Made by a program: the position numbers and the translations under genes
Virus record (IMG/VR): IMGVR_UViG_3300035128_000056
Location: 1 to 64,000 of that record
From: a virus
DNA length: 64,000 nucleotides
Direction: 5' to 3' (one strand)
Shown here: positions 1-64,000 of the stretch, one piece after another
How positions within the stretch are numbered: position 1 is the first letter of the stretch
How the letters are laid out: each line of letters opens with the position of its first letter
Notes under the pieces: generated by a model
Databases searched by the model: none
Told to the model about the DNA's origin: nothing
Seen by the model: the letters and a program-made list of their open reading frames with translations, nothing else

Positions 1-1
1 G

Positions 2-595
2 CACGCCGGTGAAGACTGGCTTGCATGGTACCTCTACTGCTGGACTCGGCAAGATCGTCACCTGCATCAGTGGGAGGCCGACGAGCGTCGGCACGCGCTG
101 CGCAGTCGCGACGAGATATTCCGCGTCGCAGCATCGCGGCTCGCGGCACGCTATCAGACACTCGTGCTCGAGGGTACCAACTCGACCAAGAGCGGGCTTC
201 TCAACCTCGCCGATCTCGCCAGCAAGGCAGCCTCTACCGAAGCGGAGACCAAGGCGGACGACGCCCAGCGTGCGCAGCGAGTGAAAGCCGCGCCGGGCGA
301 GTGCAGGTCAGCTCTTGTCCAGGCATTCCGTGGCTCCGTCGAACCAGAGCCGTTGGAGCGCACCACGACCGAGTGCCACCACTGCCACGGGCTATGCGAG
401 TGGGACGCTGCACGCGAACTGCGCCACACATGCGAGCACTGCGGAGCACGGTGGGATCAGGACGCAAACGCAGCGAAGAATCTGCTCCACCGCAGACGCG
501 AGAGGCTCAATGGTGCATCGAACTCCGGAACCGCTCGCAACGCAAAAAAACCGCGCCAGAATGCTGGCGAAGCAGCATCCGACGCGGCAGAATAG
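2..595 (+). CDS. TnpB/Cas12-family (type V-like) RNA-guided nuclease, C-terminal ~198 aa; 5' end lies outside the window
   Basis: Frame 2 is open from nt 2 (track ORF 164..595 is only its Met-initiated tail). Translation shows ARYQTLVLEG (RuvC-II Glu context), zinc ribbon CHHC...CEHC, then DQDANAAKNLL (RuvC-III D-x-N-A-A), the canonical TnpB/Cas12 C-terminus. A repeat array starts 80 nt downstream on the same strand. Confidence 0.75.
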   Translation, partial: HAGEDWLAWYLYCWTRQDRHLHQWEADERRHALRSRDEIFRVAASRLAARYQTLVLEGTNSTKSGLLNLADLASKAASTEAETKADDAQRAQRVKAAPGECRSALVQAFRGSVEPEPLERTTTECHHCHGLCEWDAARELRHTCEHCGARWDQDANAAKNLLHRRRERLNGASNSGTARNAKKPRQNAGEAASDAAE

Positions 596-674
596 TGGAG
601 TTGTGGTGTGCGAAATCAGACCGCTCGCAAAGCACCTCGCAAGTCAGCGAGAACACTGGAGGCACGACAGGTGC

Positions 675-1148
675 CTCCAACAAGGCAGCCCGACGCCTTC
701 AAGTCGGGACGCCTGCGCGGCGGCTCGTATTTTCAACGAACGAAGGCTCCAACAAGGCAGCCCGACGCCTTCAAGTCGGGACGATGCGGTCGAATTTGGC
801 GCACCTAGCGCTAGCGCGACTCCAACAAGGCAGCCCGACGCCTTCAAGTCGGGACAATGAATGGATCGAGGTTGTCGCATTTGTGCGAGGTCGCCTCCGA
901 CAAGGCAGCGCGATGCCTTCAAATCGCGACCCATTCTGTCAGCGCATCATCGATCCCGAGGACTGGCTCGCGATGTTCAGCTCCAACACGGCAGCCCGAC
1001 GCCTTCAAGTTGGGACGACCCAGGGGCTTGCTTAAGCGACTCCGACAAGGCAGCGCGATGCCTTCAAATCGCGACGCTGACGCGACCCTTGGCCCGTGCC
1101 CTCCATGGGGCTCTCCGACAAGGCAGCTCGACGCCTTCAAGTTGGGAC
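675..1148 (+). CRISPR. CRISPR-like array, 7 x 36-nt repeats with 6 spacers (36, 37, 39, 50, 23, 37 nt)
   Basis: Repeats at 675-710, 747-782, 820-855 (all CTCCAACAAGGCAGCCCGACGCCTTCAAGTCGGGAC), 895-930 and 1040-1075 (CTCCGACAAGGCAGCGCGATGCCTTCAAATCGCGAC), 981-1016 and 1113-1148 (variants with GTTGGG). Each ends in a 6-bp hairpin plus AC directly before the spacer (type V crRNA geometry). Same strand as the nuclease gene. Confidence 0.8.
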
Positions 1149-1176
1149 CGTACGGCCAGCAGACCCGTGCACAGAG

Positions 1177-1617
1177 TTAACGGTACCGATCACGCAGCGA
1201 CTCGATCTGCTGCTGATGCCGCGCCAGTTCGCTGTCCACTTCGCGCCTGCGATCCTGGTCAGCCTCGCGGTCCGAAATGCGTTGCCCGCCTAGCCCCTTC
1301 ACGTCTGCCTTTAGCTCCGCTAGGTCCGACGCAATTGCAGGCAGAGAGTCGAGTCGCGCTTTTGTAACCGGGTCCAACTCCACCTGGCCGAAGCCTGCCA
1401 TCCACTGCACGAGAACCGAAGCAACTGCAGTGATCACGGCAGCAACAACTGGAGGGGTCCACAGTCGAGCTTGCGCCGCAATCAGAGAAGGCTGCTTCGG
1501 CGGAGGAGGCAGATGCTCGTCATGGACTCGCGATGGCCGTGACTCCGCCTCTGCGAGTTGCTCCTCGACGTCAGCCGGCGGTACTAGACGACCACCGCAG
1601 TTGACCAGGCGATGCAT
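1177..1617 (-). CDS. Membrane-anchored coiled-coil protein, possible spanin-like lysis accessory
   Basis: 146 aa. Hydrophobic segment PPVVAAVITAVASVLVQWMAGF followed by a charged heptad-like C-terminus. ATG 3 nt after the stop of the upstream gene. Last gene of the endolysin operon. Confidence 0.45.
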   Translation of the reverse strand: MHRLVNCGGRLVPPADVEEQLAEAESRPSRVHDEHLPPPPKQPSLIAAQARLWTPPVVAAVITAVASVLVQWMAGFGQVELDPVTKARLDSLPAIASDLAELKADVKGLGGQRISDREADQDRRREVDSELARHQQQIESLRDRYR

Positions 1618-1619
1618 GA

Positions 1620-1964
1620 CTATGGCTCCATCCCGCCGTCGTCACCGAGCTGACACGGATTGCTGTTCCCGCCTCCGGGCTTGCACGGGAGTCGTGAGGC
1701 TTCGTGCTCGAGCTCTGTGATGCGCTCGTTCCGCAGTCGTGCATCATGCGCCAAGCTCGCGATGTCGGCCTGCATCGCTTTGATCTGACTAGCTAGCCAT
1801 GTGCGGAACTGCGCCTGTTCGCGCCGCTCTATCTCCTGTGCGTCGCGTTCGCGCTCGATGTCTTCGCGTAGCAAGTGCACACGCACCGCTAGCTGCGCCA
1901 ACTGCGTGTCTCGTGTCTCTTCTTCAGGATGAGGGGTGTTCTGCGGATCGTCGGTACTGCTCAT
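1620..1964 (-). CDS. Coiled-coil protein in lysis cassette (function unknown)
   Basis: Start taken at MSSTDDPQ (ATG 1964), which overlaps the endolysin stop as ATGA. Highly charged E/R/Q-rich helix-like sequence with a Cys-containing C-terminus (LPCKPGGGNSNPC). Confidence 0.45.
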   Translation of the reverse strand: MSSTDDPQNTPHPEEETRDTQLAQLAVRVHLLREDIERERDAQEIERREQAQFRTWLASQIKAMQADIASLAHDARLRNERITELEHEASRLPCKPGGGNSNPCQLGDDGGMEP

Positions 1965-2599
1965 TGGGACAACTCCCACTGCTGCGCGATGTACTCCGCC
2001 GGGTCCACTGGGCCAGGGTCTGGCAGCCCATGCGCCGAGCACCAATCAGCGACCGCTAGCGCCGACGCGGTATAGACGATCGTGTCGGCGTCTACCGATG
2101 CCCAGACGCGGCGACCGCGGAGCATCAGGAAGTCGCCGACGCTATCAACCGAGCACTCGAACTGACGACCACCGCCGTGCCACTGTCCGAAATCTGCGGT
2201 CAGTGCTCGCCCATCGGGGGTCTGACCGAGGTATACTGCGATGTGGCCACCACGGTCGAAGTCGTAGCCGATGAAGTCCCCAGGTCGCAGTTGCTCAAGC
2301 TTCGGCAATCGAGGGACGGTGTGTTTACGTTCGCCGTAGAACCAGCCTAGGTCTGGCCTGCCTGTGCTGGGGAATCCGCGGTGCTCGTCGCGGAGGATGT
2401 GCTCGGCACGGCACCCGGCTGCGAATGCGATGCAGTCAGGGAGCTCGACACAGGACGTCCCGGGCTGGCTCGGTGGGTACTGCCGGCCCTCGACCACAGC
2501 CTGCTGGACCGGATGGCCGAATGCGCCTCTACCATCGCTGGTCAAATAGTATCCGAGCTCGACGATGGTGCGGCGGCGAGAGATTTTCGGGATGGGCAT
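1961..2599 (-). CDS. Endolysin candidate, NlpC/P60- or CHAP-like cysteine peptidase
   Basis: Start at MPIPKISRRR (ATG 2599) preceded by GGAG. Motifs LPDCIAFAAGC (Cys) and GDFIGYDFDRGGHIAVYLG (His) resemble the Cys-His core of NlpC/P60 amidases. Sits at the end of the late operon. Confidence 0.55.
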   Translation of the reverse strand: MPIPKISRRRTIVELGYYLTSDGRGAFGHPVQQAVVEGRQYPPSQPGTSCVELPDCIAFAAGCRAEHILRDEHRGFPSTGRPDLGWFYGERKHTVPRLPKLEQLRPGDFIGYDFDRGGHIAVYLGQTPDGRALTADFGQWHGGGRQFECSVDSVGDFLMLRGRRVWASVDADTIVYTASALAVADWCSAHGLPDPGPVDPAEYIAQQWELSQ

Positions 2600-2641
2600 T
2601 TGTTTACTCCTTCCGGCACGCAACCTGCATCCACGGTCACT

Positions 2642-3127
2642 ATGCGAAACTCTACACGCGGCACACCCGCTGCACGCCTGCTCAGGGCCCGTTTGGGTGT
2701 TGGTGACCCAGAGGCCCTGGAATACGTCAGAGACGCGCTGAGGCGCCACGGGAGCGCTGCTGCTGCGGCTGAGGAGCTGGGGGTGTCGGCGGCGACGGCA
2801 GGCAGGTGGGCTCACCTAGTCGGACTGGTCAGACCACGCGGAAACCCGGAGTTTCTTCTACGCAGAAAGTGCAACAGTGCGCAAAAGGCTGCAGACAAGC
2901 CAAACGAGCACGTTTCCTGCGAGACGGTCCGGCGATGTTCGAGAAAGCACGCAGGTTTTATGGGGTGTGCGTCGATCGATGAGGATGTCGGCACCCGTTC
3001 TCGCCCCGCAGGTTCGTCCCCGGGGCTTCGGGGTGCGAGCAGGCCGCGCGCGGCACACAGCGGGCGCCTCGGACCGGCCGGAGACAGGACGGAGGGTGAG
3101 AGCAGCCCCTACCAGAAAGTGGGCTAG
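2642..3127 (+). CDS. Possible small HTH DNA-binding protein (weak call; C-terminal half low complexity)
   Basis: In-frame ATG at 2642 inside track ORF 2381..3127. The segment ALRRHGSAAAAAEELGVSAATAGRWAHLVGL looks like a helix-turn-helix. Divergent from the endolysin gene. Codon usage is poor after about residue 70. Confidence 0.3.
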   Translation: MRNSTRGTPAARLLRARLGVGDPEALEYVRDALRRHGSAAAAAEELGVSAATAGRWAHLVGLVRPRGNPEFLLRRKCNSAQKAADKPNEHVSCETVRRCSRKHAGFMGCASIDEDVGTRSRPAGSSPGLRGASRPRAAHSGRLGPAGDRTEGESSPYQKVG

Positions 3128-3206
3128 CTGCCGCTGGGCGCAGAGCTCGGCACCGACACCACCCCGCCAGGTTCGCCTCGCGGGGTTGAGGTGTCAGGAG
3201 GATACG

Positions 3207-3665
3207 ATGATCGAAGCGCAAACGCTCTGTCAGTCATGCGGGAATCAAGGGCCTTATCCGCTCGCCACAGGATTGGCGCCAACTCCTCAGCCATCCTGGT
3301 GTACGTGCAAGCGCAACGGCCCGGGATTGCTCCCCGGTGGGCCCTTCGTGGCCGCTCCGGGTGCAGTAGTCCAGTTCGCGTTTGACACCCCGGAGGATCG
3401 CGCGTTCGCGGAACGCTGCAGGGTCGCCGGGAATGAATACGTGGATGCGCGTGACGCAGCGATAACCGCGAAGTGGACCCCGTGCGGAAAGATCCGTCCG
3501 CGTACCGGAGCGATTCGCAAGGCGGCAGAGCGGAAGTACCGCAATGCGCTCCGCGCTCTCACCAGGCTGCAGTCGCAGTGCCGGCACTGGCGCGTGAGCA
3601 TCTTCGAGCCGACGACGTGTGGTGTGTGTGGCGCCGACTTGAGGCCTTCCAATCATTCTGACTGA
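3207..3665 (+). CDS. Hypothetical Cys-containing protein
   Basis: ATG 3207 preceded by AGGAGGA (3196-3202). 152 aa beginning MIEAQTLCQSCGNQ and ending CGVCGADL (two CxxC pairs). Confidence 0.55.
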   Translation: MIEAQTLCQSCGNQGPYPLATGLAPTPQPSWCTCKRNGPGLLPGGPFVAAPGAVVQFAFDTPEDRAFAERCRVAGNEYVDARDAAITAKWTPCGKIRPRTGAIRKAAERKYRNALRALTRLQSQCRHWRVSIFEPTTCGVCGADLRPSNHSD

Positions 3666-3737
3666 CCACCACACCCACCCCATCCCGCCGGTACCCGTTC
3701 GCTCGGGGCCGGCTTTCGGGGTAGGAGAACACGAACC

Positions 3738-3998
3738 ATGGTGGACCTAATCGTGAACCGAGGAGTCAGCGAAGCCGCTTTGGGCAGCGCCAAGCCCTAC
3801 GTCGTCGGCAACGGCCTCTACTGCGACGAGGTGGCACGGTACGCCACGTTCGACGAAGCGCTGGCCCACTACCGTAGGCTACGGAAACAGCTCCCCGGCG
3901 AGTGGCGCGCGATCGGCATCTGGAACGAAGACGAGTGCGACGGTGCCACGGATGGCAATCCCGATGGCCTCACTGACGAGCAGAGGGAGCAACTCTGA
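3738..3998 (+). CDS. Hypothetical protein (first gene of a coupled plus-strand operon)
   Basis: 86 aa ORF with GGAG-type RBS (ggggtaggagaacacgaaccATG). Its stop overlaps the next start (TGATG). Confidence 0.6.
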   Translation: MVDLIVNRGVSEAALGSAKPYVVGNGLYCDEVARYATFDEALAHYRRLRKQLPGEWRAIGIWNEDECDGATDGNPDGLTDEQREQL

Positions 3999-4192
3999 TG
4001 CCTGACCTTCACGGAGCGGCCGCCGACACCAAGGCGCAGACCACCACATCACGCGGTGTCGTACTGGAGATTTCGGCAAGCGAACGTCGACGTGCCGAAC
4101 AGCTGTCGCGCTCAGTGCTGGAGAAGCACGAGTCGCGGCGCCTGATGGGCAGCCGTCGGCCAGAGCTGGACAAGAAACAGGAGGAACCGTGA
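3998..4192 (+). CDS. Hypothetical protein
   Basis: 64 aa. TGATG overlap upstream and GTGA overlap downstream. Confidence 0.5.
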   Translation: MPDLHGAAADTKAQTTTSRGVVLEISASERRRAEQLSRSVLEKHESRRLMGSRRPELDKKQEEP

Positions 4193-4449
4193 AACAAGCA
4201 GGAACGCACGACTACGAAAAGCCACTCTTCATCACCGATGGTTGTTGGGGTGGAATGCAAACGTTCTCCGTCGGCATCTTCGAGTGGGTGCCAGCAAAGG
4301 GCGGAGGGGTCAAGCGAGGAAAGGCAAAGGTGCGCGTTGTCGGATCCCCGGATCGTCATGCGTCCGTGTTCGCAAAGGCCGACGAGATCGTGGCGCAACT
4401 AGACGCCGGGACCTACTCTGGTAGGAAACGGGTTATCGTTGGATGGTGA
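4189..4449 (+). CDS. Hypothetical protein
   Basis: 86 aa. GTG start overlapping the preceding TGA. Good GC3 bias. Confidence 0.5.
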   Translation: MKQAGTHDYEKPLFITDGCWGGMQTFSVGIFEWVPAKGGGVKRGKAKVRVVGSPDRHASVFAKADEIVAQLDAGTYSGRKRVIVGW

Positions 4450-4712
4450 GGATGAGCAAACCTATTCCGTCGCTATGGATCCTAGACTTATACTCAGCTG
4501 GAGCACCTGACGAGGTGCTTGACTGGGTGGCTGCCGGATCGATGTCGCGTCGAATGCTGATGTCCTACGCTAGGATGTTCGGCAGGCGCCCACGGTGGTG
4601 GTGGACAAGGACTCGTCTTGGGAGGATTTACTGGCGTGGGCTGATTGGTGATGGGGCCGGGCTGCCGCCGCGTGGAGCTATTCCGTTGCGTCAGGGGCAG
4701 CTTGCTCCATGA
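4443..4712 (+). CDS. Hypothetical protein with RPRWWWTR motif (paralogous segment in 45362..45859)
   Basis: 89 aa. FGRRPRWWWTRTRLGRIYWR matches LGVRPRWWWTRGRLWAEWR at the N-terminus of the 165-aa early protein. Alternative ATG at 4452. Confidence 0.5.
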   Translation: MVRMSKPIPSLWILDLYSAGAPDEVLDWVAAGSMSRRMLMSYARMFGRRPRWWWTRTRLGRIYWRGLIGDGAGLPPRGAIPLRQGQLAP

Positions 4713-4918
4713 CCCGCTGCACCGTCCTGAGATCGGAACGCACCGCACCGCGCCCCGGCTTCTGCCACGGCTGGCGGCTCGTGATGCCGGCTTGCGAAAG
4801 GCACTCGGCTGCAGCTGTGCCACCGGTCTCGGTGGCGTGCCGACGGCAGTGCTGCGGTAGGCATCCGGAGCGCGACTTGCGGCGAGGTGAGCGGGCCGTG
4901 GCTAGGTGGGATTGGTGA
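4709..4918 (+). CDS. Hypothetical Arg/Cys-rich small protein
   Basis: 69 aa. ATGA overlap upstream and TGATG overlap downstream, high GC3. Composition is odd, so the call rests on coupling. Confidence 0.4.
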   Translation: MTRCTVLRSERTAPRPGFCHGWRLVMPACERHSAAAVPPVSVACRRQCCGRHPERDLRRGERAVARWDW

Positions 4919-5451
4919 TGATCGCAGCGCTATACGTGGCCAAAGGTGGCGTCTACTTCGACCCTGAGCTGACCGACGTTGATCCATGGGACGAGGATCG
5001 CGATGCGCGACTGTACCATGGTCCGTGGCCTGTTGTTGCACACCCGCCATGCGGAGCTTACTCGAAGCTCGCGAGTCTCTATCAGCGAGACGATGCCGAT
5101 TGCGCCGTGCGCGCTGTCGCCCAGGTGCGCGAGTTCGGCGGGGTGCTTGAGCACCCTGCACACTCGCAGCTATGGCGCGTCGAAGGGATTGAGCTACCGA
5201 AGCCAGGTGATTTGCCGGATCGGTTTGGTGGGACGACAACCGAGGTAACACAGGTCGAGTGGGGGCACGTGGCTCGCAAGCGCACCTGGCTCTATTGCAT
5301 GAGGACCGCACCAGTACCGCCGCCACCGTTCCCGGGAAGAGAGCCGACGCACTGGTGTTCGGGGTTCAGGCCTGGCGGCGGGCGAAAGCACAACTACAAG
5401 CGAACCGGCTGCGCGGTCCCGCCAGGGATCAAGGTCTGCTCTCGGCAGTAG
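4918..5451 (+). CDS. Hypothetical protein with C5-cytosine-methyltransferase-like motif order (PPC / EHP / RKR)
   Basis: Start moved to ATG 4918 (TGATG overlap). VVAHPPCGAYS resembles motif IV (PCQ), VLEHPA motif VI (ENV), HVARKRTWLY motif VIII (QxRxR). At 177 aa it is too short for a full enzyme with a target-recognition domain. Confidence 0.35.
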   Translation: MIAALYVAKGGVYFDPELTDVDPWDEDRDARLYHGPWPVVAHPPCGAYSKLASLYQRDDADCAVRAVAQVREFGGVLEHPAHSQLWRVEGIELPKPGDLPDRFGGTTTEVTQVEWGHVARKRTWLYCMRTAPVPPPPFPGREPTHWCSGFRPGGGRKHNYKRTGCAVPPGIKVCSRQ

Positions 5452-5502
5452 CGCAACCGCACCCCGCTCCCCTTCCGAGACATGCTGCTAGACCTGGCGC
5501 GC

Positions 5503-6129
5503 TCAGTTGCGCGCTAGCTGCATCCGCCTCAGCCGATACATCCGCGCCCTGGCTCGAGCGCCGTCGTTTGGCCGCCCTTCCCAGGCGCAGTCTACCGACC
5601 TGTACCCGGCGAATGCTCCAGCCAGTTTCCCGCCTGGGTGCCTCCCATCGCAGCGTTTGAGCGCCCCGAGGAAGCGCTTTCTGGCACAGACAGCAAACGC
5701 ATCTAGCGCCGCCTTGGAACCGCGCCGGTGGCCCCATCCTGAGCGGCAGGCGGTGACTTTCAACTGCCAGTAGGATCGAGACCTGCCACGGTCGCAGTGC
5801 CCGGCACCATCGGGGATGCCGTCCGGGTAGTGGCAGCCAGAGGCTACGTACTCAGCAAACGCACTCTCGGCCCCGCCGATTGCCAGCAGCGCAGCGGCTT
5901 CCTGCGGTGTCCGCGACGCACGGTCTATCGCGTCGGCTGCCGCATCCAGCCTGGCTGACTGCTCGTCGGGCGTCTCTTCGTCGAACACAGAGCGCGGCGT
6001 GTGCTCGAGCACGACTCGGATTCGATCGCGCCATGGCTCTCGCTCTTCAGCCTCGACATTACTGGCCCGCCCGCAGCAGTAGCAAACGATGGCGACGAGC
6101 AGCAGCGCGCAGATAGGTCCATCTCGCAT
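5503..6129 (-). CDS. Secreted or lipo-protein, lytic-transglycosylase-like (tentative)
   Basis: Start at MRDGPICALLLVAIVCYCC (ATG 6129, signal-like). LLAIGGAESAFAEYV (Glu-Ser) and RSYWQLK resemble SLT motifs I/II. Convergent with the plus-strand operon. Confidence 0.4.
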   Translation of the reverse strand: MRDGPICALLLVAIVCYCCGRASNVEAEEREPWRDRIRVVLEHTPRSVFDEETPDEQSARLDAAADAIDRASRTPQEAAALLAIGGAESAFAEYVASGCHYPDGIPDGAGHCDRGRSRSYWQLKVTACRSGWGHRRGSKAALDAFAVCARKRFLGALKRCDGRHPGGKLAGAFAGYRSVDCAWEGRPNDGARARARMYRLRRMQLARN

Positions 6130-6391
6130 GGTTGGTACCGTGCACACCCTGGGCATGGTTTGCAAGCGGCAACCTCGCGCCACCAAATGCTTCCGTCAAA
6201 GGCTCGGTAGATGTAGCGCGGCACTGGGAATCTCCCCAGCGGGGCCGACGAGTAACACCAATCGCGGCGTCTTTGCTCTCGTCAGTCGCTCCCCCGCTGG
6301 CCGGCACGAACTCTGCGCCGAAGCGCAATCCACACCTGTGGCTGATCCGTGTTGTTCCGTGGGCTTGCGAAATGCCCGGAGTTTTCGCGAA

Positions 6392-6410
6392 ATGAACGCC
6401 TAGCGTTCAT
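6392..6410 (-). terminator. Hairpin downstream of the protease gene (ATGAACGC-cta-GCGTTCAT), next to palindrome TTTCGCGAAA (6382-6391)
   Basis: 8-bp inverted repeat with a 3-nt loop beginning 5 nt after the stop at 6415. On the minus strand it is followed by TTTCGCGAAAA. No long U-tract. Confidence 0.35.
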
Positions 6411-6414
6411 GCGT

Positions 6415-7284
6415 TCATTCGGCAGCGCACGCCTCCACCCAATCGAGCACCGCGGGCACCGACGTATTCACTCCTGGGAATCCCGGCCGACCACAGCCTC
6501 GCCCGAAGCTCACGATCCCGAGCTGCTTGCCGTCGCGCACCAGCGGCCCCCCGCTGTCCCCGTAGCAGGCATCGAGATCCTTGCCACCGGCGCAGAGCAT
6601 CGTGTCGTCGAGCGCCAGCGGGTAGGCCTGCCAGCACTGCGCCCACGGCACCAGCGGTAGCTCAGCTTGCAACAGCACCGACGACCCAGAGCCGCTCTCA
6701 GACGTCCGCCCCCAGCCCAGCACCAGAGCGGTCCCGTCGTCTGGCGCGACCCGGGCAAGCTCAATAGGTGGCACACCGACAGGATCGGCGAGAATCAGCA
6801 CGGCGACGTCGTGCCCGCTGGTCGTGCTCGTCCACCTCCAGTGGTTGCGCGTCTCCGTGATCCCGATGCGCCGCCCCCCGCTGGTCAGATCCTGGGTTCC
6901 GACGAGCAACGTGTCCGCGGACGGGTCCACCTGACAGTGCGCCGCGGTCAACGCCGCGCGCTCGCCGATCACGGTTGCGGCGCAAAACTGGTGCCCGCCG
7001 ATCATGAGCGCCGCAATCCACGGAGCAGCGCCAGGCGGCGCCGGAGTCCCACCGACGACGCGCGAGACGACCTGCCGTTGGACGTCGCTGCGCCCACTGG
7101 GGAGGTAGCGGCACTCGGTCATTCCACCGGTACCGCCAGTGCTCATAGCTCCACCAGTGGCCAGCGCGCCGCCTGTGCTCGAGCCACCGGTTGCAGCGGG
7201 CGGCGGTGGGTCAGGAATTTTGCACGTGGCCGCCAGCAGTAGAGGGGCGATGGCGAGCAACGCCAGCCAGGTCCAGCGATTCAT
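6415..7284 (-). CDS. Trypsin-like (S1) serine protease lipoprotein
   Basis: Start at MNRWTWLALLAIAPLLLAATC (ATG 7284, GGAGG RBS, lipobox LAATC). Gly/Thr-rich linker, then VVGG..., TAAHC (His), DVAVLIL (Asp), GDSGGPL (Ser). Confidence 0.8.
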   Translation of the reverse strand: MNRWTWLALLAIAPLLLAATCKIPDPPPPAATGGSSTGGALATGGAMSTGGTGGMTECRYLPSGRSDVQRQVVSRVVGGTPAPPGAAPWIAALMIGGHQFCAATVIGERAALTAAHCQVDPSADTLLVGTQDLTSGGRRIGITETRNHWRWTSTTSGHDVAVLILADPVGVPPIELARVAPDDGTALVLGWGRTSESGSGSSVLLQAELPLVPWAQCWQAYPLALDDTMLCAGGKDLDACYGDSGGPLVRDGKQLGIVSFGRGCGRPGFPGVNTSVPAVLDWVEACAAE

Positions 7285-7450
7285 CGAATGGCCTCCACCC
7301 GCTCCACCTCGGTGTAACCGCCGCACCCGTCCGGTACTAGCCGCGTCATCACGATGGTATCGCTGCGCACATCCGGATGGGGAACTGTTGGCCTGGTCCA
7401 CACTGGATTGCACAGCGGACACGGAATCGACGTGCAGTAGTGCTTTGAAA

Positions 7451-7741
7451 TCACAGCAGCCCCTCATCACGAGCGACAGCCACGGCCGCGTCAACTGCGT
7501 CAGCCGGATCCGCCGAGCGTTGCATCAGCGCAGCATCCCAGGCGTCGAACACCTCGGGGAATCCGCAGAGCCACGACGCCGTCTGTTCTAGCGGCCAGCC
7601 ATACTCGACTGCCGCCTCCTCGACGAGCTCGTGCTCAGCCAGAGCTAGCGCGCAGACCGAGTCCGCGCCATCGATGACCGGGCGCACTGCTGCACATCCG
7701 CTCAACAGCGCGGCGACGAGAACTAGCTTGATGGTGTTCAT
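7451..7741 (-). CDS. Small lipoprotein
   Basis: 96 aa. MNTIKLVLVAALLSGC lipobox. Strong RBS (aggaggagagagaagtcATG). Confidence 0.6.
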   Translation of the reverse strand: MNTIKLVLVAALLSGCAAVRPVIDGADSVCALALAEHELVEEAAVEYGWPLEQTASWLCGFPEVFDAWDAALMQRSADPADAVDAAVAVARDEGLL

Positions 7742-7904
7742 GACTTCTCTCTCCTCCTGAAGTACAGGCTACCGCACATCTCGCACGGAGGCTCCGGAGA
7801 CCAGATTTCTCCAGCCATTGGGTACGGTCCCTTGGTGCGCGACCAGCTATGGCCACACCTACAACACGTGTAATGAAACGTCTTCACAGAAGCAGTGTAG
7901 CCAC

Positions 7905-8411
7905 TCACGCCGCCGGCGGCAACTCGTCATCGGTGACAGGTGGTTTGCCTGACGGCTTCGCGTTGGCTGCAGCGGCCGCCTTCTCGATCGCGCGCTTGAC
8001 CACCCGCTTCGCAATCGCCTTCTGCCGAGAGTCCAGAATCGAATCGATGACAGCTCCGCCGCCGCCCATCGCCTCGACGCCAACGTACAGCGCGAGCAAC
8101 TGGCCTAGGAACACCTGAGCAAACTCGGCCCAGGTCCCGCCGGCGGTGAGTCCAACTGCCGCAGTGGTCAGCGCCGACACAGCTGGCGGCAGCAGTCGCT
8201 TCACCGCAGGGTGCAGCGAGTCCCAAACGTGCGGCTTCGCTCGGCGCCACGCCTGAATCGCGAGCAGCATCACGGCCCCGCCAACGATCGACCACTGGCC
8301 CCACGATGCGAAGATGAGCGACACGAGCTCGTCGGGTGGCGTCGTTCCGTCGGATGCGAGCGCGACGGCGGACCAAAGGAGGATTGCGATTACTGTGATG
8401 ATTCTGATCAT
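7905..8411 (-). CDS. Multi-pass membrane protein, holin candidate
   Basis: 168 aa. N-terminal hydrophobic segment plus about three further hydrophobic stretches (WSIVGGAVMLLAIQAW, AVSALTTAAVGLTAGG, FAQVFLGQLLALYVGV) and a charged Lys/Ala-rich tail. Follows the fibre/esterase genes. Confidence 0.35.
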   Translation of the reverse strand: MIRIITVIAILLWSAVALASDGTTPPDELVSLIFASWGQWSIVGGAVMLLAIQAWRRAKPHVWDSLHPAVKRLLPPAVSALTTAAVGLTAGGTWAEFAQVFLGQLLALYVGVEAMGGGGAVIDSILDSRQKAIAKRVVKRAIEKAAAAANAKPSGKPPVTDDELPPAA

Positions 8412-8423
8412 GGTTCTCTCTCA

Positions 8424-9971
8424 TTACGGTGCGCTCGGTAGCACAACTGTCGGCCGTGGCGCCGTCGCGAGCGCAGCTACACCGCCCGGCGTGGCCACGA
8501 CATCGACCGCGTTCTCGCCATCGCGCATTGCTTCTGTCGGCGTAATCCCGAGCGTCCACGTCCGATCGACGCCAACAGCCGTCCCAGCGGGAACACCGTT
8601 GATCGTCACCTCCACACGCTCATTCGCAGGCCAGCAGCGGCCAGTGATCTCACCATATTCTCCAACACGTAGTGGGTTCGTCTCGAAGTCGGTGGCGAGG
8701 TTGCATGCATGCTGACCGTGTGTCGCGATAGCCTCGGTTGCGGCATCAATCACGCGCCCCTGTTCACTCAGCCCGACCGGATCCGTGCGATGAACGCCGT
8801 CGCCAAGCTCGCCAGCTGCCGTCGCTTCTCTACCGCGTTTCAGCAGTCCGCGTGTGTCGATGAATAGCACGCTTGGAACAACCGGCAGCACCTCATCGTA
8901 GATGGCATTACAGTACGATTTCTGCCCCGCAGGAGGATCCGCGTTGCCTGAGTATGCCGTGCGAATCACAACACGGGCGGTCGGCACAGCTGCGCGCACG
9001 AGTCCGATAAGCTCGATCATGTGCTCACCAAAGCCTGTTGGATCATCGTTGGTCCCGATGTCGATCGTCAGATGCAACGGACTGTTGCCAACGATCCGCG
9101 GCAGCACCTCGCTCCAAAACGCTGCTGGCACGACGTCTGTGTTGAGCCAATGATTGCTCAGCGACGCTCCGCCGACACTTGGGTTATAGATCACGACACC
9201 AGGATCATCGCGTCCGAAAATCACCGGGGGCAACGCGACGAGTTCGCCGTTCACCGACATCGCCTCTGGCTCGGCAACCCAGTTGAAGTTCACGTTTCCA
9301 GACGTGTGCGACCACCCGGCAGCAACCTGCACAGAGATCTCGGCGTAGGAGCCTTCCTCGAGTGACCCATAGTCGTAGTACGCAGAGATTGGTGAGTCGT
9401 CGGACGGCGTCGAGTCGTTGTCGGTGCGCAACCACAGCGCGAGTCCGGGCGCAGACTCCACCTTGCCTGTTACCCCGTAGACGACCCCGCGCAACGTGCA
9501 CGCCTCGCCCTCGAGCTGCGCGAAGAAGTTCGGGTAGTCGTCTTTTGAAAGCGCCGGCTGAGTCAGTCGGCAGCTCCACTCGTCCGACGGCAGCGTAGTC
9601 CCAAGAAACTCACCGACCGACCCCAGACAATCCCAGTCGACCGGCGTGACCTTCGTGCTTGTCTGCGAAACATTCTGTGCAACCGCAATGTTCTCGACGT
9701 CGAAATTCGTGTTCGAGAACACAAGCCCTGGGTGAGTAGACGCGCCAGCGAAATCAACGAACGCAGTCGCCGCCAGCGCCGCGTCCGCCATTCGTAGCGA
9801 TTTACTCGCAACGTCGCGCGAGTCACAGATCCTTAGATCGATGATTCGTCGCGTCGGGCTGCCCTGCTCCTGTGCGATCTGCGAAGGTGAGTAGTGCTCC
9901 GGCCCCGGCGATGCGCCACAGGTCCGAGCTACGCACATCGCTAAGCCAATCATCATGCTTAGTCTCATCAC
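8424..9971 (-). CDS. Secreted SGNH/GDSL-family hydrolase (esterase/deacetylase), probably tail-associated
   Basis: 515 aa with signal-like N-terminus. SGNH blocks VGGASLSN, IDIGTNDD and GDGVHRTD (DxxH). Start overlaps the stop of the LamG-like gene (GTGA at 9971 or ATG at 9968). Confidence 0.6.
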   Translation of the reverse strand: MMRLSMMIGLAMCVARTCGASPGPEHYSPSQIAQEQGSPTRRIIDLRICDSRDVASKSLRMADAALAATAFVDFAGASTHPGLVFSNTNFDVENIAVAQNVSQTSTKVTPVDWDCLGSVGEFLGTTLPSDEWSCRLTQPALSKDDYPNFFAQLEGEACTLRGVVYGVTGKVESAPGLALWLRTDNDSTPSDDSPISAYYDYGSLEEGSYAEISVQVAAGWSHTSGNVNFNWVAEPEAMSVNGELVALPPVIFGRDDPGVVIYNPSVGGASLSNHWLNTDVVPAAFWSEVLPRIVGNSPLHLTIDIGTNDDPTGFGEHMIELIGLVRAAVPTARVVIRTAYSGNADPPAGQKSYCNAIYDEVLPVVPSVLFIDTRGLLKRGREATAAGELGDGVHRTDPVGLSEQGRVIDAATEAIATHGQHACNLATDFETNPLRVGEYGEITGRCWPANERVEVTINGVPAGTAVGVDRTWTLGITPTEAMRDGENAVDVVATPGGVAALATAPRPTVVLPSAP

Positions 9972-10702
9972 GTATACTCGTTGGTCAAAAAGCCCACAAG
10001 CTGTGCGCGCGTGTCCGCGTCGAGCACGCCCTCGTAGAGATCGACCTCGTTGATTTCGCCGCTAATGCCGCGCGCAATCGCCCCGTTATTTCCGCTGCCA
10101 ATCGCGAGCCCAGCCGATACCTCTCCTAGACCGTCGTAAGCGTCGCTTGACGCGATTGCGTCCTCGCCGTCGTACAGCACAGCATCACCCGTCGCGGCGT
10201 CCAGCGTGAGGATCAGAACGCGGAACGAGCCATCTGCTGCAACAGCCGACGAGACGTTACCGGCACCCGGAGCAGTAAACCCAAACAAACCGTTATCCGT
10301 GCGAATACGCCAAACCTTCGCAGCCGCGATGCTCTCAAAAATGATGCGCGCGCCCGATGCTGCATTGATTGAGCACGCAACCGCGAGTGTGTGCGAATTG
10401 TGATCTTCAAGTCCAGTCTGAGCTGCTACCTTGAGATAATGAACAACCGTGCTCCCGTCCCCCTCGAACGTTGGTGTGCTTGCGGGCAGTCGCGGTTGGT
10501 TCGCGGCAGGCGTGTTGCCCAGCACGACACCCTCAACGATGCCGGTCCACGTTGCGACCGTCGTCTCCCCACCGTCGTCACCCTCAACGATGCCAGCGCT
10601 TTGAGGCCAGCGCTCAATCAAGCCTTCTGTCGGCTGCTCGTAGCTTGGCGCGGAGCCACCCCTCATCAACCCAACCGCAATCCCGATTCCGATCCCAGGC
10701 AT
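9968..10702 (-). CDS. LamG/concanavalin-like domain protein in fibre module
   Basis: 244 aa. C-terminus ISGEINEVDLYEGVLDADTRAQLVGFL resembles the LamG_3 signature. Follows the tail-fibre gene by 4 nt. Confidence 0.4.
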   Translation of the reverse strand: MPGIGIGIAVGLMRGGSAPSYEQPTEGLIERWPQSAGIVEGDDGGETTVATWTGIVEGVVLGNTPAANQPRLPASTPTFEGDGSTVVHYLKVAAQTGLEDHNSHTLAVACSINAASGARIIFESIAAAKVWRIRTDNGLFGFTAPGAGNVSSAVAADGSFRVLILTLDAATGDAVLYDGEDAIASSDAYDGLGEVSAGLAIGSGNNGAIARGISGEINEVDLYEGVLDADTRAQLVGFLTNEYT

Positions 10703-10706
10703 TAGC

Positions 10707-11867
10707 TCACCATGTCCACTGCGCCGACGACTCGGCTTGCCAGGCGCCGCCGATGCGTCGGAACGTAATGGCGTGTGGTGTACCGGTGGTGTACACCACG
10801 ACTGGGTCAGATCCCCCTGCCGGTTTCGATGCGCCCAGCAGGGTGACCGCGTATGAATTATCGAGGGACATGAACGTGAACCGCAGCCCGTCGGCTACCC
10901 CAGTCGGCAGGGTGAAGTCTCGATCGTTGCTCAACACTCCGCTGGGCAAGACCTGGTAGTCCCCGTCGGCGTAGTCGAGCGTGTGGTTGGAGTCGGTCGA
11001 GATGGAGAAGAGCTTGCGGGCGTTGTTGAAAAGGGCGTTACCCTGGCAATCTACAGCCTTCGATCCATCCGCCATCCCAAGCTTTGCGTTGCCCGTGCTG
11101 GGGTCGATCTTGGCCAGCAGTCTCTCAGTACCAACAGCATCCTTTCCCTGGATACTGTTCCCATTCGAAAGGTTCAGCCCCGCGGTTGTCGGAGCGTTCC
11201 CGCCAATGTCGATGTGTCCGGTACCAAACAGGATGCCTGTGGCAAGCTCCCACGCGCTGCTTGAGTTGTTCCATTGTGCTGCCTGGCCTGTAGCGGATCC
11301 TGCTGGTAGCAGACCAACACTGAACAGTCGCAGGTTGGCTTTGTACGATCCGATCCAGGCATCTACAGAGTAGAACTGAGTCGTCTCTCCGGAAGCAATG
11401 TCGTCGAACCCGCTTCCGCTCAGGATGCGCAGTGCGGTGCTCTCATCCCGCATCGTCGTGCCATCTGCTGGCAGGACGTATGATGCGCCGTTCTTGATTC
11501 CGTTGTTGCCGGTAGCACGCAGCAAGAACTTCCCCCACGGCACACCGGTGAAGTCGAGTTGGGGTGGGGATATCCCAGCGTAGTAGAACCGCTCTGCAGT
11601 CGCATCAGCCGTCCATCCGCTCGGCGTGCTCATCCCCGTCGGATAGTCCCAGATCTCCCACAGACAATACGTGATCCCGGTCGTATCCTCGAGTGTCAGG
11701 TCGACGGTGTCTCCGTCCACGATTGTGATGCCACCGGACTGGTTCGCCCCGCCATTTACGGAAGCGAGGATCTTGACGTATGGGGTGGTTGGCATTGGCT
11801 TGGTATCGCGGACGTTGAGGCTCCGCGCTGCCGTTGATTGGGTTGTGCGCTGCTTCCCGGACCCCAA
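10707..11867 (-). CDS. Tail fibre protein
   Basis: 386 aa, Gly/Thr/Asn-rich, in the fibre position. The track start at 11867 is a TTG; an ATG alternative (MPTTPYVKIL) is at 11795. Confidence 0.55.
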   Translation of the reverse strand: MGSGKQRTTQSTAARSLNVRDTKPMPTTPYVKILASVNGGANQSGGITIVDGDTVDLTLEDTTGITYCLWEIWDYPTGMSTPSGWTADATAERFYYAGISPPQLDFTGVPWGKFLLRATGNNGIKNGASYVLPADGTTMRDESTALRILSGSGFDDIASGETTQFYSVDAWIGSYKANLRLFSVGLLPAGSATGQAAQWNNSSSAWELATGILFGTGHIDIGGNAPTTAGLNLSNGNSIQGKDAVGTERLLAKIDPSTGNAKLGMADGSKAVDCQGNALFNNARKLFSISTDSNHTLDYADGDYQVLPSGVLSNDRDFTLPTGVADGLRFTFMSLDNSYAVTLLGASKPAGGSDPVVVYTTGTPHAITFRRIGGAWQAESSAQWTW

Positions 11868-11890
11868 CCCCCGCCTTCTGGTCTACTCCT

Positions 11891-11910
11891 CCTCAGGCTG
11901 TCTCCTGAGG
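11891..11910. other. 7-bp stem hairpin CCTCAGG-ctgtct-CCTGAGG just upstream of the fibre gene
   Basis: Perfect inverted repeat. On the minus strand it is followed directly by AGGAG, so it could modulate translation or act as an RNA end. No U-tract. Confidence 0.3.
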
Positions 11911-12402
11911 TTCGACGAGGACGTGGGTCTCGGCAGTCCCGAGTGACTTGGTAAGCTAGCCCTGCTACAGCACCGGGGGGTGAGCGTCAGGAGCAGTGGT
12001 CAGTGACCAGATTTGCGGTGTGCTCTGAGGCAGCTCTGTGTGGATACGCCACCAGCTCCGACGAGTCTGGTCTGCATGCTGCGCGGGTTGGGGTCTCCGG
12101 TTAACCGGGATGTTGCGCTCATCGCGCCCGATGTCGGCTCGGTGCGCATGCAGTTGACGCAGGCCAACCATCTGGGGATCCCTCCCCTTCACGAATCCCT
12201 GGGGAATCGAGGCCGAGTGAACGGCACCATGTCGATTGGCGGACGACACACCAAAGTACCTACTTGACAATCGGCGCCGACGCAACCATCATCTCTGGTG
12301 AGTTCTCTGGCGGACGACTCCGAAGCCCGGTGGGTCAAAACGACCTTCCGGGTTTCGTTATTTCGCCGCATCGCTGGAACCATGTTCAGTTGACCGGCCG
12401 GA

Positions 12403-13305
12403 ATGCGAGGTTACCTTAGCAGTATGAGAGCGCTTCTTCTGGCGGTGTTTGTTGTTGGGTGCGGGTCCGACGCAGGGCAGTTTCGCGATGGTCTGGCGGA
12501 GTCCGGAGGTACCGTGGGGGCCGCTGGCGCGGATACTGGTGGCTCCCCAACTGGCGGAGATGAGTCTGGCGGGACCGGGGGAGCTTCGGCGTCTACCGGA
12601 GGCAGTCAACTGACTGGCGGCACTCCGACAGGCGGATCCGCGCCGTGCCCCGTCGGATCTGAGCGCTGCCTCTGCTACGGGAACGACACCTGCGACGCTG
12701 GGCTCACCTGCTTCTCTGGGCTATGCGTGGATGCGGGGACCGGGGGGGCTGGTAGTGGCGGTGTAGAAACCGGGGGGACCCCCACTGGAGGTATTGTTGG
12801 GACTGGCGGCGTCGAGATGACCGGCGGGTCCACAACCGGAGGAGTTGCAACCGGCGGTCAGTTCCCGATCTGTAGCCCAGGCGATACCAATTATTGCGCT
12901 TGCAACGGCGACTGGTCGAACCCGGGAGTTACGGAATGCTCCTCTGACCAGCTCTCGTGGACGGAATGTGTTTGTCCGTCTGGAACTGGCGGGGCCGGGA
13001 CTGGTGGCGCTTCTACAGGTGGCCAGCAATCATGCGACTGGGATGGAGCCGAATTGCTGCAACCCACTGGACACCAAACATTAGACGGTGACGGCTGTTA
13101 TGTGCTCGGCGAAGAAGAGAGCATCTGCGTATTTTCCTTGGAAACACCAGCCGGTTTCACCGGGTCATATGAGACAGTGGATGGCGTCAGCGGCGCAATC
13201 GTCGGACCGACAAGTGCTGACAGTTCTCAGCGAGCAAACTGCCCAGTCTTGCTCGATTTCGAAACCCCGGACGTCGTCGTCATTGTTTCATGGTCCTACG
13301 AATAG
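12403..13305 (+). CDS. Lipoprotein with Thr-Gly-Gly repeat linkers and Cys-rich modules (moron, opposite strand to the tail genes)
   Basis: 300 aa. MRALLLAVFVVGCGS lipobox (alternative ATG 12424). Repeated TGG/GGT tracts, several Cys pairs. Its stop lies 4 nt from the convergent fibre gene stop. The 3' half looks lower in GC. Confidence 0.65.
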   Translation: MRGYLSSMRALLLAVFVVGCGSDAGQFRDGLAESGGTVGAAGADTGGSPTGGDESGGTGGASASTGGSQLTGGTPTGGSAPCPVGSERCLCYGNDTCDAGLTCFSGLCVDAGTGGAGSGGVETGGTPTGGIVGTGGVEMTGGSTTGGVATGGQFPICSPGDTNYCACNGDWSNPGVTECSSDQLSWTECVCPSGTGGAGTGGASTGGQQSCDWDGAELLQPTGHQTLDGDGCYVLGEEESICVFSLETPAGFTGSYETVDGVSGAIVGPTSADSSQRANCPVLLDFETPDVVVIVSWSYE

Positions 13306-13309
13306 GACA

Positions 13310-14152
13310 TCATGGCAGGTATGAAAGATGCCTTGTGACCCATGCCGAACCGGACCAGATCAACTCTGCTGAAAAGCAATAGCCGCTTGCTGTGCGCAAC
13401 ACTGGCCCGGCCCAACCAGTGGCAGTGATTGTTAGGTTGTATGAAGTGTCGGCATTCGTTATCGTGATGACGTCACCAGCAGCAACGCCGTTGCCGATCG
13501 TCCATGCCCTGTTTAGAGAGAACACCCCGTTCGGGTTGTGTAGGTGATCTCCACTGGTCAGGCTCAGAGATCTATTTCCATCTGTGGCATTCTCAAAGTA
13601 CCTTTGGCGGACGCGCCCCGTGCCACTGGTACTCACAGGAGCTGTCAGATCGAAGCCAGCGAACGACGGCGTGCCTGTGAAATCTGGGTCTCCAGGGAAA
13701 TCTGGATCTCCGCTGAAAACCGGGTCCCCGCTGAACGTCACTGTACCGGAGAAGGTATGGTTGCCTGACCACGTTGGTCCACCAGCCCACGTACCAGAAA
13801 TGGTTCCGCCACCAGACTGGAGTGTCCCAGCCATCGTGATCTGGGTCTGAAACGTCCACGTGCCGGTGGCTTGTGGGTTTCCAGCGACGACCCCAGTCAA
13901 GCTACCACCGTCGAAGGTCAATTCAGCACCCGACTCAATGCTCAGCGTGCCGGTGACTTCATGGTTGGTGCCGGCCATCGTAATCCCAGCACCGCCAATC
14001 TCGACTGCCGCTGCAGGCGCCCAGGTCCCGCCGTCGTCGCCGTTGATCGACTTGTAGATGCTCTCGTCGATCGACCAGAACTCGCCCTGAGTAACGATGG
14101 TTCCGGCTGCCCAAGCTCCTAGTGACCCACGAATGTACGAAAAATGTGCCAT
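13310..14152 (-). CDS. Tail fibre / fibre-like repeat protein
   Basis: 280 aa. Gly/Thr-rich with short repeats (SGDPVFSGDPDFPGDPDFTGTP). Follows the baseplate I-like gene. Confidence 0.5.
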   Translation of the reverse strand: MAHFSYIRGSLGAWAAGTIVTQGEFWSIDESIYKSINGDDGGTWAPAAAVEIGGAGITMAGTNHEVTGTLSIESGAELTFDGGSLTGVVAGNPQATGTWTFQTQITMAGTLQSGGGTISGTWAGGPTWSGNHTFSGTVTFSGDPVFSGDPDFPGDPDFTGTPSFAGFDLTAPVSTSGTGRVRQRYFENATDGNRSLSLTSGDHLHNPNGVFSLNRAWTIGNGVAAGDVITITNADTSYNLTITATGWAGPVLRTASGYCFSAELIWSGSAWVTRHLSYLP

Positions 14153-14159
14153 GGATCTC

Positions 14160-15119
14160 CTACGTCGCCAGCGTACCGATCGGAGTGATTCCGATCATTC
14201 CCTCTTCAACCTTGAACGGTCCGAGTTGCCCAGCCGAGTACTCCTCGACGATGTCCCATGTATCAACGGCACGCATCAGCTTGCGTAGCTTGGCGTTGAT
14301 CTGCGTCCGCCAGGAATTCGATTGTGCCACCGTCGAGTCTGTAACGATGAGCGTGTGGCGCCCAGTTGTGAACGCCGTCGGCCATGGTTCTGTCGAGACG
14401 ATTGTTCCGGAAGCGTGGGCCCGTGCGAAGTTGGCAGTAAGCGTGGTGCCGTTTACCGACTGAACATCGACGGACTCCTGCACACCGAGGACGCCTGGAT
14501 CCACGACAAGTTTGTCGCCCACAACGAACATGTCGGTTGACCCGCCGACGTAGGTGGTGTCGATGGTGTTGTCACCAATTGTGTGAACAGCGGTGTTCAA
14601 CGACCGTCGCTTGGCGACCGTGGTAGCTGGCTTCCACGTCCCAGGACGTAGGCTGATGTGGTCCCACTGGTACGGACTGACGTAGTACTCGGTGTCGTCA
14701 ATCTTGCGTACCGCGATGAGGTGGCTGCCGAGCAACTCCTGCATCGCCGTATGCACGACGTCAGCGCGACACCCTTGCGCCGCTTGCTGGGCGACATCCA
14801 GCGCGGCACGCCGCTCGTCATCGCTTGCAGTGGGCAGCGGGGTCAGTCCGTAGACTTGCTCCCAGTAGCTCAGGAGTTCGACCGACTTCGCCGGGTTCAT
14901 GTTGCCGCGGACCCGATCGAAATTCCGCTTGGCAGTCGCCAACCGCATTGCGTGAGAATAGAACCTGGCGTGGATCGTCTCGTCCACCCTCTCGCCACCG
15001 TCCGCCACCATTTCTTCGCCACCGAACGCGCGAATCATGGACTCGTAGATGGTCTCCGCCTCGGACCTCTGCGAGGTGAACCGCAAGTGCCCGAACCGGG
15101 CGAAGCAAGAGAACTTCAT
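14160..15119 (-). CDS. Baseplate/tail protein, P2 gpI / Mu gp48-like
   Basis: Start at MKFSCFARFG (ATG 15119, ATGA overlap). ELLSYWEQVYGLTP resembles the ELLP-W-E-LGL signature of the gpI/DUF2313 family. Lies downstream of the J-like gene. Confidence 0.5.
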   Translation of the reverse strand: MKFSCFARFGHLRFTSQRSEAETIYESMIRAFGGEEMVADGGERVDETIHARFYSHAMRLATAKRNFDRVRGNMNPAKSVELLSYWEQVYGLTPLPTASDDERRAALDVAQQAAQGCRADVVHTAMQELLGSHLIAVRKIDDTEYYVSPYQWDHISLRPGTWKPATTVAKRRSLNTAVHTIGDNTIDTTYVGGSTDMFVVGDKLVVDPGVLGVQESVDVQSVNGTTLTANFARAHASGTIVSTEPWPTAFTTGRHTLIVTDSTVAQSNSWRTQINAKLRKLMRAVDTWDIVEEYSAGQLGPFKVEEGMIGITPIGTLAT

Positions 15120-15610
15120 CGGTAGACCACGGTGAAGCGCATGTCCTGCGGTGACCCGCCGTATGATGTGCGGACCCGCATGGTTCGCGCACCCTCGTCG
15201 AGGACGATCGACCCGTCGACCGTCATGGCTGGGTAGTGCAGCGAGAGCTCTGGATCGAGTTTGCTTGGTGGCAGCAAGTTCGCTGCCCACGAGATCGTTG
15301 TGTCACCGGTTCCGTTGTCGACTAGCGGGAAATCGGTGGTCGTCAGGGCCGAGTTGGCGGCCCAGAACTTGTCGATCTGCGGCGTACCGGACACGATGTC
15401 GATCGTCATCATCACAGTCGGCATGCTCGCGCCGAGCAGTGCAAGCAGCTCCGCAAACCGGTTCCACTCGTCAGCTGATGGCTCGTCTGAGCTTGGCGGA
15501 TAGTTCTGGTCGTCAGCCTTTGTGTTTCCGCCCAGGTTGTCGAGACTCGGGCGATGTGGATAGATGCTGACGCCGTCGCCGTCGAATGGCGGATAGTCGA
15601 TCGCTGGCAT
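15116..15610 (-). CDS. Hypothetical baseplate-module protein
   Basis: 164 aa ORF between the J-like and I-like genes, ATGA-coupled downstream. Confidence 0.5.
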   Translation of the reverse strand: MPAIDYPPFDGDGVSIYPHRPSLDNLGGNTKADDQNYPPSSDEPSADEWNRFAELLALLGASMPTVMMTIDIVSGTPQIDKFWAANSALTTTDFPLVDNGTGDTTISWAANLLPPSKLDPELSLHYPAMTVDGSIVLDEGARTMRVRTSYGGSPQDMRFTVVYR

Positions 15611-15612
15611 GA

Positions 15613-17094
15613 TTACTCCGGGAAGACCGCAAGCTCGTCAAGCTGCAGGAGACGCGGGCTGCTCGCATGGGTGGTTGCAACGGTGCCGGAACCTTCGACC
15701 ACCTCTCCACTAGCAACTGCGTCTAGCGTGAGCAGGGATACGTCCAGCGCCTTCGTCACCTGGTAGGGCCAATACGTCGGCGATGATGGATCGCGTTCGC
15801 CACGCCGTCCGTCTAGTACAGCGTGGGTGATTGGTCCTGGGCCAACTCCGTCGAAGTAGGCGATGGCAGCCGCAACCAGTGAATCGAGGGAGTCAGACCA
15901 CGGCATGACCCGCTGCCCAGTGGTCGGAGTGTATGTCGCGTCAGATGCGTCGTATGATGTGTCGATCGTCACCATCCACGGCCCGGTTCCACTCACACTG
16001 AGAGCAGTCTTGCGGATGAACTTGCGCTGAGTCGGGTCCCAGATCGCAAACACGATGCCGGCGCTGATGTCCCCACACGTGGAGTAGTCTGCGTTGGCAG
16101 TGACGAGCTGGAAATAGGTCGCTGAGGTGACCGTGCCGACCTGCACCGCCCCAGATCCGCTACCGGGACTCTCCTCGAAGTATGCGGGCCACGGCGTTTC
16201 GTTGAGCCACTGCGCCGCGCTTTCTGCCCAGGTGACCTTGGCGACGACGTCAACGGTTTGCGCTGTCGGGTCGAGATAGAACTGCAGGTCGCTCTTCGGC
16301 ATCTGCCCGAAGATGTAGTCCCGCACCAGCGTGGAGACCGCGGTGCTAGGCAGCCGCGATCCGTACTTGTTCGGCGCCACCGTGATCGTCCATCCGATCG
16401 TGCCTGGCCCATAGATCGCCGGGTAGCAGAACGCCTCCTCGATCTGGACGCCTGGTGTCTCCTTGATCGTTGCTCGATAGTCGGCGACGTTTCCGGATGC
16501 CGCCGGGTTCGAGAGGCGGTCGATGATCTTGGCAATGATCTGCTCGCGACCCTCGGCATCGGCACCACCACTTAGACCATCGCCGTTAGTCTGCTCCATC
16601 ACTGTGCAGGTTGGTGAGCAGCCTGGTCGCGGCGCCGTCCACTGCAGGACTGTTTCTGCGTCGAGGTTCGTTGTCGGTCCCGTGTCGATGGCAGCGACCG
16701 GTACGTCCTCGCCGTTGGTGTATAGCTTGGTCTGCGTGCATCGGAACCGGAGTCCAGTGACCTGGTCGGTGAGTTCGTCGCCGCTGAGGATCGAGGAGCC
16801 TCCAGTAGATGTCCGCACGGTGACGTACCCGTTCGAACCGGTCGCTCCCTGCAGCGGAACGCCGAGCTGGGCAGCAAGTTCCTCAAGCTCATCGAGCGAC
16901 TTCCCATCGAGTTGCAGCGCGCGCCCCAACTGGATCGCCGCAGCATGAATCGGCATCAACTGGTCTGCCAACAGCACCGCGTCCAGATAGGGCGGAGTCC
17001 CCACACCCGTCTCAGCACCCTGGTTCCGGAGCTTGTGATCGCGCTGGTACTTCTCAATGATGTCGGCGCGATCGTCGAATTCGAGTTCGGTCAC
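15613..17094 (-). CDS. Baseplate J-like protein (P2 gpJ / Mu gp47-like)
   Basis: 493 aa. Size and position (after the W-like gene, before the I-like gene) fit the conserved V-W-J-I order. ATGA overlap with the upstream gene. Confidence 0.6.
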   Translation of the reverse strand: MTELEFDDRADIIEKYQRDHKLRNQGAETGVGTPPYLDAVLLADQLMPIHAAAIQLGRALQLDGKSLDELEELAAQLGVPLQGATGSNGYVTVRTSTGGSSILSGDELTDQVTGLRFRCTQTKLYTNGEDVPVAAIDTGPTTNLDAETVLQWTAPRPGCSPTCTVMEQTNGDGLSGGADAEGREQIIAKIIDRLSNPAASGNVADYRATIKETPGVQIEEAFCYPAIYGPGTIGWTITVAPNKYGSRLPSTAVSTLVRDYIFGQMPKSDLQFYLDPTAQTVDVVAKVTWAESAAQWLNETPWPAYFEESPGSGSGAVQVGTVTSATYFQLVTANADYSTCGDISAGIVFAIWDPTQRKFIRKTALSVSGTGPWMVTIDTSYDASDATYTPTTGQRVMPWSDSLDSLVAAAIAYFDGVGPGPITHAVLDGRRGERDPSSPTYWPYQVTKALDVSLLTLDAVASGEVVEGSGTVATTHASSPRLLQLDELAVFPE

Positions 17095-17546
17095 GATGTC
17101 ACGCTCCTGCTCTGCTCATCGGCCCGCAGGTTGCGGTAGGTGGTCTTCACGTAGAGCCGTCCAAGCCTTGAGTTCTGGTCCGCCTGGATGTTCAAGATCT
17201 CGATGTCTCCGGCCGCCAGCAGCCGCTTGATCGGGTTGGCGCTTCGGACGCGCTCCTCGATGTCGCGCTGCAGTCGCGCCTTCGGTTGACCGAGCTGCAC
17301 GTCACGCAGGGTGTGACCGATCGTCTTGTCTCCGAGGAACGACCCTTGCGCCCAGAGCAACCCGATCGCGACCTGCGCGTCGACCGGGTGCAGTTCCTTC
17401 CACGCGGTCCCATTGAGCAAATAGGTCTTGGTGCTGGCATCAAAATGCAGCGCCGCTGGACAGACGCGGTTGGCCGCGTCGGATGGGTCCAGAACCGGGT
17501 CGAACCCGGCAGGTGATGCCGCTGGGGCGTAGGATCCAGCACCCAT
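17091..17546 (-). CDS. Baseplate wedge protein, W/gp25-like (tentative)
   Basis: 151 aa in the W position. C-terminal pattern GDIEILNIQADQNSRLGRLYVKTTYRNL resembles the gp25-like strand pattern. Confidence 0.4.
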   Translation of the reverse strand: MGAGSYAPAASPAGFDPVLDPSDAANRVCPAALHFDASTKTYLLNGTAWKELHPVDAQVAIGLLWAQGSFLGDKTIGHTLRDVQLGQPKARLQRDIEERVRSANPIKRLLAAGDIEILNIQADQNSRLGRLYVKTTYRNLRADEQSRSVTS

Positions 17547-17549
17547 GGG

Positions 17550-17876
17550 TCATCCAGTCGCGTCGAGGGGGCAGACGTCTGCCGGGAGGTTGGGGAGGGA
17601 TGGGATTCCTGGGATGGGGAGAGCCGGCACAGCAAGCCCCAGCGCCACCATAGGGACGTTTGGGAATCTAGGGGCTGGTACCGCGGGGAGGCTCGGAATT
17701 GACGGCACGCCCGGAATGGGGAGGGCTGGGACGGCAAGCGAAAGGGTGACTAACGGAACATTCGGGAAACGCGGAGCGGGGACTGCCGGCAGGTTCGGCA
17801 GGGACGGGATCCCAGGAACCGGTAGCGCAGGAATGGTAAGCCCGAGGGGGACTACCGGGAATTTGCAGAGAGTCAT
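17550..17876 (-). CDS. Proline-rich triple-repeat protein between spike and wedge genes
   Basis: 108 aa with about 2.7 copies of a ~33-aa unit (VPALPIPGIPSLPNLPAVPAPRFPNVP). TGATG overlap with the spike gene and a stop 3 nt before the next ATG support the minus-strand frame. Confidence 0.55.
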   Translation of the reverse strand: MTLCKFPVVPLGLTIPALPVPGIPSLPNLPAVPAPRFPNVPLVTLSLAVPALPIPGVPSIPSLPAVPAPRFPNVPMVALGLAVPALPIPGIPSLPNLPADVCPLDATG

Positions 17877-18655
17877 CAGAGCCCCTTGGTCAACGTCGAT
17901 GCGGTTCCGGCCAGCGCCGCTGCCAGCGCCGTCGCCGCTGCCTTCAACTGGGTCGCAACGGCCGCTCCGGAGTCGGGGGACCCAGTCGCCGGGATGATCG
18001 CATTGATGGCGTTGCAGAACGCTGTCAGCGCCGTCGCCATGGCAGGGTGCAGCACCAGTGGCAACGCGCCGTCGCCGCCCGCCTCGAATCCACCATAGGT
18101 CTTCAGTGCACCGTTACAGAGGATCCCGTCGTCGCTAATTTCTACGAACACCCCGCCGCCAGCGCTATGGAGGATCGTCTTCTCCTCGAACATGACTACC
18201 GCCATGCCCTCGGAGTGCTGGAGATTCAGGACACTGGCGCCGTTGTCGTCCACGCCGATCTGGACGAAGTGAGCCGAGTCCCCATCGGGGACGTAGATCG
18301 AATGGGTGCCTGTCTCCCCGTCGATCTCGTGGAACGATAGCTCTCCTGCGTCCGTAAAGGCGAACTGGTAGCTGACACCCTTCGTTCCGTTTGGGATGAG
18401 TTCGAGCGTTCTCGGGTCCGACTTTACGAAGGCGTAGCGTTCCCTGCTACCCCGCCGCATCGTGAGCACAGAGCAGCCGCGACCATCGGCATCGGGGTCG
18501 CGTGGGCGCCCGAAGAAGCCATACGGGTGGTGCGCCTCTGCGAGCGGCATCCCTCCTGGGTCTTCATCGCTCGCCACCGGGTCGATCTGGATTCCGAGGA
18601 ATCCGTCAGCATCCCAATCGCTCAGCTGTACGGTTCCGAAGTCCCAAGCCGGCAT
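17876..18655 (-). CDS. Baseplate central spike, gpV / Mu gp45-like (by position)
   Basis: Start at MPAWDFGTVQ (ATG 18655, TGATG overlap with the D-like gene). 259 aa with an Ala-rich C-terminus. Lies in the V position. Confidence 0.45.
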   Translation of the reverse strand: MPAWDFGTVQLSDWDADGFLGIQIDPVASDEDPGGMPLAEAHHPYGFFGRPRDPDADGRGCSVLTMRRGSRERYAFVKSDPRTLELIPNGTKGVSYQFAFTDAGELSFHEIDGETGTHSIYVPDGDSAHFVQIGVDDNGASVLNLQHSEGMAVVMFEEKTILHSAGGGVFVEISDDGILCNGALKTYGGFEAGGDGALPLVLHPAMATALTAFCNAINAIIPATGSPDSGAAVATQLKAAATALAAALAGTASTLTKGL

Positions 18656-19896
18656 CAGTCGTCCTCGATGGCGAATATCAAGTCCTCTGGTCGGTAGAGC
18701 TTGACGTTGGTCGTGGTTCCTCCGCCCATGCTGCGCGCAAACGTGACGTCGCCGACCCACATGAGCGCATTCTCTAGACCAATCCTCTCGTCGTTCACCA
18801 TGCAACAGAAATTTGGAAGCGGAACCGTGCGCTGTCCTGGAGCATGAAGCGCAGGAACGGTGTGCCCGCTGAACTGGTATTCGATATTCCAGGCTTCACG
18901 CCGTTCTTCCGCAGCCAGCCTACGAGCTTTGTATTCCGCTTCCTTGGTGGTCCGAATCTGCTCGTCGATGTCGAACCTGACCGTCCGTTTGGCTCCATAA
19001 TCGTTGACGCGCCGAAGCATCGCGCCGTCGTCGTGGAACCCAGTGACCTGTTTCTGCCCATCCTTTCCTCCCCCGGCCCTCCCTAACACTCGCACGCGCC
19101 AGTGGCGGTTCGTGGTGTCGCGGTGCAGGCGGACCAGGCGGGCGTTTCCTTCCCCGTGTAGGTTGCGCCGGATATCAAACGCTGGCTCCTGGTCGCCATT
19201 GGGTGCGCTGAGCAGAAACCATCCTTGCGGCCCGCACCAAAGGAAGAGCCCGGCCCGCATCAACTGGGCTCTGAGCCATGCGTAGCGTTGCTCTCCCGCG
19301 TTTCCGGTGATGACGTTGTAAACGACCCGAGCGGTCCCCGACTCCACCTCCTCGACTGTCTGCGTCTTCCCGTCTACGCTCGGCGTGTTGGACTTCGGTG
19401 GCTTGACCTGCGTCCCCTGGATCGCCATCAACTCGCGCGCCGTGTCGCCGCTCTTGAGGTCGTTAACAGTAAACCCCACCGCTTCGAGTTGTGACAGTAC
19501 CAGGTCGTAGTAGCTTTTCTCTGAGTAGCTTGTGTCCGCCTTGAAGTAGCTCTTGAAAAGCTCGCGCATGTTGTCGCGGCCTTGGTACTCGAGCAGCGTC
19601 CCACCTTCCCCCTCGACCACGTCCACCGTGTCGAGTCTTCCGGTCTGCAGGACCACTTCTTTTGACTGGTTCTCTCCTGGGTATGGGATGTGACGTAGCG
19701 CCAGTTCGAACGGCATCTCGTTGTCGTGCCGAGCCCACTGCTCTTGGATCGTTGCCGCCCCGAGCTTCAGCGAGAATGCGCTGGGCTGTTGGAACACGGA
19801 GACGTTTACCGAGTAGTCCTCGGTGCGGTATGCCACGTCCTCGTCGTTGATGCGGATCGAAACCTCGTCCGCCAGCCAGCCTCGATCCGCCATCAC
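18655..19896 (-). CDS. Baseplate hub, P2 gpD / Mu gp44-like
   Basis: 413 aa. Lies between the DNA-circulation-like gene and the spike gene, matching Mu gp43-gp44-gp45 order. Confidence 0.5.
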   Translation of the reverse strand: MMADRGWLADEVSIRINDEDVAYRTEDYSVNVSVFQQPSAFSLKLGAATIQEQWARHDNEMPFELALRHIPYPGENQSKEVVLQTGRLDTVDVVEGEGGTLLEYQGRDNMRELFKSYFKADTSYSEKSYYDLVLSQLEAVGFTVNDLKSGDTARELMAIQGTQVKPPKSNTPSVDGKTQTVEEVESGTARVVYNVITGNAGEQRYAWLRAQLMRAGLFLWCGPQGWFLLSAPNGDQEPAFDIRRNLHGEGNARLVRLHRDTTNRHWRVRVLGRAGGGKDGQKQVTGFHDDGAMLRRVNDYGAKRTVRFDIDEQIRTTKEAEYKARRLAAEERREAWNIEYQFSGHTVPALHAPGQRTVPLPNFCCMVNDERIGLENALMWVGDVTFARSMGGGTTTNVKLYRPEDLIFAIEDD

Positions 19897-20792
19897 GCCG
19901 CCGGGATATACTTGATGTCGGTTCCAGCTGGGATGTGGTAGGCGTCACCGATCGCGTTGAGATTCAGAATGTCGATCGCGTAGCTGCTGTCGCCGTCGTA
20001 GATGGCGCTCGACACCTCGTCCGCCGTCATCTCGCTCGGTGTCGTGTAGGTCTTGAACTGATCGATCCCGAGCGCCGTCTCTGCGAAGTCGTTGACGGAC
20101 TCCCAAAGGCGCTTCATCGCCTCGAGCAATTCCCAATTCTCCGGATCGTTCAGCAAGTCGAGCGTCTCGTCCGCCTCCTGGAACAGCGCCCGCATCCCCT
20201 CGATCTTCTCCGCCAGGAACCCCGCCCACATTTGCGCCGTGTCCCTGAACGCCAGGATCGCGTTCACCCCTTCTCGGATCTGCTGGAAGACGCTTGGCAT
20301 CGGATCCGGGCTGAGCGATTCGAAGTCGCCGAGTTGCACAGACATGACCCCGACCTGGAACTGCAATGTCGTGAGCGTGAGGAAGTCGGACTCCTGGTCC
20401 TCTCGAAACGTCAGCTCAACGCTCTCACCGCTGCGCCATTGGACCGAGAGCTCGCGCGTCCAGTTCGTGCAATAGGCGCGAATCTCACCAATGTTGGGGA
20501 TGTAGAGATCTTGTGTGTCGCCGTTCTCGAAGTACTGCTGTAGCACCCCGAGATCGGTCAGCAGGTTTCGATTTGCGAAGCGCCCGCCACCCCTTCCAAT
20601 TCGCTCGTCGAACTTAGACGACACGCTGATTTCGTACAGCTTGCGACCGAGCTTCTCCGCAGCCCCTCCATGAACGTGAGGATATTCGTGGACGTGATCT
20701 CGCTGTACACCACGGACGGTGATCCGCTGGTACGGCATCGTGATACCGCCGAACTTCAGCGGCTGCAGTGTATCCAGGTATGCTTCGGCCAT
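19893..20792 (-). CDS. Mu gp43-like tail protein (DNA circulation N-terminal domain-like)
   Basis: 299 aa. N-terminus LKFGGITMPYQRITVRG...HEYPH fits the family pattern as recalled. Lies immediately after the tape measure gene. Confidence 0.5.
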   Translation of the reverse strand: MAEAYLDTLQPLKFGGITMPYQRITVRGVQRDHVHEYPHVHGGAAEKLGRKLYEISVSSKFDERIGRGGGRFANRNLLTDLGVLQQYFENGDTQDLYIPNIGEIRAYCTNWTRELSVQWRSGESVELTFREDQESDFLTLTTLQFQVGVMSVQLGDFESLSPDPMPSVFQQIREGVNAILAFRDTAQMWAGFLAEKIEGMRALFQEADETLDLLNDPENWELLEAMKRLWESVNDFAETALGIDQFKTYTTPSEMTADEVSSAIYDGDSSYAIDILNLNAIGDAYHIPAGTDIKYIPAA

Positions 20793-20795
20793 GGC

Positions 20796-23087
20796 TCACT
20801 GCTTGTCGCGTCCAGATGAGTCGATCGTCGGTGTCGCGGCGTTCTTCAGCTCTTGCGTATTCGTCACGCGCACCCGCACCTCGCCTCGCAGAGCTTGCTG
20901 GATCCCGTCGAGTTGCTGCGCCGCTTTCGCCTGCTCGGCCGCCGCCTTTTCGCGCGCCGCAGCTTCCGCCTTCGCGCGCTCGTTCATCGCCTTGTCACCG
21001 GTCGGGTCGGAGGCAAAGTCGTAAGCCCACTTTCCCGCCTTGTAGACCGAGAGCTCCTTGGCCGCGTCCCCGAGCGACCCACCACCGGCAAGCGTTCCTA
21101 GTGCGCCGACAGCGCCACCGGCAAACAGGAAGTTCGCAACAGAGCCAGCGGTAAGATCGTTCGCTCCGGTCTGGTTCGTTCCACCCCTGATGTTGCCGCT
21201 GAGCGCCATAGCCTCGGTTCCGCCCGCAAGCAGACCAATCGCCATTAGACTTGCCGCCGTCCCAGCGGCCATTGGCGCGGCCTTACCCGCCGCAGCTCCG
21301 ACGGCGCCCGGCGCGATGGTTCCTGGAGGAACCGTGCCAGGTGGAATAGTTCCAGGGGGAATAGGGATTCCTCCCCGGGGAATGGATCCAAGGATTGCCC
21401 TCTCGATCGCACCACGGAACGCTGACTCAAGCCCTGCTCTCGCAATCGAGAAGACGATTGCTGACACGATCGCTTGACCTGGGTTGCTGGCCGCCCATTG
21501 AACGATGCGGCCGAATTGCTCCGCCAACTTCAGGAGTTGAGGTGCCAGCTTTTCGAAGGCTGGGATCAGCTTGTCCGCCATCGAAGCCACGATCTTCTCA
21601 AGCTGCTGGTTGAATCGCTTCGCTTTGGCCTCGGTTCCACCGAGCATGGTTGCTAGATCGCTGTCGATCTGCGATTCAGACACGCGGCGCGCAAACTTGT
21701 CGAACTCCTTGTTGACGGCAGCTACACCAGCCTTGCCTCCACCGGCTCCCTGGAAGACAGTGACGAACTCCTGCATAGCCAAGAATGCTCTCTTGTTGGG
21801 CATTATGGTCTGCAGTTGTTCCAATTGGTTCATCTGCACGCGCCCGCGTCCCCGGACCTTCACCTCGCGAGTCCCCTCCGTTGCCGCGAGCGTGGAGGTC
21901 ATGATCTCGCGTAAGCTTCTCATCTTCCCACCGGCGCCGAAAACCTCCACGCCAGCGACCTCTTTAAATTTTGACGCCTGCTTGGTGAGCGCCAGAGCAA
22001 AGTTCTGGGTATATGTAGACGCGGTTGCGGCGTTCTTCGCCGGGCCGCGCTCCGCAAGTTGGGCGATGGCGGTGAGTTCACCTATGTTCCTGCCTGTCTG
22101 GCCCTCGAAGAGGTTGGCGATGCCAGAAAGCTTTGGTAGCTCTTTCGCCATTTTCTCCATGGTGATGGAGCCAATCTTCCCCTGGTATACGATCCCCTTC
22201 ATGAGTTCCAGGGTGACCCGGTTTCGTTTGGCAACATCGCCGGCGTACTCCGCCTGGCTGGCGAGCGCCGAGTCGATCTTTCCGGCCGCTCGCATGGTGT
22301 CCTCAAAATCCACCGCCTGCGATCGCGCAAGCCGCGCAAGCTCTGGAGACAGGGCTCTTGCTCCTTCGAGGTTGCCAAGAAGGTCCACGAATGCTTTCTG
22401 ACCGCGCAGGATCTCCTCCGTTGCGACACTCATTTCCTCACCTAGGGCGCGTGCCTCCTCTCGAAGTTTTCCTGGATCAACACGCTGACCCGCGGCTCCT
22501 TCTTCGCCTTCCCTGAATGCTTGGATCGACAGGTCCCGCGCCATCTTGTCGGTCTGTACGACGCGACCCATCAGGCTGCCGAAGTTCGTCTCGACGCCTG
22601 CGCCGCGAGCGATGTCCATTGCTCCTCGACGAGCCATCGACATCACAGGGGCGTTGGGCCAGAAGAACCTCGTGGCTCGATGCGACGTCCGGCGAGCGAA
22701 TGATTCTCGCTCCTTCATCGCGCGCCGCTCTTGTCTCGCGCGCTCCCTGGCAATTCTTGCTTGCTGCCGCGCAGCCCTCCTCTCTTCCTTCTCAACCTCC
22801 TTCAGGAGCTCACGATGCTCGCGATTGCGCTCGCGCATCTCCCTGCGAATGTCCGCCAGGCGCTTTTGAGATTCGCTCTTCGTCGCCTGTGTGGCGTGCT
22901 TCTCTGCGGCCAGATGTTCTTGCGACCAGGTGTCACGACCTCCCCTGCCGACTCCCTTTCTCTTCCCACCACTCAGTCCCTGCTGGACCTTTTTGCCAGC
23001 CTGCTGCGCTCTCTTTTCGATCGACGAGAATGGCTTTTCCCATCCGCTTGCTAGCGAACAGCCTACTTTGACGCGGACGGGAGTCAT
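20796..23087 (-). CDS. Tail tape measure protein
   Basis: Largest ORF (763 aa). Coiled-coil Lys/Glu/Arg-rich N-terminus, Ala/Gly-rich hydrophobic C-terminal part, tract IPPGTIPPGTVPPGTIAPG. Canonical position. Confidence 0.8.
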   Translation of the reverse strand: MTPVRVKVGCSLASGWEKPFSSIEKRAQQAGKKVQQGLSGGKRKGVGRGGRDTWSQEHLAAEKHATQATKSESQKRLADIRREMRERNREHRELLKEVEKEERRAARQQARIARERARQERRAMKERESFARRTSHRATRFFWPNAPVMSMARRGAMDIARGAGVETNFGSLMGRVVQTDKMARDLSIQAFREGEEGAAGQRVDPGKLREEARALGEEMSVATEEILRGQKAFVDLLGNLEGARALSPELARLARSQAVDFEDTMRAAGKIDSALASQAEYAGDVAKRNRVTLELMKGIVYQGKIGSITMEKMAKELPKLSGIANLFEGQTGRNIGELTAIAQLAERGPAKNAATASTYTQNFALALTKQASKFKEVAGVEVFGAGGKMRSLREIMTSTLAATEGTREVKVRGRGRVQMNQLEQLQTIMPNKRAFLAMQEFVTVFQGAGGGKAGVAAVNKEFDKFARRVSESQIDSDLATMLGGTEAKAKRFNQQLEKIVASMADKLIPAFEKLAPQLLKLAEQFGRIVQWAASNPGQAIVSAIVFSIARAGLESAFRGAIERAILGSIPRGGIPIPPGTIPPGTVPPGTIAPGAVGAAAGKAAPMAAGTAASLMAIGLLAGGTEAMALSGNIRGGTNQTGANDLTAGSVANFLFAGGAVGALGTLAGGGSLGDAAKELSVYKAGKWAYDFASDPTGDKAMNERAKAEAAAREKAAAEQAKAAQQLDGIQQALRGEVRVRVTNTQELKNAATPTIDSSGRDKQ

Positions 23088-23089
23088 GG

Positions 23090-23641
23090 TCAGTCCTCGC
23101 CCTCGATCTCATCGAGGATGTATCGCGCGTGCCTACGAACCCGTTGGGCGGCCATCTCGTCGAGCCATGGCGGGCACCCATACTCAAGAAGAAAGTCACC
23201 AAGGGCACCAATGTCGGCGTCATCAGCCTCGATCGATGACGGACTCTGCTCGACCTTCAGCCGCTCGACATGATGGTAGATGCGCCGGATGGTTTCGCTC
23301 CGTAGCGCCAATCGGATTGAATCGATCGGGTGCGTGAGTTGCTCTGGGTCGTTGCGGTGGTCGTTCGGATCGCAGACACACGAACCAACGAGCGCAGCCA
23401 TTACAGCGTCATTCCACTCAGCTTCTGCTGAGTCCAGATCGTCGGTCCCACGGAACTTCTCCGCAGCCCTGTCGGCAGCATCATGGCGTGCGTTGGACTC
23501 GTCCTGGTCGCTTGGTAGACGGAGACCGAAGCAGACGTCGCGATCGGGGCGGCCATCCCAACTGGTGGCCCACTCGCCTGGAGTAAGGACGATCGTCGCG
23601 GGCGGCGGCTTGCGGACGGCTGCTACCGCTGACATCTTCAT
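23090..23641 (-). CDS. Hypothetical acidic protein in tail-chaperone (T-frame) position
   Basis: 183 aa. ATGA overlap with the upstream chaperone-position gene. It is in the same frame as the -1 frame of that gene. Confidence 0.5.
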   Translation of the reverse strand: MKMSAVAAVRKPPPATIVLTPGEWATSWDGRPDRDVCFGLRLPSDQDESNARHDAADRAAEKFRGTDDLDSAEAEWNDAVMAALVGSCVCDPNDHRNDPEQLTHPIDSIRLALRSETIRRIYHHVERLKVEQSPSSIEADDADIGALGDFLLEYGCPPWLDEMAAQRVRRHARYILDEIEGED

Positions 23642-24384
23642 CGCCGCCTACCCTTCGATCTCTTTGTTCTGATCGCGCTTCGGTTTGGCTCCCTCTCCGC
23701 CTCTCTGCTCCTTTGCCCACTCCTCGAAGTCTCCGCAGAGTCGAGCCCACCACCAGACTTGAGCTTGAGACAGATGGCTAGCTGGTTTGCCGTAGTAAGC
23801 GCGAAGTTCAGTAGCGCGCCGTGCCGCAAGCTGCACAAGAAAGGGAAGCCATGTGGGCCCGTCGCTTCCTCGAGCATCACCCGGTACTCGTCCTCTGTCA
23901 GTTCGTTGAGCTGACCAGACACCTCCATCTGGAATGCGTCGTGCTCCTTGGCTAGCACCTGGATCCCATCAACACCGAGTTCACGCAGGGAGAGAAGCTG
24001 CTCGATCCCCTTGTCGAAGAACGGCTCCGGTTTCGCCGGATCGGAGTCGGGATCCACTACCCCGAGCAGGCAGGTCCAGATCGCCTTTCCATACTCGTAG
24101 AGTTCGTCGTCGGGCTTCGGATCCTCGAGTCCTCTCGCCTTGGCGAATTCTCGTGCTCGTTCGAGGATGACGCCGCTCTGCAGTGGCTCCAAAGCCAAAA
24201 GGCCGACCTCGGGCTGCGGCACGGGATCCGGTTGCCCCGGATGCTCCGCGCGCCACGCCTCGAGATCGGCCTCCTTCTGCTCTGGCGTCTTGCCGTGCAG
24301 TCGTAGTGCTGGGATGGTGCCTGCGATCGGAAGTGGCACCCGTTTGACCTGCGGGTTTCCCCGCAGCAGCTCGCTCGCCTTCAT
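23638..24384 (-). CDS. Tail assembly chaperone candidate (G position); 3' end has two competing frames
   Basis: 248 aa between the tube and tape measure genes. In-frame slippery heptamer CCCTTTC at 23845..23839. The last ~35 codons of frame 0 use rare AGG/AGA/AGT/CGA codons, while the -1 frame (track ORF 23648..23836) reads DFEEWAKEQ... with normal usage. Confidence 0.5.
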   Translation of the reverse strand: MKASELLRGNPQVKRVPLPIAGTIPALRLHGKTPEQKEADLEAWRAEHPGQPDPVPQPEVGLLALEPLQSGVILERAREFAKARGLEDPKPDDELYEYGKAIWTCLLGVVDPDSDPAKPEPFFDKGIEQLLSLRELGVDGIQVLAKEHDAFQMEVSGQLNELTEDEYRVMLEEATGPHGFPFLCSLRHGALLNFALTTANQLAICLKLKSGGGLDSAETSRSGQRSREAEREPNRSAIRTKRSKGRRR

Positions 24385-24412
24385 TTTTGCCCCGCTTGGT
24401 TGGTAATCTAGG

Positions 24413-24790
24413 TCATCCGGTGATCTTCGGCTTGCCGCCCATCAGCGTGATGGACCCGGTCTGCGTTCCATTCCTGTGGTCGCCAGCGAATGAGGCTTCG
24501 GTGATCCGCATCGGCTTGATGGTCACGAGTTTTCCGTTGATCGGCCCCATCGTGATCTCCACCTCTTCCTGCTCGACGAAGTACTCCTCGAGATTTGAGC
24601 CGTCTCCGCCGACTGGAACGGCGCGATTCATCTGCACCTGTGAGGTGAGTGGACCCGTCGAATGGTTCTCGTAACCACCCTCGATAATGATGGCCTCGGA
24701 TCCGTCGCTCATCTGAAGCGAGCCGTCGGTTTGGAACTTGAAGCGCCTGTTTTTGACGTAGATAGACGCGGCGCGAAACTTCGAAGCCAT
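24413..24790 (-). CDS. Tail tube protein
   Basis: 125 aa directly downstream of the sheath gene. Size and position are typical of contractile-tail tubes. Confidence 0.55.
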   Translation of the reverse strand: MASKFRAASIYVKNRRFKFQTDGSLQMSDGSEAIIIEGGYENHSTGPLTSQVQMNRAVPVGGDGSNLEEYFVEQEEVEITMGPINGKLVTIKPMRITEASFAGDHRNGTQTGSITLMGGKPKITG

Positions 24791-24847
24791 GGATGCTCCT
24801 CGGCTGTGGGCTCGCGCTGGGCGCGGCCATGAAAGGGTGCCGGCTCG

Positions 24848-24863
24848 CCCCGCGGCAGCGGGG
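24848..24863 (-). other. GC-rich hairpin (CCCCGC-ggca-GCGGGG) in the sheath-tube intergenic region
   Basis: 6-bp perfect stem. An alternative outer pairing is GGCTCGCC (24842-24849) with GGCGAGCC (24875-24882). Lies in the 112-nt gap between the two genes. Confidence 0.35.
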
Positions 24864-24902
24864 TCACGCCACTAGGCGAGCCGACAGAGACTGGGCGTCA
24901 GA

Positions 24903-26420
24903 TCAGGCGGCGACCTGTCGAATGAGGTTGGCGAGCTGCAGTTGGTGCGGCCGCACGATGCATGGGAAAATCGTGTCGATCCGCTTCGGCGTACTACTCG
25001 AGTTGTAGGCGCTGATGGGAACCGACTCGTTGCCGTCGTCGTCCTCTGCCATCAGGTAGCCGGCGGTGACTAGGTCCTCGTGGAGCTTCGTCGCCGACGC
25101 ATTCCACAGGCTCGGGGTGCCGACGCCTTCGATCTGCGGGCGCCCATCGGGCAGGTCTGGGCCGACGCCTGGGTTCGACTCAAGGAACTCCTGCGACAGC
25201 GCCCCCAACTGCTCCCGAGCGTACTGCGGGACCGTGACGCACTGGGTGCCCCAGCAGCGGTCGTCGGGGTCCGTGCCATTCAGGCTGTAGGTGGTGATCG
25301 AGTAGACGATCCTGGTCGTCCCAGCGAACGGCATGACGGGAGTTACTCCGGCGGCCAGAGCCACGTTCAGTTCAGCATGCGAAGGAATGTCCGCCGCCAA
25401 TTGTGGGTTGGTCGTCCAGAGCTTCGAAGCCGGGTCGTTGAAGGTGCCAGCTGCGCGCACGTTCGGGTTCTGCTGCTCGTAGACCGCCCGAACCGCAGCT
25501 ACGCGCGCCGCGATCTGACTCGAATGGCGCACCGAGTAGCGGCACCAGGCAAGTTGGCAGAGGAAAGCGTTCAGCGTCGTCTGGGCGATGCTTGCGGCAG
25601 CCGAATAGGCTCCGTTGTGGCCGACAACGCCCTGCTCCAGGTGCTCAACGAGCGCCCCGGATTGAGCGTCCAGGTAGGTCTCCAGCAGAGCTGCGTTTGT
25701 GGCATCATTCTGCGCGAATGCGATCCGCTTGTACTCCGCGTTCTCCAGCAATCCGAGTACCGTCGTGGCGTTGTCTGCTCCGGACCCGCCGGTGAACGGC
25801 ACCATGCCGGACGTCGTGGGGGTTCCACCAGCGTGCGCAGTTGAGTTTCCAGTCGGAGCTTCGGTGGTGATGAGCTTCGTGTAGAAGTCATTCATCCGGA
25901 CACCCTTGCTCTTCGTAGTGAGCGTCACCGTATAATCAGGGCCGGCACCCTTCGCTGCAGTGTAGCCAAGCTTCGTCTTGGCGTTGATCGCTGCGACGCA
26001 GTTGTCGGCGGTGTTCTCCTTCGACGCGGTGTCTACGGCCCAGGAAATCTCTCCCTGCTCTGTCCACAGGTAGAGGGTTCCAGCCCCGCTCCCGAGCGTG
26101 GTCCAGGTCAGGGTCTGGGTTCCTGCTTGTGCGCCACCCGCCTCCGCAACCGGGGCCAGGACGCAGACAGCACCGGCAGCGATCACCTCGTAGGCCTGTA
26201 GAGCGCACTCAGATCCAGGCCCCACGTAGGCGTCGACGTCGGCGTCCGAGTAGGCATACTCGACGTCTTGGTCGGCCGTCATCGATCCAGCGGACGTTTT
26301 GGTGCCAGTGCACGCAACGATCCACACGCCTTCTCCAGTGGAGCGGCCCTGCGCGTATTGGTTCTCTTGCGCGACAATCGGCACGCGACCGATGCTTGCG
26401 GACAGGGTGAACAGGGGCAT
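24903..26420 (-). CDS. Tail sheath protein
   Basis: 505 aa. Precedes the tube gene. Size and order match Mu gpL/P2 FI-type sheaths. Confidence 0.65.
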   Translation of the reverse strand: MPLFTLSASIGRVPIVAQENQYAQGRSTGEGVWIVACTGTKTSAGSMTADQDVEYAYSDADVDAYVGPGSECALQAYEVIAAGAVCVLAPVAEAGGAQAGTQTLTWTTLGSGAGTLYLWTEQGEISWAVDTASKENTADNCVAAINAKTKLGYTAAKGAGPDYTVTLTTKSKGVRMNDFYTKLITTEAPTGNSTAHAGGTPTTSGMVPFTGGSGADNATTVLGLLENAEYKRIAFAQNDATNAALLETYLDAQSGALVEHLEQGVVGHNGAYSAAASIAQTTLNAFLCQLAWCRYSVRHSSQIAARVAAVRAVYEQQNPNVRAAGTFNDPASKLWTTNPQLAADIPSHAELNVALAAGVTPVMPFAGTTRIVYSITTYSLNGTDPDDRCWGTQCVTVPQYAREQLGALSQEFLESNPGVGPDLPDGRPQIEGVGTPSLWNASATKLHEDLVTAGYLMAEDDDGNESVPISAYNSSSTPKRIDTIFPCIVRPHQLQLANLIRQVAA

Positions 26421-26442
26421 TCTTGTCTACTCCTCGATGGTT

Positions 26443-26967
26443 TCAGGGCTTCGCCTTGCGGCCGCTGGACTTGGTGTCGGGCTTCGGAGTGGGCTCCGGT
26501 TCTGGATCTGGTGCAGCGTCGGGCTGCGTCGCCTTCGGAGCATCGCCCTTCCACAGCGGATCAACCTCGCACCCTTGGCGCTTCCGCCAGGATTCGCGCA
26601 CCTCGTCCGGAGCAACGAACTTGATCCCGCACGCCTTCGCCGTCTCCGCGTTCGCGGCTAGCAGCACGCCGTCAGCGACCTGGAGTCGATTGTAGCGGGT
26701 GTCAGCGATCTCGATGTCTCCAGGATCGAAGACGTAGCGAATGTGGACCTTGGCCTTCGTGAAGCGTCCGATCTCTGGATCGCCAGGGGGGGCCTCGCGC
26801 TCGACCTCTGGGTTCGACGCGCGTCTGGCGCCGATGAACTCGGTGGGGCGGAAGAGTTGCCCATTCCGACCCTTCACGAACTCGTGGGCGGCAACGCCGC
26901 ACGGACACCCGTGGTGGTCGAGTGCGAAGAATGGATTGGTGCGCACGCGCAGTGTTTTTGCGCTCAT
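26443..26967 (-). CDS. Hypothetical protein upstream of sheath, Pro/Glu-rich tail
   Basis: 174 aa ORF. ATGA-type overlap with the DUF2158-like gene. C-terminus PDAAPDPEPEPTPKPDTK. Confidence 0.5.
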   Translation of the reverse strand: MSAKTLRVRTNPFFALDHHGCPCGVAAHEFVKGRNGQLFRPTEFIGARRASNPEVEREAPPGDPEIGRFTKAKVHIRYVFDPGDIEIADTRYNRLQVADGVLLAANAETAKACGIKFVAPDEVRESWRKRQGCEVDPLWKGDAPKATQPDAAPDPEPEPTPKPDTKSSGRKAKP

Positions 26968-27146
26968 TGATCTTCACCCTTCGTGACCGTCAGAGCGATC
27001 GGCGCGAAGTCCTTTTCCACAACGGCGTTGCCGTCTGACCAGATGCACGCGACTCGACCGGATTGGATCGCCACAACCGTCATCTTCGGGCCACCGCTGC
27101 GCAGCATGACAACGTCGCCTGGCTTCGGAGATGTTCCGGAGCTCAT
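26964..27146 (-). CDS. DUF2158-like small protein
   Basis: Start at MSSGTSPKPGDVVMLRSGGPKMTVV (ATG 27146). The GD-V-L-SGGP-MTV pattern is typical of the YodC/DUF2158 family as recalled. Confidence 0.5.
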   Translation of the reverse strand: MSSGTSPKPGDVVMLRSGGPKMTVVAIQSGRVACIWSDGNAVVEKDFAPIALTVTKGEDQ

Positions 27147-27247
27147 GCAGCACCCCTCTCCGCGTGAGCGCGCTCCAGGTTGATGGTCCCCTGCAAGCCA
27201 TCGGCAGCAGTGACAAAATCCTGGATCGGTGTCCCTTCGATCTTCAT
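27143..27247 (-). CDS. Small unlisted ORF (34 aa, MKIEGTPIQDFVTAADGLQGTINLERAHAERGAA)
   Basis: Below the ORF-track cutoff. ATG 27247. Its TGA overlaps the ATG of the DUF2158-like gene (ATGA at 27146-27143). Confidence 0.3.
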   Translation of the reverse strand: MKIEGTPIQDFVTAADGLQGTINLERAHAERGAA

Positions 27248-27294
27248 CGTTACCCCGCTTGCTGTGCGCCGGCGTTGGCTCGGCGCGGTGGTCG

Positions 27295-28020
27295 CTAGCT
27301 CGCTGTACGAACTGTTGTCTGCACGAACACCGGGTCATCACCCGGCTCGTTGATCACTGTCTGGATCTGAGTACCCAACCCGCTTTGCGTCCCTGGCACG
27401 TGGTTCTCGCGCGTGGCAATCTGCCAGAGGAGCCCGGACATTTGCTGAGTACCGATGCTCACCTCGGTGAACTTGATGTCGCCTTCAGGCTCGACGATCC
27501 AGAACCCGCCCTGGTCGAGCAGGCTCGAGCCGTAGGTGGCCGCGTAGGGGTCGGTGTCGCCATCCACGACCCATGCCGGGTGGCGCCCGTCGAGCTCGAG
27601 CAGAGCCTTGGTCAGCGCCGCCGCCACCCCATTGGCGATCGGAGCCATCTGGGTGCCCAGCAGCTCATCCGCCGGGGGGAAGACCCACAGGCACATGATG
27701 GTGGAGGTGGACCCACGATAGCCGTCCTCGAACCGTTGGGGGGTAATGGACCCGCGCCAGCAGAAGAGCGACGGCAGCCAGTTCGCCTCAAGTAGGTCCT
27801 CCCGCGGATCGTGCGGGTAGGCCTTGCGGCAGACGCTGTCCTCGACGGGAAAGTCGGTGGTGAAGGCGTCGTCCAGCTCGGCGACGAGGACGGCCTTCAA
27901 GAAGTCGGCCAGGACCACCAGCCCGGGGTCGGTGATCGCCGGAGAGGTATCGGCTGGATCTACTGGCTCGGCGCCGCGACTGACGGCCGGGAGCGGTGCG
28001 ATGCCGTGGTAGTCGGTCAT
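27295..28020 (-). CDS. Hypothetical head-tail joining / tail completion region protein
   Basis: 241 aa ORF with good GC3, located between connector genes and the sheath block. Confidence 0.5.
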   Translation of the reverse strand: MTDYHGIAPLPAVSRGAEPVDPADTSPAITDPGLVVLADFLKAVLVAELDDAFTTDFPVEDSVCRKAYPHDPREDLLEANWLPSLFCWRGSITPQRFEDGYRGSTSTIMCLWVFPPADELLGTQMAPIANGVAAALTKALLELDGRHPAWVVDGDTDPYAATYGSSLLDQGGFWIVEPEGDIKFTEVSIGTQQMSGLLWQIATRENHVPGTQSGLGTQIQTVINEPGDDPVFVQTTVRTAS

Positions 28021-28100
28021 GGCATGTGACGATTCGTACCCAGTACGACAAAACTCAGATCGGGCAGTGTACTGTCACATTCGACTGCCAAGATTGGCCT

Positions 28101-28349
28101 ATGACTAGATTGCAAAGGTACTGCCGCTCGGTCGTTTTGCGTGAACTGCGGCGCGGCCCAAGAACGTGGCCAGAATTGCGCAAAACGTGCTCCTGCATCT
28201 CTCGATCTGAACTGCTCGCAACGCTGAAGGTTCTGGTTTACGAGAAGCGGATCACAGAGAAGAAGTCTTGGAATTGGTGCCGGCGCGCATGGTGTCTCAG
28301 TTCCAGCGCGCAGCGATCGACACCCACCCGCGTTCCACCGTCTGAATAA
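28101..28349 (+). CDS. Small winged-helix-like DNA-binding protein (opposite-strand moron)
   Basis: ATG 28101 within track ORF 27996..28349. VVLRELRRGPRTWPELRKTCSCISRSELLATLKVLVYEKRI resembles a wHTH. It sits in a visibly lower-GC 276-nt gap between minus-strand genes and its 3' end overlaps the convergent gp10-like gene. Confidence 0.4.
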   Translation: MTRLQRYCRSVVLRELRRGPRTWPELRKTCSCISRSELLATLKVLVYEKRITEKKSWNWCRRAWCLSSSAQRSTPTRVPPSE

Positions 28350-28797
28350 GCGTCTTCTGGGCCTCGAGCGACCCGGGCGCCATGAACGGCTGGGGCTGCG
28401 TGCCGGGGTGGTTGACTGAGAAGCCCTCGAACACTCCGCCAATCACTGGCCAATAGAAGACCAACTGGAAGGCTCTGGATGCCCGGATCGGGTGCGGGCG
28501 GGTTCCATCCTCGACGTACCTGGAGTACGGTGTCGGTGACACGAACTCCCACTCGGACCCGAATGGAACCGCGCGATCGAATCTGACCGTGATCTCACGC
28601 TTCAGCCGGCCGCCGCGGTAGCTACTCCCATCGAGGTTGTAGTACGTCCCAACCGGCGCCCGTTCCTTCGCTCGGTCACGCCCCGCCTTCGCTGCGTCGC
28701 GCGCCGCCCGCATGCACAGGCCCGCCGCCGCCCGCTTCGTCTGGTCGCGGAGGCGGTAAAACTCGGACAGGTCGACGGTGGCAGTCGCAGAAAGCAC
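28297..28797 (-). CDS. HK97 gp10-family head-tail protein
   Basis: 166 aa, GTG start. Motifs YSRYVEDGTRPH and QPFMAPG match the gp10-family pattern as recalled. Confidence 0.5.
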   Translation of the reverse strand: MLSATATVDLSEFYRLRDQTKRAAAGLCMRAARDAAKAGRDRAKERAPVGTYYNLDGSSYRGGRLKREITVRFDRAVPFGSEWEFVSPTPYSRYVEDGTRPHPIRASRAFQLVFYWPVIGGVFEGFSVNHPGTQPQPFMAPGSLEAQKTLIQTVERGWVSIAARWN

Positions 28798-28875
28798 GGA
28801 CTCGGAACCCCAGCAGGTGGCATCGGTAGATGTGGATCGGCATCCCGGGAGGGCGCGGAAGAGGGCGCTTGCCCA

Positions 28876-29349
28876 TCAGTAATCTGAAAATCCTCCGATC
28901 CGAAACGTGTTGAGCGAGGCGGCGGACGTCGCCGACGGGCTGACCGTGCCCCCCACGTTCTCAGGCTCGACAGTGTCGTCCTCGATGTCGAGCTTGGTGA
29001 AGGCCTCCCGCAGGAGCTTGAGCTCCGCGTTGTTGGCCTTCATCAGCTCCATCCAGTCGTGCTCAGGGGCCGCCCTCGGATGGCGTTTGACCGCCATCCA
29101 TTCGAAGGCGTCGAGGGTGAGGCGGACAACCTCGTGGACCTTGTTCTCGCCGAGACGAGTGGCGACCACATCGAGGTCGTAGTTCCCCTGCATGTATCCC
29201 GCAACCTTGCTGGTGGCGTCGTTCATCAACTGCGTGACGACGTCGGTGTCAGCGGTGCCGTCACGGTTGTCGTCCATCAGGCGCTTCAGCAACTGTGCGC
29301 TGATGCGGTTCGTCGCCTGCGCCTGGGTGATGAACGTGTACTCGGCCAT
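28876..29349 (-). CDS. Mu gp36-like (DUF1320) head-tail connector protein
   Basis: 157 aa. LLKRLMDDNRDGTADTDVVTQLMNDATSKVAGYMQGNYDL fits the DUF1320 N-terminal pattern. Lies downstream of the capsid gene. Confidence 0.5.
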   Translation of the reverse strand: MAEYTFITQAQATNRISAQLLKRLMDDNRDGTADTDVVTQLMNDATSKVAGYMQGNYDLDVVATRLGENKVHEVVRLTLDAFEWMAVKRHPRAAPEHDWMELMKANNAELKLLREAFTKLDIEDDTVEPENVGGTVSPSATSAASLNTFRIGGFSDY

Positions 29350-29356
29350 GGGTTAC

Positions 29357-29773
29357 TCAAACCGGCTCCACCGCGTCGCCCAGCGACCGCGCGTCGTCCT
29401 CGGAGATGTCGATCTCGGTTCCGGGCTGGTGGTGGGTCCGATCCTTCAGGACACTGCCAGGGCCCCGCACACGGTAGCGACCCGCCTTGCGCTTCTCCGC
29501 TGGGACAGGCTTGGGTGGAGGTTCCCCAAGAGCCACTGCGGCACCGAGTTTCTCTGCCTCTTCCTTGGTGAGCTCGAGAAGCTCCCCAGGTGGCAAAGGC
29601 TTCCCACCGATGAGGACCGAGCCGGGTCCAACAACATGGTAGATGTCGGTCTTCACCTTGGACTCGGTGACATTGGTGGTGACGGTCTCACTTGAGACCG
29701 GTTCGCTCGCGGCGGTCGGGGAACTCTTGGAGTCCGTCCGACCGCCATCCCTATTGCTACGCCCCGCTGCCAT
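29357..29773 (-). CDS. Hypothetical protein with internal duplication
   Basis: 138 aa with two related segments, IYHVVGPGSVLIGGKPLPPGE...EEAEKLGAAV and RYRVRGPGSVLKDRTHHQPGTE...DDARSLGDAV. Confidence 0.5.
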   Translation of the reverse strand: MAAGRSNRDGGRTDSKSSPTAASEPVSSETVTTNVTESKVKTDIYHVVGPGSVLIGGKPLPPGELLELTKEEAEKLGAAVALGEPPPKPVPAEKRKAGRYRVRGPGSVLKDRTHHQPGTEIDISEDDARSLGDAVEPV

Positions 29774-29783
29774 GGCTCACCGA

Positions 29784-30917
29784 TCAGGTGTTGATGACCG
29801 TGGTGTAGAGGTAGCCGCAGGACGCCGAGACGACCTTGTGTGAGTCGGCGTGCGCGACCTTCGAAATGAACTCGCCCCATCCGCCAGAGTCCGGGTTGAA
29901 GAACTCAGTCTCCGCGAACGGTTCCTGCAGTGTGATGCCGAAGCACGCCTGCTTGATCGCCGGCATCTGCGAGACGCGGACAACGCCGAACACGGTGTCC
30001 GTCCAGCATCGGCTGTAGCTGGCAGTTGCGCCGCGGAGCGACGTGTTCAGCCGAGCCCTGCCCACATACAGGTCGTCGAGGTCCAGCCATGCCGCCACTT
30101 GCTGCCGCGAGAGCAGCGGATCGCCGGTTGCCCGGTACTTGTACATGTCGAGCGCGGCTGGGTGCCGGCGCAGCACGTTCCAAGCGGCGACGCCGCAGAA
30201 CCCAACGGTTCGGTTGAGGCTGCTGCCAAGGAGCAGCGTATCCTTCGCCGTTGCGACGGCGCCGGTTGGGTCGCCTCCACCAGCAGCGTTCCAGCGATCA
30301 CCCGCAGCGATTGCCGAGGTGTTCGAGCCGTAGTTGCTGGACGTGCAAGCAGCAGTGGCGATACGACTTTCCTGGCGAGCCAGAAGCGCGTCCATCACCG
30401 ATGCCAGCGGGTCGAGCAGCAACCTAACGACGTTGTCCATCGCCGCCTGCGTGCGAGCATCGACTCGATCCTCGAGCGCATGCGGGTTCATGGTGGCGGA
30501 GTCCTTGGTCAGGCCCGCGCTCACTTGGTTGACGCTGCCGTCGGTTCCGATGGTGTCGTCGGGAGCGGTCAGCGCAGTCTCAGCGCTCTCCACCCAGTAT
30601 TCCGCGGCGCCGGTTCCAGCCGCCACCGGGACACGAGGCATGACCTCCAGCCCGACATACTCGTCGTTCGCGTACTTGACCGCGAACTCCTGCAGTACAG
30701 GGGTGGTCTGGACGTCGCCGACCGTGAGGGCCTTCATGACCGCTTCTGGACTGACCTTGCCGGACTTGCGAGCCGCCATGAACTTCAGCGCCTCGTTCAT
30801 CTCTGACAGGTCCTTCGCCACCTCGGAGGGGACGCTGGACGGATTGTTGAGCGCCTTGAGCAGACGCTCTCGGTAGGCCTTGAATTCCTTGCCGCGGGGG
30901 GTCTCATTGAGTGCCAT
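29784..30917 (-). CDS. Major capsid protein
   Basis: 377 aa. Follows the protease-scaffold and decoration-like genes. High expression-type codon bias. Family not assignable by eye. Confidence 0.65.
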   Translation of the reverse strand: MALNETPRGKEFKAYRERLLKALNNPSSVPSEVAKDLSEMNEALKFMAARKSGKVSPEAVMKALTVGDVQTTPVLQEFAVKYANDEYVGLEVMPRVPVAAGTGAAEYWVESAETALTAPDDTIGTDGSVNQVSAGLTKDSATMNPHALEDRVDARTQAAMDNVVRLLLDPLASVMDALLARQESRIATAACTSSNYGSNTSAIAAGDRWNAAGGGDPTGAVATAKDTLLLGSSLNRTVGFCGVAAWNVLRRHPAALDMYKYRATGDPLLSRQQVAAWLDLDDLYVGRARLNTSLRGATASYSRCWTDTVFGVVRVSQMPAIKQACFGITLQEPFAETEFFNPDSGGWGEFISKVAHADSHKVVSASCGYLYTTVINT

Positions 30918-30947
30918 TTTCTGGTTCTCCTTATTCTGTTCCGCGAC

Positions 30948-31400
30948 TTACGAAGCCGTGACGGAGACGCACCCGGCGCCCAGGTTGACGAGAGGGAGTT
31001 CGCCGGCCGCGGTCGCTGTTTCCTCGACCTGGCCAATCACGTTGCAAAGCGCCGTTCCGGCACCGAGCGTTACGTCCACCGCTCCGCCGCTACCTGGACA
31101 GCACATGCCTCCAGCGGTGAGTCCGGCTGCAGTCGATCGGACCGGGATCGCGCAAGGCGAACCGCGCTTCACCACGGTGACTCGCTCACCAGCCGTCGCC
31201 GTCCATGGGCGCGTGTCGGTGGGAAGAATGTCTTCGTTCACGTAGGCGATGCCGATGTACAGGTCGTCATCGGAATCGCACTCGACAATCGCCGTGCCTG
31301 ACAGCATGACTGCCATGCCCTGGCGAACTTCGTTGCTGGTAGCGACCAAGTAGGTGCGCTTGTAGGCCGCAGGGATGTTGTACCCTTCCTGAAGAGACAT
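30948..31400 (-). CDS. Head decoration / DUF2190-like protein
   Basis: 150 aa, Gly/Ala/Val-rich. Position between protease and capsid genes is typical of DUF2190 decoration proteins. Confidence 0.45.
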   Translation of the reverse strand: MSLQEGYNIPAAYKRTYLVATSNEVRQGMAVMLSGTAIVECDSDDDLYIGIAYVNEDILPTDTRPWTATAGERVTVVKRGSPCAIPVRSTAAGLTAGGMCCPGSGGAVDVTLGAGTALCNVIGQVEETATAAGELPLVNLGAGCVSVTAS

Positions 31401-31435
31401 CAGTAGGCTCCTGTGTGTTGGTTGTTAGATGGCCT

Positions 31436-32623
31436 TCAGCTGGCCTGGTTGAGGTACTCGCTGGTGGCCTTTCCAGAGCCGTCAGCAACGGTCGGATCGG
31501 GGAGCGTCGACTTGGTCGTGTCCTCCGGAATCTTGGTCTTGCCGGTGGAGAGGTCGGCGCGGCGCTCCATGCGCTCCGCGAACTTCTCCTTGCCGTAGGA
31601 CTTGCGGTCCTCGCGCATGTCGTCGATCTCGCTGGCGTGGAACTTCTTCCCAACCAGAGCCTTGAGTTCGGCTTCGATCGCCTCGCTCTCGAAGGTGTCG
31701 CGCTCAGCAGTCAGAGTCGCGATCGACTCTTGCGCCTTGGTGAGATCGGCCTTCACCGTGTCGCGCTCCTGCTCGGCAGAAGCGGCGCGCTCGGTTGCCT
31801 CGGTGGCCTTCGTCTCGTTCTGCTGCGCCAACTCCAGCGCGGCCTTCTCGTTGGTCTTGGATGCCTCGAGCTTCGCCTCGAGCTCCGCGACCTTTGCCTT
31901 GAACTCAGCTTCAGTCATGTCGCTTGTCTCCTGGCCGCTCGCGGCCTGTGAATCGTCGTCGCTCTCGAATTCGAGCGAGCGTTGTGCGCACTCTGCGGCG
32001 CGCTTTTCGAGGTATTCGCGGCGCGCTTCGCGGTCCTCTTCCGAGGAGTTCGCGACGGCGTTCGCATTCGCTCCGATCGGGCAGATCGAGAACTCGAACA
32101 ACTCGTTCTTGCTGAGGATGTAGACATCGGCGTCGTCGTGGGTTTCGCGCCTGACATCGTGTGGGAAGAAGCCCACGGAACCGGCTTTCAGAAACCCGCT
32201 ACTGACAAGCGCCCAAATCGCCTCGATGCGCTTGCCGTCGTCACCCATCTTCTGCGTGACGGACTCTGGAACGAACTCAACCTTTCCGATCAGGCGATAC
32301 CCCGAGGACTTATTCCCCTTCTTCTTCAGTGTGTCGTAGATGATTCGCCCGACGGGAAACGTGTCTCCTGGTTTCAGGCCGCTGCCACCGAGGAACCCCG
32401 CGCCGGTTTGCCTGTTGTGCGAATAGAGGACGGTCGGGTTGTTCTTGAACCGATCGAGGATCCATTCCTGTTCTACGATCTCGCCGTAGCTGTCGATTGA
32501 GTCGTCGCTGAGCACATAGTCGACGGTCCTGGACTCCTCGTCGATCGACAGAACATGAGCATCCGACCAAGAGCGTTCTAGCCTCTCGCTTCGAACGTCG
32601 TCGCGATTCGTTCGTACCGTCAT
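31436..32623 (-). CDS. Prohead protease (HK97 S78-like) fused to coiled-coil scaffold domain
   Basis: 395 aa. N-terminal half has TVLYSHNRQ and LKAGSVGFFP (His/Ser contexts of HK97-type proteases). C-terminal half is Glu/Lys/Ala-rich coiled coil. Confidence 0.6.
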   Translation of the reverse strand: MTVRTNRDDVRSERLERSWSDAHVLSIDEESRTVDYVLSDDSIDSYGEIVEQEWILDRFKNNPTVLYSHNRQTGAGFLGGSGLKPGDTFPVGRIIYDTLKKKGNKSSGYRLIGKVEFVPESVTQKMGDDGKRIEAIWALVSSGFLKAGSVGFFPHDVRRETHDDADVYILSKNELFEFSICPIGANANAVANSSEEDREARREYLEKRAAECAQRSLEFESDDDSQAASGQETSDMTEAEFKAKVAELEAKLEASKTNEKAALELAQQNETKATEATERAASAEQERDTVKADLTKAQESIATLTAERDTFESEAIEAELKALVGKKFHASEIDDMREDRKSYGKEKFAERMERRADLSTGKTKIPEDTTKSTLPDPTVADGSGKATSEYLNQAS

Positions 32624-32692
32624 CGTGTCACCACTGGCCGCGCTTCGCGGTCGATGTATCCGGGCTGGTGCCAGCGCTTCGCCTGTTTGGCG

Positions 32693-34048
32693 CTACGCGG
32701 CTTCTTTGACGTCTTCGCCGCTTCCGTCTCCGCCGCCTTCTGGCGAGGAGTCGCGTGGTTCGCAGAGTTCGTCTTCATCGGTAGGATCCGGGCAGCCGAT
32801 CTGATCTCGCACCCATCCCTGCGGGATTTTCACGCCGGCAGCGACGAGCAAGCTGACAACCTTGGCCATTATCTCGAGGTCGACACCGTCCTCGGTGTGG
32901 AACCTGAGAGTGCCGCGGCGCATTGAGTCGCCGTGGTTGAATGCGTAGTAGGGTTCGACCAGGCAGAGGTTGAGCGACTCCGCGATGCCGCGGGCGTCCC
33001 CCTCGTTGATCATGTGGAGAATGTTCTCGTGGATGTCACCGAGCGACCGGGCGCCTCGACTGCCTGCCTCGGTGGTGAGTGTCTGGCCGAGGACCGCCTT
33101 CGAAATCTCTTGGCCGAAGAACTCGCAGAGCTCACGGTGAACGCTCTGCAGATTCGATCCTGTGGACTTGGGCCACGAGACTTTCAGATCGACTGTTTCC
33201 GGGTAGGCGGCCCCACCCGATGCGGTCAGCGCCTCGATCGCCTCCTCAGCGAACGCGCGATCCTTCCCGTCTGATCCCTTCTTGTACTGGGCGAGCATCC
33301 AGGGCTTCCAGCCCATCTCGCCAGCAAGCGCCCAGTCCCTGACACCCCAGTTACGGTATACGAGATTCCAGACGATGGTGCGGGCCAGCCCCTCGCGGAC
33401 TGCCACGTCACCATTTACGCGGGGGCGGAAACAGATGAAGTTTCCTGGACCGTACTCCTCGAACAGGTCGATCCCCTTCGACTCCGGATCTTGGCCGGCC
33501 TCGACGAAGACGATCGATCCGTCGGTTCGCTTGAACCCGAAGCGGCGGCAGCTGATCGGTTTTGCCAGGATCGGAACTTCGCGCCCGGCGAGTTCTCCGG
33601 TCAGCTTGTATTCCCAAGCGATCTCCGCCCAGGCCCCGGTGGGGAAGAGATTACCTTCGCCGGCCAGATGTGCGAGCAGGACGTGCCAGCCACCGCAGGC
33701 GCGTAGCGCCTTCTCGCAGAGCAGCGCCTCGGCTTTCTCGTTCTCGTCGGCGTCCTCTGGCGGGTCGATCGACCACTTCAGACTGGCGAGAGAGAGCTCA
33801 CGGACACCCAACACCGCTTGGGTGTGGCCGTCCTTTTGGCGCCCCTCGTGGACCAGATCGACGAGTCGAGCCGGTCGGCCCACGTCCGCCTCGCGAATGA
33901 TGTTCGCGATCTGGTTGGGCATCAGCCCGCCGCCGATGCGGCTGAACTGGTTGTAGAGTTGGACTTCTGGGATCAGCAGAGCCCGCAGGGTGTTCGCGGC
34001 GCCTACCGCCACGCCTGCTGCGCGCTGTACGATGGAGAGAAAGCTCAC
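32693..34048 (-). CDS. Portal protein (Mu gp29/DUF935-like)
   Basis: 451 aa upstream of the protease-scaffold gene. Size and order are typical. Acidic C-terminus. Confidence 0.6.
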   Translation of the reverse strand: MSFLSIVQRAAGVAVGAANTLRALLIPEVQLYNQFSRIGGGLMPNQIANIIREADVGRPARLVDLVHEGRQKDGHTQAVLGVRELSLASLKWSIDPPEDADENEKAEALLCEKALRACGGWHVLLAHLAGEGNLFPTGAWAEIAWEYKLTGELAGREVPILAKPISCRRFGFKRTDGSIVFVEAGQDPESKGIDLFEEYGPGNFICFRPRVNGDVAVREGLARTIVWNLVYRNWGVRDWALAGEMGWKPWMLAQYKKGSDGKDRAFAEEAIEALTASGGAAYPETVDLKVSWPKSTGSNLQSVHRELCEFFGQEISKAVLGQTLTTEAGSRGARSLGDIHENILHMINEGDARGIAESLNLCLVEPYYAFNHGDSMRRGTLRFHTEDGVDLEIMAKVVSLLVAAGVKIPQGWVRDQIGCPDPTDEDELCEPRDSSPEGGGDGSGEDVKEAA

Positions 34049-34063
34049 GTATCCTCGCTGACG

Positions 34064-34675
34064 TCAGTCGAGGATCGCAACCCCAACATCGGTTGTGTCT
34101 GCGTAGATGCGGTACGGGCTGATTGGGGCGACCAGGTATGCCTGCACTGGGAAGTTGTCGGTGACACCGTCTGGCCACCCCACCTTCACCGTTCCGGTGT
34201 CAACGGCCATGAACGGGAAGCGCTGGTCGACGAGATGCCGACGCGGGCACGCGATGCCGCTGAACCCAAGCTCCATCAGCCCGCCGCCACCCAGTTGAGC
34301 CGGGACGTAAACCGAGGTGAGCGTATCGAGCGGCGTTGTGCCGATGATGGTTTCGTTTCCGCCGGCCTGGGTTAGCAGGGTCTGCACCGTTACTTCAACC
34401 CCGCCACGGGTGCCGGTCCAGATGATCGGGTCCGTGGTGTTGAAGGTCGCAGGGGATGCATTGGTGGTGACGCTCGGGTAGCGCGCCACCTTCATCTTCA
34501 GGTCGGTGACGGGGCCCGGGTTGGCCAGCGCCCCGTCGAGCGTGGCAACGCTGTACGTAGTTGCCGATGTCGGAGACGCAAACGACGCCTTGAAAGCGTC
34601 CGTGTCAGCCAGGGCAGCCGCGGTCGCAAACGTCGTACTGCGCCTGAGCGCCAGCGCTAGGTCAACACCGTACAT
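34064..34675 (-). CDS. Hypothetical protein, second gene of the cassette between terL and portal
   Basis: 203 aa, Thr/Ala/Gly-rich. Lies 10 nt downstream of the fibre-like gene. Confidence 0.5.
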   Translation of the reverse strand: MYGVDLALALRRSTTFATAAALADTDAFKASFASPTSATTYSVATLDGALANPGPVTDLKMKVARYPSVTTNASPATFNTTDPIIWTGTRGGVEVTVQTLLTQAGGNETIIGTTPLDTLTSVYVPAQLGGGGLMELGFSGIACPRRHLVDQRFPFMAVDTGTVKVGWPDGVTDNFPVQAYLVAPISPYRIYADTTDVGVAILD

Positions 34676-34685
34676 GGGTCACCGA

Positions 34686-35864
34686 TCAGGCGAGAACGTG
34701 GAACCAAACAGTGACGTCGAGCTCACCAGCATCCAAATCAGCTAGATCGTGGCTTCCGTCCGGGGTGAACGTGATAGTCAATTGTTCAGACGAAAAGCTG
34801 CCAACCGGGTGTACTCCGGCGGTGCTGAACGCTAGCTTCCCTGTCGCTGCCCCAGTGAAAACGTCGTGCCCGTCACCGATCGCATCAGCGTCAGTTCCGC
34901 CAACGTCGATGGTCACCGCCGTAGCTCCTCCACCACTGAACAGCGTAGTGATATCAACCTCGCTCGCTACCACTACAGCATTTGCTGGCAGAGCGGCTCC
35001 GATATTTAGAGCTTGTGCAACCCCATCAGACGATTCAGTGAGATCAGCCTGAGTAACGTTCAGCGTCCGCTTCTGGAAGATAGCGGCAGTGTTCGTGTTG
35101 ATCAGCGCGCGGTTTTCCGCGAGCGCTGCCTCGACTGTCGTCCCAGTGATTAGCGTCCCGGAGTCTTCGATGCCGACCAGTGAAGCGCCCTCCCCATTGG
35201 AGGTAGACGCAAGCAGCGTCTGCAGCGCCGTCCCAGTCGTAGTCGTCGCGATAGCCGAGAAGGTCAGTGCGGTCGTGTTGAGTACGATCGCGTCGTCCGT
35301 CGTGAGCATGAACAGGGTGTTCCCGTTCGCTGTACCCTCGTTTACAGTGATGAGGACTCCGGCGCGCATCTGGTCGCTCTGGGAGTGCGTAGATGCACGA
35401 ACCATCGACCACTTTGCGTCGGCGGCTCCGATGCCGGTCAGTACGTAGAGACCGTTGTTGGCACCAGTGGACTCGTTCTTCACCAGCACCAGCTCACCAA
35501 CGGCAAGGTCGGTTAGGCCGTCGATGCCGGTGTCATTCAGCGCTGCGTTTGCGTCGGCTGTCAGCGTGTTGCTGGTTCGAGTATTGGCTGGTAGTGCAGC
35601 AGCAGTAGCGACGCGCACACGAATCAGCGCCGACGCCTCTCCGCGCACCAGCCACTTGCCGGACCCGCTCGAAGGGGACAGCCCATCAGAGGCAGTCGAG
35701 TCATCGTCGAACTGGAAGACCTTGCCTCCAGCTACTACCACCATTCCGTCCGCGCGATACGCTGGACCCAATGCCTGCAGCGCCGCCTCGGTGGCAAATG
35801 CTCCGCCAAATCGCTCAGAAACTTCTCGCGCCGCCGCGTCGCCGTACTTGAGTGCACCTGACAT
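34686..35864 (-). CDS. Fibre/tailspike-N-terminus-like protein inserted between terL and portal; its upstream region is matched by CRISPR spacer 1
   Basis: 392 aa. LAVGELVLVKNESTGANNGLYVL and GASLVGIEDSGTLITGTTVEAALAE resemble motifs of phage fibre/tailspike proteins. AAGGA RBS 10 nt upstream of ATG 35864. Confidence 0.5.
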   Translation of the reverse strand: MSGALKYGDAAAREVSERFGGAFATEAALQALGPAYRADGMVVVAGGKVFQFDDDSTASDGLSPSSGSGKWLVRGEASALIRVRVATAAALPANTRTSNTLTADANAALNDTGIDGLTDLAVGELVLVKNESTGANNGLYVLTGIGAADAKWSMVRASTHSQSDQMRAGVLITVNEGTANGNTLFMLTTDDAIVLNTTALTFSAIATTTTGTALQTLLASTSNGEGASLVGIEDSGTLITGTTVEAALAENRALINTNTAAIFQKRTLNVTQADLTESSDGVAQALNIGAALPANAVVVASEVDITTLFSGGGATAVTIDVGGTDADAIGDGHDVFTGAATGKLAFSTAGVHPVGSFSSEQLTITFTPDGSHDLADLDAGELDVTVWFHVLA

Positions 35865-35874
35865 GGTGTCGTTT

Positions 35875-35910
35875 CCTTCGTTCGTTGAAAATACGAGCCG
35901 CCGCGCAGGC
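35875..35910 (-). other. Protospacer: exact 36/36 match to CRISPR spacer 1 (711-746)
   Basis: Plus strand CCTTCGTTCGTTGAAAATACGAGCCGCCGCGCAGGC is the exact reverse complement of spacer 1 GCCTGCGCGGCGGCTCGTATTTTCAACGAACGAAGG. On the minus strand it is flanked 5' by CACCCACCCC and 3' by AAACGACACC-ATG. Confidence 0.95.
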
Positions 35911-36006
35911 GGGGTGGGTGATGCGTGGACTCAGGTTGGAACGGCCGAGCCCACAGGAGAGCCGCTGGTCAGGGACCTGGGGAGGAGGATGGATGCAAGG
36001 AACGGA

Positions 36007-37602
36007 TCAGAATGGGGCGCGACCGTGACGGCCGGCCATGGATCTGCGAGCACGCATCGCGTCTGGCCCGAAGCGCGAATGCAGGCGCGTGTTGGCGATG
36101 AGGCGCTTGTTCGTCTCGGCGGCTCCGGAGTAGTCGACGGCGCCGCTTTCGCACGCCAGAGCCAACCCCATCGCGTTCGCATGGTCAGGGCTGCGCTTCA
36201 GGCGCTTCTTGATCGAGTCCTGTGACTCGACGCGGATCTTACCGGCTGGCGTGAGAGAGTACGTCGGCGCCACCAGTTCGCGCTCAAGCTCGTGGTTCGG
36301 CTCTAGTGCTGCCCCGTCAACCAGCCACTCCCGCAACATCCACCACATCTCGTCGCGGATTCGATCGAAGCGGTCCGTGTCGTTCGCAGACTGCGCTGAG
36401 TTGATCCCAACCACTGAGAGCCCGACTATGTCGCGCAACTCCTCGATCACACCATCGACGACGCCAGCGCCAAGCCCGCCCTCGTCGATTCCAATCACGA
36501 CCGGCTCGTTGCCTCGTCGCAACTCCTTGGCTGCACTGACGATCTCGCCCGTAACCTCGGTGGTCGGCGCCCCGTGGATCGTCCTGTGGGTCCCGCCGTA
36601 GTCGCCGCGTTTCCACGCGATTACGGTGTCATCGTCTCCGTAGCGCGCGATGTCGGCTCCGATGCAAAGCTTCCCGGATGCGGTTCCTGCCGGATCCAAT
36701 GACGGGTCTTCGCGCCAGAGTTCCAGCGCTGCCTCGAGTGCGAAAAGCGGAACGACCACGTTGGGTCCGGACTTGGGGAAGTCGCCACCAACACGGACGT
36801 CCCAGACGGGTTCCCCGGGCCCGCCGTACTCGCGCGCCATCTCCTCTGCCCAGATGGGCTCAGCGAGACCCGGTACCACAATCTCGCCAGCCAGGATGTT
36901 CGGCGACTCGAGGCTGGAGATATGAAGCAGCGCCCCTTCCTCGAACAGGTTCCGCTTGTCGTGGAACGAGTCGAAGAAGTGGCCGGTAGTAGTAGTCGGG
37001 TTCCCGGTCTCGACGAGCTTTCCGCCGCCGGCCAGGTTGCCCATGATGGCCTCGAAGACGGCGTCCTTCACGCCGCTGGCTTCGTCGACCAGGTAGAGGA
37101 CCTCCGGCGCCGAGATGCCCGAGAAGGAATCCGGGTCGTCAACGGTGAACCCGAGGATCTGCGAGCCGTTCGGAAGCAGGATGCCGGTGGATGGGTCCAG
37201 CGGGACGACTGGCAGCGCGTTGCCGCGCTGTGCCATGGAGCGGAGCTTCCTCACCTCGCGCCAGATCGTCTCCTTTACCTGCCGCGCTGTCGGATGAGTG
37301 GCAACGACTCGAACCCCCGGGCGAGTCAGTGCGAACCACCACGCGAGCAACGCGATCGAAAGAGTCTTGCCGGTCTTGTGACCGGACCTGCACGCTACAC
37401 GGCGAAACTTGGCGACCGCTCGGCAGAGGTCTGCCTGCTTCGTGTAGCCTTCGAACTCAAGACGGAGTCCAAAGAATTCCTTCGCGAAAGCAACTGGGTC
37501 GTTGCGGTATGACTCAATGGAGTCGGCCGTCCTCTTCTGCTTCCTGACCTTCCGCGCCGCCTCCGCCCAACGCGGCGACAATGCGATCGAATGTTTCGTC
37601 AT
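36007..37602 (-). CDS. terL: Terminase large subunit
   Basis: 531 aa. Walker A context RSGHKTGKTLSIALLAWWF. Follows the small-subunit gene, with an 89-nt overlap if ATG 37602 is used. Confidence 0.8.
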   Translation of the reverse strand: MTKHSIALSPRWAEAARKVRKQKRTADSIESYRNDPVAFAKEFFGLRLEFEGYTKQADLCRAVAKFRRVACRSGHKTGKTLSIALLAWWFALTRPGVRVVATHPTARQVKETIWREVRKLRSMAQRGNALPVVPLDPSTGILLPNGSQILGFTVDDPDSFSGISAPEVLYLVDEASGVKDAVFEAIMGNLAGGGKLVETGNPTTTTGHFFDSFHDKRNLFEEGALLHISSLESPNILAGEIVVPGLAEPIWAEEMAREYGGPGEPVWDVRVGGDFPKSGPNVVVPLFALEAALELWREDPSLDPAGTASGKLCIGADIARYGDDDTVIAWKRGDYGGTHRTIHGAPTTEVTGEIVSAAKELRRGNEPVVIGIDEGGLGAGVVDGVIEELRDIVGLSVVGINSAQSANDTDRFDRIRDEMWWMLREWLVDGAALEPNHELERELVAPTYSLTPAGKIRVESQDSIKKRLKRSPDHANAMGLALACESGAVDYSGAAETNKRLIANTRLHSRFGPDAMRARRSMAGRHGRAPF

Positions 37603-37999
37603 CCGCTACCCCGCGAATCACCTCAAGGAGCGCGATGCGTTCGCCTTGCTCCAGTCGGATCGTCTGCTCTGTCAGCCCCATGTTCTTGGACAGGAGCTCC
37701 AGGCCGCGGAGTGCATCCGTGATGCGCGACCGTTTCGTCGCCATCGCGACGAGGACGTTGACCTGAGCGTTCACCCTCGCCCGGAGCTCCTCTCGATCGT
37801 CGTCGCTGCCCCTGAGCATCCGTGAAACTTCGGCAGCTTCACGGTCGATCGTTGTTTGGTGCACCCCGTATTCGTCGGCCAATCGGGCCGCTGTCACGCC
37901 TTTCGTCCAGGCCCCGGGGGTCGTCATCAAACGGATGATGCGTTGCAGACGCTCGTTCTTCTCCTCACGCAACTGGGCGCGCGATTTTCCTTTGGCCAC
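37514..37999 (-). CDS. terS: Terminase small subunit (HTH)
   Basis: 161 aa. VTAARLADEYGVHQTTIDRE is HTH-like. Lies immediately upstream of terL. Confidence 0.5.
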   Translation of the reverse strand: MAKGKSRAQLREEKNERLQRIIRLMTTPGAWTKGVTAARLADEYGVHQTTIDREAAEVSRMLRGSDDDREELRARVNAQVNVLVAMATKRSRITDALRGLELLSKNMGLTEQTIRLEQGERIALLEVIRGVADDETFDRIVAALGGGGAEGQEAEEDGRLH

Positions 38000-38009
38000 G
38001 TCAATATGC

Positions 38010-39326
38010 CTAGTTAGCGTTCGCGCTATGTCGCTCCGCTTTTTGTCCTGTCAGTTTCTCCCAGCGCTCCACGATGACGTCGCAGTAGCGCGGGTCGAGT
38101 TCAATTGTGAAGCAGCGGCGTACGGTGCGCTCGCATGCGATGAGCGTAGTCCCTGAGCCGCCGAATGGGTCCGCCACCATGTCGCCCCGCAGCGAGGAAA
38201 GCTTGATGCAGTACTCGACCAGTTCCACCGGCTTCATGGTTGGGTGTTCCGCGGAGCGCGTCGGCTTGGAAAACTCAAGCACGCTGGTCTGTTTACGATC
38301 TCCGCGGAAGCGATGCTCAGCGCCAGGCCTCCACCCGTAGAAGATTGGCTCGTGCTGGTAGTGGAAGTCGGAGTGGCCAAGAACCAAAGACCCCTTGTCC
38401 CAGACTAGGTACTGCCTCCAGATGTCCAGGTCGCGAAGCACCGCGCCGAAGTGGTGGTGCAGTGGGCCGGGCGGAGCCGCTACATACCAACCGCCGCCCG
38501 GCTTCGTTGCTGCGCAGGCAAGCCCAAGGGCATTGCGCAACAACTGGTGCAGTTTCTCCGGATCGAGTTTGTCGTTCTCGATGGTGAGAGCGTCCTTGGT
38601 CTTTCCGACATAGGCCACACCATAGGGCGGGTCGGTCCATACCATCTCGACCTCGACACCATCCCAGAGCGAAGCGTCTTGCGAGTCTCCGCAGACCAGT
38701 GTGTGTTCGCCGAGCGTCCAGACGTCGCCGAGTTTGGTGCGCGGCTCCTTCGGAACTTCAGGGATCGAATCCAGGTCTTCCTCGCCGAAGTCGTCCTCTT
38801 GCCCCTCTAGCAGTCGGTCCAGTTCACCGGGGTCGAGCCCGAGATCCGCTATCAGCCCTTCCTCTGCCAGGTCGGCGAGCACCGAACCAAGCAGCTCGTC
38901 GTCCCAGTCGGCCTTCTCGCCGGTCTTGTTGTCGGCCACGGCGAGCGCGTCGCATTGGGCTTCGGTCAGCCCGAACTTGCGGCGCACCGGAACCTCGCCG
39001 GTGTCCTTCGTGCGAATCGCGTCCGGGTGCCAGTCTTCACGTTCCCGAGTTCGAGCTCGCATCCAAAGCTGCTTCAGCCGCTCGGCCGCCTTCGCCCGGG
39101 TGTGGCCGGCGATGATCCGATCATCCTCGCCACGGACCAGGATCGGGGCGCCCCAACCGAATGCGATGATGCTCCGCGCAACATCGTCGACCGCCTGCGT
39201 GTTCTTCCTCGGGTTGCGCCTCCAGGGGGAGAGAAACGAGACGGTGAGCCACTCGAGTTCGGGCGGCGGTCCGGCGTCGCGCGTACGTGACTGGTCTGGC
39301 TTTTTCTTCCTGGTTGACCCCGCCAT
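38010..39326 (-). CDS. ParB-like nuclease domain fused to N6/N4 DNA methyltransferase
   Basis: 438 aa. ILVRGEDDRIIAGHTRAKAAERL (ParB N-terminal domain), MVWTDPPYGVAYVGK (DPPY), DPFGGSGTTLIACE (SAM-binding). Confidence 0.85.
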   Translation of the reverse strand: MAGSTRKKKPDQSRTRDAGPPPELEWLTVSFLSPWRRNPRKNTQAVDDVARSIIAFGWGAPILVRGEDDRIIAGHTRAKAAERLKQLWMRARTREREDWHPDAIRTKDTGEVPVRRKFGLTEAQCDALAVADNKTGEKADWDDELLGSVLADLAEEGLIADLGLDPGELDRLLEGQEDDFGEEDLDSIPEVPKEPRTKLGDVWTLGEHTLVCGDSQDASLWDGVEVEMVWTDPPYGVAYVGKTKDALTIENDKLDPEKLHQLLRNALGLACAATKPGGGWYVAAPPGPLHHHFGAVLRDLDIWRQYLVWDKGSLVLGHSDFHYQHEPIFYGWRPGAEHRFRGDRKQTSVLEFSKPTRSAEHPTMKPVELVEYCIKLSSLRGDMVADPFGGSGTTLIACERTVRRCFTIELDPRYCDVIVERWEKLTGQKAERHSANAN

Positions 39327-39333
39327 GTCTCCC

Positions 39334-39510
39334 TCACCCTGCGTTCAGCTCATCAACCAGCCGCCCCAGCTTTGCCGCAGCGTGCTCCGCGATGCTGGCT
39401 CGGAGCGCTTCCCGCTCCAGCCGCGGCCCCCGTTCTCTGTCCAGCTCCTTGACCTTCTGTGCCATGGCGTCGAGCACCAGCCGCTTTGCTCTCGGTCGAG
39501 TTCGCTTCAT
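39334..39510 (-). CDS. Small basic protein (possibly ribbon-helix-helix-like)
   Basis: Start taken at MKRTRPRAKRLVLDAMAQKV (ATG 39510) within track ORF 39334..39561. 58 aa. Confidence 0.4.
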   Translation of the reverse strand: MKRTRPRAKRLVLDAMAQKVKELDRERGPRLEREALRASIAEHAAAKLGRLVDELNAG

Positions 39511-39516
39511 GTTGAC

Positions 39517-39545
39517 TTGACTACCTGGCCGGTCTGCGTTACTTT
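39517..39545 (+). promoter_or_regulatory. Sigma70-like promoter TTGACT-N17-TACTTT facing the plus-strand ORF at 39560
   Basis: TTGACT (39517-39522; a second overlapping TTGACT at 39512-39517), 17-nt spacer, TACTTT (39540-39545). The ATG lies 14 nt downstream of the -10, implying a near-leaderless transcript. Divergent from the minus-strand gene starting at 39510. Confidence 0.35.
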
Positions 39546-39559
39546 CCGCAGCGTGAGCC

Positions 39560-39754
39560 ATGACTTCGCAGCACCTGACCAGCTGGGCTATCGAGCTCGA
39601 ATCGCTGGGCCTCTACCAGGCCGCTGCTGAGGTACGTGCTCGGATTGCTGCCTCTGCGTCGGTGACTGCTGGCCGCGCTGCCCGTGATGCTGAGGCTTGC
39701 GGGGACTGGCGGCGTTGGGCTGAGCTGCTGGCTCAGGCCGGTTTGGCTGGGTAG
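39560..39754 (+). CDS. Hypothetical Ala-rich protein on the plus strand
   Basis: 64 aa ORF. Codon bias acceptable in its first third. Convergent with 39881..40315. Confidence 0.35.
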   Translation: MTSQHLTSWAIELESLGLYQAAAEVRARIAASASVTAGRAARDAEACGDWRRWAELLAQAGLAG

Positions 39755-39873
39755 TCCCGCTTGCCTCGGGGTTCGTCTGGGTGGTTTGGAGCGCCTGGAC
39801 TCGGCAGGTTTTCGCTGCCTGACAGGACTCCCTCACCCCCTGTATCCCCCGCTCCCTCTATGTCGTGTGCTCA

Positions 39874-39903
39874 CCGTGGGCTACCGTGGGCTACCGTGGG
39901 CTA
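39874..39903. repeat. Three perfect tandem 10-bp repeats (CCGTGGGCTA x3)
   Basis: 39874-39883, 39884-39893, 39894-39903. They overlap the last codons and stop of 39881..40315 at the point where plus- and minus-strand transcription converge. Confidence 0.9.
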
Positions 39904-40315
39904 CTTGGCTTGGCCACCCAGCAAGCACTTCGAGACGCTCCGCTAGACCCTTCAGCCCATTTGCCAGTTCGCTGTCCACCTGACGCAGCTCCTCAAGCTG
40001 TGGCTCCACCGTTTGCTCGATCTGCTCGGCGACTCGTTCCCGGATCCGATCGTCAATCCGGCCTAGGAACTTAGCAACGTCTCGTGCCACCTCGTCCGCC
40101 TTCGACCGGCGCATGTCCGGGCAGTGGCGGTAGACGCTCGACTCGGTAACCTGCCATGGGCTCTTGGGGTTCGGTCCGCTGCGGGTCATGATGGTGACAC
40201 CCTGGGAGCGTTCGCGACGGCGGAGCTCCCGGAGTAGGCGCCTGCCGGGGCGGGGTCCCTTCCAGCCGAGTCGACGCGCCATTTCGGACAGGGGGATTGG
40301 CTCAGTAGTGCTCAC
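39881..40315 (-). CDS. HTH DNA-binding protein with coiled-coil C-terminus
   Basis: 144 aa. GTG start with GTGA overlap. IPLSEMARRLGWKGPRPGRRLLRELRRRE is HTH-like. Confidence 0.5.
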   Translation of the reverse strand: MSTTEPIPLSEMARRLGWKGPRPGRRLLRELRRRERSQGVTIMTRSGPNPKSPWQVTESSVYRHCPDMRRSKADEVARDVAKFLGRIDDRIRERVAEQIEQTVEPQLEELRQVDSELANGLKGLAERLEVLAGWPSQVAHGSPR

Positions 40316-41106
40316 CGGCCGTCCTCCGATGCGTGGTGGTCATCGCCGTATTCGAGCGTGGGCAGGTCTCCACCAGTAGCCGGCGCGTCGCCCACCACGA
40401 AGTTCCAGATCCTTCGGGCAAGGGTCAGGAGCTCTCTCGATTGTTCGTCAGCAGCCTGGAATTGCAGCTTTCTGTTCGCCGTCGGTTTGCGGGACTGCTC
40501 ATCGATGAGGTTCGCGAACGCCTCACGATGCCGCAGGGCACTGATCTTGCGGCCACGCAGCATCGTCTTGCCGGCTGGGGTCAGGTGCCAGACCGCTACC
40601 CAGGTGTTCCCGTCGGGGGCGTAATAGCACTCCAGAGCCTCGCGACTCGCCTGGTGCACGTTCCCCACGCCTGCCAGGCGGCTCCCTACGATGAGGTCGG
40701 CGGCGTCCGGGCAGTATGACCCGCCCAGTTTCGATCGGACGCTGGAACCGGTCATGCGGGCCGTCAGCGGGCCGTGGGCTCCGGACAGGTAGCGCGCATG
40801 GTACCCGCACCCATCGCACTCCGGGCAGACCCGGTCGAGCATCGGGGGGAGGTCGGGAGCGTTGATTCCGATCCATTCAAGCATCATCCGCTGGGTCTCG
40901 GATGCTGGTCGGCGGTCTGGCTTCGACGCCACGAAACCGCGTCCGCCGCACTCGTAGCACGGCTCGGCATGGTGGGCGTAGAGCGCCGCCCGGTCGAGCT
41001 GCGCCCCAAATGTGCTCGCTTGCCCTCGGGCTCCGCCACCACCACGCATATACCCACGGATATCCGTTGCGTCGTCGGCGCTAATGAATCCCGAGCACTC
41101 ACACAT
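40312..41106 (-). CDS. Hypothetical protein with DnaJ-type CxxCxGxG zinc-finger pair
   Basis: CYECGGRG and CPECDGCG. The track start (41271) is a TTG with poor codon usage for ~55 codons, so the start was moved to ATG 41106 (alternative 41049). Confidence 0.5.
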   Translation of the reverse strand: MCECSGFISADDATDIRGYMRGGGGARGQASTFGAQLDRAALYAHHAEPCYECGGRGFVASKPDRRPASETQRMMLEWIGINAPDLPPMLDRVCPECDGCGYHARYLSGAHGPLTARMTGSSVRSKLGGSYCPDAADLIVGSRLAGVGNVHQASREALECYYAPDGNTWVAVWHLTPAGKTMLRGRKISALRHREAFANLIDEQSRKPTANRKLQFQAADEQSRELLTLARRIWNFVVGDAPATGGDLPTLEYGDDHHASEDGR

Positions 41107-41268
41107 GCCAGGCGGAAGCGAACGCTCGACCGCTTCCAGCCATCCACTACGACAATCGAATATGGCGGGGATCACGACGACACCACGATGGGCTGAACGA
41201 CACCTGAACTTGACCAATTGCTCGCCATCCGTCAGATTCCTCTCTGCAGGGTGCCGCACACCAGGCCT

Positions 41269-41298
41269 CAACGCCGCCTCCCGCCAGGGGCGGCGTTG
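41269..41298. other. 10-bp stem GC-rich hairpin CAACGCCGCC-N10-GGCGGCGTTG in a ~340-nt low-coding gap
   Basis: Perfect inverted repeat. On the plus strand it is followed by CTCGTTTC, with no clear U-tract on either strand. Confidence 0.35.
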
Positions 41299-41447
41299 CT
41301 CGTTTCAGCTTGCTCAGGGGACCGGTTCCACTCGCTCCATCTCAAGCAACAGCTTCTCCATGTTGCCCTTCGACTCCGGGTCCGGAAGCTTCTTCGCTGC
41401 AGCCAGAGCCGATAGGCTGATTGGTACCGTGTTCCTTGTTTTGCTCT

Positions 41448-41738
41448 CTATGTCGGTTTTCGTGTTTCATCCTCATTTGCCAGCTCAGGCCACAATCCGA
41501 CCTGCACCATCCCGTCGACCGCGGCCCTCAGCTTCTTGTCACTCTGCCTATCCGACGCCTCACCGCGCAATTGCATCGGCAGGTGACCCGTCCAGCACAG
41601 CACACACAACAGGTAGAGCTCGTCGCACTCGTCATCGGTGGCCGGCTCCAGTCGGTGCCGCTGCTTCAACTCGGCGACCATCTCCGGCCGCATCGCCTGC
41701 GCAGCGTCGTGCTCGGCGAAACCAGGGAATGCGCTCAT
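41448..41738 (-). CDS. Hypothetical protein
   Basis: Start at MSAFPGFAEHD (ATG 41738, ATGA overlap with the upstream gene). 96 aa. Confidence 0.5.
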   Translation of the reverse strand: MSAFPGFAEHDAAQAMRPEMVAELKQRHRLEPATDDECDELYLLCVLCWTGHLPMQLRGEASDRQSDKKLRAAVDGMVQVGLWPELANEDETRKPT

Positions 41739-41941
41739 CGCCACCGTCGTATCTCCTCCTGAATATCCTCCAGCACCTCTGCGCGCCTGTCTCGCTGGCG
41801 TTCTGGTGTCGGTGGGAGTTGGGCGTAATCGTCTGGCTGCGGCGCTTTCCGTGGTGTCTGGCGCGGTGCCAGGATGATGACCTCTGGGTTGTCGCGCTTG
41901 CGTTTGCGACTGCGGCGGCCTGGTTGGTGTCGGCGGGACAT
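41735..41941 (-). CDS. Hypothetical basic protein
   Basis: Start at MSRRHQPGRRSRKRKRD (ATG 41941, TGATG overlap). 68 aa. Confidence 0.45.
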   Translation of the reverse strand: MSRRHQPGRRSRKRKRDNPEVIILAPRQTPRKAPQPDDYAQLPPTPERQRDRRAEVLEDIQEEIRRWR

Positions 41942-42363
41942 CAGAACCCACTCCACGACTGGATCATCCAGCCGTTCTCGGGCTTGCCGGCCATCATTTC
42001 CAGCTTCCGCCCGTTGCCCTTCAGTGTCACGACGAACACCGTTGGGCCCTGAATGTACTGCTGCGCTGTCTCCGCGTTCCCGTGGCGCTCTGTCCAGAGT
42101 TGCAGCGCCATCTCGTAGTTGAGCGTTGCGACCACCATCTCGGCGTCGGTCATGGTGTGCGTCTCGTACCTGACGGTCTCTTCATATCCGTCCCAGTCTT
42201 CCTCAATGGTTTCGTACTCACGCTCTGGCGGGCGCGGCTTATGGACTTCGTATGGGCCCTCACGCTGGGTGTCGTACCGGACCTCAATCGACTCGACCCA
42301 TTCGATCCATGACGCGGGGAGGTGCAGTTGTGCGAGTCCTTTGGCGATTGCTGCTCTAGTCAT
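41941..42363 (-). CDS. Hypothetical protein
   Basis: Start at MTRAAIAKGL (ATG 42363, ATGA overlap). 140 aa. Confidence 0.5.
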   Translation of the reverse strand: MTRAAIAKGLAQLHLPASWIEWVESIEVRYDTQREGPYEVHKPRPPEREYETIEEDWDGYEETVRYETHTMTDAEMVVATLNYEMALQLWTERHGNAETAQQYIQGPTVFVVTLKGNGRKLEMMAGKPENGWMIQSWSGF

Positions 42364-42704
42364 TCGACCACTCGCAGTTCCTGCCGTCGCAACACGGCTG
42401 CCAGTTCGCCCCACGTTCTTGCTTCCGCCTTCATGTGGCTGGCGCCCGGGTCCGACGACGCCTCCCAAGACTGGATGCCGGAAGCGGTGCACTCGACCCG
42501 GTAGGAGACCCCCTCGACGTAGCGCCGCGCCGCCATCTCTTCCTCGAGTTGTGCTACGTAATCAGCCAGCGCCTCGATCTCCGCTGGGTCCGGGATGCCG
42601 GGTCCAGTACTCTTCAGGCGCATGGCGATCGATCGAATGGCTCGTGCCAGTGGGTAGCGAGTGAACGGGGGCCGTGTTGTGTCATCAAAATCCGACATAG
42701 ACAT
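42360..42704 (-). CDS. Hypothetical protein
   Basis: 114 aa ORF, co-oriented in the early operon. Confidence 0.5.
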   Translation of the reverse strand: MSMSDFDDTTRPPFTRYPLARAIRSIAMRLKSTGPGIPDPAEIEALADYVAQLEEEMAARRYVEGVSYRVECTASGIQSWEASSDPGASHMKAEARTWGELAAVLRRQELRVVE

Positions 42705-43062
42705 CCTTGTACGTTTCGTACCCGGGCAACCAACACTGCTCCTCGTTATCTTCTCTCCGAACCAGCAGCCACGGCTCGGGGCCCGGGTCTAAATCGAGCG
42801 GGCTTCGTTTCAAAACCCACCAAGCGTCCGCCGTCCAGACTTCGCGCTGCCAGATTTCGACGCTGGTTCTTCCGTGGCCAATGATTCGTGTCCCACGCAG
42901 TTCGATCGTGTCTATGCGCAGCGTCGCCCCGAACTGGGCCGCCACCGTCCTGGTCTTCACCAGGTTGGGATGAGTGACCGCGTCGAAACGTCGCTCTGCG
43001 GATAGCTGGTCCGGGTTCCCTTCGAACGTCGGGATTGGGGTCAGGTCGAACAGAGCTGCCAT
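42685..43062 (-). CDS. Hypothetical protein
   Basis: Start at MAALFDLTPIP (ATG 43062, overlapping the upstream stop). 125 aa. Confidence 0.5.
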   Translation of the reverse strand: MAALFDLTPIPTFEGNPDQLSAERRFDAVTHPNLVKTRTVAAQFGATLRIDTIELRGTRIIGHGRTSVEIWQREVWTADAWWVLKRSPLDLDPGPEPWLLVRREDNEEQCWLPGYETYKDVYVGF

Positions 43063-43946
43063 CAGCAAACCCCTTTCCCGTGCAGCTCGTCGAGGATGGC
43101 GAGCAGGCGGGTGCCCAAAACACGATTGGCCGCAGCACGCGCATCGCTCCACGCCCAGTAAATGGCATCTGCCAGCGTCCTGGCGTTCGCACCCGGCTTC
43201 CCTGCGTCGAGTCGGCTGGCTTCTTGACACAAATCCTCCGCCAGCGCCCGAACGTGGTCGGGCAGATAGCATCCACGCGAGCGATAGTGTCTCGCCAGCA
43301 GCGCGTTCATTGTCGCTACCGTTGGCGGGTCTGGAACGTCAGGTTGTCCGACATCAGAACTCAGACACCAATCTCCTGGCGAGTATTCGTGAATGCAATG
43401 ACGGGTTGCTGATTCGTACTCGCACTCTCCCTCGATAACCCATTCGCCATCCCACCGACTCCCATCATCCAGCGGCGGCAGTCCATCCGTGTCGTCGTCT
43501 GCTACCGCAGGACCAGGCAGCACATCCTCGTGCCCCCGTCGTCCGTCCTCCGGATCGAACGGCGAGTGCATCTCACCAAGCAGCTCTGCCATCTGTTCCG
43601 CTGTTGCATCCTCGCCGGTCTCCCGGTTGACGATGCGGATGCTGTCGGCGCCGTTCCCATCGGTATCATCGCTCGGAATCCACTTCTGTGTTGATCCAAA
43701 CGCCGCAACGTAGACCTGGCCACAGTGGCAACAACTGATGCGCAGGGGTTCTGCTTCGGTGTTCCGCGTGGAGAACCCGCAGTTGCAGCACGTAACCAAT
43801 GAGGGAATGAACGGAACCTTTGGCTCACATACGCTGACCGCCATCGTGAATGGGCTTCCTGTCCCTCGCCATGTGCCCTTGAGCTTTGCAACATACGGCT
43901 TCCGCCATGCCGCGTTGCTGCCGTTCCAGAGGCCGATGTAGCTCAT
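43062..43946 (-). CDS. Hypothetical Cys-rich protein
   Basis: Start at MSYIGLWNGS (ATG 43946, ATGA overlap). CCNCG and CCHCG motifs. Acidic middle region. Confidence 0.5.
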   Translation of the reverse strand: MSYIGLWNGSNAAWRKPYVAKLKGTWRGTGSPFTMAVSVCEPKVPFIPSLVTCCNCGFSTRNTEAEPLRISCCHCGQVYVAAFGSTQKWIPSDDTDGNGADSIRIVNRETGEDATAEQMAELLGEMHSPFDPEDGRRGHEDVLPGPAVADDDTDGLPPLDDGSRWDGEWVIEGECEYESATRHCIHEYSPGDWCLSSDVGQPDVPDPPTVATMNALLARHYRSRGCYLPDHVRALAEDLCQEASRLDAGKPGANARTLADAIYWAWSDARAAANRVLGTRLLAILDELHGKGVC

Positions 43947-44266
43947 GCTCCGGCCATCCTCAGAGCAACCGACTTCATCTCGTCGCGCCATTCAGTATCA
44001 GGAGTCTGATAGGCACTAAACTCTCGCTTCGCTAGCGCCGCCCACGTCGTTATGGTTGGCTCCCACTGGCCCTCCAGACCATAGCAGGAACAGTGCGAGC
44101 CGTTGACCTCATACAGCTTCCCGTCGCGCTCGAACAAAACGAAGGCACTCCCTTCGTAGTCGGCGCACTCGTACACGGCAGCTAGGAGTTTCACGCCATC
44201 CAGTTGGTCCTTGGTGATTTCAAACTCGCTCACGATATCGTCTTCTGTCATCCGAACTAGACCCAT
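43943..44266 (-). CDS. Hypothetical protein
   Basis: Start at MGLVRMTEDD (ATG 44266, GAGGGA RBS). 107 aa. Confidence 0.5.
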   Translation of the reverse strand: MGLVRMTEDDIVSEFEITKDQLDGVKLLAAVYECADYEGSAFVLFERDGKLYEVNGSHCSCYGLEGQWEPTITTWAALAKREFSAYQTPDTEWRDEMKSVALRMAGA

Positions 44267-44592
44267 CGTTCCCTCGCTTTCTCTTCCGCCGACGCCTTGC
44301 ACTCCTCGAGCGTTCCGCCGCCCATTCGCTTGCCTTTCCAGAACCACGACCAGCCATCTCCTCGGTAGTGCTTGGCACACGTCGCAACGTGTTTCCCATT
44401 TGTGTATAGCACGAAGCAACCGTCATCCCACTCGCGCCAATATGGCTCGCGCTTCTTCAGTTCCTTCTCGAGCATGGCGAGCCGTTCTCGGTATGGTGGT
44501 GCCAGCGACTTCCCGAGCCCGGCGCGTTCGATCGTGTCGATGTACGACCTGCACTCCGCGATCTCGCAAATGATGCGTTCCTCAATGGTCAC
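44257..44592 (-). CDS. Hypothetical protein
   Basis: GTG start at 44592 overlapping the upstream TGA (GTGA). 111 aa beginning VTIEERIICEIAE. Confidence 0.45.
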   Translation of the reverse strand: MTIEERIICEIAECRSYIDTIERAGLGKSLAPPYRERLAMLEKELKKREPYWREWDDGCFVLYTNGKHVATCAKHYRGDGWSWFWKGKRMGGGTLEECKASAEEKARERWV

Positions 44593-45032
44593 AGCGTCAC
44601 CTTCAGCAGGTAGCCTGGATGCCGGCTCATCACGGTTCGGTTCGCGTCTGCTTCTATCCGATCCGCTTTCGTCTCCCACCCGTCAGCCACCGCGTTCAAC
44701 GTCTTCATCATAACCACAACTTCCGCAGCTAACAAGTCAACTCTCCGCGCCGCGTGCTCGCGCGGGTAGGTCACGCCGTCGATATGCTTCCAGAGCTCCA
44801 GTTGGGCGTCAATGAGCCGCTCGCGGCCGCGCCTGGCTGCCTCTTCCAGTCCGTAGAGTTGGCGTTCTGACAGGAGGCAACGGCTGGCCTCTCTGTTGAT
44901 GGCAGCGGCAAGCTCCGCATGAATGCCGTGCCCAGGAATCTTCTTCCGAAAGCTGAGATGCGACCGTATTGGGATGTTTCTCCAGGTGAAGCTCTTCTGT
45001 TCCAGCATCTTGCGCGACTCCTCCGGCATCAT
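44589..45032 (-). CDS. Hypothetical protein
   Basis: 147 aa. ATGA overlap with the upstream gene. Confidence 0.5.
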   Translation of the reverse strand: MMPEESRKMLEQKSFTWRNIPIRSHLSFRKKIPGHGIHAELAAAINREASRCLLSERQLYGLEEAARRGRERLIDAQLELWKHIDGVTYPREHAARRVDLLAAEVVVMMKTLNAVADGWETKADRIEADANRTVMSRHPGYLLKVTL

Positions 45033-45358
45033 CTCGCCATCCTACCTTCCCACATCCATCGCTTGTGGCTTCCGCGCGCCCTTATTCGTTGCGTCTTCCG
45101 CCACCCCTTCCTCCGCTCCAGCCTCCGCTTGTTGACGCGATAGTTGCGGTGCCGCTTGACGCCATTCATGAAGCACTCCAGCTCGGCGAATGCCTTTCGG
45201 TTCTTGCGCGTCCGCTCGATGGTCATTGTGGCTGTGCTGGACTCTGGCAAAAACCGAGTGATCGATCGCAACCCCATGTGCTCTGGCTGCATGGTGAACG
45301 CAACATCTGTCACGTTCGCTACCGGCTCCCCGTTGACGTAGATGGTTGCTTCACTCAT
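45029..45358 (-). CDS. Hypothetical basic protein
   Basis: 109 aa with an Arg/Lys-rich C-terminus. Confidence 0.5.
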   Translation of the reverse strand: MSEATIYVNGEPVANVTDVAFTMQPEHMGLRSITRFLPESSTATMTIERTRKNRKAFAELECFMNGVKRHRNYRVNKRRLERRKGWRKTQRIRARGSHKRWMWEGRMAR

Positions 45359-45361
45359 CGA

Positions 45362-45859
45362 TCATTCCTCGTCTCCGCCTTCGTCGGCCGTCAATTCCCA
45401 CGGTTCACCGGTCCTCCCGACTCGCGTCACCTTGTAGACACCATGCGGTCCCTTGGGCTCCGCGTCGAACTCTTCCTGCGTCATCAGTCCCAATGCGACT
45501 GGGTCAAGCTCGACTGTATCGCCTAGTTCAAGCCCGTCTACCTGTGCATAGTCTTCTGGTGCACGAGAGAAGGAAACGGTTGGGCAACGCTTCGGCGGAT
45601 CTCCGTTGACCTTCCTCAACACCTGCGACGCGCCGAGCCCAAAGTCCACAGCAACCATGTCTCCAGGCTCCAGGTCCTCGCCGGCTACACCAATCACGAC
45701 GTTGCGCATCCGACCGCACACGGCCACGCTCAGCGAATCAGACACGCGGGCACGCCACTCCGCCCAGAGACGACCTCGTGTCCACCACCACCGTGGGCGC
45801 ACGCCGAGCTTGCGGAGTGAGCGACGCATGGCGCCACTGGTTGGGGTATTGTTAGTCAT
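45362..45859 (-). CDS. Hypothetical protein with RPRWWWTR motif
   Basis: 165 aa. The N-terminal LGVRPRWWWTRGRLWAEWR is shared with the 4443..4712 product. Confidence 0.5.
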   Translation of the reverse strand: MTNNTPTSGAMRRSLRKLGVRPRWWWTRGRLWAEWRARVSDSLSVAVCGRMRNVVIGVAGEDLEPGDMVAVDFGLGASQVLRKVNGDPPKRCPTVSFSRAPEDYAQVDGLELGDTVELDPVALGLMTQEEFDAEPKGPHGVYKVTRVGRTGEPWELTADEGGDEE

Positions 45860-46158
45860 TCGATGTCGCTCGCTCCCTGGATGAGGCGCTCGCGGCCAGT
45901 GGTTGCGCGTTGTGATAGGTCGGAGTATGGGTCAGTCCTTAGATGGCTGTGCTTCAAGTCGAATCCGTAGCAGGCATCAGATATCCGATCGTCTCCAATC
46001 TCCAGCCTGCCACGAAGCTCCTCATCAGTCTCGGGGTGCGGACCGTTAATGCTCTCGCGTCGTTCGATGCCGTACACCTCGTGCGCCAGCAGGTCGAGGT
46101 ATTCGCCAACTGCCATGGCCTCAATGGTCGCAGTTGCCTCAGCAAGTTCAGTTGCCAT
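45856..46158 (-). CDS. Hypothetical protein
   Basis: Start at MATELAEATA (ATG 46158). 100 aa. Confidence 0.45.
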   Translation of the reverse strand: MATELAEATATIEAMAVGEYLDLLAHEVYGIERRESINGPHPETDEELRGRLEIGDDRISDACYGFDLKHSHLRTDPYSDLSQRATTGRERLIQGASDIE

Positions 46159-46369
46159 TGCGCCTCGCCTCCAGTTCCGCGATCGTCTCCCGCATGTCAT
46201 CATCGCTGTCACACAGGTGCATGGTCAGGCTCACAAAGCCATCCTCGACGTTCCACTCGTTGACGACGGTCAGCTTCGCGTCGCCCTCGGTGCCAACACG
46301 CCGCGCAGCATCGACGACCAGCGCCTTGGCTATCTCCTCGCTGGTGAAGGTGACTCGGCGCCGCATCAC
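46148..46369 (-). CDS. Hypothetical protein
   Basis: 73 aa ORF in the early operon. Confidence 0.45.
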   Translation of the reverse strand: MMRRRVTFTSEEIAKALVVDAARRVGTEGDAKLTVVNEWNVEDGFVSLTMHLCDSDDDMRETIAELEARRNGN

Positions 46370-46432
46370 TCCTCCCTTTCCACAAGCGCGTAAACCAAGT
46401 CAACCGGGAAGCGAAATTCGAATGCAATCCAA

Positions 46433-47161
46433 TCACTCATCACCATCTCCAATCATCTCTAGCACATCATCCCAGGCTTCGGCTCTGGTCCGCCATCGGA
46501 TCGCGCTCTCGTAGTCGCCGTCGTCTGCAGCAGCGTCACGCTCCCGTCGCGCTTCCTCGATCCGCCCGTCTAGGTCCGACCGGAGCTTCGACACGTCGAC
46601 CAGCGGAGTGGGCGGATCTGGACGGCTCTCGGTGTATTCAGTCCAGTGGGTCCAGTCCGTTAGCTCGTAGTCAGCCAGATGGATAGCAACGACAACTTCG
46701 TCATTGGCGTTTTCGTCCCATGCCCAAACCTTGTCATTTCCATCTGGCGGCTCGTCTCTCGTTAAGTGCCAGACCGGAGGCTTCTTGGGCTGCGACTCGG
46801 TGTTCTCCGGCAGCTCTGGCCTCGGTATGACTTGATAGTGGGTATAGCTATCCCAATCCTCCTTCCTAATCCTGCCGTTGGGGAAATCCCACCCAGCAAG
46901 TCGCGCTTTCGCCTGCGTCACCTCGACTGCCATGCGCTCCCATGCCTTGATGTGCCGCTTCTCGAATCCACGGAACGGCCCCCGCAGGTCGTGGCGTGCT
47001 TGATGGCAATCCCGGCAGAGCGGGACGGCACTCGCGTCTGGTGATCGCTGGGCGACTCCGTGGCTTCCGCAATGATGGGCTTCTCCGGCCGGCTCGCGAC
47101 CGCACCCAAGGCATAGTTGCCGACGAACCCAACAGAGATAGTTTCGATCGTCGTTAGCCAT
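46433..47161 (-). CDS. Protein with N-terminal HNH/DUF968-like zinc-binding motif
   Basis: 242 aa. CLGCGREPAGEAHHCGSHG...VPLCRDCHQARH (CxxC..HH..CxxCH..H pattern). Trp/Asp-rich C-terminal half. Confidence 0.35.
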   Translation of the reverse strand: MANDDRNYLCWVRRQLCLGCGREPAGEAHHCGSHGVAQRSPDASAVPLCRDCHQARHDLRGPFRGFEKRHIKAWERMAVEVTQAKARLAGWDFPNGRIRKEDWDSYTHYQVIPRPELPENTESQPKKPPVWHLTRDEPPDGNDKVWAWDENANDEVVVAIHLADYELTDWTHWTEYTESRPDPPTPLVDVSKLRSDLDGRIEEARRERDAAADDGDYESAIRWRTRAEAWDDVLEMIGDGDE

Positions 47162-47726
47162 GTCGTTCGCCCCTGGTTGCCTTGCCAGCTTGTTTGCAGC
47201 GCATCATCGGCATCGGCCGCCTGTACTCCGGTGCCGCCCGCACGCCGCGGTTGCGGAACTCGCCATTCTCGTCGCGGTGATAGTTCGTCAGTTCGCTGTC
47301 TCCAACCAGCGCCCACGTAGACGCCGACGATCCCTGTCTTAGCACTTCTGTTGCCGTCGGCATCTGCTCTGCTTGATACTCGAGCCCGCAGCGACACACG
47401 CCGTCTGGCACTCGGTCGCCCGCATCCTCTGCACCAGGCCGCAGCTTCGACGGTCTGCGCCATGGGAGTCCGCAGCACTGTTCGCAGAACAGCACCGACG
47501 AGTCGCGCTGCTTGTCGCACTCGCGGCACCGATAGCGCCTGCCGTCTCTGCTGGTCTCTGACTCAGCAAACGTTTCAAGCGGCTTGACGCTCTTGCACGC
47601 CGGACAGCGCTTCATGCCATCGTATCGCGTCCTTGCAGCAGCGTAGCACTTGATACAGCGGCCATCACGGCAAGCGTAGTGCAGCTCGAGCTGTCCACAG
47701 TGGCGGCAGATTTTCTGGAGCTTCAT
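47154..47726 (-). CDS. Cys-rich multi-zinc-ribbon protein
   Basis: 190 aa with CRHC, CIKC, CPAC, CREC and CEQCC pairs. Confidence 0.5.
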   Translation of the reverse strand: MKLQKICRHCGQLELHYACRDGRCIKCYAAARTRYDGMKRCPACKSVKPLETFAESETSRDGRRYRCRECDKQRDSSVLFCEQCCGLPWRRPSKLRPGAEDAGDRVPDGVCRCGLEYQAEQMPTATEVLRQGSSASTWALVGDSELTNYHRDENGEFRNRGVRAAPEYRRPMPMMRCKQAGKATRGERHG

Positions 47727-47747
47727 TCACCTACTCCGTCAGCCATT

Positions 47748-47885
47748 CTACGGTAGTGCGCGTAGCAGAGACCGGACCGGTATGCGCGCATGGTGCATGG
47801 ATCGCCAGGAGCTACTGGGGGCACGCCTCTGCTTCTCATGCGCGTCGTGCACAGCGCGTCGGATGAGGCGGCGGGTTGGGTTCAT
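47748..47885 (-). CDS. Small unlisted ORF (45 aa, MNPTRRLIRRAVHDAHEKQRR...)
   Basis: Below the track cutoff. ATG 47885 overlaps the upstream TGA (ATGA). It fills an otherwise empty 155-nt gap. Confidence 0.3.
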   Translation of the reverse strand: MNPTRRLIRRAVHDAHEKQRRAPSSSWRSMHHARIPVRSLLRALP

Positions 47886-48226
47886 GGCGTCACCTCGAGT
47901 TCGCGCAGCAAGTCGTTGATATCGCGAACGACGTCTTCCTGTCCGTCAGCTTCTGCTTCTGCGAGAATCTTGAGCAGTGACTCTCGGTAGCTCCTGCACT
48001 CGGCCGCCCACCAGTCCGCGTATCTGCGTTTCGCCCTGTCTTCGTCGAACTCGAATTCAACACCGCCGTTGCGCCACGGACATTCTTGGGGAGGGACCCG
48101 AAAACCGCCGCCGGGACCGTCGTAGCCCAGTAGTGTGCAGTGGTCACGGTCGCGACTTCTGGCGTTGCTAGAGTCGAATGGGCACGTGTTGCAGAGCGTG
48201 ATCGTTACCTTGTTGGGTGTGCTCAC
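47882..48226 (-). CDS. Hypothetical protein
   Basis: GTG start 48226 overlapping the upstream TGA (GTGA). 114 aa. Confidence 0.45.
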   Translation of the reverse strand: MSTPNKVTITLCNTCPFDSSNARSRDRDHCTLLGYDGPGGGFRVPPQECPWRNGGVEFEFDEDRAKRRYADWWAAECRSYRESLLKILAEAEADGQEDVVRDINDLLRELEVTP

Positions 48227-48747
48227 GGCTTCACCTCTTGGTCGGTGTCGGACTCGATTGGGCCGAGCAACTCCCACGCCCGGAGGAAGTCCTCGTAGCG
48301 CGGCAGTTGGTTCGCTACGAACGGCTGCGGTCCGTTTTCGATGGCTCGGGCCACAGCGTTTGCGAGCGTCATCGGAAGCGCGAATGGGCGCAGCGCTTCA
48401 CGTAGCCGCGCAATCTCGGTCTCCAGGGTAATCCTCGCATCCGTGCTGTCCAGGGTGACGAGAGTTTCCCCGCACTGTGGGCAGTGTAGGTCTTGGCTCT
48501 CCATCTCCGCAATCCGCGCCCGCAGCCGCTTGCATGCGTGGCGGGCTGCCCAGCGGATGCGGAGGGCTATCTTGTTGCCAAGCAGCGGATGATCGATCCA
48601 TCTCAACCTAGCCCAGTGCTCCCAAAAGTCACCTAGCCACCGAGTAACAGGCTGCTCTTCGTCTGAAGCACGGTACAGCGCGTACCCCTTTTCGCCGTGG
48701 CGGTTGATGGTGGACAGTGGCAGCACACGTCGATGTGGATTACGCAC
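48223..48747 (-). CDS. Hypothetical protein with one CxxC zinc-ribbon-like motif
   Basis: 174 aa. HCPQCGETL. Confidence 0.5.
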   Translation of the reverse strand: MRNPHRRVLPLSTINRHGEKGYALYRASDEEQPVTRWLGDFWEHWARLRWIDHPLLGNKIALRIRWAARHACKRLRARIAEMESQDLHCPQCGETLVTLDSTDARITLETEIARLREALRPFALPMTLANAVARAIENGPQPFVANQLPRYEDFLRAWELLGPIESDTDQEVKP

Positions 48748-49177
48748 GGCCAGCCTCTAATCTTTGCATCCACGCATCGAAACGACCTTGCGTCACGGTG
48801 AGCGCAGAAGCCAGAGCGACGCAACTCCCTGACGCCTTCCATGCGACAACATTCCCGTCGTCGTCAGTATCTGGGACTGGCGCTTCCACGACCTGCGGAC
48901 CGGGACCTAGAAAGTCGTCTGGTCCTAACCGCAGTTTGCGAAACTCGCTTGTCTCACTACCTATCCGGTCGAACGTCTCGGCCATGGTCGGAATACGGAA
49001 CGTCCACGAAAGATTGGCGTGAAGCTCGTCAACCAACCGTCGTTCTGAAGTAACCTCAGCGTTCCTCATCATGCGCTCGGAAACATGGCGCACAAAGTCC
49101 CGGGCGGGAGCTTTGTCGAGTTCTTGTTGCGAGATGGAAAACGTATTGTGAAAGCAGCGCAAATTCCTGACCGTCAC
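48740..49177 (-). CDS. Hypothetical protein
   Basis: GTG start 49177 overlapping the upstream TGA. 145 aa. Confidence 0.45.
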   Translation of the reverse strand: MTVRNLRCFHNTFSISQQELDKAPARDFVRHVSERMMRNAEVTSERRLVDELHANLSWTFRIPTMAETFDRIGSETSEFRKLRLGPDDFLGPGPQVVEAPVPDTDDDGNVVAWKASGSCVALASALTVTQGRFDAWMQRLEAGRA

Positions 49178-50190
49178 TTCGTCACCTCCGGGAACTGCGC
49201 CCACTGCACTCCGTCCAGCCTCGGCATGCTCACCTTGCGCCCCCCATCGAGTCGCTGCTTGTAGAAGAAGCTGACGCCTGCAGCGATGCACTGCTCTCGG
49301 ATCGACCGCACCCAGTTCTCGTCCATGGGGCGCGCGCCGGGACCAGCCTCGGCACCAACCACGGTCCAGTCGATCGTTGCCATGTCGCCGTGGTTGACGA
49401 ACCCGTGATCCTCACCGCAACGGCACTGGAATTCCCAAGTTCCACCGCGAAGCACATCGACACGGTGCCGTCCTGGCCAACTGACTCGCTCAAGGTCCAC
49501 CGTTCCAAGAAGTGGCTCGCACGACACCCATCTCACCGCCGCAGGCGTCTTCAGCAGCAGCGGGATGCGCTCGTCGGCGGCCTTCTGATTCTCAACGCTG
49601 ACACCAAGCCAGACGTTGGGTAGGGGCCAGGGAGGGTAACTTGCGCGATCGCTCGGAGGTGGAAGGGCGAATGTCGCCTGTGTTCTTCCACGCTGCAGGT
49701 TTGCTGCGGTCATACAAGCGCGAACCTCTGGCGCGCCATGCACCGGTGCTTTCGATATCCAACCGAACCAGTCCAGCATCCGCCTCGGCCGCTTCGTGAG
49801 AAGCTGGAACGTGTGCTGCGGGCAGGCAGCCATCACGCCGAACACCGCCGCGATCTGCTCGTCCGTCAGCTTCTCGTGAAACAGGTCGCTCATCGAATTG
49901 ACGAAGACCATCCGCGGCTTCCGCCATCGAAGCGGCGCGTCGAGCATCTCGGGGACGAAGCGGACCTCTCCAGTCCAGCGTGAGCGCCCTCGCTTTCCGA
50001 TCGGCAGCAAGTTCTTGGTTGCGACGGTCGTCAGGCCTTCGTATGGCTGCCCTGGCCCGCTGAACCGGTGCGCCTGGCGCTCGGCATAGCAGTTCTCGCA
50101 GCCCTTCGAGACGCGCGAGCAGCCGCGCACGGGATTCCAGGTCTCACCGCGAGTTCCGTCCGGCGACTGGACCCCTCCTGTTGCATTCAC
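49174..50190 (-). CDS. Phage Gp37/Gp68 family (DUF5131) protein
   Basis: 338 aa. The N-terminal ETWNPVRGCSRVSKGCENCYAE is the family signature as recalled. Confidence 0.7.
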   Translation of the reverse strand: MNATGGVQSPDGTRGETWNPVRGCSRVSKGCENCYAERQAHRFSGPGQPYEGLTTVATKNLLPIGKRGRSRWTGEVRFVPEMLDAPLRWRKPRMVFVNSMSDLFHEKLTDEQIAAVFGVMAACPQHTFQLLTKRPRRMLDWFGWISKAPVHGAPEVRACMTAANLQRGRTQATFALPPPSDRASYPPWPLPNVWLGVSVENQKAADERIPLLLKTPAAVRWVSCEPLLGTVDLERVSWPGRHRVDVLRGGTWEFQCRCGEDHGFVNHGDMATIDWTVVGAEAGPGARPMDENWVRSIREQCIAAGVSFFYKQRLDGGRKVSMPRLDGVQWAQFPEVTK

Positions 50191-50510
50191 ACTGCCACCC
50201 GATACCGCACTTCCTGAGCCTTTTTTGGCCCGATGATCGACCCGTGGATCGCGCGCAGGTCATCTCTCCAGATCGTTTCGCGCTCCAGCTTGCTTCTCGC
50301 TTTCGCGACTCCGCTCATCGCAGTAGTGTGGTCGCGGTTGCCAAACGCTTTCCCGATCTCTGGATAGCTAAGTTCCAGCGCGTCACGGCAGATCAGCATC
50401 GCCAACTGCCTGGCTCGCACGGTGGTCCTGCTCCGATGCCTGGCGAGTAGCTCTCGGCGAGTCATCCCGTACTTTGCGGCAACGATTGTCTGTACCTCAG
50501 CAGCGTTCAT
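50187..50510 (-). CDS. Stand-alone DnaA domain IV-like (DnaA-box-binding HTH) protein
   Basis: 107 aa. VRARQLAMLICRDALELSYPEIGKAFGNRDHTTAMSGV closely follows the DnaA C-terminal pattern R-Q-AMYL-R-L---S---IG--FG-RDHTTV. Confidence 0.7.
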   Translation of the reverse strand: MNAAEVQTIVAAKYGMTRRELLARHRSRTTVRARQLAMLICRDALELSYPEIGKAFGNRDHTTAMSGVAKARSKLERETIWRDDLRAIHGSIIGPKKAQEVRYRVAV

Positions 50511-50899
50511 CAGACGGCACTCCTTGGCTTGCCAGCAGAAATCAGATCCTGCCCGCCCCGCAGCGCCGGCTGGATTGCGCCGCGTTGCTCGGCACGGTAA
50601 CGGTCGTCGTCTGTAGGGATGTAACCGAGCGGAGGTGCCTCCGGCGGTACTCCAACGAAGAACGGACCACCATTCACCAAGATCGTGCGCTCCGCTTCTT
50701 CGGCATCACGCGCAATGCCCAAATCAATCTCCGGGTCCGGGTGATATCCGCGTCCTACGTACCCGCACCGTAGGCAGCGGTAGGTTGGGATTCCGCTGCC
50801 GAGTCCGAATGCCCCTCGCTTGTGTGTCGCGCCGCATGACGGGCATTCAAAATGCTGGTGCGGGATTGGTGTTGATGTCCCTGCGTATAACTCACTCAT
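50510..50899 (-). CDS. Hypothetical zinc-ribbon protein
   Basis: 129 aa. CPSCG...CLRCG. Confidence 0.5.
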   Translation of the reverse strand: MSELYAGTSTPIPHQHFECPSCGATHKRGAFGLGSGIPTYRCLRCGYVGRGYHPDPEIDLGIARDAEEAERTILVNGGPFFVGVPPEAPPLGYIPTDDDRYRAEQRGAIQPALRGGQDLISAGKPRSAV

Positions 50900-51128
50900 T
50901 GTCGTTTCCTTTCGTCGGCGGGATTGCCGCTATCGCGGCACCGAAGTCCTGTAGCAACGCACCGACCGAGACGGCTCTCCACTCGCAAATCGAATGTCCA
51001 CCAAGCCTCGACTCCGCGGCGGCATCAGCCACCAAATCAGCCAACGGTCCAGCCGCCACCATGGCGGGTCGAAGGTACGAAAAATGAACCCATCCGGAGC
51101 ACGCATGTCGAGCCGATCGCAACGCCAC
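50892..51128 (-). CDS. Possible small protein (weak)
   Basis: 78 aa track ORF with a GTG start 4 nt after the upstream stop. Moderate GC3. Competing plus-strand ORFs exist. Confidence 0.25.
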   Translation of the reverse strand: MALRSARHACSGWVHFSYLRPAMVAAGPLADLVADAAAESRLGGHSICEWRAVSVGALLQDFGAAIAAIPPTKGNDNE

Positions 51129-51131
51129 TTG

Positions 51132-51356
51132 CTAGTCGCCATCGAATACCCCCAGCAGGTAGGTTGCTGCAGCGTAGGGCACGCCAGGGTCCGGGAACTC
51201 GCCGACGAACGTGGTCAACTCCCCGTTCTCGGCAATCGTCACCTCTCGGATCCCGTCCGTGATCGCGCAGACGATCCGCGGATTGTCGAAGTCGATCAAC
51301 TCCCAACCGTCTGGGAGTTCGCGCTTGGGTGGCGCCGCGGGCTTGTCACTCGCCAT
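51132..51356 (-). CDS. Hypothetical protein
   Basis: Start at MASDKPAAPP (ATG 51356). 74 aa. Confidence 0.45.
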   Translation of the reverse strand: MASDKPAAPPKRELPDGWELIDFDNPRIVCAITDGIREVTIAENGELTTFVGEFPDPGVPYAAATYLLGVFDGD

Positions 51357-51747
51357 CGCGGCACCTCCTCCCTGACACTGGAGTTCGGAAAGCAACCCCG
51401 TCCGTCGGCGGTAGGTCCCACTCTCCTCCAACCGTGAACAGACCAACGCGTGTTGTGGGAGCCCGGTGTACCTTGCCCAAAAGCCACTCTACCCACTGGC
51501 GCGCAGTATCCGCCTCGTCAAAACAGCCCTGTCTGCGGAAAGAAAACTCGAGATCGTGAAACAGGAACACCCCGGAAGCATCCTTTCCCCAAAGGATCTT
51601 GATGCAGTCCTCAACGCAGTGCCGGCAGATGCTGACACCGGGCCCCTGGATGAGCGTCGAGCAGTCGTCGGCTCTGGCGGTGCAGAACGAGCACGATAGC
51701 ACGCCGACGTCGTGGGCCATGTAAAGAGCAGCGGAACGGTCAGTCAT
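51346..51747 (-). CDS. Protein with ClpX-type C4 zinc-binding domain (ZBD) at the N-terminus
   Basis: 133 aa. LSCSFCTARADDCSTLIQGPGVSICRHCVEDCIKIL parallels the ClpX N-terminal CSFCGK...LI-GP-V-IC-EC---C pattern. No AAA+ module follows. Confidence 0.6.
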   Translation of the reverse strand: MTDRSAALYMAHDVGVLSCSFCTARADDCSTLIQGPGVSICRHCVEDCIKILWGKDASGVFLFHDLEFSFRRQGCFDEADTARQWVEWLLGKVHRAPTTRVGLFTVGGEWDLPPTDGVAFRTPVSGRRCRDGE

Positions 51748-52181
51748 CGTCGGATCTCCTCGATGAAATGCTTGTTGCTCAGAGCGAACGGGCCTCTGGC
51801 GCGCTTCACTAGGCGGATCGCTTCAGCGGCGTCGTGTCCGAGCAGGCGCAGAGCCAACCCGACGACCAGACCTGATCTGTTCAGGCCACCCAGGCAAGTG
51901 ACGAGTGCCCGCTCCTGCTGAGCAATGCATCTCGCCACCCACGCCGCTCCAGCGCGTGCAGTCTGAATCTCCGAATCAGTTGGAATCGAGTCCCGTAGCG
52001 GGCAGCGCACGACGAACGCCACGTCTGCCAGATCCTCGTCGTCCGGGTACACCTCCGGAGCGCAGAGACATACGACAGCGAATTCCTCCAACAGTCCGCG
52101 TGGTAACCATCCGCCTCCCATCCAGAGACCGGCAATAACCTCGTCCTTGCTGGCTCGCGCCAGATCTATTTGGTCGCTCAC
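51744..52181 (-). CDS. Dual-specificity / Cys-based protein phosphatase (CX5R)
   Basis: 145 aa. LVTCLGGLNRSGLVVG is a C-x5-R-S P-loop. Size fits minimal DSP-fold phosphatases. Confidence 0.6.
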   Translation of the reverse strand: MSDQIDLARASKDEVIAGLWMGGGWLPRGLLEEFAVVCLCAPEVYPDDEDLADVAFVVRCPLRDSIPTDSEIQTARAGAAWVARCIAQQERALVTCLGGLNRSGLVVGLALRLLGHDAAEAIRLVKRARGPFALSNKHFIEEIRR

Positions 52182-52420
52182 AACTCCTCCTCAACCCTCC
52201 TGAGATCGCCCGTCGGCTCCGGATTGTTGTACATCTTACCGAGAATGGTGATCGCCAATTTAGCCATTTGGTCTTCGTGCTCTCGGGAGTCGGCAGTGAC
52301 GATGATCGAAGCTGACCCGTTGTGTCTTAGTTCAAACTCGAAGCGGCAGACGGTAGACCCGGTACACTTCTCCAGTGCTCTGATGCACTCGCGGTAGCGT
52401 TCAGTTTCGCTCATGTTCAT
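52178..52420 (-). CDS. Hypothetical protein
   Basis: Start at MNMSETERY (ATG 52420, ATGA overlap with the helicase stop). 80 aa. Confidence 0.45.
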   Translation of the reverse strand: MNMSETERYRECIRALEKCTGSTVCRFEFELRHNGSASIIVTADSREHEDQMAKLAITILGKMYNNPEPTGDLRRVEEEL

Positions 52421-53478
52421 CTCTCCCACCATTCGTCTCCCGGGTTGTCGGCTGCATCGTCGATGTCGGGGGCTGGAGTGCGGTAGCGCTGATCGTCAGG
52501 GTCAGGAATTGAAACGAAGCATGCCGCTGTGTCATCCCACGGGAGCCGAACGAATCCCTTGCGCCCCTGCTTGCATTTGTCCACTAGCGCGCCGCGTTCA
52601 CCAGCTGTCATCACCGTTCGCTCCGTTCCTTCTCGCTTGTTCTTCTCCACGATGTCAGTGCCAGCTATCCCAAGCATCAACACAACCTCAGCCGCGTTCA
52701 CAACGTCACGCGAGTCGCGGATCTGATTGCGCCGTGGCCACTTGTCTGGATCGTCCACCGTCACCTGCGACGTGATGATCAAACACTTCCCTCGCGACCT
52801 GACCACCTCGCGAATCCCGCGGCACATCTCCGTCACCTTGTCGCGCGTCGAGTTGTGTTGCCTCTCGCTGTGCACTTCTTGGAGGTAGTCGATAACCACG
52901 AGGTCAATCGACATGTTGTCCAGGATGCGCTCGACGTCCCTCGCAATCTTCTCGCCCTTCGATCCACACGCATCGACGAACATTGGCTTGCGTTGCCCTT
53001 CCTGGGCCACTCGCATCATGAGTTCCTTGTCCGATGCCGTCAGTTTACCAAGGCGCATCCTGTCCGCAGACACGGGCGCGATGTTCTCCTCCTTCGCTTT
53101 CTTCAGGCACCGGCGCAACATCAACCGATCCCCATACATGGACTCCGGATCCTCCAGTGATACGATGATCACGCCGCGCCCGAGCCTGAGGTTGTCGTCT
53201 GCTACAGCGATAACAAATGACGTCTTGCCAATGCCCGTATCCGCTCCGACAAGCCAGAACCAACCAGGTAATAGGCCTCCCGTCTTCTGGTCCAGGTCGT
53301 AGTTGCCGGTGGTGCAAACGTTGCGCTCTTTGGTGCTCAGAGCGCGACGAATTGATGTCTCAAGGAGATCGCGCTCGGTTCGTATGCGAGGCGCGTCGAC
53401 CAGGCGCTTCGCGCCTTCAATCGGATCTTCTGGAAGGTGTCCAGTGATCGCCAGGTCGTTGTCGTCCGGTGCCGTCAT
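52417..53478 (-). CDS. DnaB-like replicative helicase (RecA-fold C-terminal domain)
   Basis: Start at MTAPDDNDL (ATG 53478, ATGA overlap with primase). Walker A context LVGADTGIGKTSFVIAV. Confidence 0.7.
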   Translation of the reverse strand: MTAPDDNDLAITGHLPEDPIEGAKRLVDAPRIRTERDLLETSIRRALSTKERNVCTTGNYDLDQKTGGLLPGWFWLVGADTGIGKTSFVIAVADDNLRLGRGVIIVSLEDPESMYGDRLMLRRCLKKAKEENIAPVSADRMRLGKLTASDKELMMRVAQEGQRKPMFVDACGSKGEKIARDVERILDNMSIDLVVIDYLQEVHSERQHNSTRDKVTEMCRGIREVVRSRGKCLIITSQVTVDDPDKWPRRNQIRDSRDVVNAAEVVLMLGIAGTDIVEKNKREGTERTVMTAGERGALVDKCKQGRKGFVRLPWDDTAACFVSIPDPDDQRYRTPAPDIDDAADNPGDEWWER

Positions 53479-54473
53479 GCAGCCCGGCTCCTCCACACCT
53501 GGACACGATCGCGCAACGTGCGGAGAATGTGCTGAGCGTACTTCTCTCCTGCATCATCACAATGGGTTCGAACAATGACCTCAGACCCGAACGCAACCCG
53601 GTCTGCGATTGCCTGATCCCAGCTGCCGGACGTGATGCCAACCACGGCATATGCGTTGCGCAGGGCATGCACCAACCAATCAGGCTCCCCTTCGCACACC
53701 ACGAGCCTTCCCGGGTACTGGTCGCGCAGCATGTCGCTCGCAGCCCGGTTCGCCAGGACCAGCCCACGCGCACTGAACCCGGCTTGCGGCAACCGCTTCG
53801 GTGTCTCCTTGTACCCACCAACCCTCCACGCACGGAGTCCGACGAACCTTCCCTGAGCGTCGAAGGTCTGAAATATCAGCCGATGCCCCGTCTCGGGCCA
53901 GGAGCGGCCCTTGTACGTCGCCCAGCTCGGAACCGGGCAACCTCCAGGGATGACCCTTGCTAGGTCGTGCTCGGCCGTTCTGGACGGGTCTATGGCCCTG
54001 CTGGCCAGGTAGTCCGCGACAGCCTGGTCGGTTTTGACGGGCTGAGCCGCATCCCACACGGTCGCGCTCTGCCTTGGGTCTGGTAGCGGCTTCTGCCGTT
54101 CCGGTTGACGGTTCTTTGCTGCCTCGGCATAGGCCTCCCGCTGCCGGCGCATCTGCTCGCGCTCCTCATCGTTGCGCTCTGTGCCGTCGTCGAGGATCAC
54201 CCCGGCGATGTCGGCGGCTTCGCGTAGCGCCTCCTTGAACCCGCAGCCGTTCAGCCGCTGGATCAGGTCCAGCACATCGCTACTCCCGCATCGACTCGCA
54301 CAGATCCAGGTGAGCCGCCCATCCCGTTCGTCGAGGGTGAAGTTGTGCCCGTCCCCGTTGTGCAGTGGGCAGGGGATCCGCTCGCCGCTCCACTTGATGC
54401 CAAGCGCAGCCGCCACACTACGCCAGCCGCGAGCCCGTAGCGCCTCATGGACCACCGCCACGTCGTCGCTCAT
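53475..54473 (-). CDS. DNA primase (zinc finger + Toprim)
   Basis: 332 aa. CPLHNGDGHNFTL...CASRCG zinc-binding region. Toprim-like VVCEGEPDWL and HCDDAGEKYA. Confidence 0.6.
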   Translation of the reverse strand: MSDDVAVVHEALRARGWRSVAAALGIKWSGERIPCPLHNGDGHNFTLDERDGRLTWICASRCGSSDVLDLIQRLNGCGFKEALREAADIAGVILDDGTERNDEEREQMRRQREAYAEAAKNRQPERQKPLPDPRQSATVWDAAQPVKTDQAVADYLASRAIDPSRTAEHDLARVIPGGCPVPSWATYKGRSWPETGHRLIFQTFDAQGRFVGLRAWRVGGYKETPKRLPQAGFSARGLVLANRAASDMLRDQYPGRLVVCEGEPDWLVHALRNAYAVVGITSGSWDQAIADRVAFGSEVIVRTHCDDAGEKYAQHILRTLRDRVQVWRSRAA

Positions 54474-54721
54474 TCAAAGTCCTCCGCGTAGATGACGGAC
54501 CTTGGCACCGGAGCCCCGCTTGCTTCGCATATCTCAGCGATGCTCGGTGGAAACTTAGAAGTCCTGGCAAGCAATCGGACCGCTGGGATGAGTCGGTCGC
54601 GCGGGATGTCAGCGACAAGGCTCCCCCATACCTCGCACCTCTCCGGTTTCTCGAAGCCCGCCTCCCACCGCGGGAATGCAACTGCCAGGATCTCGAACGC
54701 CTCTTTCGCGTGAGCCTTCAT
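54470..54721 (-). CDS. Hypothetical replication-module protein
   Basis: Start at MKAHAKEAFE (ATG 54721, ATGA overlap). 83 aa between the replication-organizer-like gene and primase. Confidence 0.45.
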   Translation of the reverse strand: MKAHAKEAFEILAVAFPRWEAGFEKPERCEVWGSLVADIPRDRLIPAVRLLARTSKFPPSIAEICEASGAPVPRSVIYAEDFE

Positions 54722-55587
54722 TCGTCCTCCACCTGAACCTGGTCGATCGCGGAGATTCGTCGCCCATTGGAAGTTGTTGTCGGAGCGCCGCTTGCCAGCC
54801 ACTTGTCGACCTTCTCGTCGCTGCCCATGATGTTGTCGATGTCGCCGTAGAACTTGCCGCCCGCGTTCTTCCCCATGTGGAACTCGGAAGCGGCAGCGCG
54901 ATCAATGACCAGGCACAGGTCTTCCAGCGAGTACTTCTTGAGCCTGGCCCGCACCCGCTTCTTGCGCTGGTCGGTGAATTCAACCTCCCGTTTGCTGCGC
55001 TTAGTCCAGATGCGCTCCTTCCAGTGTTCGAACACCCGCTCGTCGTCCGGTCGCTCTGGTACCGGGGTCAGCCCCCATGGATCCGACTCCTCCCCCTGTA
55101 CCCCCTCCTTGGCAGAAGCAGATCCAGAAGCACAAACAGAAGCAGGGTCAATGTTTGTGTCAATGACTTTCGTATTGACACGTTTTGATGCCCGTTTCTC
55201 CGCAGCTTTCTTTGCCTTTTTCCTCTCCCTGCTCTCTGCCTGCTTGACTCTGTTGTACTCTCTCTGCTCCGCCGAGTTCGCCATCGATCGGTAGTGAGGG
55301 TGGGTGACCACTCGGTAGAGGAAAGCACCTTGGTGGACTAGCCGGCGCCCCTCCTCGTCCGGGTTCCTGGACTCCGGGTCCGGCTGGCACAGGAAACAGA
55401 TCGCGTTCCGTACGCAGTCCTCTGGCGCCCCGAGTTGTGCGGACATGAGCTTCGGATTGAGTTCGACCTGGCCGTCGACAGCATGTGCGATGACGTACCC
55501 CCAAACAGCAAACACGTCGGTTCCAACCCCACACATTGACCCGGTGTACATGCTCGCGAAGTGCTTTCCGTACAGTGCAGCCATCAC
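54718..55587 (-). CDS. Replication organizer / initiator-like protein (phage conserved C-terminal domain)
   Basis: 289 aa. The C-terminal VFEHWKERIW...RVRARLKKYSLEDLCLVIDRAAASEFHMG pattern resembles the phage replication-protein C-terminal domain as recalled. First gene of the helicase-primase block. Confidence 0.4.
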   Translation of the reverse strand: MMAALYGKHFASMYTGSMCGVGTDVFAVWGYVIAHAVDGQVELNPKLMSAQLGAPEDCVRNAICFLCQPDPESRNPDEEGRRLVHQGAFLYRVVTHPHYRSMANSAEQREYNRVKQAESRERKKAKKAAEKRASKRVNTKVIDTNIDPASVCASGSASAKEGVQGEESDPWGLTPVPERPDDERVFEHWKERIWTKRSKREVEFTDQRKKRVRARLKKYSLEDLCLVIDRAAASEFHMGKNAGGKFYGDIDNIMGSDEKVDKWLASGAPTTTSNGRRISAIDQVQVEDE

Positions 55588-55841
55588 CCAGGATCCTCGT
55601 CCAGTTCGTATCTGCGCCTACAATGCCTGCACTCGATCGCGTTCGGCATGGCATGCGGCCCGAGGTCAAAAACGATACCCATCCCGGTCTGCGCCATCGG
55701 AGTACCGAGAACCGGGAGTTGCGATTCATTCCCGCAGCCGAGGCACGTGAACAACACGCACCGGCCGTCTTGAGGAACCTTGCCCCAATCGAGAATGCGC
55801 CATCGTTTCAGCTTACCGGCCACTCCGCACACCCCTACCAT
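55584..55841 (-). CDS. Small zinc-ribbon protein
   Basis: 85 aa. CLGCG...CRHC. ATGA overlap downstream. Confidence 0.45.
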   Translation of the reverse strand: MVGVCGVAGKLKRWRILDWGKVPQDGRCVLFTCLGCGNESQLPVLGTPMAQTGMGIVFDLGPHAMPNAIECRHCRRRYELDEDPG

Positions 55842-55852
55842 AGATGAATCGT

Positions 55853-55882
55853 TGCGTCAATACGAACGATGACTTTGACGCA
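55853..55882. promoter_or_regulatory. 8-bp inverted repeat TGCGTCAA-N14-TTGACGCA in an 87-nt low-GC intergenic gap (operator/promoter candidate)
   Basis: Arms at 55853-55860 and 55875-55882. Each arm contains a TTGACG -35-like hexamer on one strand. Lies between an HTH gene and the replication block. Confidence 0.35.
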
Positions 55883-55928
55883 TCCACGACTGAAATGGTC
55901 GCTCCGTGATCGGTTTCATGGTTGCCAC

Positions 55929-56183
55929 TCAATACGCCTCAACAATCCAGTCGCCGCGCTTCAGTTCTCCCACGCCACCCTGGGAACTACCAAGTGCGAC
56001 AGCCAGCCCGAGGTATTTTTCAAATGGCGGCTCGTAAGGCATCGGCTCCCACTCGATCACGTCCTCGATCGTCTGCATCGACACGCCAAAGCGTCTTGCA
56101 GCCATTCGCAGCGTTGGAACGACACCAGCATCGGTCTTCCGACGCGCCCAGTTCCAGACGTTAGTTTTTGAAAAGTCGCTCAC
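55929..56183 (-). CDS. Small HTH protein
   Basis: GTG start 56183 (GTGA overlap). LRMAARRFGVSMQTIEDVI is HTH-like. 84 aa. Confidence 0.45.
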   Translation of the reverse strand: MSDFSKTNVWNWARRKTDAGVVPTLRMAARRFGVSMQTIEDVIEWEPMPYEPPFEKYLGLAVALGSSQGGVGELKRGDWIVEAY

Positions 56184-56885
56184 TTCACCTCGAACGTAAC
56201 CACCCAACACCACGGATTGCTCTCCCACGAGTTCGGGCTCCACCCATGCGTCTCGTTCCAATCATACTCGAATGCAGCCAAGTGCTCGCGCCCAGGATTG
56301 TTGCACGCCGACCAGCAATCTCCAGGGTCCAGGTCCTGGTTCGGCCCTGGTGGGAACGGCGTCACTCCCTCCGCCCGCGCATCCTCCTCGGTGATGTCTT
56401 GAAGCCGCTGGGCGCGGACGTCGGTGACCAGCAGTGTGAGGCGGGAAGCCCACCGCGGCATGTGATGGCCGCCACTTGATATGGTCGAAGGCGCCATCGG
56501 AGTACTCCGGTGCTGGCGGTATTACGTCGCCGTCTCGATACACATGCGTCCCGTCCTTCAATAGAGCGAAGTCGGCGGCGGAGATTGAGCAAGTGTCTCC
56601 CCTCCACAGTGGAGAAAATGTCTCCCTCACCCAGAGCAGCTCTCCCGGCTTCCCGTATGGGCACTTGATCGAACACTCCTGGTAGAATTTGTATGGATCC
56701 GTCTCGCGCCACGGAGCGCGCCCCCAATACAACACTCCGTCATTCAGACTCATGGCCCATCGGTGCTTGCGCTTGTCCACGTCCGGCTGCGGCTTGATCA
56801 GTCTCCGCGTCTGCGTCTTCCTACCGTCGAGGATCGCGCGAACCTGGTCGGGTCGGAAGAGGATTGGTCTGCAGTTAGGGGTCAT
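56180..56885 (-). pseudogene. ASCH-domain gene split by a frameshift near 56462-56467
   Basis: Track ORF 56262..56885 gives ILFRPDQVRAILDGRKTQTRR...GELLWVRETF...DHIKWRPS, then runs out of family-like sequence. ORF 56180..56497 in the +1 frame continues HMPRWASRLTLLVTDVRAQRLQDITEEDARAEGV. Junction CCATCACATGCC. Confidence 0.6.
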
Positions 56886-57256
56886 CTCCCACCTTCCTTC
56901 ACCGCCTTGACGAGGGCGCGGACGCAGTCGGCAAGGGTGCTAGCGCCGCCCACACGGTAGCAGTCGTCGATCGCATCTGACACAGCAAGTGCTGACCAGA
57001 CTCCGGGTGCTCCTGGCATGAGGTAACCGACCAGTCCGTGGTCGTAGTGCGTTAGATACCACTCCCGATGCGGCACCGAGTACCGCAACCGCAACCCGGT
57101 AGGCTTCGGAGCGAGCAGCAGGTCCCTGCCGTACCGGAGCAAATCGGTGAATGGTGCGTCGGGATAGTTGCGAATGTGACGTTCTAGCAGAAGCAACTCG
57201 CGCGAGCACCATCTCCGCGACCCGTCCGGCGCGGTGAAGTAGTGGCGGTCAGTCAT
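56882..57256 (-). CDS. Hypothetical protein
   Basis: Start at [10 protein letters not shown] (ATG 57256, ATGA overlap). 124 aa. Confidence 0.45.
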   Translation of the reverse strand: MTDRHYFTAPDGSRRWCSRELLLLERHIRNYPDAPFTDLLRYGRDLLLAPKPTGLRLRYSVPHREWYLTHYDHGLVGYLMPGAPGVWSALAVSDAIDDCYRVGGASTLADCVRALVKAVKEGGR

Positions 57257-57795
57257 CGGTACACCGGTCCAGAAATGAACGTAGCATTCGTCGTCGGGTT
57301 CGACAGCGTGCGGATGAACCACAGCCAGACGACCAGTCGCAGCGCCGCGAATCTAGTCTTGGGGACGTCCTCCGCCAACTCGCACTCTCCGAGCAGTTCC
57401 ACCATGTCGTCATACCCAAGATCGCGGCATTCCAACTCCTTGGCGACCCGCTGGATGTCTTCTGCATACACCTCCACCAAGCCCCGTGCCATGCCCAGTA
57501 CGCTGGCAAGCGACCGACCACGGAACCCGAGAGCGACGAGAGTCAGATGGTCGTCGACGGTGATGTGCTCCCGCTGCATTCCGTTCCACTTCACGTCAGC
57601 GGCATGGCCCGCGGCGGTGACGATTCCAATCGCCAGCGGGTCGCATCCTGGATCATGGCCGGTCGATCCTCCGTCCTCGGTCAGCTCGACGAACGAGACC
57701 CGGTAGCCAATGCGCCACGCTGCTACCGCGTGGGACGCCTCATGAAGTGCCGCGCGTTTATCCCGTGTGCTAGCTGCATTCGTCATCGACTTCAT
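57253..57795 (-). CDS. HExxH zinc-metallopeptidase-like protein (FtsH/M41-like motif)
   Basis: [13 protein letters not shown] resembles the FtsH HEAGHA site. Start uncertain (ATG 57825, 57795 or 57786) because the N-terminus lies in a 20-bp direct repeat encoding MKSMTN twice. Confidence 0.45.
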
Positions 57796-58309
57796 CCTCC
57801 GTGTCCAGTTCGTCATCGACTTCATCCTGGAATTTTCGCCGACGAATCAGCCCAGGCTCCGTGAACTCGCGCAACGCCTCCGCCTGCATCTTGGTGAGTG
57901 CCTTCGCCTCGATTTGGCGGACGCGCTCGCGGGTCAGATTCATGATGGAGCCCACATCTTCGAGGGTGGTTCCATGGCGGTCAGCGACGTCCAGGGCGCA
58001 TGACTCCGTGAGCTCCCACACCTCGAGGTCGGGGAAGTTTGTCTTGATGGATCCATTCTTCGGAGAGACGTCGATGTATAGGTTGTAGCGGCATCCGACC
58101 ATAGGGCAAGGACGCGGTCCATACTGGCATTCTCCGCGCGTAGTTGGCAGCCCTGGGTGGTTGTCGGGTACCGGGTTCTCGCGACGCCACCGCTCGCGCT
58201 CAGCCACCGTTGTGCGCTTCATGCTCACGGTAACCGCCCGCACCTCACGCTTACGGCGTGACCGAAGCTGCCGTCGGGAGAGAGTGATTGTCACTCCCAC
58301 GGTGTCCAC
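57770..58309 (-). CDS. Sigma-70 region-4-like HTH DNA-binding protein
   Basis: 179 aa. [27 protein letters not shown] is a region 4.2-type HTH. Preceded by a Cys cluster [13 protein letters not shown]. Acidic tail. Confidence 0.6.
57779..57828. repeat. 20-bp direct repeat TTCGTCATCGACTTCATCCT, two copies 30 bp apart
   Basis: Copies at 57779-57798 and 57809-57828, in the overlap between the sigma-like gene 3' end (DEVDDE twice) and the metallopeptidase-like gene 5' end (MKSMTN twice). Confidence 0.9.
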
Positions 58310-58530
58310 TCCTGTTGTAGAGCGCGCACGTCTTCTGCAGAGACGCCACGGCTCAGTAGCCCGCTCCGCAGCTTCGACAACGCGGCCCGCTCAATCTTGC
58401 CGACCATGGCTCGACTGATTCCGAGGACGCTGGCAACCTGGGCGTGGCTCATGTCGGCGAGTCCAACGGTTGGCCCGTGCCGCGCTTGGTTCACTGGCGC
58501 GCTGGTGCGGCGGTGGAGGCGTCTGCGCAT
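58291..58530 (-). CDS. Small sigma-70 region-4-like HTH protein
   Basis: Start at [10 protein letters not shown] (ATG 58530, TGATG overlap). [28 protein letters not shown]. Confidence 0.55.
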
Positions 58531-59768
58531 CAGAAGAGACTCCCCTGCCGCACCGCGCCCTCGAGGGGCAGGCAGTGCGGGCTGAACCAGATCCGCTCCT
58601 TGTCGCGGTTCTTCCCGGACCCGTAGCCCTTCACGCCCTTCCAGGCGTGAACGGTCCAACCGGGCGGGATCTCGTGCTCGCCAGAGTACCCGCACAGAGC
58701 TATTCGGAGGTCCGGATCATCTCCGTGCTCGAGTGCCCACTCCCGAACCTTGGTGGAGATGGCGCCGTCATCGACTGAGTAGATGTTTGGGTCCCGGAGT
58801 TCGTCGTTGTACGGCGGATCGAGGAATACGGCGCACGGGACCATCCCACTGTTCCGGGTCCTGGTCGTTCCAAGGACGCTCGGAGTCAGCACCCGACTCC
58901 AGTCCCCACAGACGATCCGAACGCGTCTGAGACGATCAGCAAGCGCTAGGAACCAACCGAAGCACGGGGGGGCCCTCCCAGCCTCGAGTTCGGCTGCCAG
59001 CGCGTTGACGATCTCCGCGTGTCCGGCCGGAATGCGATCCCGCCCGATGCCGCGCCGAGTGTTGCCAAGGTTCAGGCCGCGCGAGTTGCACCCTCGATCG
59101 GGGATTATCGGCCGCTTCTCGGCAACGTGGATTCCCTTGTTCCCGTGCAGGCCTGGTCGCACATCCCAGTCGACGCTGGGTGCATACGCCTCCACGGAGT
59201 CCCGCTCAGGCAGTGCCGATCGTACTCCCCGGCCAGCACCCCGCCCGTACAAGTCGGGAATCTTCTGGTGGACCCCGGTCGGGTTTCCAAGATGTGGGCG
59301 AGGCTCGCCGTGTTCCGTCCCCTGACCAGGCTCTCGGCACCAGCCGGACCCGATCCAGGTCGCTGCCCCGTACAGCCACCAGCCCGCGATCTTGGGGTCG
59401 TGGAAGGCGGGGTCACCGAGCATCTTCTCGCGGAACTCGGCGGTCTGCTGCAGGTGCGCGACAAGCCACCTATGTCGAGCGTTCTGGTCGACCTCGGACA
59501 CCGGCCAGTCGCAATAGGCCGCCACCTCGTAGGGGTCTTGCTGGATGGCGCGCCAGACGTTTGCGACCATCAGAGCGCGGTCGTTCACCGTCTCGAGCTT
59601 CCCGGCGCCGCCAGGGCGTGCGAGGAGCACCGCAAGCGAGCCAGCGAATGGCTCGACGTAGGAAGAGACATCAGCCCCGAAGGCGCGCCACACGACGGGG
59701 GCAACCTTGCCCTTGCCGCCGAAGTAGCTGAACGGCGCTCTGACCGCTTCTCGGGAGACTGCCGCCAC
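58530..59768 (-). CDS. Dam-like (D12 class) N6-adenine DNA methyltransferase with a large insertion
   Basis: 412 aa, GTG start. FSYFGGKGK, VEPFAGSLAV and VFLDPPYND in the D12-class order, with about 200 aa between the SAM-binding and DPPY motifs. Confidence 0.65.
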   Translation of the reverse strand: MAAVSREAVRAPFSYFGGKGKVAPVVWRAFGADVSSYVEPFAGSLAVLLARPGGAGKLETVNDRALMVANVWRAIQQDPYEVAAYCDWPVSEVDQNARHRWLVAHLQQTAEFREKMLGDPAFHDPKIAGWWLYGAATWIGSGWCREPGQGTEHGEPRPHLGNPTGVHQKIPDLYGRGAGRGVRSALPERDSVEAYAPSVDWDVRPGLHGNKGIHVAEKRPIIPDRGCNSRGLNLGNTRRGIGRDRIPAGHAEIVNALAAELEAGRAPPCFGWFLALADRLRRVRIVCGDWSRVLTPSVLGTTRTRNSGMVPCAVFLDPPYNDELRDPNIYSVDDGAISTKVREWALEHGDDPDLRIALCGYSGEHEIPPGWTVHAWKGVKGYGSGKNRDKERIWFSPHCLPLEGAVRQGSLF

Positions 59769-59830
59769 TACCGAACCCCCTTCACCTCTCCAGGTGGCTT
59801 CGGGGGACGACCTCGTCCGCGCTTTTCCAT

Positions 59831-60031
59831 CTACTCCAATCCCCTCCTTGAATGCTCCGCTTCGACGAGTTCACCAAATCCGGCGCATGGAATCCCGATT
59901 AGCGCCTCTGGACCGTCAGCCTCAAAAGGAATGATCGTCACATCGCGTAGGTCTGGGGCAGGGTGTTCAACCAGATGCGGCTGCGCTGTGATGCAGTTGC
60001 ACCGCGTATGGTTGCAGCGTGGGCACTTCAC
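59831..60031 (-). CDS. Small zinc-ribbon protein
   Basis: 66 aa. MKCPRCNHTRCNC. Start overlaps the upstream stop. Confidence 0.45.
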   Translation of the reverse strand: MKCPRCNHTRCNCITAQPHLVEHPAPDLRDVTIIPFEADGPEALIGIPCAGFGELVEAEHSRRGLE

Positions 60032-61542
60032 CTAGCAGCCTCCTCGGGCTCAACCAAACCCCTCAGCTCAGCAAGTAGCAGCCCTCGCCGCTCGTCTAGT
60101 TCCTGTATCCGCTTCTCGAGCGCCACAAACTCGCGCGCTACCTGCTCGATACGGAGGCCATTGGTGGGCCTGCGGTCGGAGCCACAGACGTGCTGTGGTG
60201 GCGATTCTGCCGTCGGGGGGCGTTCCGTGTCAGAAGTGGAACTTTCGCCAGTTTCGTCGGCATTTTCTGCGGGGGCGAAGTGGGGACAAAGAATCCTTTC
60301 CTCTCCTCCTGCTACGCGCATGACGGCAGTCGTGTCACGACAGGCACCAATGCCGTAGGCACTGCAGAATCCCATGCGCCTGTTGCGCTCATGCGGCCTG
60401 AACCGGGCGCAGTCGCCGCAAGTCGGCCCCACTCTCCGGCTCTCGCAATCTTCGACCTGCTCGCGCCCCTTTGGCTCGTCGAGTTCATCCCAGTCGGCGT
60501 TGCCGTCAGGGATGTCGTTTTCCTCCGCTCCGCAATCGCACTGGCCGTCCTTGAAATTCGAGTCGCAGGTCGGGCTGTGGATTTCCGGTTCCTCATCCTC
60601 GGTCTCCTCCCACGCACTGGCGGCATGCTCTGCCCGCAGTACTGCGAGGTCTGGACACTCGCCTGGTATCTCCTCGAAGTCCTGCTCCGCCTCATCCGCG
60701 ATCGCGTCGAGCTCGGCGTCGGTTGGTTCGGATCGCTCTGCGAGCAGTTCCGTGTGGCATCGATGTGACTCGTGGTGTTCGCGCTCCGCGCTATGCAGTA
60801 GACACCAACCAACCTCGTGGCCATCGCTTCCGCACATGCGTGATTCCCAGTGCATGCAGTGCCGACACTTCGGTTGGAACTCGGCACGAAGGCCCACGAC
60901 CCCGCTACCGGCCGCTGACTCCGTCATACCGGTAGCGGGTTCTGAACCAGACCTCTCAGCGGAGAGCGTGGTCACCGCCAGGTCTTCCCCGGGCTTACGT
61001 GCAACCGTCTGGTCCGTGGCCGTCGTGGCGGCCGAAGTCTGTTCACGCTCCTGGCGTGCAACCTTTTCACGTGCGGTCCTAACGATCTCGTCGTGCACCG
61101 CGACGATTGATGCGTCAGGTGTGGCCGAAGTCTTACGATGCTCTTCTAGCATCTCGTCAACCACTTGCTCATCCTCCGCGTTGGTTGGCAGGATCGGAAC
61201 GGTGATTGGCTGGCCCTTTTCACGCTTCTCACGTGCAGCCCTGACGAGTGCGTTGACCGAGTCGGTGCAGGCTTCGCACTCGTCAGGGCAGTTGTAGTGT
61301 TCAGGCGTAGAGGTCGTGTGGTCATGCACCCGCGTCCGCTCCTCGTTCGTCAGCCTGAACGACCCAAACGGAGTGGCGTGGACGCGCTTCTCGTCGCACA
61401 ACGCCATCAGCCTGACCCGCACCTTCGCGACAGACTCCCCAACAGCGTCAGCAAGCGCAGCGAGTTCGAGGTGAGCGTGCAGGTCCAAAGCTAGCAGGAT
61501 GCGGTCGTCTAGTTCGTGTGGTTGGTACAATGCGCGTGTCAT
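60028..61542 (-). CDS. Large acidic Cys-rich protein with N-terminal winged-helix-like segment and C-terminal coiled coil
   Basis: 504 aa. ILLALDLHAHLELAALADAVGESVAKVRVRLMALCDEKRV, then several Cys clusters (CRHCMHW...C, CDSNFKDGQCDCG, CGDCARF). Confidence 0.55.
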   Translation of the reverse strand: MTRALYQPHELDDRILLALDLHAHLELAALADAVGESVAKVRVRLMALCDEKRVHATPFGSFRLTNEERTRVHDHTTSTPEHYNCPDECEACTDSVNALVRAAREKREKGQPITVPILPTNAEDEQVVDEMLEEHRKTSATPDASIVAVHDEIVRTAREKVARQEREQTSAATTATDQTVARKPGEDLAVTTLSAERSGSEPATGMTESAAGSGVVGLRAEFQPKCRHCMHWESRMCGSDGHEVGWCLLHSAEREHHESHRCHTELLAERSEPTDAELDAIADEAEQDFEEIPGECPDLAVLRAEHAASAWEETEDEEPEIHSPTCDSNFKDGQCDCGAEENDIPDGNADWDELDEPKGREQVEDCESRRVGPTCGDCARFRPHERNRRMGFCSAYGIGACRDTTAVMRVAGGEERILCPHFAPAENADETGESSTSDTERPPTAESPPQHVCGSDRRPTNGLRIEQVAREFVALEKRIQELDERRGLLLAELRGLVEPEEAAR

Positions 61543-61553
61543 TCCGATTCGTC

Positions 61554-62306
61554 CTATTTCTGTGTCGCTGCGCTGGCGACAACGGCATCGATCGCGTCTG
61601 CCGCTGCCCTCATTTCACACGCTTGCTGCTCGAGTTCGCGGAGCTTCCAATCCTTGATGCGGACGGCGTCGCGTTGTTCGCGCAGTTCGCGCACTTCCGC
61701 GCGCAACAACTTCGCATCTTTCTCGTAGTGCTCCAGCAGGCGGATGCGGGACTCTGCCTGTGCCAGCTTCGTCGTCAGCTCGTCGAGCTCTCCGAGCTCC
61801 TTGCGGGCCTGCTGCCAGGACTCGTTGCGAATGGCTAGGATCTCGTCGTCTCGCAACTTGGTAGCCGATCGCAGCACAGATGCCACAAACTCGATCGACA
61901 GCGCCAGCGCATCAAGCTTCGGTGCCTGGACAGCAATCGCGATTTTGCTCTTGGCCCGCGCCTTGGCATCGTACTCGAGCAACCCCCACGTGACCGGCAA
62001 CTCGCCATCCTTCACAAGTCCCTTCGGAGCAGCGATCCACCAGTAGTCGCACCACTTTTGGATCTCAGCGCTCTTGTCAGGCTGCTCTAGCTCCTTGCGC
62101 CAGTCGGACCGTGAGACCTTGATCTCTACGCCGGCAAGCCAAAGACCACGAGATGGCCAGCACGAGCACACCAGCGCGTCTGCATAGCGCTCGGTGCGGC
62201 GATACCCGGTCCCGTTGCGCACCTCTTCCAGTACAGCATGCGATCCATTTGGGAAGTGCAGTCGCAGGGCTGCGCGGATGTCAGCGGCGGTTACCTTGGT
62301 CTTCAT
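61554..62306 (-). CDS. MmcB-like PD-(D/E)xK nuclease-fold protein with coiled-coil tail
   Basis: 250 aa. ADALVCSCWPSRGLWLAGVEIKVSRSDW fits a D...E-x-K core like MmcB-family proteins. The C-terminal third is heptad-rich. Confidence 0.45.
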   Translation of the reverse strand: MKTKVTAADIRAALRLHFPNGSHAVLEEVRNGTGYRRTERYADALVCSCWPSRGLWLAGVEIKVSRSDWRKELEQPDKSAEIQKWCDYWWIAAPKGLVKDGELPVTWGLLEYDAKARAKSKIAIAVQAPKLDALALSIEFVASVLRSATKLRDDEILAIRNESWQQARKELGELDELTTKLAQAESRIRLLEHYEKDAKLLRAEVRELREQRDAVRIKDWKLRELEQQACEMRAAADAIDAVVASAATQK

Positions 62307-62851
62307 TCTTCCTTACCCGTCCAAATCTCGACCATAGCCCCCCCTCGATTCGGCGGCGCCGGCTCGGTCCAATGCCGCAGCTCCAACATCGAAGGCCGGT
62401 CATCTCTGAGTACGTTTAGCGCCGGCACGCGCTTTCCTTTCCGCATCCGCGGCACCAACAATACATCGGTCGCCACCTTGAACCAGCAAGCAGTGACGTC
62501 CGACTCGCCAGCTGAGAACCGGATCGCGCGCAGCATCGGGCGCCCGGGGAGCGGAGCGGGCCACACCAGAATGCGAGCCTGGCGCGCCAACTGCCGCTCC
62601 ATCTCATTGAGTAGGCGCTCGCGCTCATCGTGTGCCTTCCACGTTGGTGCCTTGCGAGATCGATTCAGCGGCTGCGCCATCCCGAGCGGTAGGGCAAAGC
62701 GCAGCAGGAGTCGCCCTTTCCCTGGGTAGCGCTCAGTATGCGGCCGCTTCGGCGGTTGCGCCAAGACGGCGTCAGCGAACGCAAGGAACTCCTCTGCCTC
62801 TGCTGGAGTGAATGGCTCGACCTTCTCACGCTTCCTCATGCACCGAATCAT
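62303..62851 (-). CDS. RusA-like Holliday junction resolvase (divergent)
   Basis: 182 aa. PLNRSR, ESDVTACWFKVATDVL, VLRDDRPSMLEL and GGAMVEIW line up with RusA PSNNR, DLDNLQKAAFDAL, LDDAQVV and GGRLELTI. Only part of the acidic cluster is conserved. Confidence 0.4.
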   Translation of the reverse strand: MIRCMRKREKVEPFTPAEAEEFLAFADAVLAQPPKRPHTERYPGKGRLLLRFALPLGMAQPLNRSRKAPTWKAHDERERLLNEMERQLARQARILVWPAPLPGRPMLRAIRFSAGESDVTACWFKVATDVLLVPRMRKGKRVPALNVLRDDRPSMLELRHWTEPAPPNRGGAMVEIWTGKEE

Positions 62852-63473
62852 CCTGCATCAGCGTCACCGTCCAGTCTGTCCCGTCCGTTGTGATTGCTGT
62901 CAACTGTAACCCATCGGCAGCGGTTCTGCCCGGATGAATCGTCGTTCCGCTTGTCGGCAGCGCATCCAGAATCGCAGCCCGCTTGAGTTCGCCGAGAAGC
63001 TCAATAGGAACCCCTTTGTCATTCGTGAATCTCTTCCCGGTCTTGTCGTTGAATGCCAGCTCTTGCTGATGCTGGACAGCATCCTCGTACCACCGGGACG
63101 TCTGCCGCTCCTCGATGTATGGCTCTCCGTCGTCGTCCTTCACCCATGCTAGCCGCGTGTACTCCGTCAGGCTAGCGCCACTGAAGTGCAGTCTCACCAG
63201 GTCGTTGGCGTGCAGCTCCTTCTTAATCGCCTTCAGAATCTCCGGTGTGACCGACCACTGCTGTTCCGTTGTGGCGTCATCGGCGAACTTGAATCCGTCA
63301 TTGTCTCCGACTCCGTGGACGCAGCAGACGCCGTCGGTGGCATAGGCCTCAGCTCCGTTGTTGCTGACGCTGAAGAGCACGTTGGCGCACGTGATGCTCT
63401 TGGATGCCGTGTAGGCCAGAAGCAGCGCAAGTTCAGCGCTGCTTAGTTCGAATCCTTGGTCTGTTCCTCGCAT
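62826..63473 (-). CDS. Hypothetical protein, weak sliding-clamp-like N-terminal pattern
   Basis: Start at MRGTDQGFEL (ATG 63473, AAGGAGAGG RBS). LLLAYTASKSITCANVLFSVSNNGAEAYATDG is reminiscent of DnaN domain starts. Confidence 0.25.
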   Translation of the reverse strand: MRGTDQGFELSSAELALLLAYTASKSITCANVLFSVSNNGAEAYATDGVCCVHGVGDNDGFKFADDATTEQQWSVTPEILKAIKKELHANDLVRLHFSGASLTEYTRLAWVKDDDGEPYIEERQTSRWYEDAVQHQQELAFNDKTGKRFTNDKGVPIELLGELKRAAILDALPTSGTTIHPGRTAADGLQLTAITTDGTDWTVTLMQDDSVHEEA

Positions 63474-64000
63474 TCCTTTAACCTCTCCTTCGTAGTCTCT
63501 AACGCCTTCTCGCTGCTGTCGCACCCAGCGAAGCAGCGCTCGCTACGTAGCGCCGCCACGCCTGTCGACCCCGACCCCATGAACGGGTCGATCACCACCT
63601 CGCCGGGGCTCGAGCTCTGGGTGATGAATACCTCACAAAGCTCCACTGGCTTCTGGGTTGGGTACTTGCCTTTGACGCGCTTGAACGACAGCACGTCTGG
63701 CACGCCCAGGTCTGCCAACTTCCGATACCCCTTCTCAAAGAAAAGTATGAACTCATAGCGGGCTCGGTAGTGGTAGCCCATGCCCATCGCCTGCTTGTCC
63801 CATACAATGGGTTTCCAGAACCGGAACCCCGCCTCCTCGGCGAGCGGCTTCGCCACGAACATCGTCTCCTGGTCGCACATGACGTAGAGGTGCGAGTTGT
63901 GGACGAGCACGCGGTGGAGTTCACGGAACAAGTCGGGGAAGCGGGAGTTCGGGAAGATGTCGAACCAGTCGTTGCTCGATGCGTCGCTGTGTTTGAGTCG
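63443..64000 (-). CDS. N6/N4 DNA methyltransferase, C-terminal part (5' end beyond the window)
   Basis: The frame stays open to nt 64000. YPTQKPVELCEVFI and VIDPFMGSGSTGVAAL are typical of the N6_N4_Mtase family. The DPPY motif would lie outside the window. Confidence 0.7.
   Translation of the reverse strand, partial: RLKHSDASSNDWFDIFPNSRFPDLFRELHRVLVHNSHLYVMCDQETMFVAKPLAEEAGFRFWKPIVWDKQAMGMGYHYRARYEFILFFEKGYRKLADLGVPDVLSFKRVKGKYPTQKPVELCEVFITQSSSPGEVVIDPFMGSGSTGVAALRSERCFAGCDSSEKALETTKERLKECEEQTKDSN

Follow-up and report, generated by a model that had tools for sequence, protein, structure and literature searches.

A type V-M CRISPR locus on a tailed phage, with self-matching spacers at the leader end of its array

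Results

Gene and array at the locus

The window, by which we mean the whole 64,000-nt stretch analysed (positions 1 to 64,000 of IMG/VR record IMGVR_UViG_3300035128_000056), begins inside a cas12m gene that is followed on the same strand by a short leader and a CRISPR array (Table 1). The frame at 2–595 (+) is open and carries, in C-terminal order, YQTLVLEG, CHHC...CEHC, WDQDANAAKN and a final AE before the stop, so that the translation agrees with what the first-pass annotation had read there. This frame proved to be the last 197 codons plus stop codon of a 709-aa protein (P0163; exact match of the C-terminus). The RuvC triad of the full-length protein, D390 (AVAVDVGWR), E569 and D666, is the canonical D-E-D, and the split C-terminal RuvC domain and zinc ribbon are both present. 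A small zinc-ribbon ORF precedes the gene, and the two are arranged as in an operon.

Table 1. Positions of the gene, array and protospacer features in the window
Feature	Position	Strand	Remarks
3' part of cas12m	2..595	+	Translation; profile, PDB and fold matches
RuvC-II Glu, E569 (LVLEG)	170-172	+	Translation
TNB zinc ribbon, CHHC637...CEHC656	374-442	+	Translation
RuvC-III Asp, D666 (WDQDANAAKN)	461-463	+	Translation
11-mer direct repeat ACCGCTCGCAA	530-540 (3' end of cas12m), 620-630 (leader)	+	Word count
Terminator-like hairpin then T-run, inside 3' end of cas12m	554..569	-	Consensus scan; 1 found vs 1.0 expected
Leader between cas12m and first repeat	596..674	+	79 nt, from stop codon 593-595 to repeat 1
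CRISPR array, seven 36-nt direct repeats, six spacers	675..1148	+	Repeat consensus CTCCAACAAGGCAGCCCGACGCCTTCAAGTCGGGAC
Repeats	675-710, 747-782, 820-855, 895-930, 981-1016, 1040-1075, 1113-1148	+	
Spacer 1, newest, leader-proximal: GCCTGCGCGGCGGCTCGTATTTTCAACGAACGAAGG	711..746	+	Perfect 36/36 self-match
Protospacer of L001 spacer 1	13462..13496	-	33/35, inside tail-fibre-like ORF 13310-14194
Protospacer of spacer 1	35875..35910	-	5' flank CACCCACCCC
Protospacer of L001 spacer 2	40956..40994	-	39/39, inside ORF 40312-41271

By sequence and predicted fold the protein is a Cas12m, the effector of type V-M (formerly V-U1). The subtype had been held to be unassignable from a C-terminal fragment, yet the 2–595 fragment alone matched Pfam Cas12f1-like_TNB at 2e-7 and reached the Cas12m entry 23vw_A in the PDB with E = 1.5e-21. 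With the full-length protein, phmmer returned the same PDB entry (23vw_A, 'Cas12m', E = 7.7e-37, residues 225–675) and, as a second match, UnCas12m4a (1.2e-11). The best PADLOC model was Cas12u1 (5.6e-65, 218 bits, profile positions 75–532 of 533). When the AF2 model (pLDDT 84.9, pTM 0.69) was submitted to Foldseek, the top four matches were 8hhl, 8hio, 8pm4 and 8hhm, which are Cas12m2 and GoCas12m (E 7e-23 to 1e-17, TM 0.43–0.59); the best matches to Cas12f (~1e-8) and to TnpB (6e-6) were weaker.

TnpB, a protein of ~400 aa that goes with a single omega-RNA, TnpA and IS ends, has the same RuvC and zinc-ribbon core, and V-U systems evolved from it. These common motifs gave weak NCBIfam TnpB matches here, but NF040570 reached 21 bits where the cutoff is 100, and its match was confined to the last 44 residues, as against 218 bits for Cas12u1 and a protein length of 709 aa, and the predicted fold is far closer to Cas12m than to TnpB. 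Neither the window nor the 10 kb upstream gave a Pfam match to a Y1 or serine recombinase, no TnpA was found by Pfam in the 10 kb upstream or the window ORFs scanned, and no IS features were seen upstream; the absence of an IS element is read from these Pfam searches and upstream features rather than from a dedicated model of LE/RE ends. A single omega-RNA was likewise rejected, since a polar repeat-spacer array stands in its place. The phrase 'TnpB-to-CRISPR intermediate', which the first-pass annotation had offered, therefore expresses a general evolutionary view of V-U systems and does not describe this locus, which is an ordinary V-M locus without IS features.

All Cas12m proteins tested, including D-E-D variants, showed binding without cleavage, the D-E-D triad being present in 4 of the 8 variants tested (PMC11013384). 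By analogy with all characterised Cas12m, P0163 is probably a DNA binder rather than a nuclease; given its canonical triad, loss of cleavage is an assumption that draws on this analogy and on the persistence of a perfect self-match (see below). Of the initial label 'TnpB/Cas12-family nuclease', the Cas12 family is thus retained, TnpB is dropped, and 'nuclease' probably does not apply.

The array that had been noticed downstream of the gene, seven 36-nt repeats on the same strand, was confirmed; its spacers are 36, 37, 39, 50, 23 and 37 nt long. Repeats 1–3 are identical, and the trailer-side repeats carry 2–5 changes. Each repeat has a hairpin (CCCGAC/GTCGGG; MFE –11.9 kcal/mol) and a pseudoknot stem (AAGGC/GCCTT). 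The hairpin is fully compensated in repeats 4 and 6 (CGCGAT/ATCGCG) and is retained via G-U pairs in repeats 5 and 7. In the 18 arrays adjoining Cas12m homologues, hairpin and pseudoknot stems covary: 83.8% of cells were paired, compared to at most 43% in slid controls, and both-side changes were seen in 9 of 11 stem pairs. A stem and a pseudoknot are present in the Cas12m2 crRNA (PMC10442227), and the covarying repeat stems here match them.

Beyond the array, no other copy of the repeat was found on either strand of the window with up to 11 mismatches allowed, and the repeat pattern was absent from 185,579 GTDB species genomes and from IMG/VR. Elsewhere in metagenomes it occurred in two other contigs only, of which one holds a related array and the other a solitary copy. 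Since the window holds no copy outside the array, the unit is not a dispersed repeat, and the REP/MITE-type repeat that had been raised as a possible source was rejected on the same grounds for the GTDB genomes and IMG/VR. An in silico search of the window and of the loci L054 and L052 found no tracrRNA-like anti-repeat, the longest repeat-complementary stretch being 13 nt and lying 9 kb away. Rfam and tRNA scans of the window gave no matches.

A consensus scan found neither a sigma-70-like promoter in the leader nor a plus-strand terminator between gene and array, so the array may be co-transcribed with cas12m. The minus-strand hairpin within the 3' end of cas12m could stop leftward transcripts running antisense through the array, which is weakly indicated because the number found equals the number expected (Table 1). 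The previously reported 11-mer ACCGCTCGCAA indeed has only its two copies in 64 kb (0.09 expected); the word was chosen post hoc, and its duplication may be due to chance.

Position of the locus in the phage genome

Contractile-tail and head genes (tail sheath, baseplate, major capsid protein, portal and large terminase) are found in the surrounding 64 kb. The map closes into a ~90-kb circle through two Logan contigs, both 100% identical to the window: SRR11696381_115931 links the far window end to full-length cas12m, and contig 49823 of SRR11696381 runs from the array trailer to 35.9 kb. The start of the window inside a gene, with the upstream side initially out of view, had favoured a TnpB or a host CRISPR abutting a prophage; because the contig overlaps close a phage-only circle, the locus lies inside the phage, and a host CRISPR beside a prophage is rejected. 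Pfam matches to Cas1, Cas2 or Cas4 were found neither in the 10 kb upstream, the 10 kb downstream and the region past the window end, nor in the scanned window ORFs; this search, like that for TnpA, covered the ~90-kb genome apart from ~6 kb at positions 36426–42786 of SRR11696381_115931 and apart from some small ORFs. With the structural genes and the lack of cas1, cas2 and cas4 on either side, an adaptation-less single-effector type V CRISPR on a contractile-tailed phage, as first proposed, is supported.

Two further parts of the earlier description fared less well. The array does end 28 nt from the stop codon of a convergent ORF (1177–1617, minus), but the 'lysis cassette' assigned there is without any profile match: Pfam and PHROG searches of the supposed lysis genes and of most neighbouring ORFs returned nothing. 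'Temperate-looking' is also without profile support, no integrase being present in any ORF scanned. The locus together with 24 kb of the phage gave no BLAST match in INPHARED, and the first 40 nt of the window had no match in IMG/VR. By eye, one ORF near the array has a transmembrane segment and a coiled coil, and another has an NlpC/P60-like motif.

Spacer turnover between strains

A strain variant of the locus, L001, has flanks identical to those of the window (674/674 and 335/335). The trailer-side spacers are common to both arrays, and on the leader side there are strain-specific spacers, three in L001 versus two in the window; L001 also carries one extra internal unit. Identical flanks combined with different leader-proximal spacers indicate turnover of the array. 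The strain-specific spacers lie directly against the leader, with the new repeat-spacer units on the leader side, and the leader sequence itself is identical in L001 and L054. Polarised change of leader-end spacers between close relatives is the mark of an adapting array, and this is what the two strains display.

Copies of three of the five strain-specific, newest spacers are present in the phage's own genome (36/36, 39/39 and 33/35). Spacer 1 of the window matched positions 35910..35875 with E = 4e-16, a match that is missing from the first-pass annotation. Its protospacer falls within the 142 nt that separate the large terminase gene (36007–37602) from a structural-gene ORF (34686–35864), and overlaps both a terminator-like hairpin and that ORF's ribosome-binding site; a consensus scan found no sigma-70 promoter at the site. 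Two L001 spacers account for the other matches. The ORF hit by spacer 2 encodes a protein with two CxxCxGxG zinc-finger motifs, and both mismatches of spacer 1 with the tail-fibre-like ORF fall at synonymous third-codon positions.

The window variant of spacer 1 is the assembled consensus in two data sets, spacer and protospacer being linked through metagenome assembly, not by one-molecule reads. In SRR11696381, an independent read set, the contig ends lie at the break expected at k = 31 for a 36-nt spacer/protospacer repeat, one exactly and the other 1 base off (extrapolated). A perfect self-match that stands as assembled consensus is easier to square with a non-cutting effector.

On their 5' side the three protospacers are flanked by CCCC, CGAT and CTCG, which have no clear T/C-rich motif in common (n = 3), and no consensus PAM was derivable from them. 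With flanks so heterogeneous, Cas12m may fail to bind some or all of the self-matches. A reversed direction of array transcription was considered, as the 3' flanks (AAACGA, TAACGA and ACGAGT) share ACGA, and was rejected: leader polarity and the same-strand site 3' of cas12m fit the plus orientation, as does the ...GAC 3' repeat end, conserved in 18 homologous arrays. The seven spacers without a phage match were also without one in INPHARED and PLSDB, and spacers 2 and 3, searched as exact 23-mers, had none in IMG/VR.

Self-matches in other viral Cas12m loci

Among the 31 IMG/VR loci with Cas12m homologues, 19 have an array just downstream. Self-matches were found, within a search span of ±10 kb, in four of them (L023, L036, L031 and L008). 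Two spacers of L023 match one site on both strands (41/41 and 37/37; protospacer 5' flanks CTGC and GAGG), and a spacer of L036 matches the cas12m gene of its own locus at 36/38. V-M loci of phages and prophages have already been reported, and it is in spacer content that the present locus is unusual.

Discussion

We consider it likely that this is a complete, adaptation-less V-M locus in a ~90-kb tailed phage, the non-cleaving binding of which is aimed at the phage's own lineage and serves kin exclusion, self-matches being tolerated. By analogy with MmCas12m2, GoCas12m and MsCas12m, Cas12m would cut the array transcript within the repeats to yield ~56-nt crRNAs (36-nt handle plus ~20-nt guide), the Cas12m-crRNA complex would hold PAM-flanked double-stranded DNA very stably without cutting it, and the bound complex would stop transcription or replication. 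Spacers may be added in trans, perhaps by a Cas1-Cas2 of the host, with phage DNA as the dominant substrate, in which case the system would be aimed at genomes of its own phage lineage. The most likely role would then be the exclusion of co-circulating kin phages that superinfect the same cell, and matches to the own genome would be tolerated because binding is not lethal. Under kin exclusion the carrier is expected to differ from the target, and the perfect match of spacer 1 to its own contig counts against it.

The self-matches might instead be inert by-products, non-cognate host adaptation inserting abundant phage DNA without PAM selection and the older spacers doing the real targeting; we find this somewhat unlikely. 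It would explain the heterogeneous 5' flanks, both here and in L023, the scatter of targets across the genome, and the older, shared spacers that have no match in the phage. However, those older spacers offer no known alternative target either, being unmatched in INPHARED and PLSDB (and two of them, as exact patterns, in IMG/VR). Furthermore, the spacer-1 variant is the consensus of two data sets, and self-matches recur in distant Cas12m loci.

The main rival to kin exclusion is self-regulation: the phage Cas12m, given self-derived guides, would be a programmable repressor that silences or times the phage's own genes, so that the self-matches are its function. It might, for example, prevent transcription from running on past the terminase gene into the head genes until genome copies have titrated out the complex, or hold late genes silent in a carrier state. 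In its favour, Cas12m has been proven to block transcription (PMC10442227; PMC11013384), the site of spacer 1 takes in both a terminator-like hairpin and the ribosome-binding site of the structural gene that comes directly 3' of terL, and self-matches recur in viral Cas12m loci, among them the L036 match to its own cas12m and the L023 matches on both strands. The spacer sequence also lies on the coding strand at all three protospacers, but a shared strand at n = 3 has a chance probability of 1 in 4. Against self-regulation, no regulatory logic is common to the targets (an intergenic 5' UTR, a tail-fibre-like ORF and a zinc-finger ORF), no consistent PAM is seen in the flanks, and the self-matching spacers differ between otherwise identical strains, which resembles random sampling rather than a conserved guide. 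For this phage, we judge self-regulation unlikely. We rate as rather unlikely the broader proposal of a self-programmed Cas12m repressor that recurs in viral V-M loci, with guides obtained without phage Cas1-Cas2, turnover within strains, silencing of the phage's own genes and those of identical superinfecting kin, and, in some loci, targeting of their own cas12m.

If the assembly had merged separate strains, one with the spacer-1 array and another with the intact protospacer, no single genome would target itself, and targeting would be purely kin against kin. Related samples contain two or more coexisting array variants, the two synonymous differences between L001 spacer 1 and the window show that strains differ at protospacers, and arrays are classic trouble spots of assembly, at which the Logan contigs do break. 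Such a mosaic is nevertheless unlikely: a single 89,885-nt JGI contig, the gene tables of which match the window, carries both elements, the Logan read set is 100% identical over 23 kb (it shows only the 36-mer in two contexts), and no protospacer variant occurred in any sequence examined.

The remaining reading, an IS200/IS605/IS607 TnpB with omega-RNA and REP/MITE-like repeats or a host CRISPR abutting a prophage, is effectively refuted by the profile, fold, repeat and contig evidence given above.

The protein is homologous in sequence and fold to MmCas12m2 (8HHL/8HIO), GoCas12m (8PM4) and the Cas12m of 23VW, with the same C-terminal RuvC and TNB. It is longer (709 aa vs 577–614 aa for the solved Cas12m structures), only ~20% identical to them in structural alignments, and has a D-E-D triad where MmCas12m2 has H-D-D. 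In common with other type V-M systems, the locus has a same-strand downstream array, 36-nt repeats with stem and pseudoknot, no tracrRNA or adaptation genes, and carriage on a mobile element. It differs from the characterised V-M loci in residing on a ~90-kb phage rather than a plasmid or chromosome, and in that its newest spacers match their own carrier.

Medvedeva et al. are said to have described, in 2019, virus-borne mini-CRISPR arrays engaged in inter-virus conflicts, a subject summed up in PMC11656645. Those arrays likewise lack adaptation genes, take spacers from close viral kin and have been proposed to act in superinfection exclusion; they come without an effector and borrow that of the host, whereas the present locus brings its own and has at least one spacer that matches the carrier perfectly. 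Cas12j/CasPhi of huge phages also combines a compact type V effector with an array and lacks adaptation genes and tracrRNA. Unlike the protein described here, Cas12j is an active nuclease of a different Cas12 branch; it did not appear among the 50 fold matches listed for P0163, nor was it the best profile.

A close phage counterpart is the MvCas12m locus of myxophage MV-1, a phage Cas12m with a D-E-D triad and an adjacent array, without cas1, cas2, cas4 or tracrRNA (bioRxiv 10.64898/2026.09.14.751636). MvCas12m has 610 aa, with E463 and D555 spaced 92 apart, versus 709 aa and a spacing of 97 between E569 and D666 in P0163. By its description MV-1 is temperate and has an integrase, whereas the present phage showed none in the ORFs scanned. 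For the MV-1 array no protospacer was identified; in the present system three spacers match the phage itself and the array visibly turns over.

A parallel outside type V is given by plasmid type IV-A3 systems, in which, according to the account of Benz et al. (2024) cited in PMC11656645, spacers are acquired in trans and silencing proceeds without cutting. As far as that account goes, the two have in common an interference module on a mobile element without Cas1-Cas2, a CRISPRi-like mode, a dynamic array and competition between kin elements. IV-A3, as presented there, is a class 1 multi-subunit system with DinG on plasmids; the present one is class 2, with a single effector on a phage, and its acquisition in trans is a proposal.

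How V-M arrays without Cas1-Cas2 obtain spacers, and what purpose such systems serve on mobile elements, are two puzzles on which the locus bears. Strains with identical flanks that differ only in leader-side spacers are direct evidence of array updating in nature, and the phage's own genome is the traceable source of most new spacers. Should the self-matches be functional, a phage would be using a binding-only Cas effector as kin-exclusion immunity or as a self-programmed repressor; if they are inert, the locus would be an ordinary phage-borne V-M system. Apart from these questions, the 709-aa D-E-D Cas12m is a new and divergent orthologue that CRISPRi and base-editor engineering could draw on.

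The effector belongs to the Cas12m family

Translation of the open frame at the left edge of the window gives YQTLVLEG, the zinc ribbon CHHC...CEHC and, at its end, WDQDANAAKN, in agreement with the C-terminal motifs named in the first-pass annotation. That annotation had considered the subtype unassignable from a C-terminal fragment; the fragment alone nevertheless identified the Cas12m family, its best match among solved structures being 23vw_A (E=1.5e-21), whose deposited name is 'CRISPR-associated DNA-binding protein Cas12m'; UnCas12m4a and Cas12m2 came next. A full-length homologue (P0163, 709 aa) with a C-terminus identical to the window frame was found in the 90%-identity cluster of the fragment. 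P0163 matched 23vw_A at 7.7e-37, and its best PADLOC model was Cas12u1, the old name of type V-M (5.6e-65, nearly the entire profile covered), whereas the NCBI TnpB model scored only 21 bits against a cutoff of 100. The four best PDB fold matches of an AlphaFold2 model of P0163 (input 25 homologues; pLDDT 84.9, pTM 0.69) were Cas12m2 (8hhl, 8hio, 8hhm) and GoCas12m (8pm4), at E values between 7e-23 and 1e-17; Cas12f (about 1e-8) and TnpB (6e-6) ranked lower. Profile and structure comparisons of the full protein thus both favoured Cas12m over TnpB. Its RuvC triad is D390/E569/D666 and its zinc ribbon C637-C659.

The family is large: 2,109 cluster representatives score E<1e-3. Among full-length relatives the closest, of 667-694 aa, share 49-65% identity. 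The nearest, P0009 (locus L049, Logan SRR6462991_38678, 642-3637), is 65% identical over the matched C-terminal region and 60% over the full-length alignment. The stop of an NAD-dependent epimerase gene lying upstream overlaps its gene by 4 nt, a genomic setting unlike that of the phage locus here; the contig stops 45 nt past the gene, probably at an array.

The array is a Cas12m-type CRISPR

All seven 36-nt direct repeats noted earlier were seen, the first beginning 79 nt past the cas12m stop codon, and neither strand of the 64 kb held further copies at ≤11 mismatches. The three gene-proximal repeats are identical and the four far-end repeats differ by 2-5 changes; repeats 4 and 6 carry a fully compensated hairpin change (CCCGAC/GTCGGG to CGCGAT/ATCGCG). 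In the loci retrieved for Cas12m homologues (13 from GTDB genomes, 31 from IMG/VR), an array very often follows the gene on its own strand at a distance of 100-400 nt, with repeats of about 36 nt whose 3' ends read ...GAGAC, ...GCGAC or ...TCGAC; the window repeat ends in ...GTCGGGAC.

Covariation was tested in an alignment of 18 repeats from arrays adjoining Cas12m homologues. The 6-bp hairpin was paired in 89.8% of cells, with 5/6 pairs changing on both sides. A second stem (AAGGC/GCCTT in the window repeat), which interlocks with the hairpin as a pseudoknot, was paired in 76.7% of cells, and 4/5 of its pairs covary. Pairing over both stems was 83.8%, and ≤43% when the partners were slid by 1-3 columns. 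Both elements agree with the 'stem' and 'PK' of the 56-nt Cas12m2 crRNA, which consists of a 36-nt handle and a 20-nt guide (PMC10442227), and with the pair of stems depicted for eight Cas12m repeats (PMC11013384). We conclude that the array is a Cas12m-type CRISPR. No repeat-complementary sequence (tracrRNA anti-repeat) was found near the locus, and Rfam and tRNA scans of the window gave no matches.

The lengths of the two odd spacers (50 and 23 nt) sum to 73 nt, that of two normal spacers, and both are kept in the strain variant L001; other Cas12m arrays also contain outliers, of 13, 16, 24 and 51 nt. Such lengths point to units that have shifted or lost some sequence, not to true spacers. 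The 11-mer ACCGCTCGCAA, reported earlier as a direct repeat, has only the two tabulated copies in the window. A minus-strand terminator-like hairpin with a T-run lies within the cas12m 3' end, and leftward structural-arm transcripts might cross the entire array antisense before reaching it.

Coordinates of the locus, its self-matches and neighbouring genes (window positions unless another locus is named)
Feature	Position	Detail
cas12m 3' part	2-595 (+)	
11-mer copies	530-540, 620-630	
Terminator-like hairpin	554-569 (-)	
Repeat 1	675-710	next spacer 36 nt (711-746)
Repeat 2	747-782	next spacer 37 nt
Repeat 3	820-855	next spacer 39 nt
Repeat 4	895-930	next spacer 50 nt (931-980)
Repeat 5	981-1016	next spacer 23 nt (1017-1039)
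Repeat 6	1040-1075	next spacer 37 nt
Repeat 7	1113-1148	
Target of window leader-proximal spacer	35910..35875	36/36
Target of L001 first spacer	13496..13462	33/35
Target of L001 second spacer	40994..40956	39/39
ORF with two CxxCxGxG motifs	40312-41271 (-)	JGI call begins at 40887
Trypsin-like protease, secreted type	6415-7494 (-)	Pfam Trypsin 9e-47
Mu-type DNA circularisation protein, N-terminus	19893-20792 (-)	
ParB-N6/N4 methyltransferase fusion	38010-39326 (-)	
DUF5131 protein	49174-50190 (-)	3e-79
L023 self-match, two spacers	L023 8689-8761	41/41, 37/37
L036 self-match	L036 9489-9526	36/38
L031 self-match entries	L031 9717-9744, 20109-20136	26/28
L008 self-match	L008 20712-20736	24/25

The locus lies in a phage genome of about 90 kb

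Window genes encode tail sheath, baseplate wedge, major capsid protein, portal, large terminase, primase and methyltransferases; the remainder are mostly ORFan and densely packed. The gene table of an 89,885-nt JGI contig (sample 3300042731) equals that of the window gene for gene, the window being either an excerpt of this contig or identical to it, and two Logan contigs (SRR11696381) are 100% identical to the window over 12,447 and 10,572 nt. Contig 49823 covers window 1046 to about 35904, and contig 115931 runs from about 35882 beyond the window end, across some 27 kb of small genes of early type and the full-length cas12m, to 30 nt inside repeat 1; given these overlaps, the map closes as a circle of about 90 kb. 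A rightward arm of small ORFs flanks the CRISPR locus on one side and the leftward structural arm on the other. cas12m is preceded by genes for HNH endonucleases and a 5'-3' exonuclease, by an L12-like ORF and by a small zinc-ribbon ORF whose stop is 14 nt before the cas12m start. In the ORFs covered by precomputed and new Pfam scans, drawn from the about 84 kb of readable genome and including the upstream side, no Cas1, Cas2, Cas4, TnpA or integrase domains were revealed. The 'lysis cassette' and 'temperate' labels of the first-pass annotation gained no support. The portal is Mu-like (Portal_Mu). The L12-like ORF (117 aa; contig L054, 8973-9326, some 0.7-1.0 kb before cas12m begins), with its Pfam Ribosomal_L12 match, would be a virus-encoded ribosomal protein homologue.

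Leader-end spacers turn over between strains, and three match the phage itself

L001, a 1,831-nt contig from a different JGI sample, agrees with the window at every position of both flanks (674/674 and 335/335) and has nine repeats instead of seven. Four trailer-side spacers are common to both, one extra internal unit is present in L001, and the leader-end spacers (three in L001, two in the window) have none in common, the classic signature of polarised acquisition with occasional deletion. The spacers changed faster than a single point mutation arose across roughly 1 kb of flanking sequence, although no adaptation genes were found in the phage.

The window leader-proximal spacer and the first two of L001 match the window, with the spacer sequence on the coding strand at all three sites. 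The window spacer's target is in the gap separating terL from the structural gene that follows, and spans a terminator-like hairpin together with the ribosome-binding site of the latter gene. The L001 first-spacer target is within a tail-fibre-like ORF, and both mismatches are synonymous third positions; the second target is within the ORF with two CxxCxGxG motifs. This ORF was called by JGI as 191 aa. The longer reading, of 319 aa, is favoured because an in-frame upstream CxxCxGxG pairs with the downstream one as in a DnaJ-type zinc finger; it is probably right and the target probably coding. The protospacer 5' flanks are CCCC, CGAT and CTCG (n=3), and therefore no PAM is callable. Older spacers had no match in about 84 kb of phage sequence, INPHARED or PLSDB, nor did exact 23-mers of spacers 2 and 3 in IMG/VR.

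Further Cas12m-homologue arrays on IMG/VR viral contigs, searched within ±10 kb of each locus, also match their own neighbourhood. Two L023 spacers match a single site, one on each strand, within a gene that lies two genes upstream of cas12m and, by eye, resembles a Uma2-type endonuclease. One L036 spacer matches the 5' part of its own cas12m gene and, at 27/28, the related locus L031; L031 and L008 each have a self-match. Beyond the L036/L031 match, the same search gave no spacer match to other loci except one of 17 nt at the E-value cutoff.

A possible role in exclusion of related phages

Family membership, anatomy, phage location, turnover and self-matches were shown here; the working mechanism is carried over from characterised Cas12m proteins. 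These process their own pre-crRNA, require no tracrRNA and hold on to PAM-flanked DNA in a very stable complex; DNA cleavage was seen with none of the tested variants, four with D-E-D triads among them, and interference is by transcription or replication block (PMC10442227, PMC11013384). By analogy, the locus would be a DNA-binding interference module directed at genomes of its own phage lineage, and its spacers would be inserted in trans in the course of infection. The phage would most likely profit by excluding kin that superinfect, a role that has been suggested for virus-borne mini-arrays as well as for plasmid type IV and V-M systems (PMC11656645). A perfect self-match could persist because the effector, if like its characterised relatives, is non-cutting.

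Alternatively, the self-matches might be inert, PAM-less by-products of sloppy acquisition; their recurrence across loci argues against pure accident. Genuine self-regulation is a further candidate explanation, and the scattered, strain-specific targets speak against a hard-wired regulatory guide. Another rival is an assembly mosaic of two strains. Independent support for the window spacer's self-match is given by the break positions of the Logan contigs (assembled at k=31), which place the 36-mer in two contexts in the SRR11696381 reads also: near the protospacer, the two contigs break off at window 35904 and at about 35882, where a 36-nt repeat at 35875-35910 predicts 35904 and 35881 (one exact, the other one base off by extrapolation), and array-side ends are exactly 30 nt inside a repeat.

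Phage carriage of a V-M locus is of an already described sort: a September 2026 preprint reports Cas12m and an array without adaptation genes in myxophage MV-1, termed the first phage Cas12m, with no protospacers found (bioRxiv 10.64898/2026.09.14.751636). The protein here is distinct from that of MV-1, with 709 aa against 610 aa and different spacing of the catalytic residues. In the literature searched, no precedent was found for spacer turnover at the leader end between identical strains, for newest spacers derived from the phage itself or for the hinted recurrence of self-matches across viral V-M loci.

Related repeats on other contigs

A second array of at least eight repeats was seen at 718-1270 of L003 (JGI12109J20283_10580860). 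Its repeat differs from that of the window at 6/36 positions, its spacers are entirely different and have no match in the window, and the contig, which terminates inside the array, shows no effector. One closely related repeat, CCCGCAACAGGCAGCTCGACGCCTTCAAGTCGAGAC, stands alone between small ORFs on the reverse strand (1214-1249) of L002 (JGI12109J20283_10566104), with no array or cas12m within the contig's 1,960 nt. This phage-like contig, possibly a chimera, passes from low to high GC. Phages use solitary repeat units as RNA anti-CRISPRs, of which the L002 copy is reminiscent.

What the first reader, a model, noticed from the sequence alone, without database searches (positions are those of the whole stretch)
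895..1148. Two repeat classes related by compensatory stem mutations, plus off-lattice spacer lengths
Seen: repeats 1-3 are identical. Repeats 4 and 6 are identical to each other and differ from repeat 1 at five positions (5 A>G, 16 C>G, 20 C>T, 29 G>A, 33 G>C). Positions 16/33 and 20/29 are base-pairing partners in the hairpin, so C:G becomes G:C and C:G becomes T:A with the stem preserved. Repeats 5 and 7 carry GTTGGG (and CTCGAC in repeat 7), which converts pairs to G:U wobbles only. Spacer lengths are 36, 37, 39, 50, 23 and 37 nt. The aberrant 50+23 sums to the same 73 nt as two regular spacers, as if repeat 5 were displaced by about 13 nt. Established knowledge: covariation is the classic signature of selection on RNA secondary structure. 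Inference: the hairpin is functionally required (effector binding or processing). The alternating classes may reflect recombination between two arrays, or guides with different effector affinity.
Basis: seen in the sequence. Interest (0 to 1): 0.6.

Follow-up and report, generated by a model that had tools for sequence, protein, structure and literature searches.

The report
Mosaic Cas12m repeats in phage array
These are the guide-RNA repeats of a phage's own small DNA-binding CRISPR system (Cas12m); they vary in sequence only where the protein grips the RNA by shape, and the odd spacer lengths come from ordinary array turnover, a pattern found here in many Cas12m arrays.

Summary
It is the trailer half of a 7-repeat CRISPR array behind a 709-aa Cas12m-like (type V-M) gene in a circular 90.2-kb tailed phage; a second sample has identical contigs. 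The compensated pairs 16/33 and 20/29 lie in the pseudoknot helix that Cas12m2 binds mainly by backbone; the base-read positions are invariant. 'Repeat 5 displaced by 13 nt' is refuted: a sister strain carries an extra repeat and 39-nt spacer between the 50- and 23-nt spacers, so 50+23=73 is coincidence. Class 2 matches the first repeat of the closest Cas12m relative at all three diagnostic positions, which favours a mosaic of two repeat lineages mixed by recombination or conversion. The pattern is family-wide: 8 of 28 independent Cas12m arrays have within-array compensated pairs, 16 of 28 have short units, and 42 of 43 short units stay at 44 nt or more, about scaffold plus a 17-nt guide. Earlier scan notes report the same in other phages. 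No binding or processing was tested. Verdict: new member of a known kind, modest interest.

The parts
2..595 (+). 3' part of the cas12m-like gene; the gene starts at genome position 88668 and wraps over the 127-nt terminal overlap; 709 aa, RuvC triad D390-E569-D666, C-terminal zinc finger
   Evidence: assembly of the ORF, triad; PDB Cas12m 23vw_A, E 1.6e-15 for the N-terminal 554 aa; closest relative hits only Cas12m structures; PF07282
596..674 (+). Leader; identical in the sister strain; new spacers are added at this end
   Evidence: no sigma-70 consensus promoter found
675..855 (+). Repeats 1-3 (class 1, identical) with spacers 1-2: young, strain-specific leader block
   Evidence: L118 has three other spacers here with the same class-1 repeats
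711..746 (+). Spacer 1, a perfect 36/36 match to the phage's own genome at 35875-35910 (- strand)
   Evidence: same molecule shown by X2 contig lengths
895..930 (+). Repeat 4, class 2 (G5, G16, T20, A29, C33)
931..980 (+). Spacer 4, 50 nt; shared with the sister strain; its last 14-16 nt may be a collapsed class-2 repeat remnant (inconclusive)
   Evidence: p 0.003 for the tail chosen after the fact, p 0.06 for the whole spacer
981..1016 (+). Repeat 5, class-1 lineage with C31T (wobble) and A9C (breaks pair 9:24); junction left by loss of one repeat-spacer unit, or by gain of that unit in the sister strain
1017..1039 (+). Spacer 5, 23 nt; long enough for the 17-nt guide that Cas12m2 uses
1040..1075 (+). 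Repeat 6, class 2, identical to repeat 4
1113..1148 (+). Repeat 7 (trailer): A5G, C16T, C31T; two wobbles, weakest helix (-6.6 kcal/mol against -11.7 for class 1 and -9.0 for class 2)
35875..35910 (-). Protospacer of spacer 1, between terL (36007-37602) and a fibre or decoration-like gene (34686-35864), covering that gene's 5' leader; 5' flank CCC
11805..11841 (-). Solitary Cas12m-type repeat with a class-2-like helix (CGCGGA/TCCGCG), ending 9 nt before an ATG
   Evidence: (21.4 bits, shuffle maximum 13.6)

Best explanation
The array is a working, cas1-less type V-M (Cas12m) CRISPR array of a phage. It is transcribed on the + strand, and each unit gives a crRNA made of about 30 nt of repeat folded as a pseudoknot (stem 8-12 x 21-25, helix 15-20 x 29-34) plus about 17-20 nt of guide. 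Cas12m reads A13, G14, A35 and C36 by base and the helix mostly by backbone, so any helix sequence that still pairs is tolerated, and spacer length beyond about 17-20 nt does not matter. The trailer block (R4-R7) is old: a class-1 lineage that drifted step by step (R7, then GTTGGG repeats, then class 1), with class-2 repeats of a second lineage interleaved by recombination or gene conversion, and units lost by repeat-repeat recombination. The leader block (R1-R3) is young, made by polarised acquisition that copies R1, presumably with host Cas1-Cas2. Shown here: sequence pattern, register with the Cas12m2 scaffold, leader turnover, the unit difference between strains, family-wide recurrence. 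Inferred: transcription, processing, binding of both classes, the recombination origin of class 2, host-supplied adaptation.
For: Exact register with the Cas12m2 crRNA in PMC10442227: A(-24), G(-23):A(-2), C(-22..-17) pairing with G(-8..-3), C(-1), 17-bp guide; all four base-read positions invariant in all repeats; 98% of cells paired, slid controls 22-46%. Effector: best PDB matches are Cas12m. Sister array L118 shares R3 to R7 and spacers 3-6, differs at the leader, and has one more internal unit. Closest relative (P0001, sister in the tree at 100/100) has a class-2-type first repeat. Family: 47 of 69 within-array helix variants keep pairing against 19.4 expected (p 7e-12; p 0.002 against a 50% transition-only null), 8 of 28 array groups have a compensated pair; such arrays are scattered over the tree; blocks of a second repeat class in L053 and L070, alternating classes in L021; 42 of 43 short units are 44 nt or longer (p 1e-4 against uniform 37-65). 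No Cas1 in this or four related phage records. Flip-flop repeat patterns and internal unit loss are known array behaviour (10.1101/2022.05.19.492656; PMC8047081).
Against: No RNA data, so mature guides from class-2 or off-length units are not shown. No target was found for spacers 2-6, so the usefulness of the trailer guides is not shown. R5 (A9C) and R7 (two wobbles) look like mild decay. No donor array made of pure class 2 was found; the L012 repeat is cut at 30 nt by the contig end. Class-1-like helices also occur in other near relatives (L114, L119), so the direction of change cannot be fixed. The 44-nt floor counts units, not independent events, and could partly reflect deletion mechanics.
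Confidence: 0.75

Rival explanations
1. The trailer is a decaying, non-functional tail; class 2 is a fossil of the ancestral repeat, and the compensated pairs record selection in the past only.
For: Variants are confined to the older half; R5 breaks one pair; R7 is the weakest helix; no targets found for trailer spacers; terminal repeat polymorphism is common (PMC8047081).
Against: R4 and R6 are intact and identical, and score highest on the family profile; the block is unchanged in the sister strain; alternation of classes does not follow from simple decay; the family-wide length floor suggests that short units are still selected.
Confidence: 0.13
2. The two classes are kept by selection because they tune guide output (different affinity or processing rate), or because sequence differences between repeats slow array collapse by recombination, protecting a fixed set of valuable guides.
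For: Helix energies differ (-11.7 against -9.0 kcal/mol); the trailer block is conserved between strains while the leader turns over; L005 shows an extreme array in which all 28 repeats differ and the helix covaries at 6 of 6 pairs; PMC8047081 discusses polymorphisms that stabilise arrays.
Against: One effector only; the unit that differs between the strains lies between two nearly identical repeats, as neutral recombination predicts; heterogeneous and homogeneous arrays are close neighbours in the tree (L075/L072, L053/L001); only two strains compared.
Confidence: 0.1
3. The pattern is an assembly chimera of two strains' arrays.
For: Short-read metagenome assembly; at least two strains with different arrays exist.
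Against: Identical unbranched contigs across R3-R4, R4-R6 and R6-R7 in two runs, at the depth of the flanks; an independent assembly of a sister strain has the same trailer order.
Confidence: 0.02

Closest known systems
Type V-M (formerly V-U1) CRISPR-Cas12m: MmCas12m2 (PMC10442227; PDB 8hhl, 8hio), GoCas12m and MsCas12m (PMC11013384; PDB 8pm4)
   Same: TnpB-derived effector with array directly downstream; 36-nt repeat ending in GAC with the same pseudoknot register; no cas1 on the element; D-E-D triad as in some non-cutting orthologs
   Different: 709 aa, longer than the roughly 600-aa characterised proteins; phage-borne; 8-nt loop where most relatives here have 9; two interleaved repeat classes and 23-50-nt spacers in one array, which these papers do not discuss in the passages read
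MvCas12m of myxophage MV-1 (bioRxiv 10.64898/2026.09.14.751636)
   Same: Phage-borne V-M locus, D-E-D triad, no cas1, cas2 or cas4
   Different: One consensus repeat and no spacer targets were reported there; here there are repeat classes, strain-level leader turnover and self or kin matches
Cas12r-CRISPR of Thermus Lalka phages (bioRxiv 10.64898/2026.04.20.719267)
   Same: Phage type V array with degenerate repeats, an off-length spacer, leader-end acquisition without own cas1; guide cut to 18 nt by a ruler-like mechanism
   Different: Different effector clade, nuclease-dependent, 29-nt repeat, A-rich PAM
Flip-flop repeat mutation patterns and internal unit loss in CRISPR arrays (10.1101/2022.05.19.492656; PMC8047081)
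   Same: Alternating repeat variants explained by recombination or mid-array insertion; deletions with clean repeat boundaries
   Different: Those are mostly single-site variants; here five linked sites with two compensated pairs move together

Membership tests
Type V-M Cas12m | Effector homologous to Cas12m, with long helical REC insertion, RuvC and zinc finger | tested here: met
   Best PDB match Cas12m, E 1.6e-15; closest relative matches only Cas12m chains, E 5e-39 to 3e-8; PF07282. No structure was predicted, and the tree held no characterised reference.
Type V-M Cas12m | CRISPR array directly downstream with 36-37-nt repeats folding into the two-stem pseudoknot, with A(-24), G(-23), A(-2), C(-1) | tested here: met
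Type V-M Cas12m | No adaptation module in the locus | tested here: met
   No PF01867 (Cas1) match in the whole record, control rang in 7 of 14 genomes; Cas2 and Cas4 not searched separately
Type V-M Cas12m | RuvC triad of a type seen in Cas12m (D-E-D, H-D-D, N-D-D) | tested here: met
   D390-E569-D666; D-E-D orthologs did not cut dsDNA in PMC11013384
Type V-M Cas12m | Binds dsDNA without cleaving; processes its own pre-crRNA; no tracrRNA | not testable with these tools
   Needs biochemistry; no anti-repeat found in the genome by Hamming and profile scans
Type V-M Cas12m | T- or C-rich 5' PAM | tested here: inconclusive
   Three protospacers in this genome have 5' flanks CCC, TCG and GAT: too few and not consistent
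Regulatory mini-arrays (CreR, crlRNA) | Short, partly complementary guide aimed at the cas promoter, from degenerate repeats | tested here: not met
   Spacers 4-6 have no match in the genome: none within 2 mismatches of 16 nt or 4 of 20 nt at the 5' end, longest exact match 10-13 nt
Two-effector or two-system array | A second effector for the second repeat class on the element | tested here: not met
   Only one Cas12m-like gene in the record; a host-encoded effector cannot be excluded

The most novel reading that the evidence does not exclude
Phage Cas12m arrays form a continuum from ordinary CRISPR arrays to compact guide cassettes defined by RNA structure and not by sequence (30-nt pseudoknot plus about 17-nt guide, every repeat different, as in L005), driven by selection to keep guides while escaping recombinational collapse; this array, with a fixed mosaic trailer and an active leader, would be an early stage, and the solitary repeat at 11805-11841 would be part of a Cas12m-dependent control of phage genes.
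Probability: 0.2. Interest if true: 0.6.

Novelty: new member of a known kind. Interest (0 to 1): 0.33.

Why it matters
It is a natural structure-function experiment on the Cas12m guide scaffold: it shows which positions can change and that units shrink only to about scaffold plus 17 nt, which is useful for designing non-repetitive, compact multiplex arrays for Cas12m tools. It also warns that sequence-identity array finders will split or miss many Cas12m arrays. As a single locus it does not reveal a new mechanism.

Tried and rejected
Exact class-1 and class-2 repeats in viral contigs, and a degenerate pattern in metagenome contigs: no match. Rfam: nothing significant. Spacer targets: spacers 3, 4, 5, 6 in viral contigs (exact 18-20-mers), none; GenBank phages, only chance-level hits; spacer 2 was checked only against the own genome and GenBank phages. 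No RNA holder listed, so expression was not examined. One locus search failed for lack of a conserved stretch. 'Repeat 5 displaced' rejected. Spacer-spacer duplication within this array: best p about 0.013 among 110 comparisons, not significant. Repeat remnant in the 50-nt spacer: inconclusive, an unrelated spacer scores nearly as high (17 against 18). Tyrosine integrase: none; serine recombinases not searched, so lifestyle is open. Self-matches in five other Cas12m phage arrays: one 33/37 match in G001, no perfect one. MFE folding cannot model the pseudoknot, so pairing probabilities were not used as evidence. NCBIfam has no Cas12m model hit; TnpB hits are far below cut-off.

Full report
Observation. 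The window begins inside a TnpB-derived gene (2-595) followed by seven 36-nt repeats at 675, 747, 820, 895, 981, 1040 and 1113, with spacers of 36, 37, 39, 50, 23 and 37 nt. R1-3 are identical. R4 and R6 are identical and differ from R1 at A5G, C16G, C20T, G29A and G33C; 16/33 and 20/29 are pairing partners. Five random substitutions give two compensated pairs in 0.09% of simulations. The wobbles pair only on the + strand, which fits + strand transcription.

Is it an artefact? The record is a circular 90,202-bp genome with a 127-nt terminal overlap. Contigs of two runs, one of them from a different sample and study code, span R3-R4 (826-924), R4-R6 (901-1069) and R6 onward with no differences and at the depth of the flanks. 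An independently assembled sister strain has the same trailer order. A chimera is unlikely.

What the locus is. The gene starts at genome position 88668 and encodes 709 aa with a D390-E569-D666 RuvC triad. Its best PDB match is Cas12m (E 1.6e-15), and its closest relative matches only Cas12m structures. The element is a tailed phage: terminase, portal, major head and sheath genes are identified. It has no Cas1, no tyrosine integrase and no second Cas12m-like gene. The runs that hold it are wetland metagenomes. The host is not known.

Why the stem covaries. In the Cas12m2 structure (PMC10442227) A(-24) is flipped out, G(-23) pairs with A(-2), C(-22) to C(-17) pair with G(-8) to G(-3) as the pseudoknot helix, C(-1) is read base-specifically, the helix is bound through backbone contacts, the first 7 nt are disordered, and only 17 nt of guide pair with the target. 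Our repeat has A13, G14, helix 15-20 x 29-34, A35 and C36 in that exact register, plus a second stem 8-12 x 21-25 that crosses it. All base-read positions are invariant; 98% of cells pair, against 22-46% in slid controls. The only unpaired cell is A9C in R5. So the covariation marks a known protein-bound RNA element whose sequence is free as long as it pairs. That this protein binds both classes is inference.

Why the spacer lengths are odd. Locus L118 is a sister strain with the same leader and trailer. Its array has nine repeats: three different leader spacers, then our spacer 3, class 2, the 50-nt spacer, a GTTGGG repeat with A9 intact, an extra 39-nt spacer, our R5, the 23-nt spacer, class 2, spacer 6 and R7. 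Run X3 shows the same extra spacer as a loose end at 1016. The 50- and 23-nt spacers are therefore not two halves of a shifted lattice; one unit was lost between two nearly identical repeats in this strain (or gained in the other; loss is the commoner event according to PMC8047081). Both lengths leave a full 17-nt guide. The tail of the 50-nt spacer may be a collapsed class-2 repeat, but the test is inconclusive.

Where class 2 comes from. Read from trailer to leader, the class-1 lineage changes in steps: R7 (G5, T31), then A5 with T31, then A5 with C31. Class 2 interrupts this series twice with five linked differences, one of them a C:G to G:C flip that has no wobble intermediate, so it is unlikely to have arisen twice here. 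The closest Cas12m relative (P0001, 100/100 support) begins its array with a repeat that agrees with class 2 at positions 16, 20 and 29 (23/25 identity, against 20/25 for class 1). Either class 2 is the older repeat of this lineage and was spread by conversion, or it came in from a related phage. Other near relatives have class-1-like helices, so the direction is open. Alternating variants explained by recombination are a described pattern (10.1101/2022.05.19.492656).

How common is it? From about 100 related loci I extracted 36 distinct arrays in 28 independent groups. Eight groups, this one included, have at least one compensated helix pair within an array; 47 of 69 variant pairs keep pairing, against 19.4 expected for random changes and 50% for a transition-only null (p 0.002). 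L070 shows the same C:G to T:A change in its last two repeats, L053 has a block of a second class in the middle, and L021 alternates two classes. Sixteen of 28 arrays have a unit of 65 nt or less and 7 have one of 81-130 nt (some of these may hide a decayed repeat); 42 of 43 short units are at least 44 nt long (p 1e-4 against a uniform 37-65 null), about scaffold plus guide. The extreme case is L005: 28 units of about 47 nt, all repeats different, all six helix pairs covarying (0/500 shuffles). Heterogeneous arrays are scattered over the effector tree. The sample came from one peptide motif and is not a census.

What the array does. Spacer 1 matches the phage's own genome perfectly, just upstream of a fibre-like gene behind terL; in run X2 the two long contigs end exactly at the array and at this protospacer (35,882 and 35,904), so both are on one molecule. 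Two leader spacers of L118 also match this genome, one perfectly and one with two synonymous mismatches. The likely role is silencing of co-infecting kin, with self-acquisition tolerated; the flanks CCC, TCG and GAT do not give a PAM. This part was reported separately by the scan (e1-3422694). The trailer spacers have no known target.

Comparison and verdict. The locus meets every testable feature of type V-M. Phage-borne Cas12m has been reported (10.64898/2026.09.14.751636), as have degenerate repeats with an off-length spacer in a phage type V array (10.64898/2026.04.20.719267). Five literature searches found no paper describing within-array covariation for Cas12m, but the library is incomplete, and earlier scan notes describe it in other phages. 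The finding is real and well explained by a known scaffold and ordinary array dynamics. Novelty: new member of a known kind. Interest 0.33; the family-wide trend towards compact structure-defined arrays is the more interesting lead, and L005 shows it better than this window.

Noticed in passing
window 35875-35910 (-): Perfect self-protospacer of spacer 1 over the 5' leader of the gene behind terL; two leader spacers of the sister strain also match this genome at 40956-40994 (39/39) and 13462-13496 (33/35, both changes synonymous). All three are in the sense of the - strand genes.
   Followed up: partly
window 11805-11841 (-): Solitary Cas12m-type repeat with a class-2-like helix, ending 9 nt before the ATG at 11795; the only copy outside the array that beats the shuffles.
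   Followed up: partly
L005:4561-5889 (IMGVR_UViG_3300024243_000005): Cas12m array of 28 units with about 47-nt period: 30-nt scaffold plus mostly 15-21-nt guides, every repeat different, all six helix pairs covarying. No self-targets found.
   Followed up: partly
L021:3930-4289: Seven repeats alternating between two helix classes, with 7-25-nt spacers of which several are near-duplicates: looks built by block duplication.
   Followed up: no
L121 (G006:C1:52878-52915): Solitary copy of the L009 Cas12m repeat about 44 kb from its array.
   Followed up: no
L006:4612-4631 and just after its last repeat: A 20-26-nt inverted repeat flanks the whole array.
   Followed up: no
window 530-544 and 620-634: The motif ACCGCTCGCAA occurs twice near the end of the cas gene and in the leader, and recurs in leaders of relatives (L013, L119 in part); possible promoter or adaptation signal.
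   Followed up: no
L117:6880-7500: A close Cas12m relative in a 120-kb contig has no array behind it, only what may be a repeat remnant, and is followed by an integrase gene.
   Followed up: no

Follow-up and report, generated by a model that had tools for sequence, protein, structure and literature searches.

A Perfect Self-Match of the Newest Spacer in a Phage-Encoded CRISPR Array Adjoining a Cas12m-Type Effector Gene

The newest spacer of a CRISPR array carried by a tailed, virulent-looking phage (genome of about 90.2 kb) was found to match the genome of the same phage without a single mismatch. The match was evaluated in a stretch of 64,000 nt, hereafter called the window, which covers positions 1 to 64,000 of the IMG/VR record IMGVR_UViG_3300035128_000056. 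Self-targeting CRISPR spacers are usually lethal accidents, and a perfect self-spacer on a virus comes close to a paradox, which is resolved by the one type V family that binds DNA without cutting it. The effector encoded beside the array was identified as a homologue of that family, Cas12m. We lean towards the reading that the self-match is a recent, strain-specific acquisition from self or kin DNA and that binding without cleavage by the effector makes it tolerable. If the fibre-like gene next to the target is affected, this would be a side effect, possibly one under selection. An initial annotation of this DNA had left the choice between a dedicated RNA-guided switch and a tolerated or inactive self-targeting event; the tolerated self-match is now preferred over a dedicated switch, which is less probable, though possible.

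Self-Match and Target Site

Spacer 1 (711-746, plus strand) was the exact reverse complement of positions 35875-35910, with 36/36 identical positions and 0 mismatches. This confirmed what the initial annotation had reported, and independent assemblies built with k=31 agreed with it. The identity between the spacer and its target reached one base into the repeat, which gave 37/37 over 35875-35911. When spacer 1 was compared with the window at no more than 3 mismatches, the only other match was that at 35875-35910, and 0 were expected from shuffled sequences; a chance or low-complexity match was thereby ruled out. A displaced repeat-spacer unit at the target was likewise rejected, since neither strand flanking the protospacer was repeat-like. 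Spacers 2-6, for which inspection by eye had given no match, had none in the window even when up to 30% mismatches were allowed, and none of the array spacers other than spacer 1 matched the contigs L063-L067, L073 or L061.

The Logan contigs of SRR11696408 (k=31) stopped at 35904 from the side of the 392-aa gene and at 35882 from the side of the terminase gene. Both stops are exactly k-1 = 30 nt inside the common 37-mer, and hence the 37-mer is in two different contexts in this sample. The same probably holds for SRR11696381, in which a Logan contig of 34,859 nt starts at 1046 and, going by its size, would be expected to end at about 35904. The linkage of the array to the protospacer on one molecule, at a distance of 35 kb, was taken from metagenome assemblies only.

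The protospacer (35875-35910, minus strand, which is the non-target and coding-sense strand) lies in an intergenic region of 142 nt (35865-36006, minus strand) between the stop of the large terminase subunit gene at 36007 and the ATG of a 392-aa open reading frame at 35864, and its end is 10 nt before this ATG. The terminase gene (terL, 36007-37602, minus strand) is upstream of the target and transcribed in the same direction. Directly downstream is the 392-aa gene (p392, 34686-35864, minus strand), for which the earlier fibre-like call was supported; among relatives its N-terminal 80 aa are conserved and the C-terminal part varies. It is followed in the same gene string by a conserved 203-aa gene (p203, 34064-34675, minus strand) and by a Mu-type portal gene (32693-34048, minus strand), which would feel a polar roadblock at the target. 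On the non-target strand, the 5' flank of the protospacer reads ...CACCCACCCC. The CCCC in this flank (35911-35914, minus strand), with CCC at -3 to -1, is a candidate C-type PAM, whereas the flank of spacer 1 in the array itself is GAC.

The target had been described as containing a -10-like element and the ribosome-binding site of the fibre-like gene, and neither description was retained. A promoter scan of the gap found no sigma-70-like promoter, and the TATTTT forms the trailing end of a weak, terminator-like hairpin (CCGCC-TGCGC-GGCGG) inside the protospacer; a promoter or -10 element at the target is not supported. The gap as a whole folded no better than shuffled sequences (z -0.25). 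In Cas12m, no more than the first 17-20 nt of a spacer serve as the guide. The effective target is therefore probably about 35891-35910, at least 26 nt upstream of the ATG, and would probably leave the AAGGA ribosome-binding site uncovered. These PAM-proximal 17-20 nt overlap the GC hairpin. Just upstream of the protospacer is a conserved hairpin (35925-35954), to which belongs a 24-nt block, GCGGCTCTCCYGTGGGCTCGGCCG (35942-35965, minus strand), that is unique in the window and conserved with the related phage L073. The protospacer is not conserved in L073, although the adjoining block is. The gap between terL and p392 measures 142 nt here and 137 nt in L073, the closer relative. Relatives at 68-69% TerL identity lack the extra gap sequence, as read in one of them, the distant L065, where the gap is 24 nt.

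Effector, Array and Strain Turnover

The window starts inside the effector gene and holds its last 197 codons and stop (2-595, plus strand). The initial annotation had noted intact RuvC-II and RuvC-III residues and proposed to obtain the full nuclease and check the RuvC-I Asp. The full protein (P0009, 709 aa) was recovered, and it has a D-E-D triad of D390 (AVAVDVGW), E569 (LVLEG) and D666 (DQDANAA). The window fragment contains E569 and D666 as noted earlier; the complete triad needs P0009, because D390 is upstream of the window, in L061. The AVAVDVGW segment aligns with TAAIDLGW, the RuvC-I motif of 23vw, and the protein has a CxxC...CxxC zinc ribbon. The PADLOC Cas12u1 profile matched residues 163-679 with E 5.6e-65 (profile positions 75-532 of 533), the PDB Cas12m chain 23vw_A matched residues 225-675 with E 7.7e-37, and UnCas12m4a matched with E 1.2e-11; with the C-terminal fragment as the query, Cas12m2 was found at 4.8e-5. 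By these comparisons of sequence, the effector is a homologue of Cas12m (type V-M, formerly V-U1). The family is large, with 866 representatives at E<=1e-30, mostly of about 600 aa. The nearest homologue of the effector, P0131 (60% identity), is on a contig that stops where the array begins.

Cas12m proteins with D-E-D, H-D-D and N-D-D triads have been tested, and all of them bound dsDNA and none cut it (PMC11013384). Members of the family repress transcription whether they bind at promoters or within coding regions, and they confer protection against phages (PMC11013384; PMC10442227). The effector is predicted to bind without cutting, and lethality would not be expected from the self-match; the paradox of lethality disappears because the Cas12m family binds without cutting. 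The earlier worry that intact RuvC residues exclude a binder was not upheld, since D-E-D members of the family bind and do not cut (PMC11013384).

The array (675-1148, plus strand) is co-oriented with the effector gene and consists of 7 repeats and 6 spacers. It is preceded by a leader (596-674, plus strand), which extends from the effector stop to repeat 1. The repeats are 36 nt long and start at 675, 747, 820, 895, 981, 1040 and 1113, and spacers 1-6 have lengths of 36, 37, 39, 50, 23 and 37 nt. Repeats 1-3 do not differ from one another, and repeats 4-7 have degenerated, with compensatory changes in the stem. The repeat folds into a 6-bp stem and an AAGGC/GCCUU stem, a two-stem pseudoknot typical of Cas12m crRNAs. 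When 14 repeats from relatives were examined for covariation, 91% of cells were paired and both-side changes were seen in 7/10 pairs; shuffled controls were as high in 0/500 cases, and slid controls gave 23-45%. A search for a tracrRNA found no anti-repeat of more than 10 nt within several kb. In nearly all relatives of the effector, a co-directional array stands right behind the gene. No Cas1, Cas2 or Cas4 Pfam family was detected within 10 kb on either side of the effector, and cas1, cas2 and cas4 were also not found among the larger open reading frames of the window that were scanned. The scanned frames include DnaB, primase and methylases, and no integrase or repressor was found among them.

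The turnover of the array was visible in a sister-strain contig from another sample (L059, JGI 3300034989), in which the array flanks, including the leader, are 100% identical to those of the window. Spacers 3-6 of the window are common to both arrays, and three other spacers (A, B and C) replace spacers 1 and 2. At least two strains exist, and their effectors differ at 3 aa. Spacer 1, which is leader-proximal and the newest, is full length and stands between two perfect repeats at the acquisition end; it is not in the sister strain. The array gains spacers at its leader end, and near-identical strains differ in their newest spacers. A search for further array variants by means of spurious open reading frames across the array returned only L059 itself.

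Two of the sister's own spacers matched the window. Spacer B was identical over 39/39 positions to 40956-40994 (minus strand), inside a 319-aa frame (40312-41271), and spacer A matched 33/35 positions of 13462-13496 (minus strand), inside a 280-aa frame after the baseplate genes; both are in coding-strand sense. The two mismatches of spacer A are 6 nt apart and consistent with synonymous third-position changes, which suggests that its donor was a related, non-identical genome. A match of spacer C to 10197-10232 (26/36) was discounted, since shuffled sequences also reach 26. As judged by these identities, at least 3 of the 5 newest spacers of both strains are from the DNA of the phage lineage itself. 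In the relative L039, a spacer deep inside the array matches a PD-(D/E)XK gene of its own genome over 38/38 positions. The first spacers of three distant IMG/VR relatives matched only their own arrays and gave no self-match, which indicates that leader spacers are not generally self-derived in the family.

The flanks at -3 to -1 are CCC for spacer 1, TCG for B, GAT for A (an imperfect copy) and TCA for L039. YCN is present in 3/4 of them and may be regarded as a candidate PAM, spotted after the fact in a small sample. As CCC, TCG and GAT give no firm consensus, binding at the site of spacer 1 is not assured. All four good matches are in coding-strand sense. An argument for a Cas12a-like roadblock from this orientation was dropped because PmCas12m has been reported to show no strand preference.

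Close relatives of the phage were not found in INPHARED. IMG/VR gave relatives at 34-38% identity only and no occurrence of the repeat pattern, a metagenome contig collection gave relatives at no more than 45%, and the GTDB genomes gave nothing by protein and nothing by repeat pattern.

Proposed Mechanism and Competing Readings

According to the preferred reading of a tolerated self-match, the array would be transcribed from the leader adjoining the effector gene and processed into crRNAs with a pseudoknotted repeat handle and about 17-20 nt of spacer. A Cas12m crRNA has been described with about 33 nt of repeat and about 17 nt of guide (bioRxiv 10.64898/2026.03.26.714355). The strand logic of the initial annotation was sound: crRNA 1 has the sense of the mRNA, and its pairing partner would be the plus (template) strand, at about 35891-35910, with CCC as the 5' flank on the non-target strand. 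Cas12m on this target would form a stable R-loop and a protein roadblock between terL and the fibre-like gene without cleavage of the genome. The roadblock may dampen transcription from terL into p392, p203, the portal gene and the head genes, and the effect would be CRISPRi-like at most. Acquisition presumably occurred in trans, with the host machinery sampling the replicating phage, because no cas1 or cas2 was found in the phage region examined. A cost would be expected from a roadblock in front of the portal and head genes, but several samples yielded the window genotype as their main assembly, and a mildly harmful accident thus fits less well. The combination of a costly roadblock and a main genotype is a better fit for no binding at all or for a selected function.

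The absence of binding is the core of a second reading, which we regard as doubtful, though it deserves the most attention among the alternatives. The spacer would be real and in cis, and nothing would happen at the target, either because the flank is not licensing or because the system is not expressed; the match would be neutral. On this reading, it is no surprise that the phage tolerates a target in front of essential genes. The reading is also consistent with the lack of a 5' consensus among the matched protospacers, with the irregular spacer lengths (23-50 nt) and with the position of the sole clear motif, (A/G)CGA, which stands 3' of the protospacers, where a type V PAM would not be found, and suggests that the machinery choosing the spacers is not matched to the effector. 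The YCN at -3 to -1 in 3/4 good protospacers argues against it. Moreover, the effector keeps its full length and every motif, the repeats at the leader end are perfect, and selection acts on the repeat structure.

An unlikely explanation, which nevertheless has precedents, is that the array is an inter-strain weapon against co-infecting relatives and that the apparent self-match arose from an assembly merging near-identical strains. Spacer 1 would belong to a strain whose target is altered, and the intact protospacer to the other strain. At least two strains with effectors differing at 3 aa do exist, and the spacers of the sister match this strain (B at 39/39 and A at 33/35 against the window phage), with the mismatches of A spaced like synonymous changes; spacers that match close relatives of the same population are also a feature of the virus-borne arrays used in interviral conflict. 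Reciprocal targeting is known from SPV1 and SPV2 (PMC6858448), and type V-M and type IV systems on mobile elements have been tied to competition between elements (PMC11656645). The assemblies speak against such a merger. The Logan contigs of 34.9 kb and 55 kb have no breaks, and the part read shows 100% identity with the window, which argues for little strain mixing in that sample. A JGI contig of 89,885 nt joins an array as long as that of the window to an identical p392 protein, and no variant allele of the protospacer was present in any contig recovered.

A selected form of self-regulation is rather less likely still. Cas12m with crRNA 1 would act as a CRISPRi-type switch on the fibre-like gene and, by polarity, on the portal and head genes, and its possible roles are a later expression of the late genes or the turning off of an accessory fibre. 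The match is perfect, the 5' flank CCC is pyrimidine-rich and C-rich PAMs occur within the Cas12m family (PMC11013384). The target has a conserved intergenic element on one side and the start codon of a variable fibre-like gene on the other, several assemblies show this genotype as the dominant one, L039 retains a self-matching spacer deep in its array, and a binder-type precedent is available in type IV-A acting on pilN (cited in PMC11656645). These points are set against the history of the pair. It is missing from the sister strain despite identical flanks, and spacer 1 stands in the newest position of an array in active turnover. Among the other newest spacers, A and B of the sister match ordinary coding regions, and the protospacer is not kept in L073, where the adjacent block is kept; in addition, no promoter-like site was found in the gap. 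The dedicated-switch reading of the initial annotation was weakened by these results. Improbable as it is, a wider form of this idea is that a lytic phage uses a binding-only CRISPR system as an evolvable and heritable self-regulator, with self spacers as strain-specific CRISPRi marks; if true, such self-derived marks would tune or switch off late-operon or fibre genes differently from strain to strain, in a manner akin to phase variation that affects the virion surface proteins or the timing of late genes.

Comparison With Known Systems

The phage system was compared with known systems. Homology of the effector is common to the phage system and to the type V-M proteins MmCas12m2, GoCas12m, MsCas12m and PmCas12m, and the D-E-D triad is likewise present in 4/8 orthologues chosen in PMC11013384. 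As in type V-M, the repeats are 36 nt long, the handle is a two-stem pseudoknot, no tracrRNA was found, the array is right behind the gene, and no adaptation genes were found in the regions scanned; PAM-dependent binding is predicted to block transcription without cutting. The phage system differs in the length of the effector (709 aa versus about 600 aa), in its carrier, which is a tailed phage of roughly 90 kb rather than a plasmid or chromosome, and in the newest spacers, which match the carrier's own lineage. MvCas12m of the myxophage MV-1 (bioRxiv 10.64898/2026.09.14.751636) is also phage-encoded, with a D-E-D triad and an adjacent array, and both systems are without cas1, cas2 and cas4 (here in the regions scanned). 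It has 610 aa versus 709 aa here, and the spacing from RuvC-II to RuvC-III differs. No protospacer was reported for any of the eight MV-1 spacers (bioRxiv 10.64898/2026.09.14.751636), whereas targets were identified here, in the phage's own genome.

The mini-arrays of SPV1 and SPV2 (PMC6858448) are similarly preceded by a leader, their spacers match close relatives in the population, and strains differ in them. In those carriers the own target is mutated or deleted, whereas the carrier here keeps a perfect 36/36 target with an unchanged flank, although the assembly may merge strains. Furthermore, the SPV1 and SPV2 arrays have no effector and use host nucleases, and the phage here brings its own effector, predicted to bind only.

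Plasmid-borne type IV-A systems (PMC11656645) are also on mobile elements and have neither a nuclease nor adaptation genes. They silence by binding, obtain spacers through host machinery and tolerate natural self-targets, with gene repression as the outcome; examples are the self-targeting of pilN in Pseudomonas oleovorans and the acquisition of spacers in trans by IV-A3 (PMC11656645). The likeness is one of mode of action only. Type IV-A uses a multi-subunit Csf complex and DinG, whereas a single Cas12-type protein is present here, and no Csf (Cas7/Cas5/Cas8-like) or DinG genes were found in the annotated 20 kb around the effector. The type IV-A self-target is a host chromosomal gene, and that of the phage is the element's own late operon. 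TldR (PMC10705468) has in common with the present system a protein of the TnpB/Cas12 lineage, a guide RNA and a promoter-proximal site, and it is often found on prophages. It has a fixed guide, a conserved target and a dead active site, whereas the phage has a spacer of an evolving array, a non-conserved pair and an intact triad. Measured against the hard-wired repressors TldR, CreA and tracr-L, the pair here is not conserved and the guide does not stand alone.

The locus can be seen as a natural test case of an adaptive CRISPR system, predicted to be binding-only, on the same genome that it samples, and the outcomes to be told apart are that it silences genes of its carrier, that it is used against kin and that it is simply tolerated. 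It gives identifiable protospacers, which are missing from the only published report of a phage Cas12m, and its two strain variants show spacer acquisition without cas1 or cas2 in the regions examined. For tool developers, it offers a Cas12m variant of 709 aa and candidate PAM information.

Spacer 1 and its match in the phage genome

The 3' end of the effector gene (last 197 codons, plus strand, stop at 595) was open at the window start and was followed on the same strand by a 79-nt leader sequence, located between the effector stop and repeat 1, and a CRISPR array at 675–1148. Seven repeats of 36 nt enclosed six spacers, which measured 36, 37, 39, 50, 23 and 37 nt in order. Spacer 1 (711–746) recurred on the minus strand at 35875–35910 with 0 mismatches in the window search, and none of 100 shuffles gave such a match. 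The identity continued one base into the repeat (37/37). The target was located in the 142 nt that separate the stop of terL, the large-terminase gene upstream (36007–37602, minus strand), from the ATG of p392, a 392-aa ORF downstream (34686–35864, minus strand). A conserved 203-aa ORF and then a Mu-type portal gene were found downstream of p392. The coordinates, flanks and strand logic assigned to this match in the initial annotation were all correct on re-check, and its failure to match spacers 2–6 by eye was upheld by a fuzzy search of the window with up to 30% mismatches allowed.

The phage's proteins were found unchanged on contigs of other samples. In SRR11696408 (Logan, k = 31), the contig from the p392 side had the protospacer's final 30 nt at its start (window 35904), and the contig from the terL side stopped 30 nt into the shared 37-mer (window 35882). 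A de Bruijn graph must break exactly in this manner when a 37-mer stands in two different contexts. Hence, SRR11696408 contained both the context of the protospacer and another context with exactly the same 37 nt. In SRR11696381, a 34,859-nt contig started within repeat 6 (window 1046), was 100% identical to the window over its first 10.6 kb, and was expected to end at about 35904, as judged from its size; a 55,025-nt contig terminated 30 nt into repeat 1. JGI contigs of 89,885 and 90,329 nt encoded the same phage proteins. The Logan lengths (55,025 + 34,859 nt) and the JGI sizes agree with each other and with a genome of about 90.2 kb that is circular or circularly permuted. The placement of array and target on one molecule rests on assembly and is not proven. 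TerL was at most 33% identical to that of any GenBank phage, and a single GenBank phage record, Virus Rctr197k (KX853510), encoded an effector homologue, annotated there as transposase-like.

Effector and crRNA

The C-terminal effector fragment in the window matched solved Cas12m structures. Its 90%-identity cluster included the 709-aa member P0009, which was encoded on a JGI contig and a Logan contig and had a C-terminal end exactly as in the window. P0009 matched PDB chain 23vw_A ('CRISPR-associated DNA-binding protein Cas12m') over residues 225–675 (E 7.7e-37), UnCas12m4a (E 1.2e-11) and almost the entire PADLOC Cas12u1 profile (V-U1, now V-M; E 5.6e-65). The initial annotation had called for the full-length effector and a check of its RuvC-I Asp; this residue was present as D390, and the other RuvC residues were E569 and D666. 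The family comprised 866 representatives at E ≤ 1e-30, mostly of about 600 aa, the closest being 60% identical.

None of the Cas12m orthologues with D-E-D, H-D-D or N-D-D triads cut dsDNA; their dsDNA binding is PAM-dependent, with T- or C-rich 5' PAMs, blocks transcription whether the site is a promoter or coding sequence, and gives phage protection (PMC11013384). The same behaviour was described in PMC10442227 and bioRxiv 10.64898/2026.03.26.714355. Since D-E-D enzymes bind without cutting, an intact triad is no argument for cleavage in the Cas12m family. The earlier observation of intact RuvC residues stood, whereas the expected lethality of self-targeting did not carry over to Cas12m with this triad. 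The annotation of the 10 kb to each side of the effector contained no cas1, cas2 or cas4. On the contig carrying the upstream effector part (L061:1–10000, outside the window), the effector was preceded on its own strand by genes for two HNH endonucleases, a 5'-3' exonuclease/RecT-like protein and a MUG113-family protein, and by a small gene that hit Ribosomal_L12 in Pfam.

The repeat formed a stem of 6 bp (CCCGAC/GUCGGG), with AC after it and a second possible pairing between AAGGC 5' of the stem and GCCUU in the stem loop. The degenerate repeats 4 and 6 had compensatory stem changes (CGCGAU/AUCGCG). In a repeat alignment of 14 arrays adjoining homologous effectors, both stems were kept despite two-sided changes: 91% of cells were paired versus 23–45% with a slid partner, and the observed value was reached in 0 of 500 shuffles. 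By its predicted pairing, the repeat has the same two-stem handle as has been described for Cas12m; a search for an anti-repeat nearby gave none. The guide of mature Cas12m crRNA is about 17–20 nt (PMC11013384; bioRxiv 10.64898/2026.03.26.714355). With such a guide, crRNA 1 would pair with about 35891–35910, which corresponds to the GC hairpin CCGCC-TGCGC-GGCGG. The ribosome-binding site, previously proposed as part of the target, falls in the far, trimmed end of the spacer.

Array turnover and flanking motifs

The array was compared with that of a sister strain on L059, a 1,831-nt JGI contig from another sample with the same effector C-terminus, leader and downstream flank. All common flanking bases were identical (1,009/1,009), and the effector of this strain differed by three residues further upstream. 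Window spacers 3, 4, 5 and 6 were kept at the far end, and spacers 1 and 2 were replaced by three others, A, B and C. A common set of old spacers at one end, with private ones by the leader, is what polarised acquisition classically leaves behind. Judged from this spacer order, the array is changing over time and spacer 1 is a recent gain. Besides the leader-end turnover there was an internal gain or loss: the sister strain had one more repeat-spacer unit (L059:1253–1327; window 981), placed between spacers 4 and 5 of the window. Spacer B matched the window at 39/39 (40956–40994, within a 319-aa ORF), and spacer A at 33/35 (13462–13496, within a 280-aa ORF after the baseplate genes), its two mismatches being 6 nt apart, a spacing as for synonymous changes. 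With spacers 1, A and B all matching, this phage lineage was the source of at least three of the five most recent spacers in the two strains. The match of spacer C (26/36) was disregarded because the best shuffle was equally good.

Nearly all homologous effectors fetched from IMG/VR and metagenomes had their own array directly after them. In L039, a phage-like contig with RecT, an internal spacer (11675–11713) matched the contig's own PD-(D/E)XK/DUF2800 gene (4608–4645) 6 kb away at 38/38, the single mismatch being at spacer position 1. No other exact match was found for the first spacers of three IMG/VR relatives; self-matches are recurrent in the effector family but not the rule. The L039 array also included duplicated spacers. 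In L017 (Ga0265316_10000001), a 461-kb contig of megaphage-genome size, very large arrays at 752–8634 and 10837–13297 flanked a Cas12m-like gene, with more than 70 repeats of two different types.

The 5' flanks at −3 to −1 were CCC (spacer 1), TCG (B), GAT (A) and TCA (L039), and the array's own 5' flank was GAC. YCN is a candidate PAM, four protospacers being too small a sample. Four of 10 distinct spacers (window 711–1112 and L059:911–1459) ended in CGA (p about 2e-4 before correction), and (A/G)CGA began 1–4 nt past the protospacer 3' end for spacers 1, A, B and that of L039. This motif was unexpected for type V, being on the wrong side for a PAM, and may reflect the acquisition machinery.

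Target region and origin of the self-match

The scan of the terL–p392 gap gave no sigma-70-like promoter, contrary to the −10 element proposed earlier; its sole feature was a weak terminator-like hairpin inside the protospacer. Phages with 68–69% identical TerL had the same gene order, and the gap of 24 nt in L065, the only one examined closely, is suggestive of a single late transcription unit. In L073, a closer relative (p392 69% identical), the gap was 137 nt and retained both a 24-nt block, GCGGCTCTCCTGTGGGCTCGGCCG, which was unique in the window, and a 10–11-bp hairpin. Block and hairpin together spanned 35925–35965 (minus strand), upstream of the protospacer, and may serve the late operon as a regulatory or RNA element. 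The protospacer and the remaining gap sequence were not conserved in L073.

The simplest account is a binding-only CRISPR system on the phage, with its array supplied in trans by host adaptation proteins. These proteins would draw on whatever DNA is most plentiful in the infected cell, namely that of the phage and its kin. Self spacers would be purged in a nuclease system and could persist with a binding-only effector. If CCC licenses binding, crRNA 1 would form a roadblock after terL and ahead of the fibre-like, portal and head genes. This effect may be selected, as strain-specific self-CRISPRi; in two other readings, spacer 1 may be directed against kin, the assembly having merged strains, or the match may be silent because no PAM is present. 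Mini-arrays carried by viruses are directed at close kin, the carriers' own target being mutated (PMC6858448). A young, selected switch is still conceivable; the absence of spacer 1 from L059 and of a conserved protospacer from L073 argues against a conserved, dedicated switch.

V-M systems show enrichment on plasmids, are also present in some prophages and have been linked to mobile-element competition (PMC11656645). Natural self-targeting by a nuclease-free system, type IV-A against pilN, appears there as a cited example. The MvCas12m preprint, self-described as the first phage Cas12m, found no protospacers (bioRxiv 10.64898/2026.09.14.751636), whereas those of the window phage were found in its own genome. 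In the literature searched, no phage was reported to carry a V-M array with spacers directed at its own genome.

The homologues of p392 numbered hundreds, with a central module in common. Its structural model (mean pLDDT 75) resembled tail-fibre, Mtd-N-terminal-domain and collagen-repeat phage proteins (E down to 2e-17), and so the label 'fibre-like' was fair; jelly-roll parts of the model resembled capsid decoration proteins. Among the related phages L063–L067 and L073, the first ~80 aa of this gene were kept, and its length (223–408 aa) and C-terminal part varied, a pattern as in exchangeable receptor-binding or decoration modules. The gene was sited between terL and portal, outside the tail module. 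Near the tail module, a 359-aa protein (6415–7494, minus strand) contained a full trypsin domain (E 9e-47), an unusual phage cargo.
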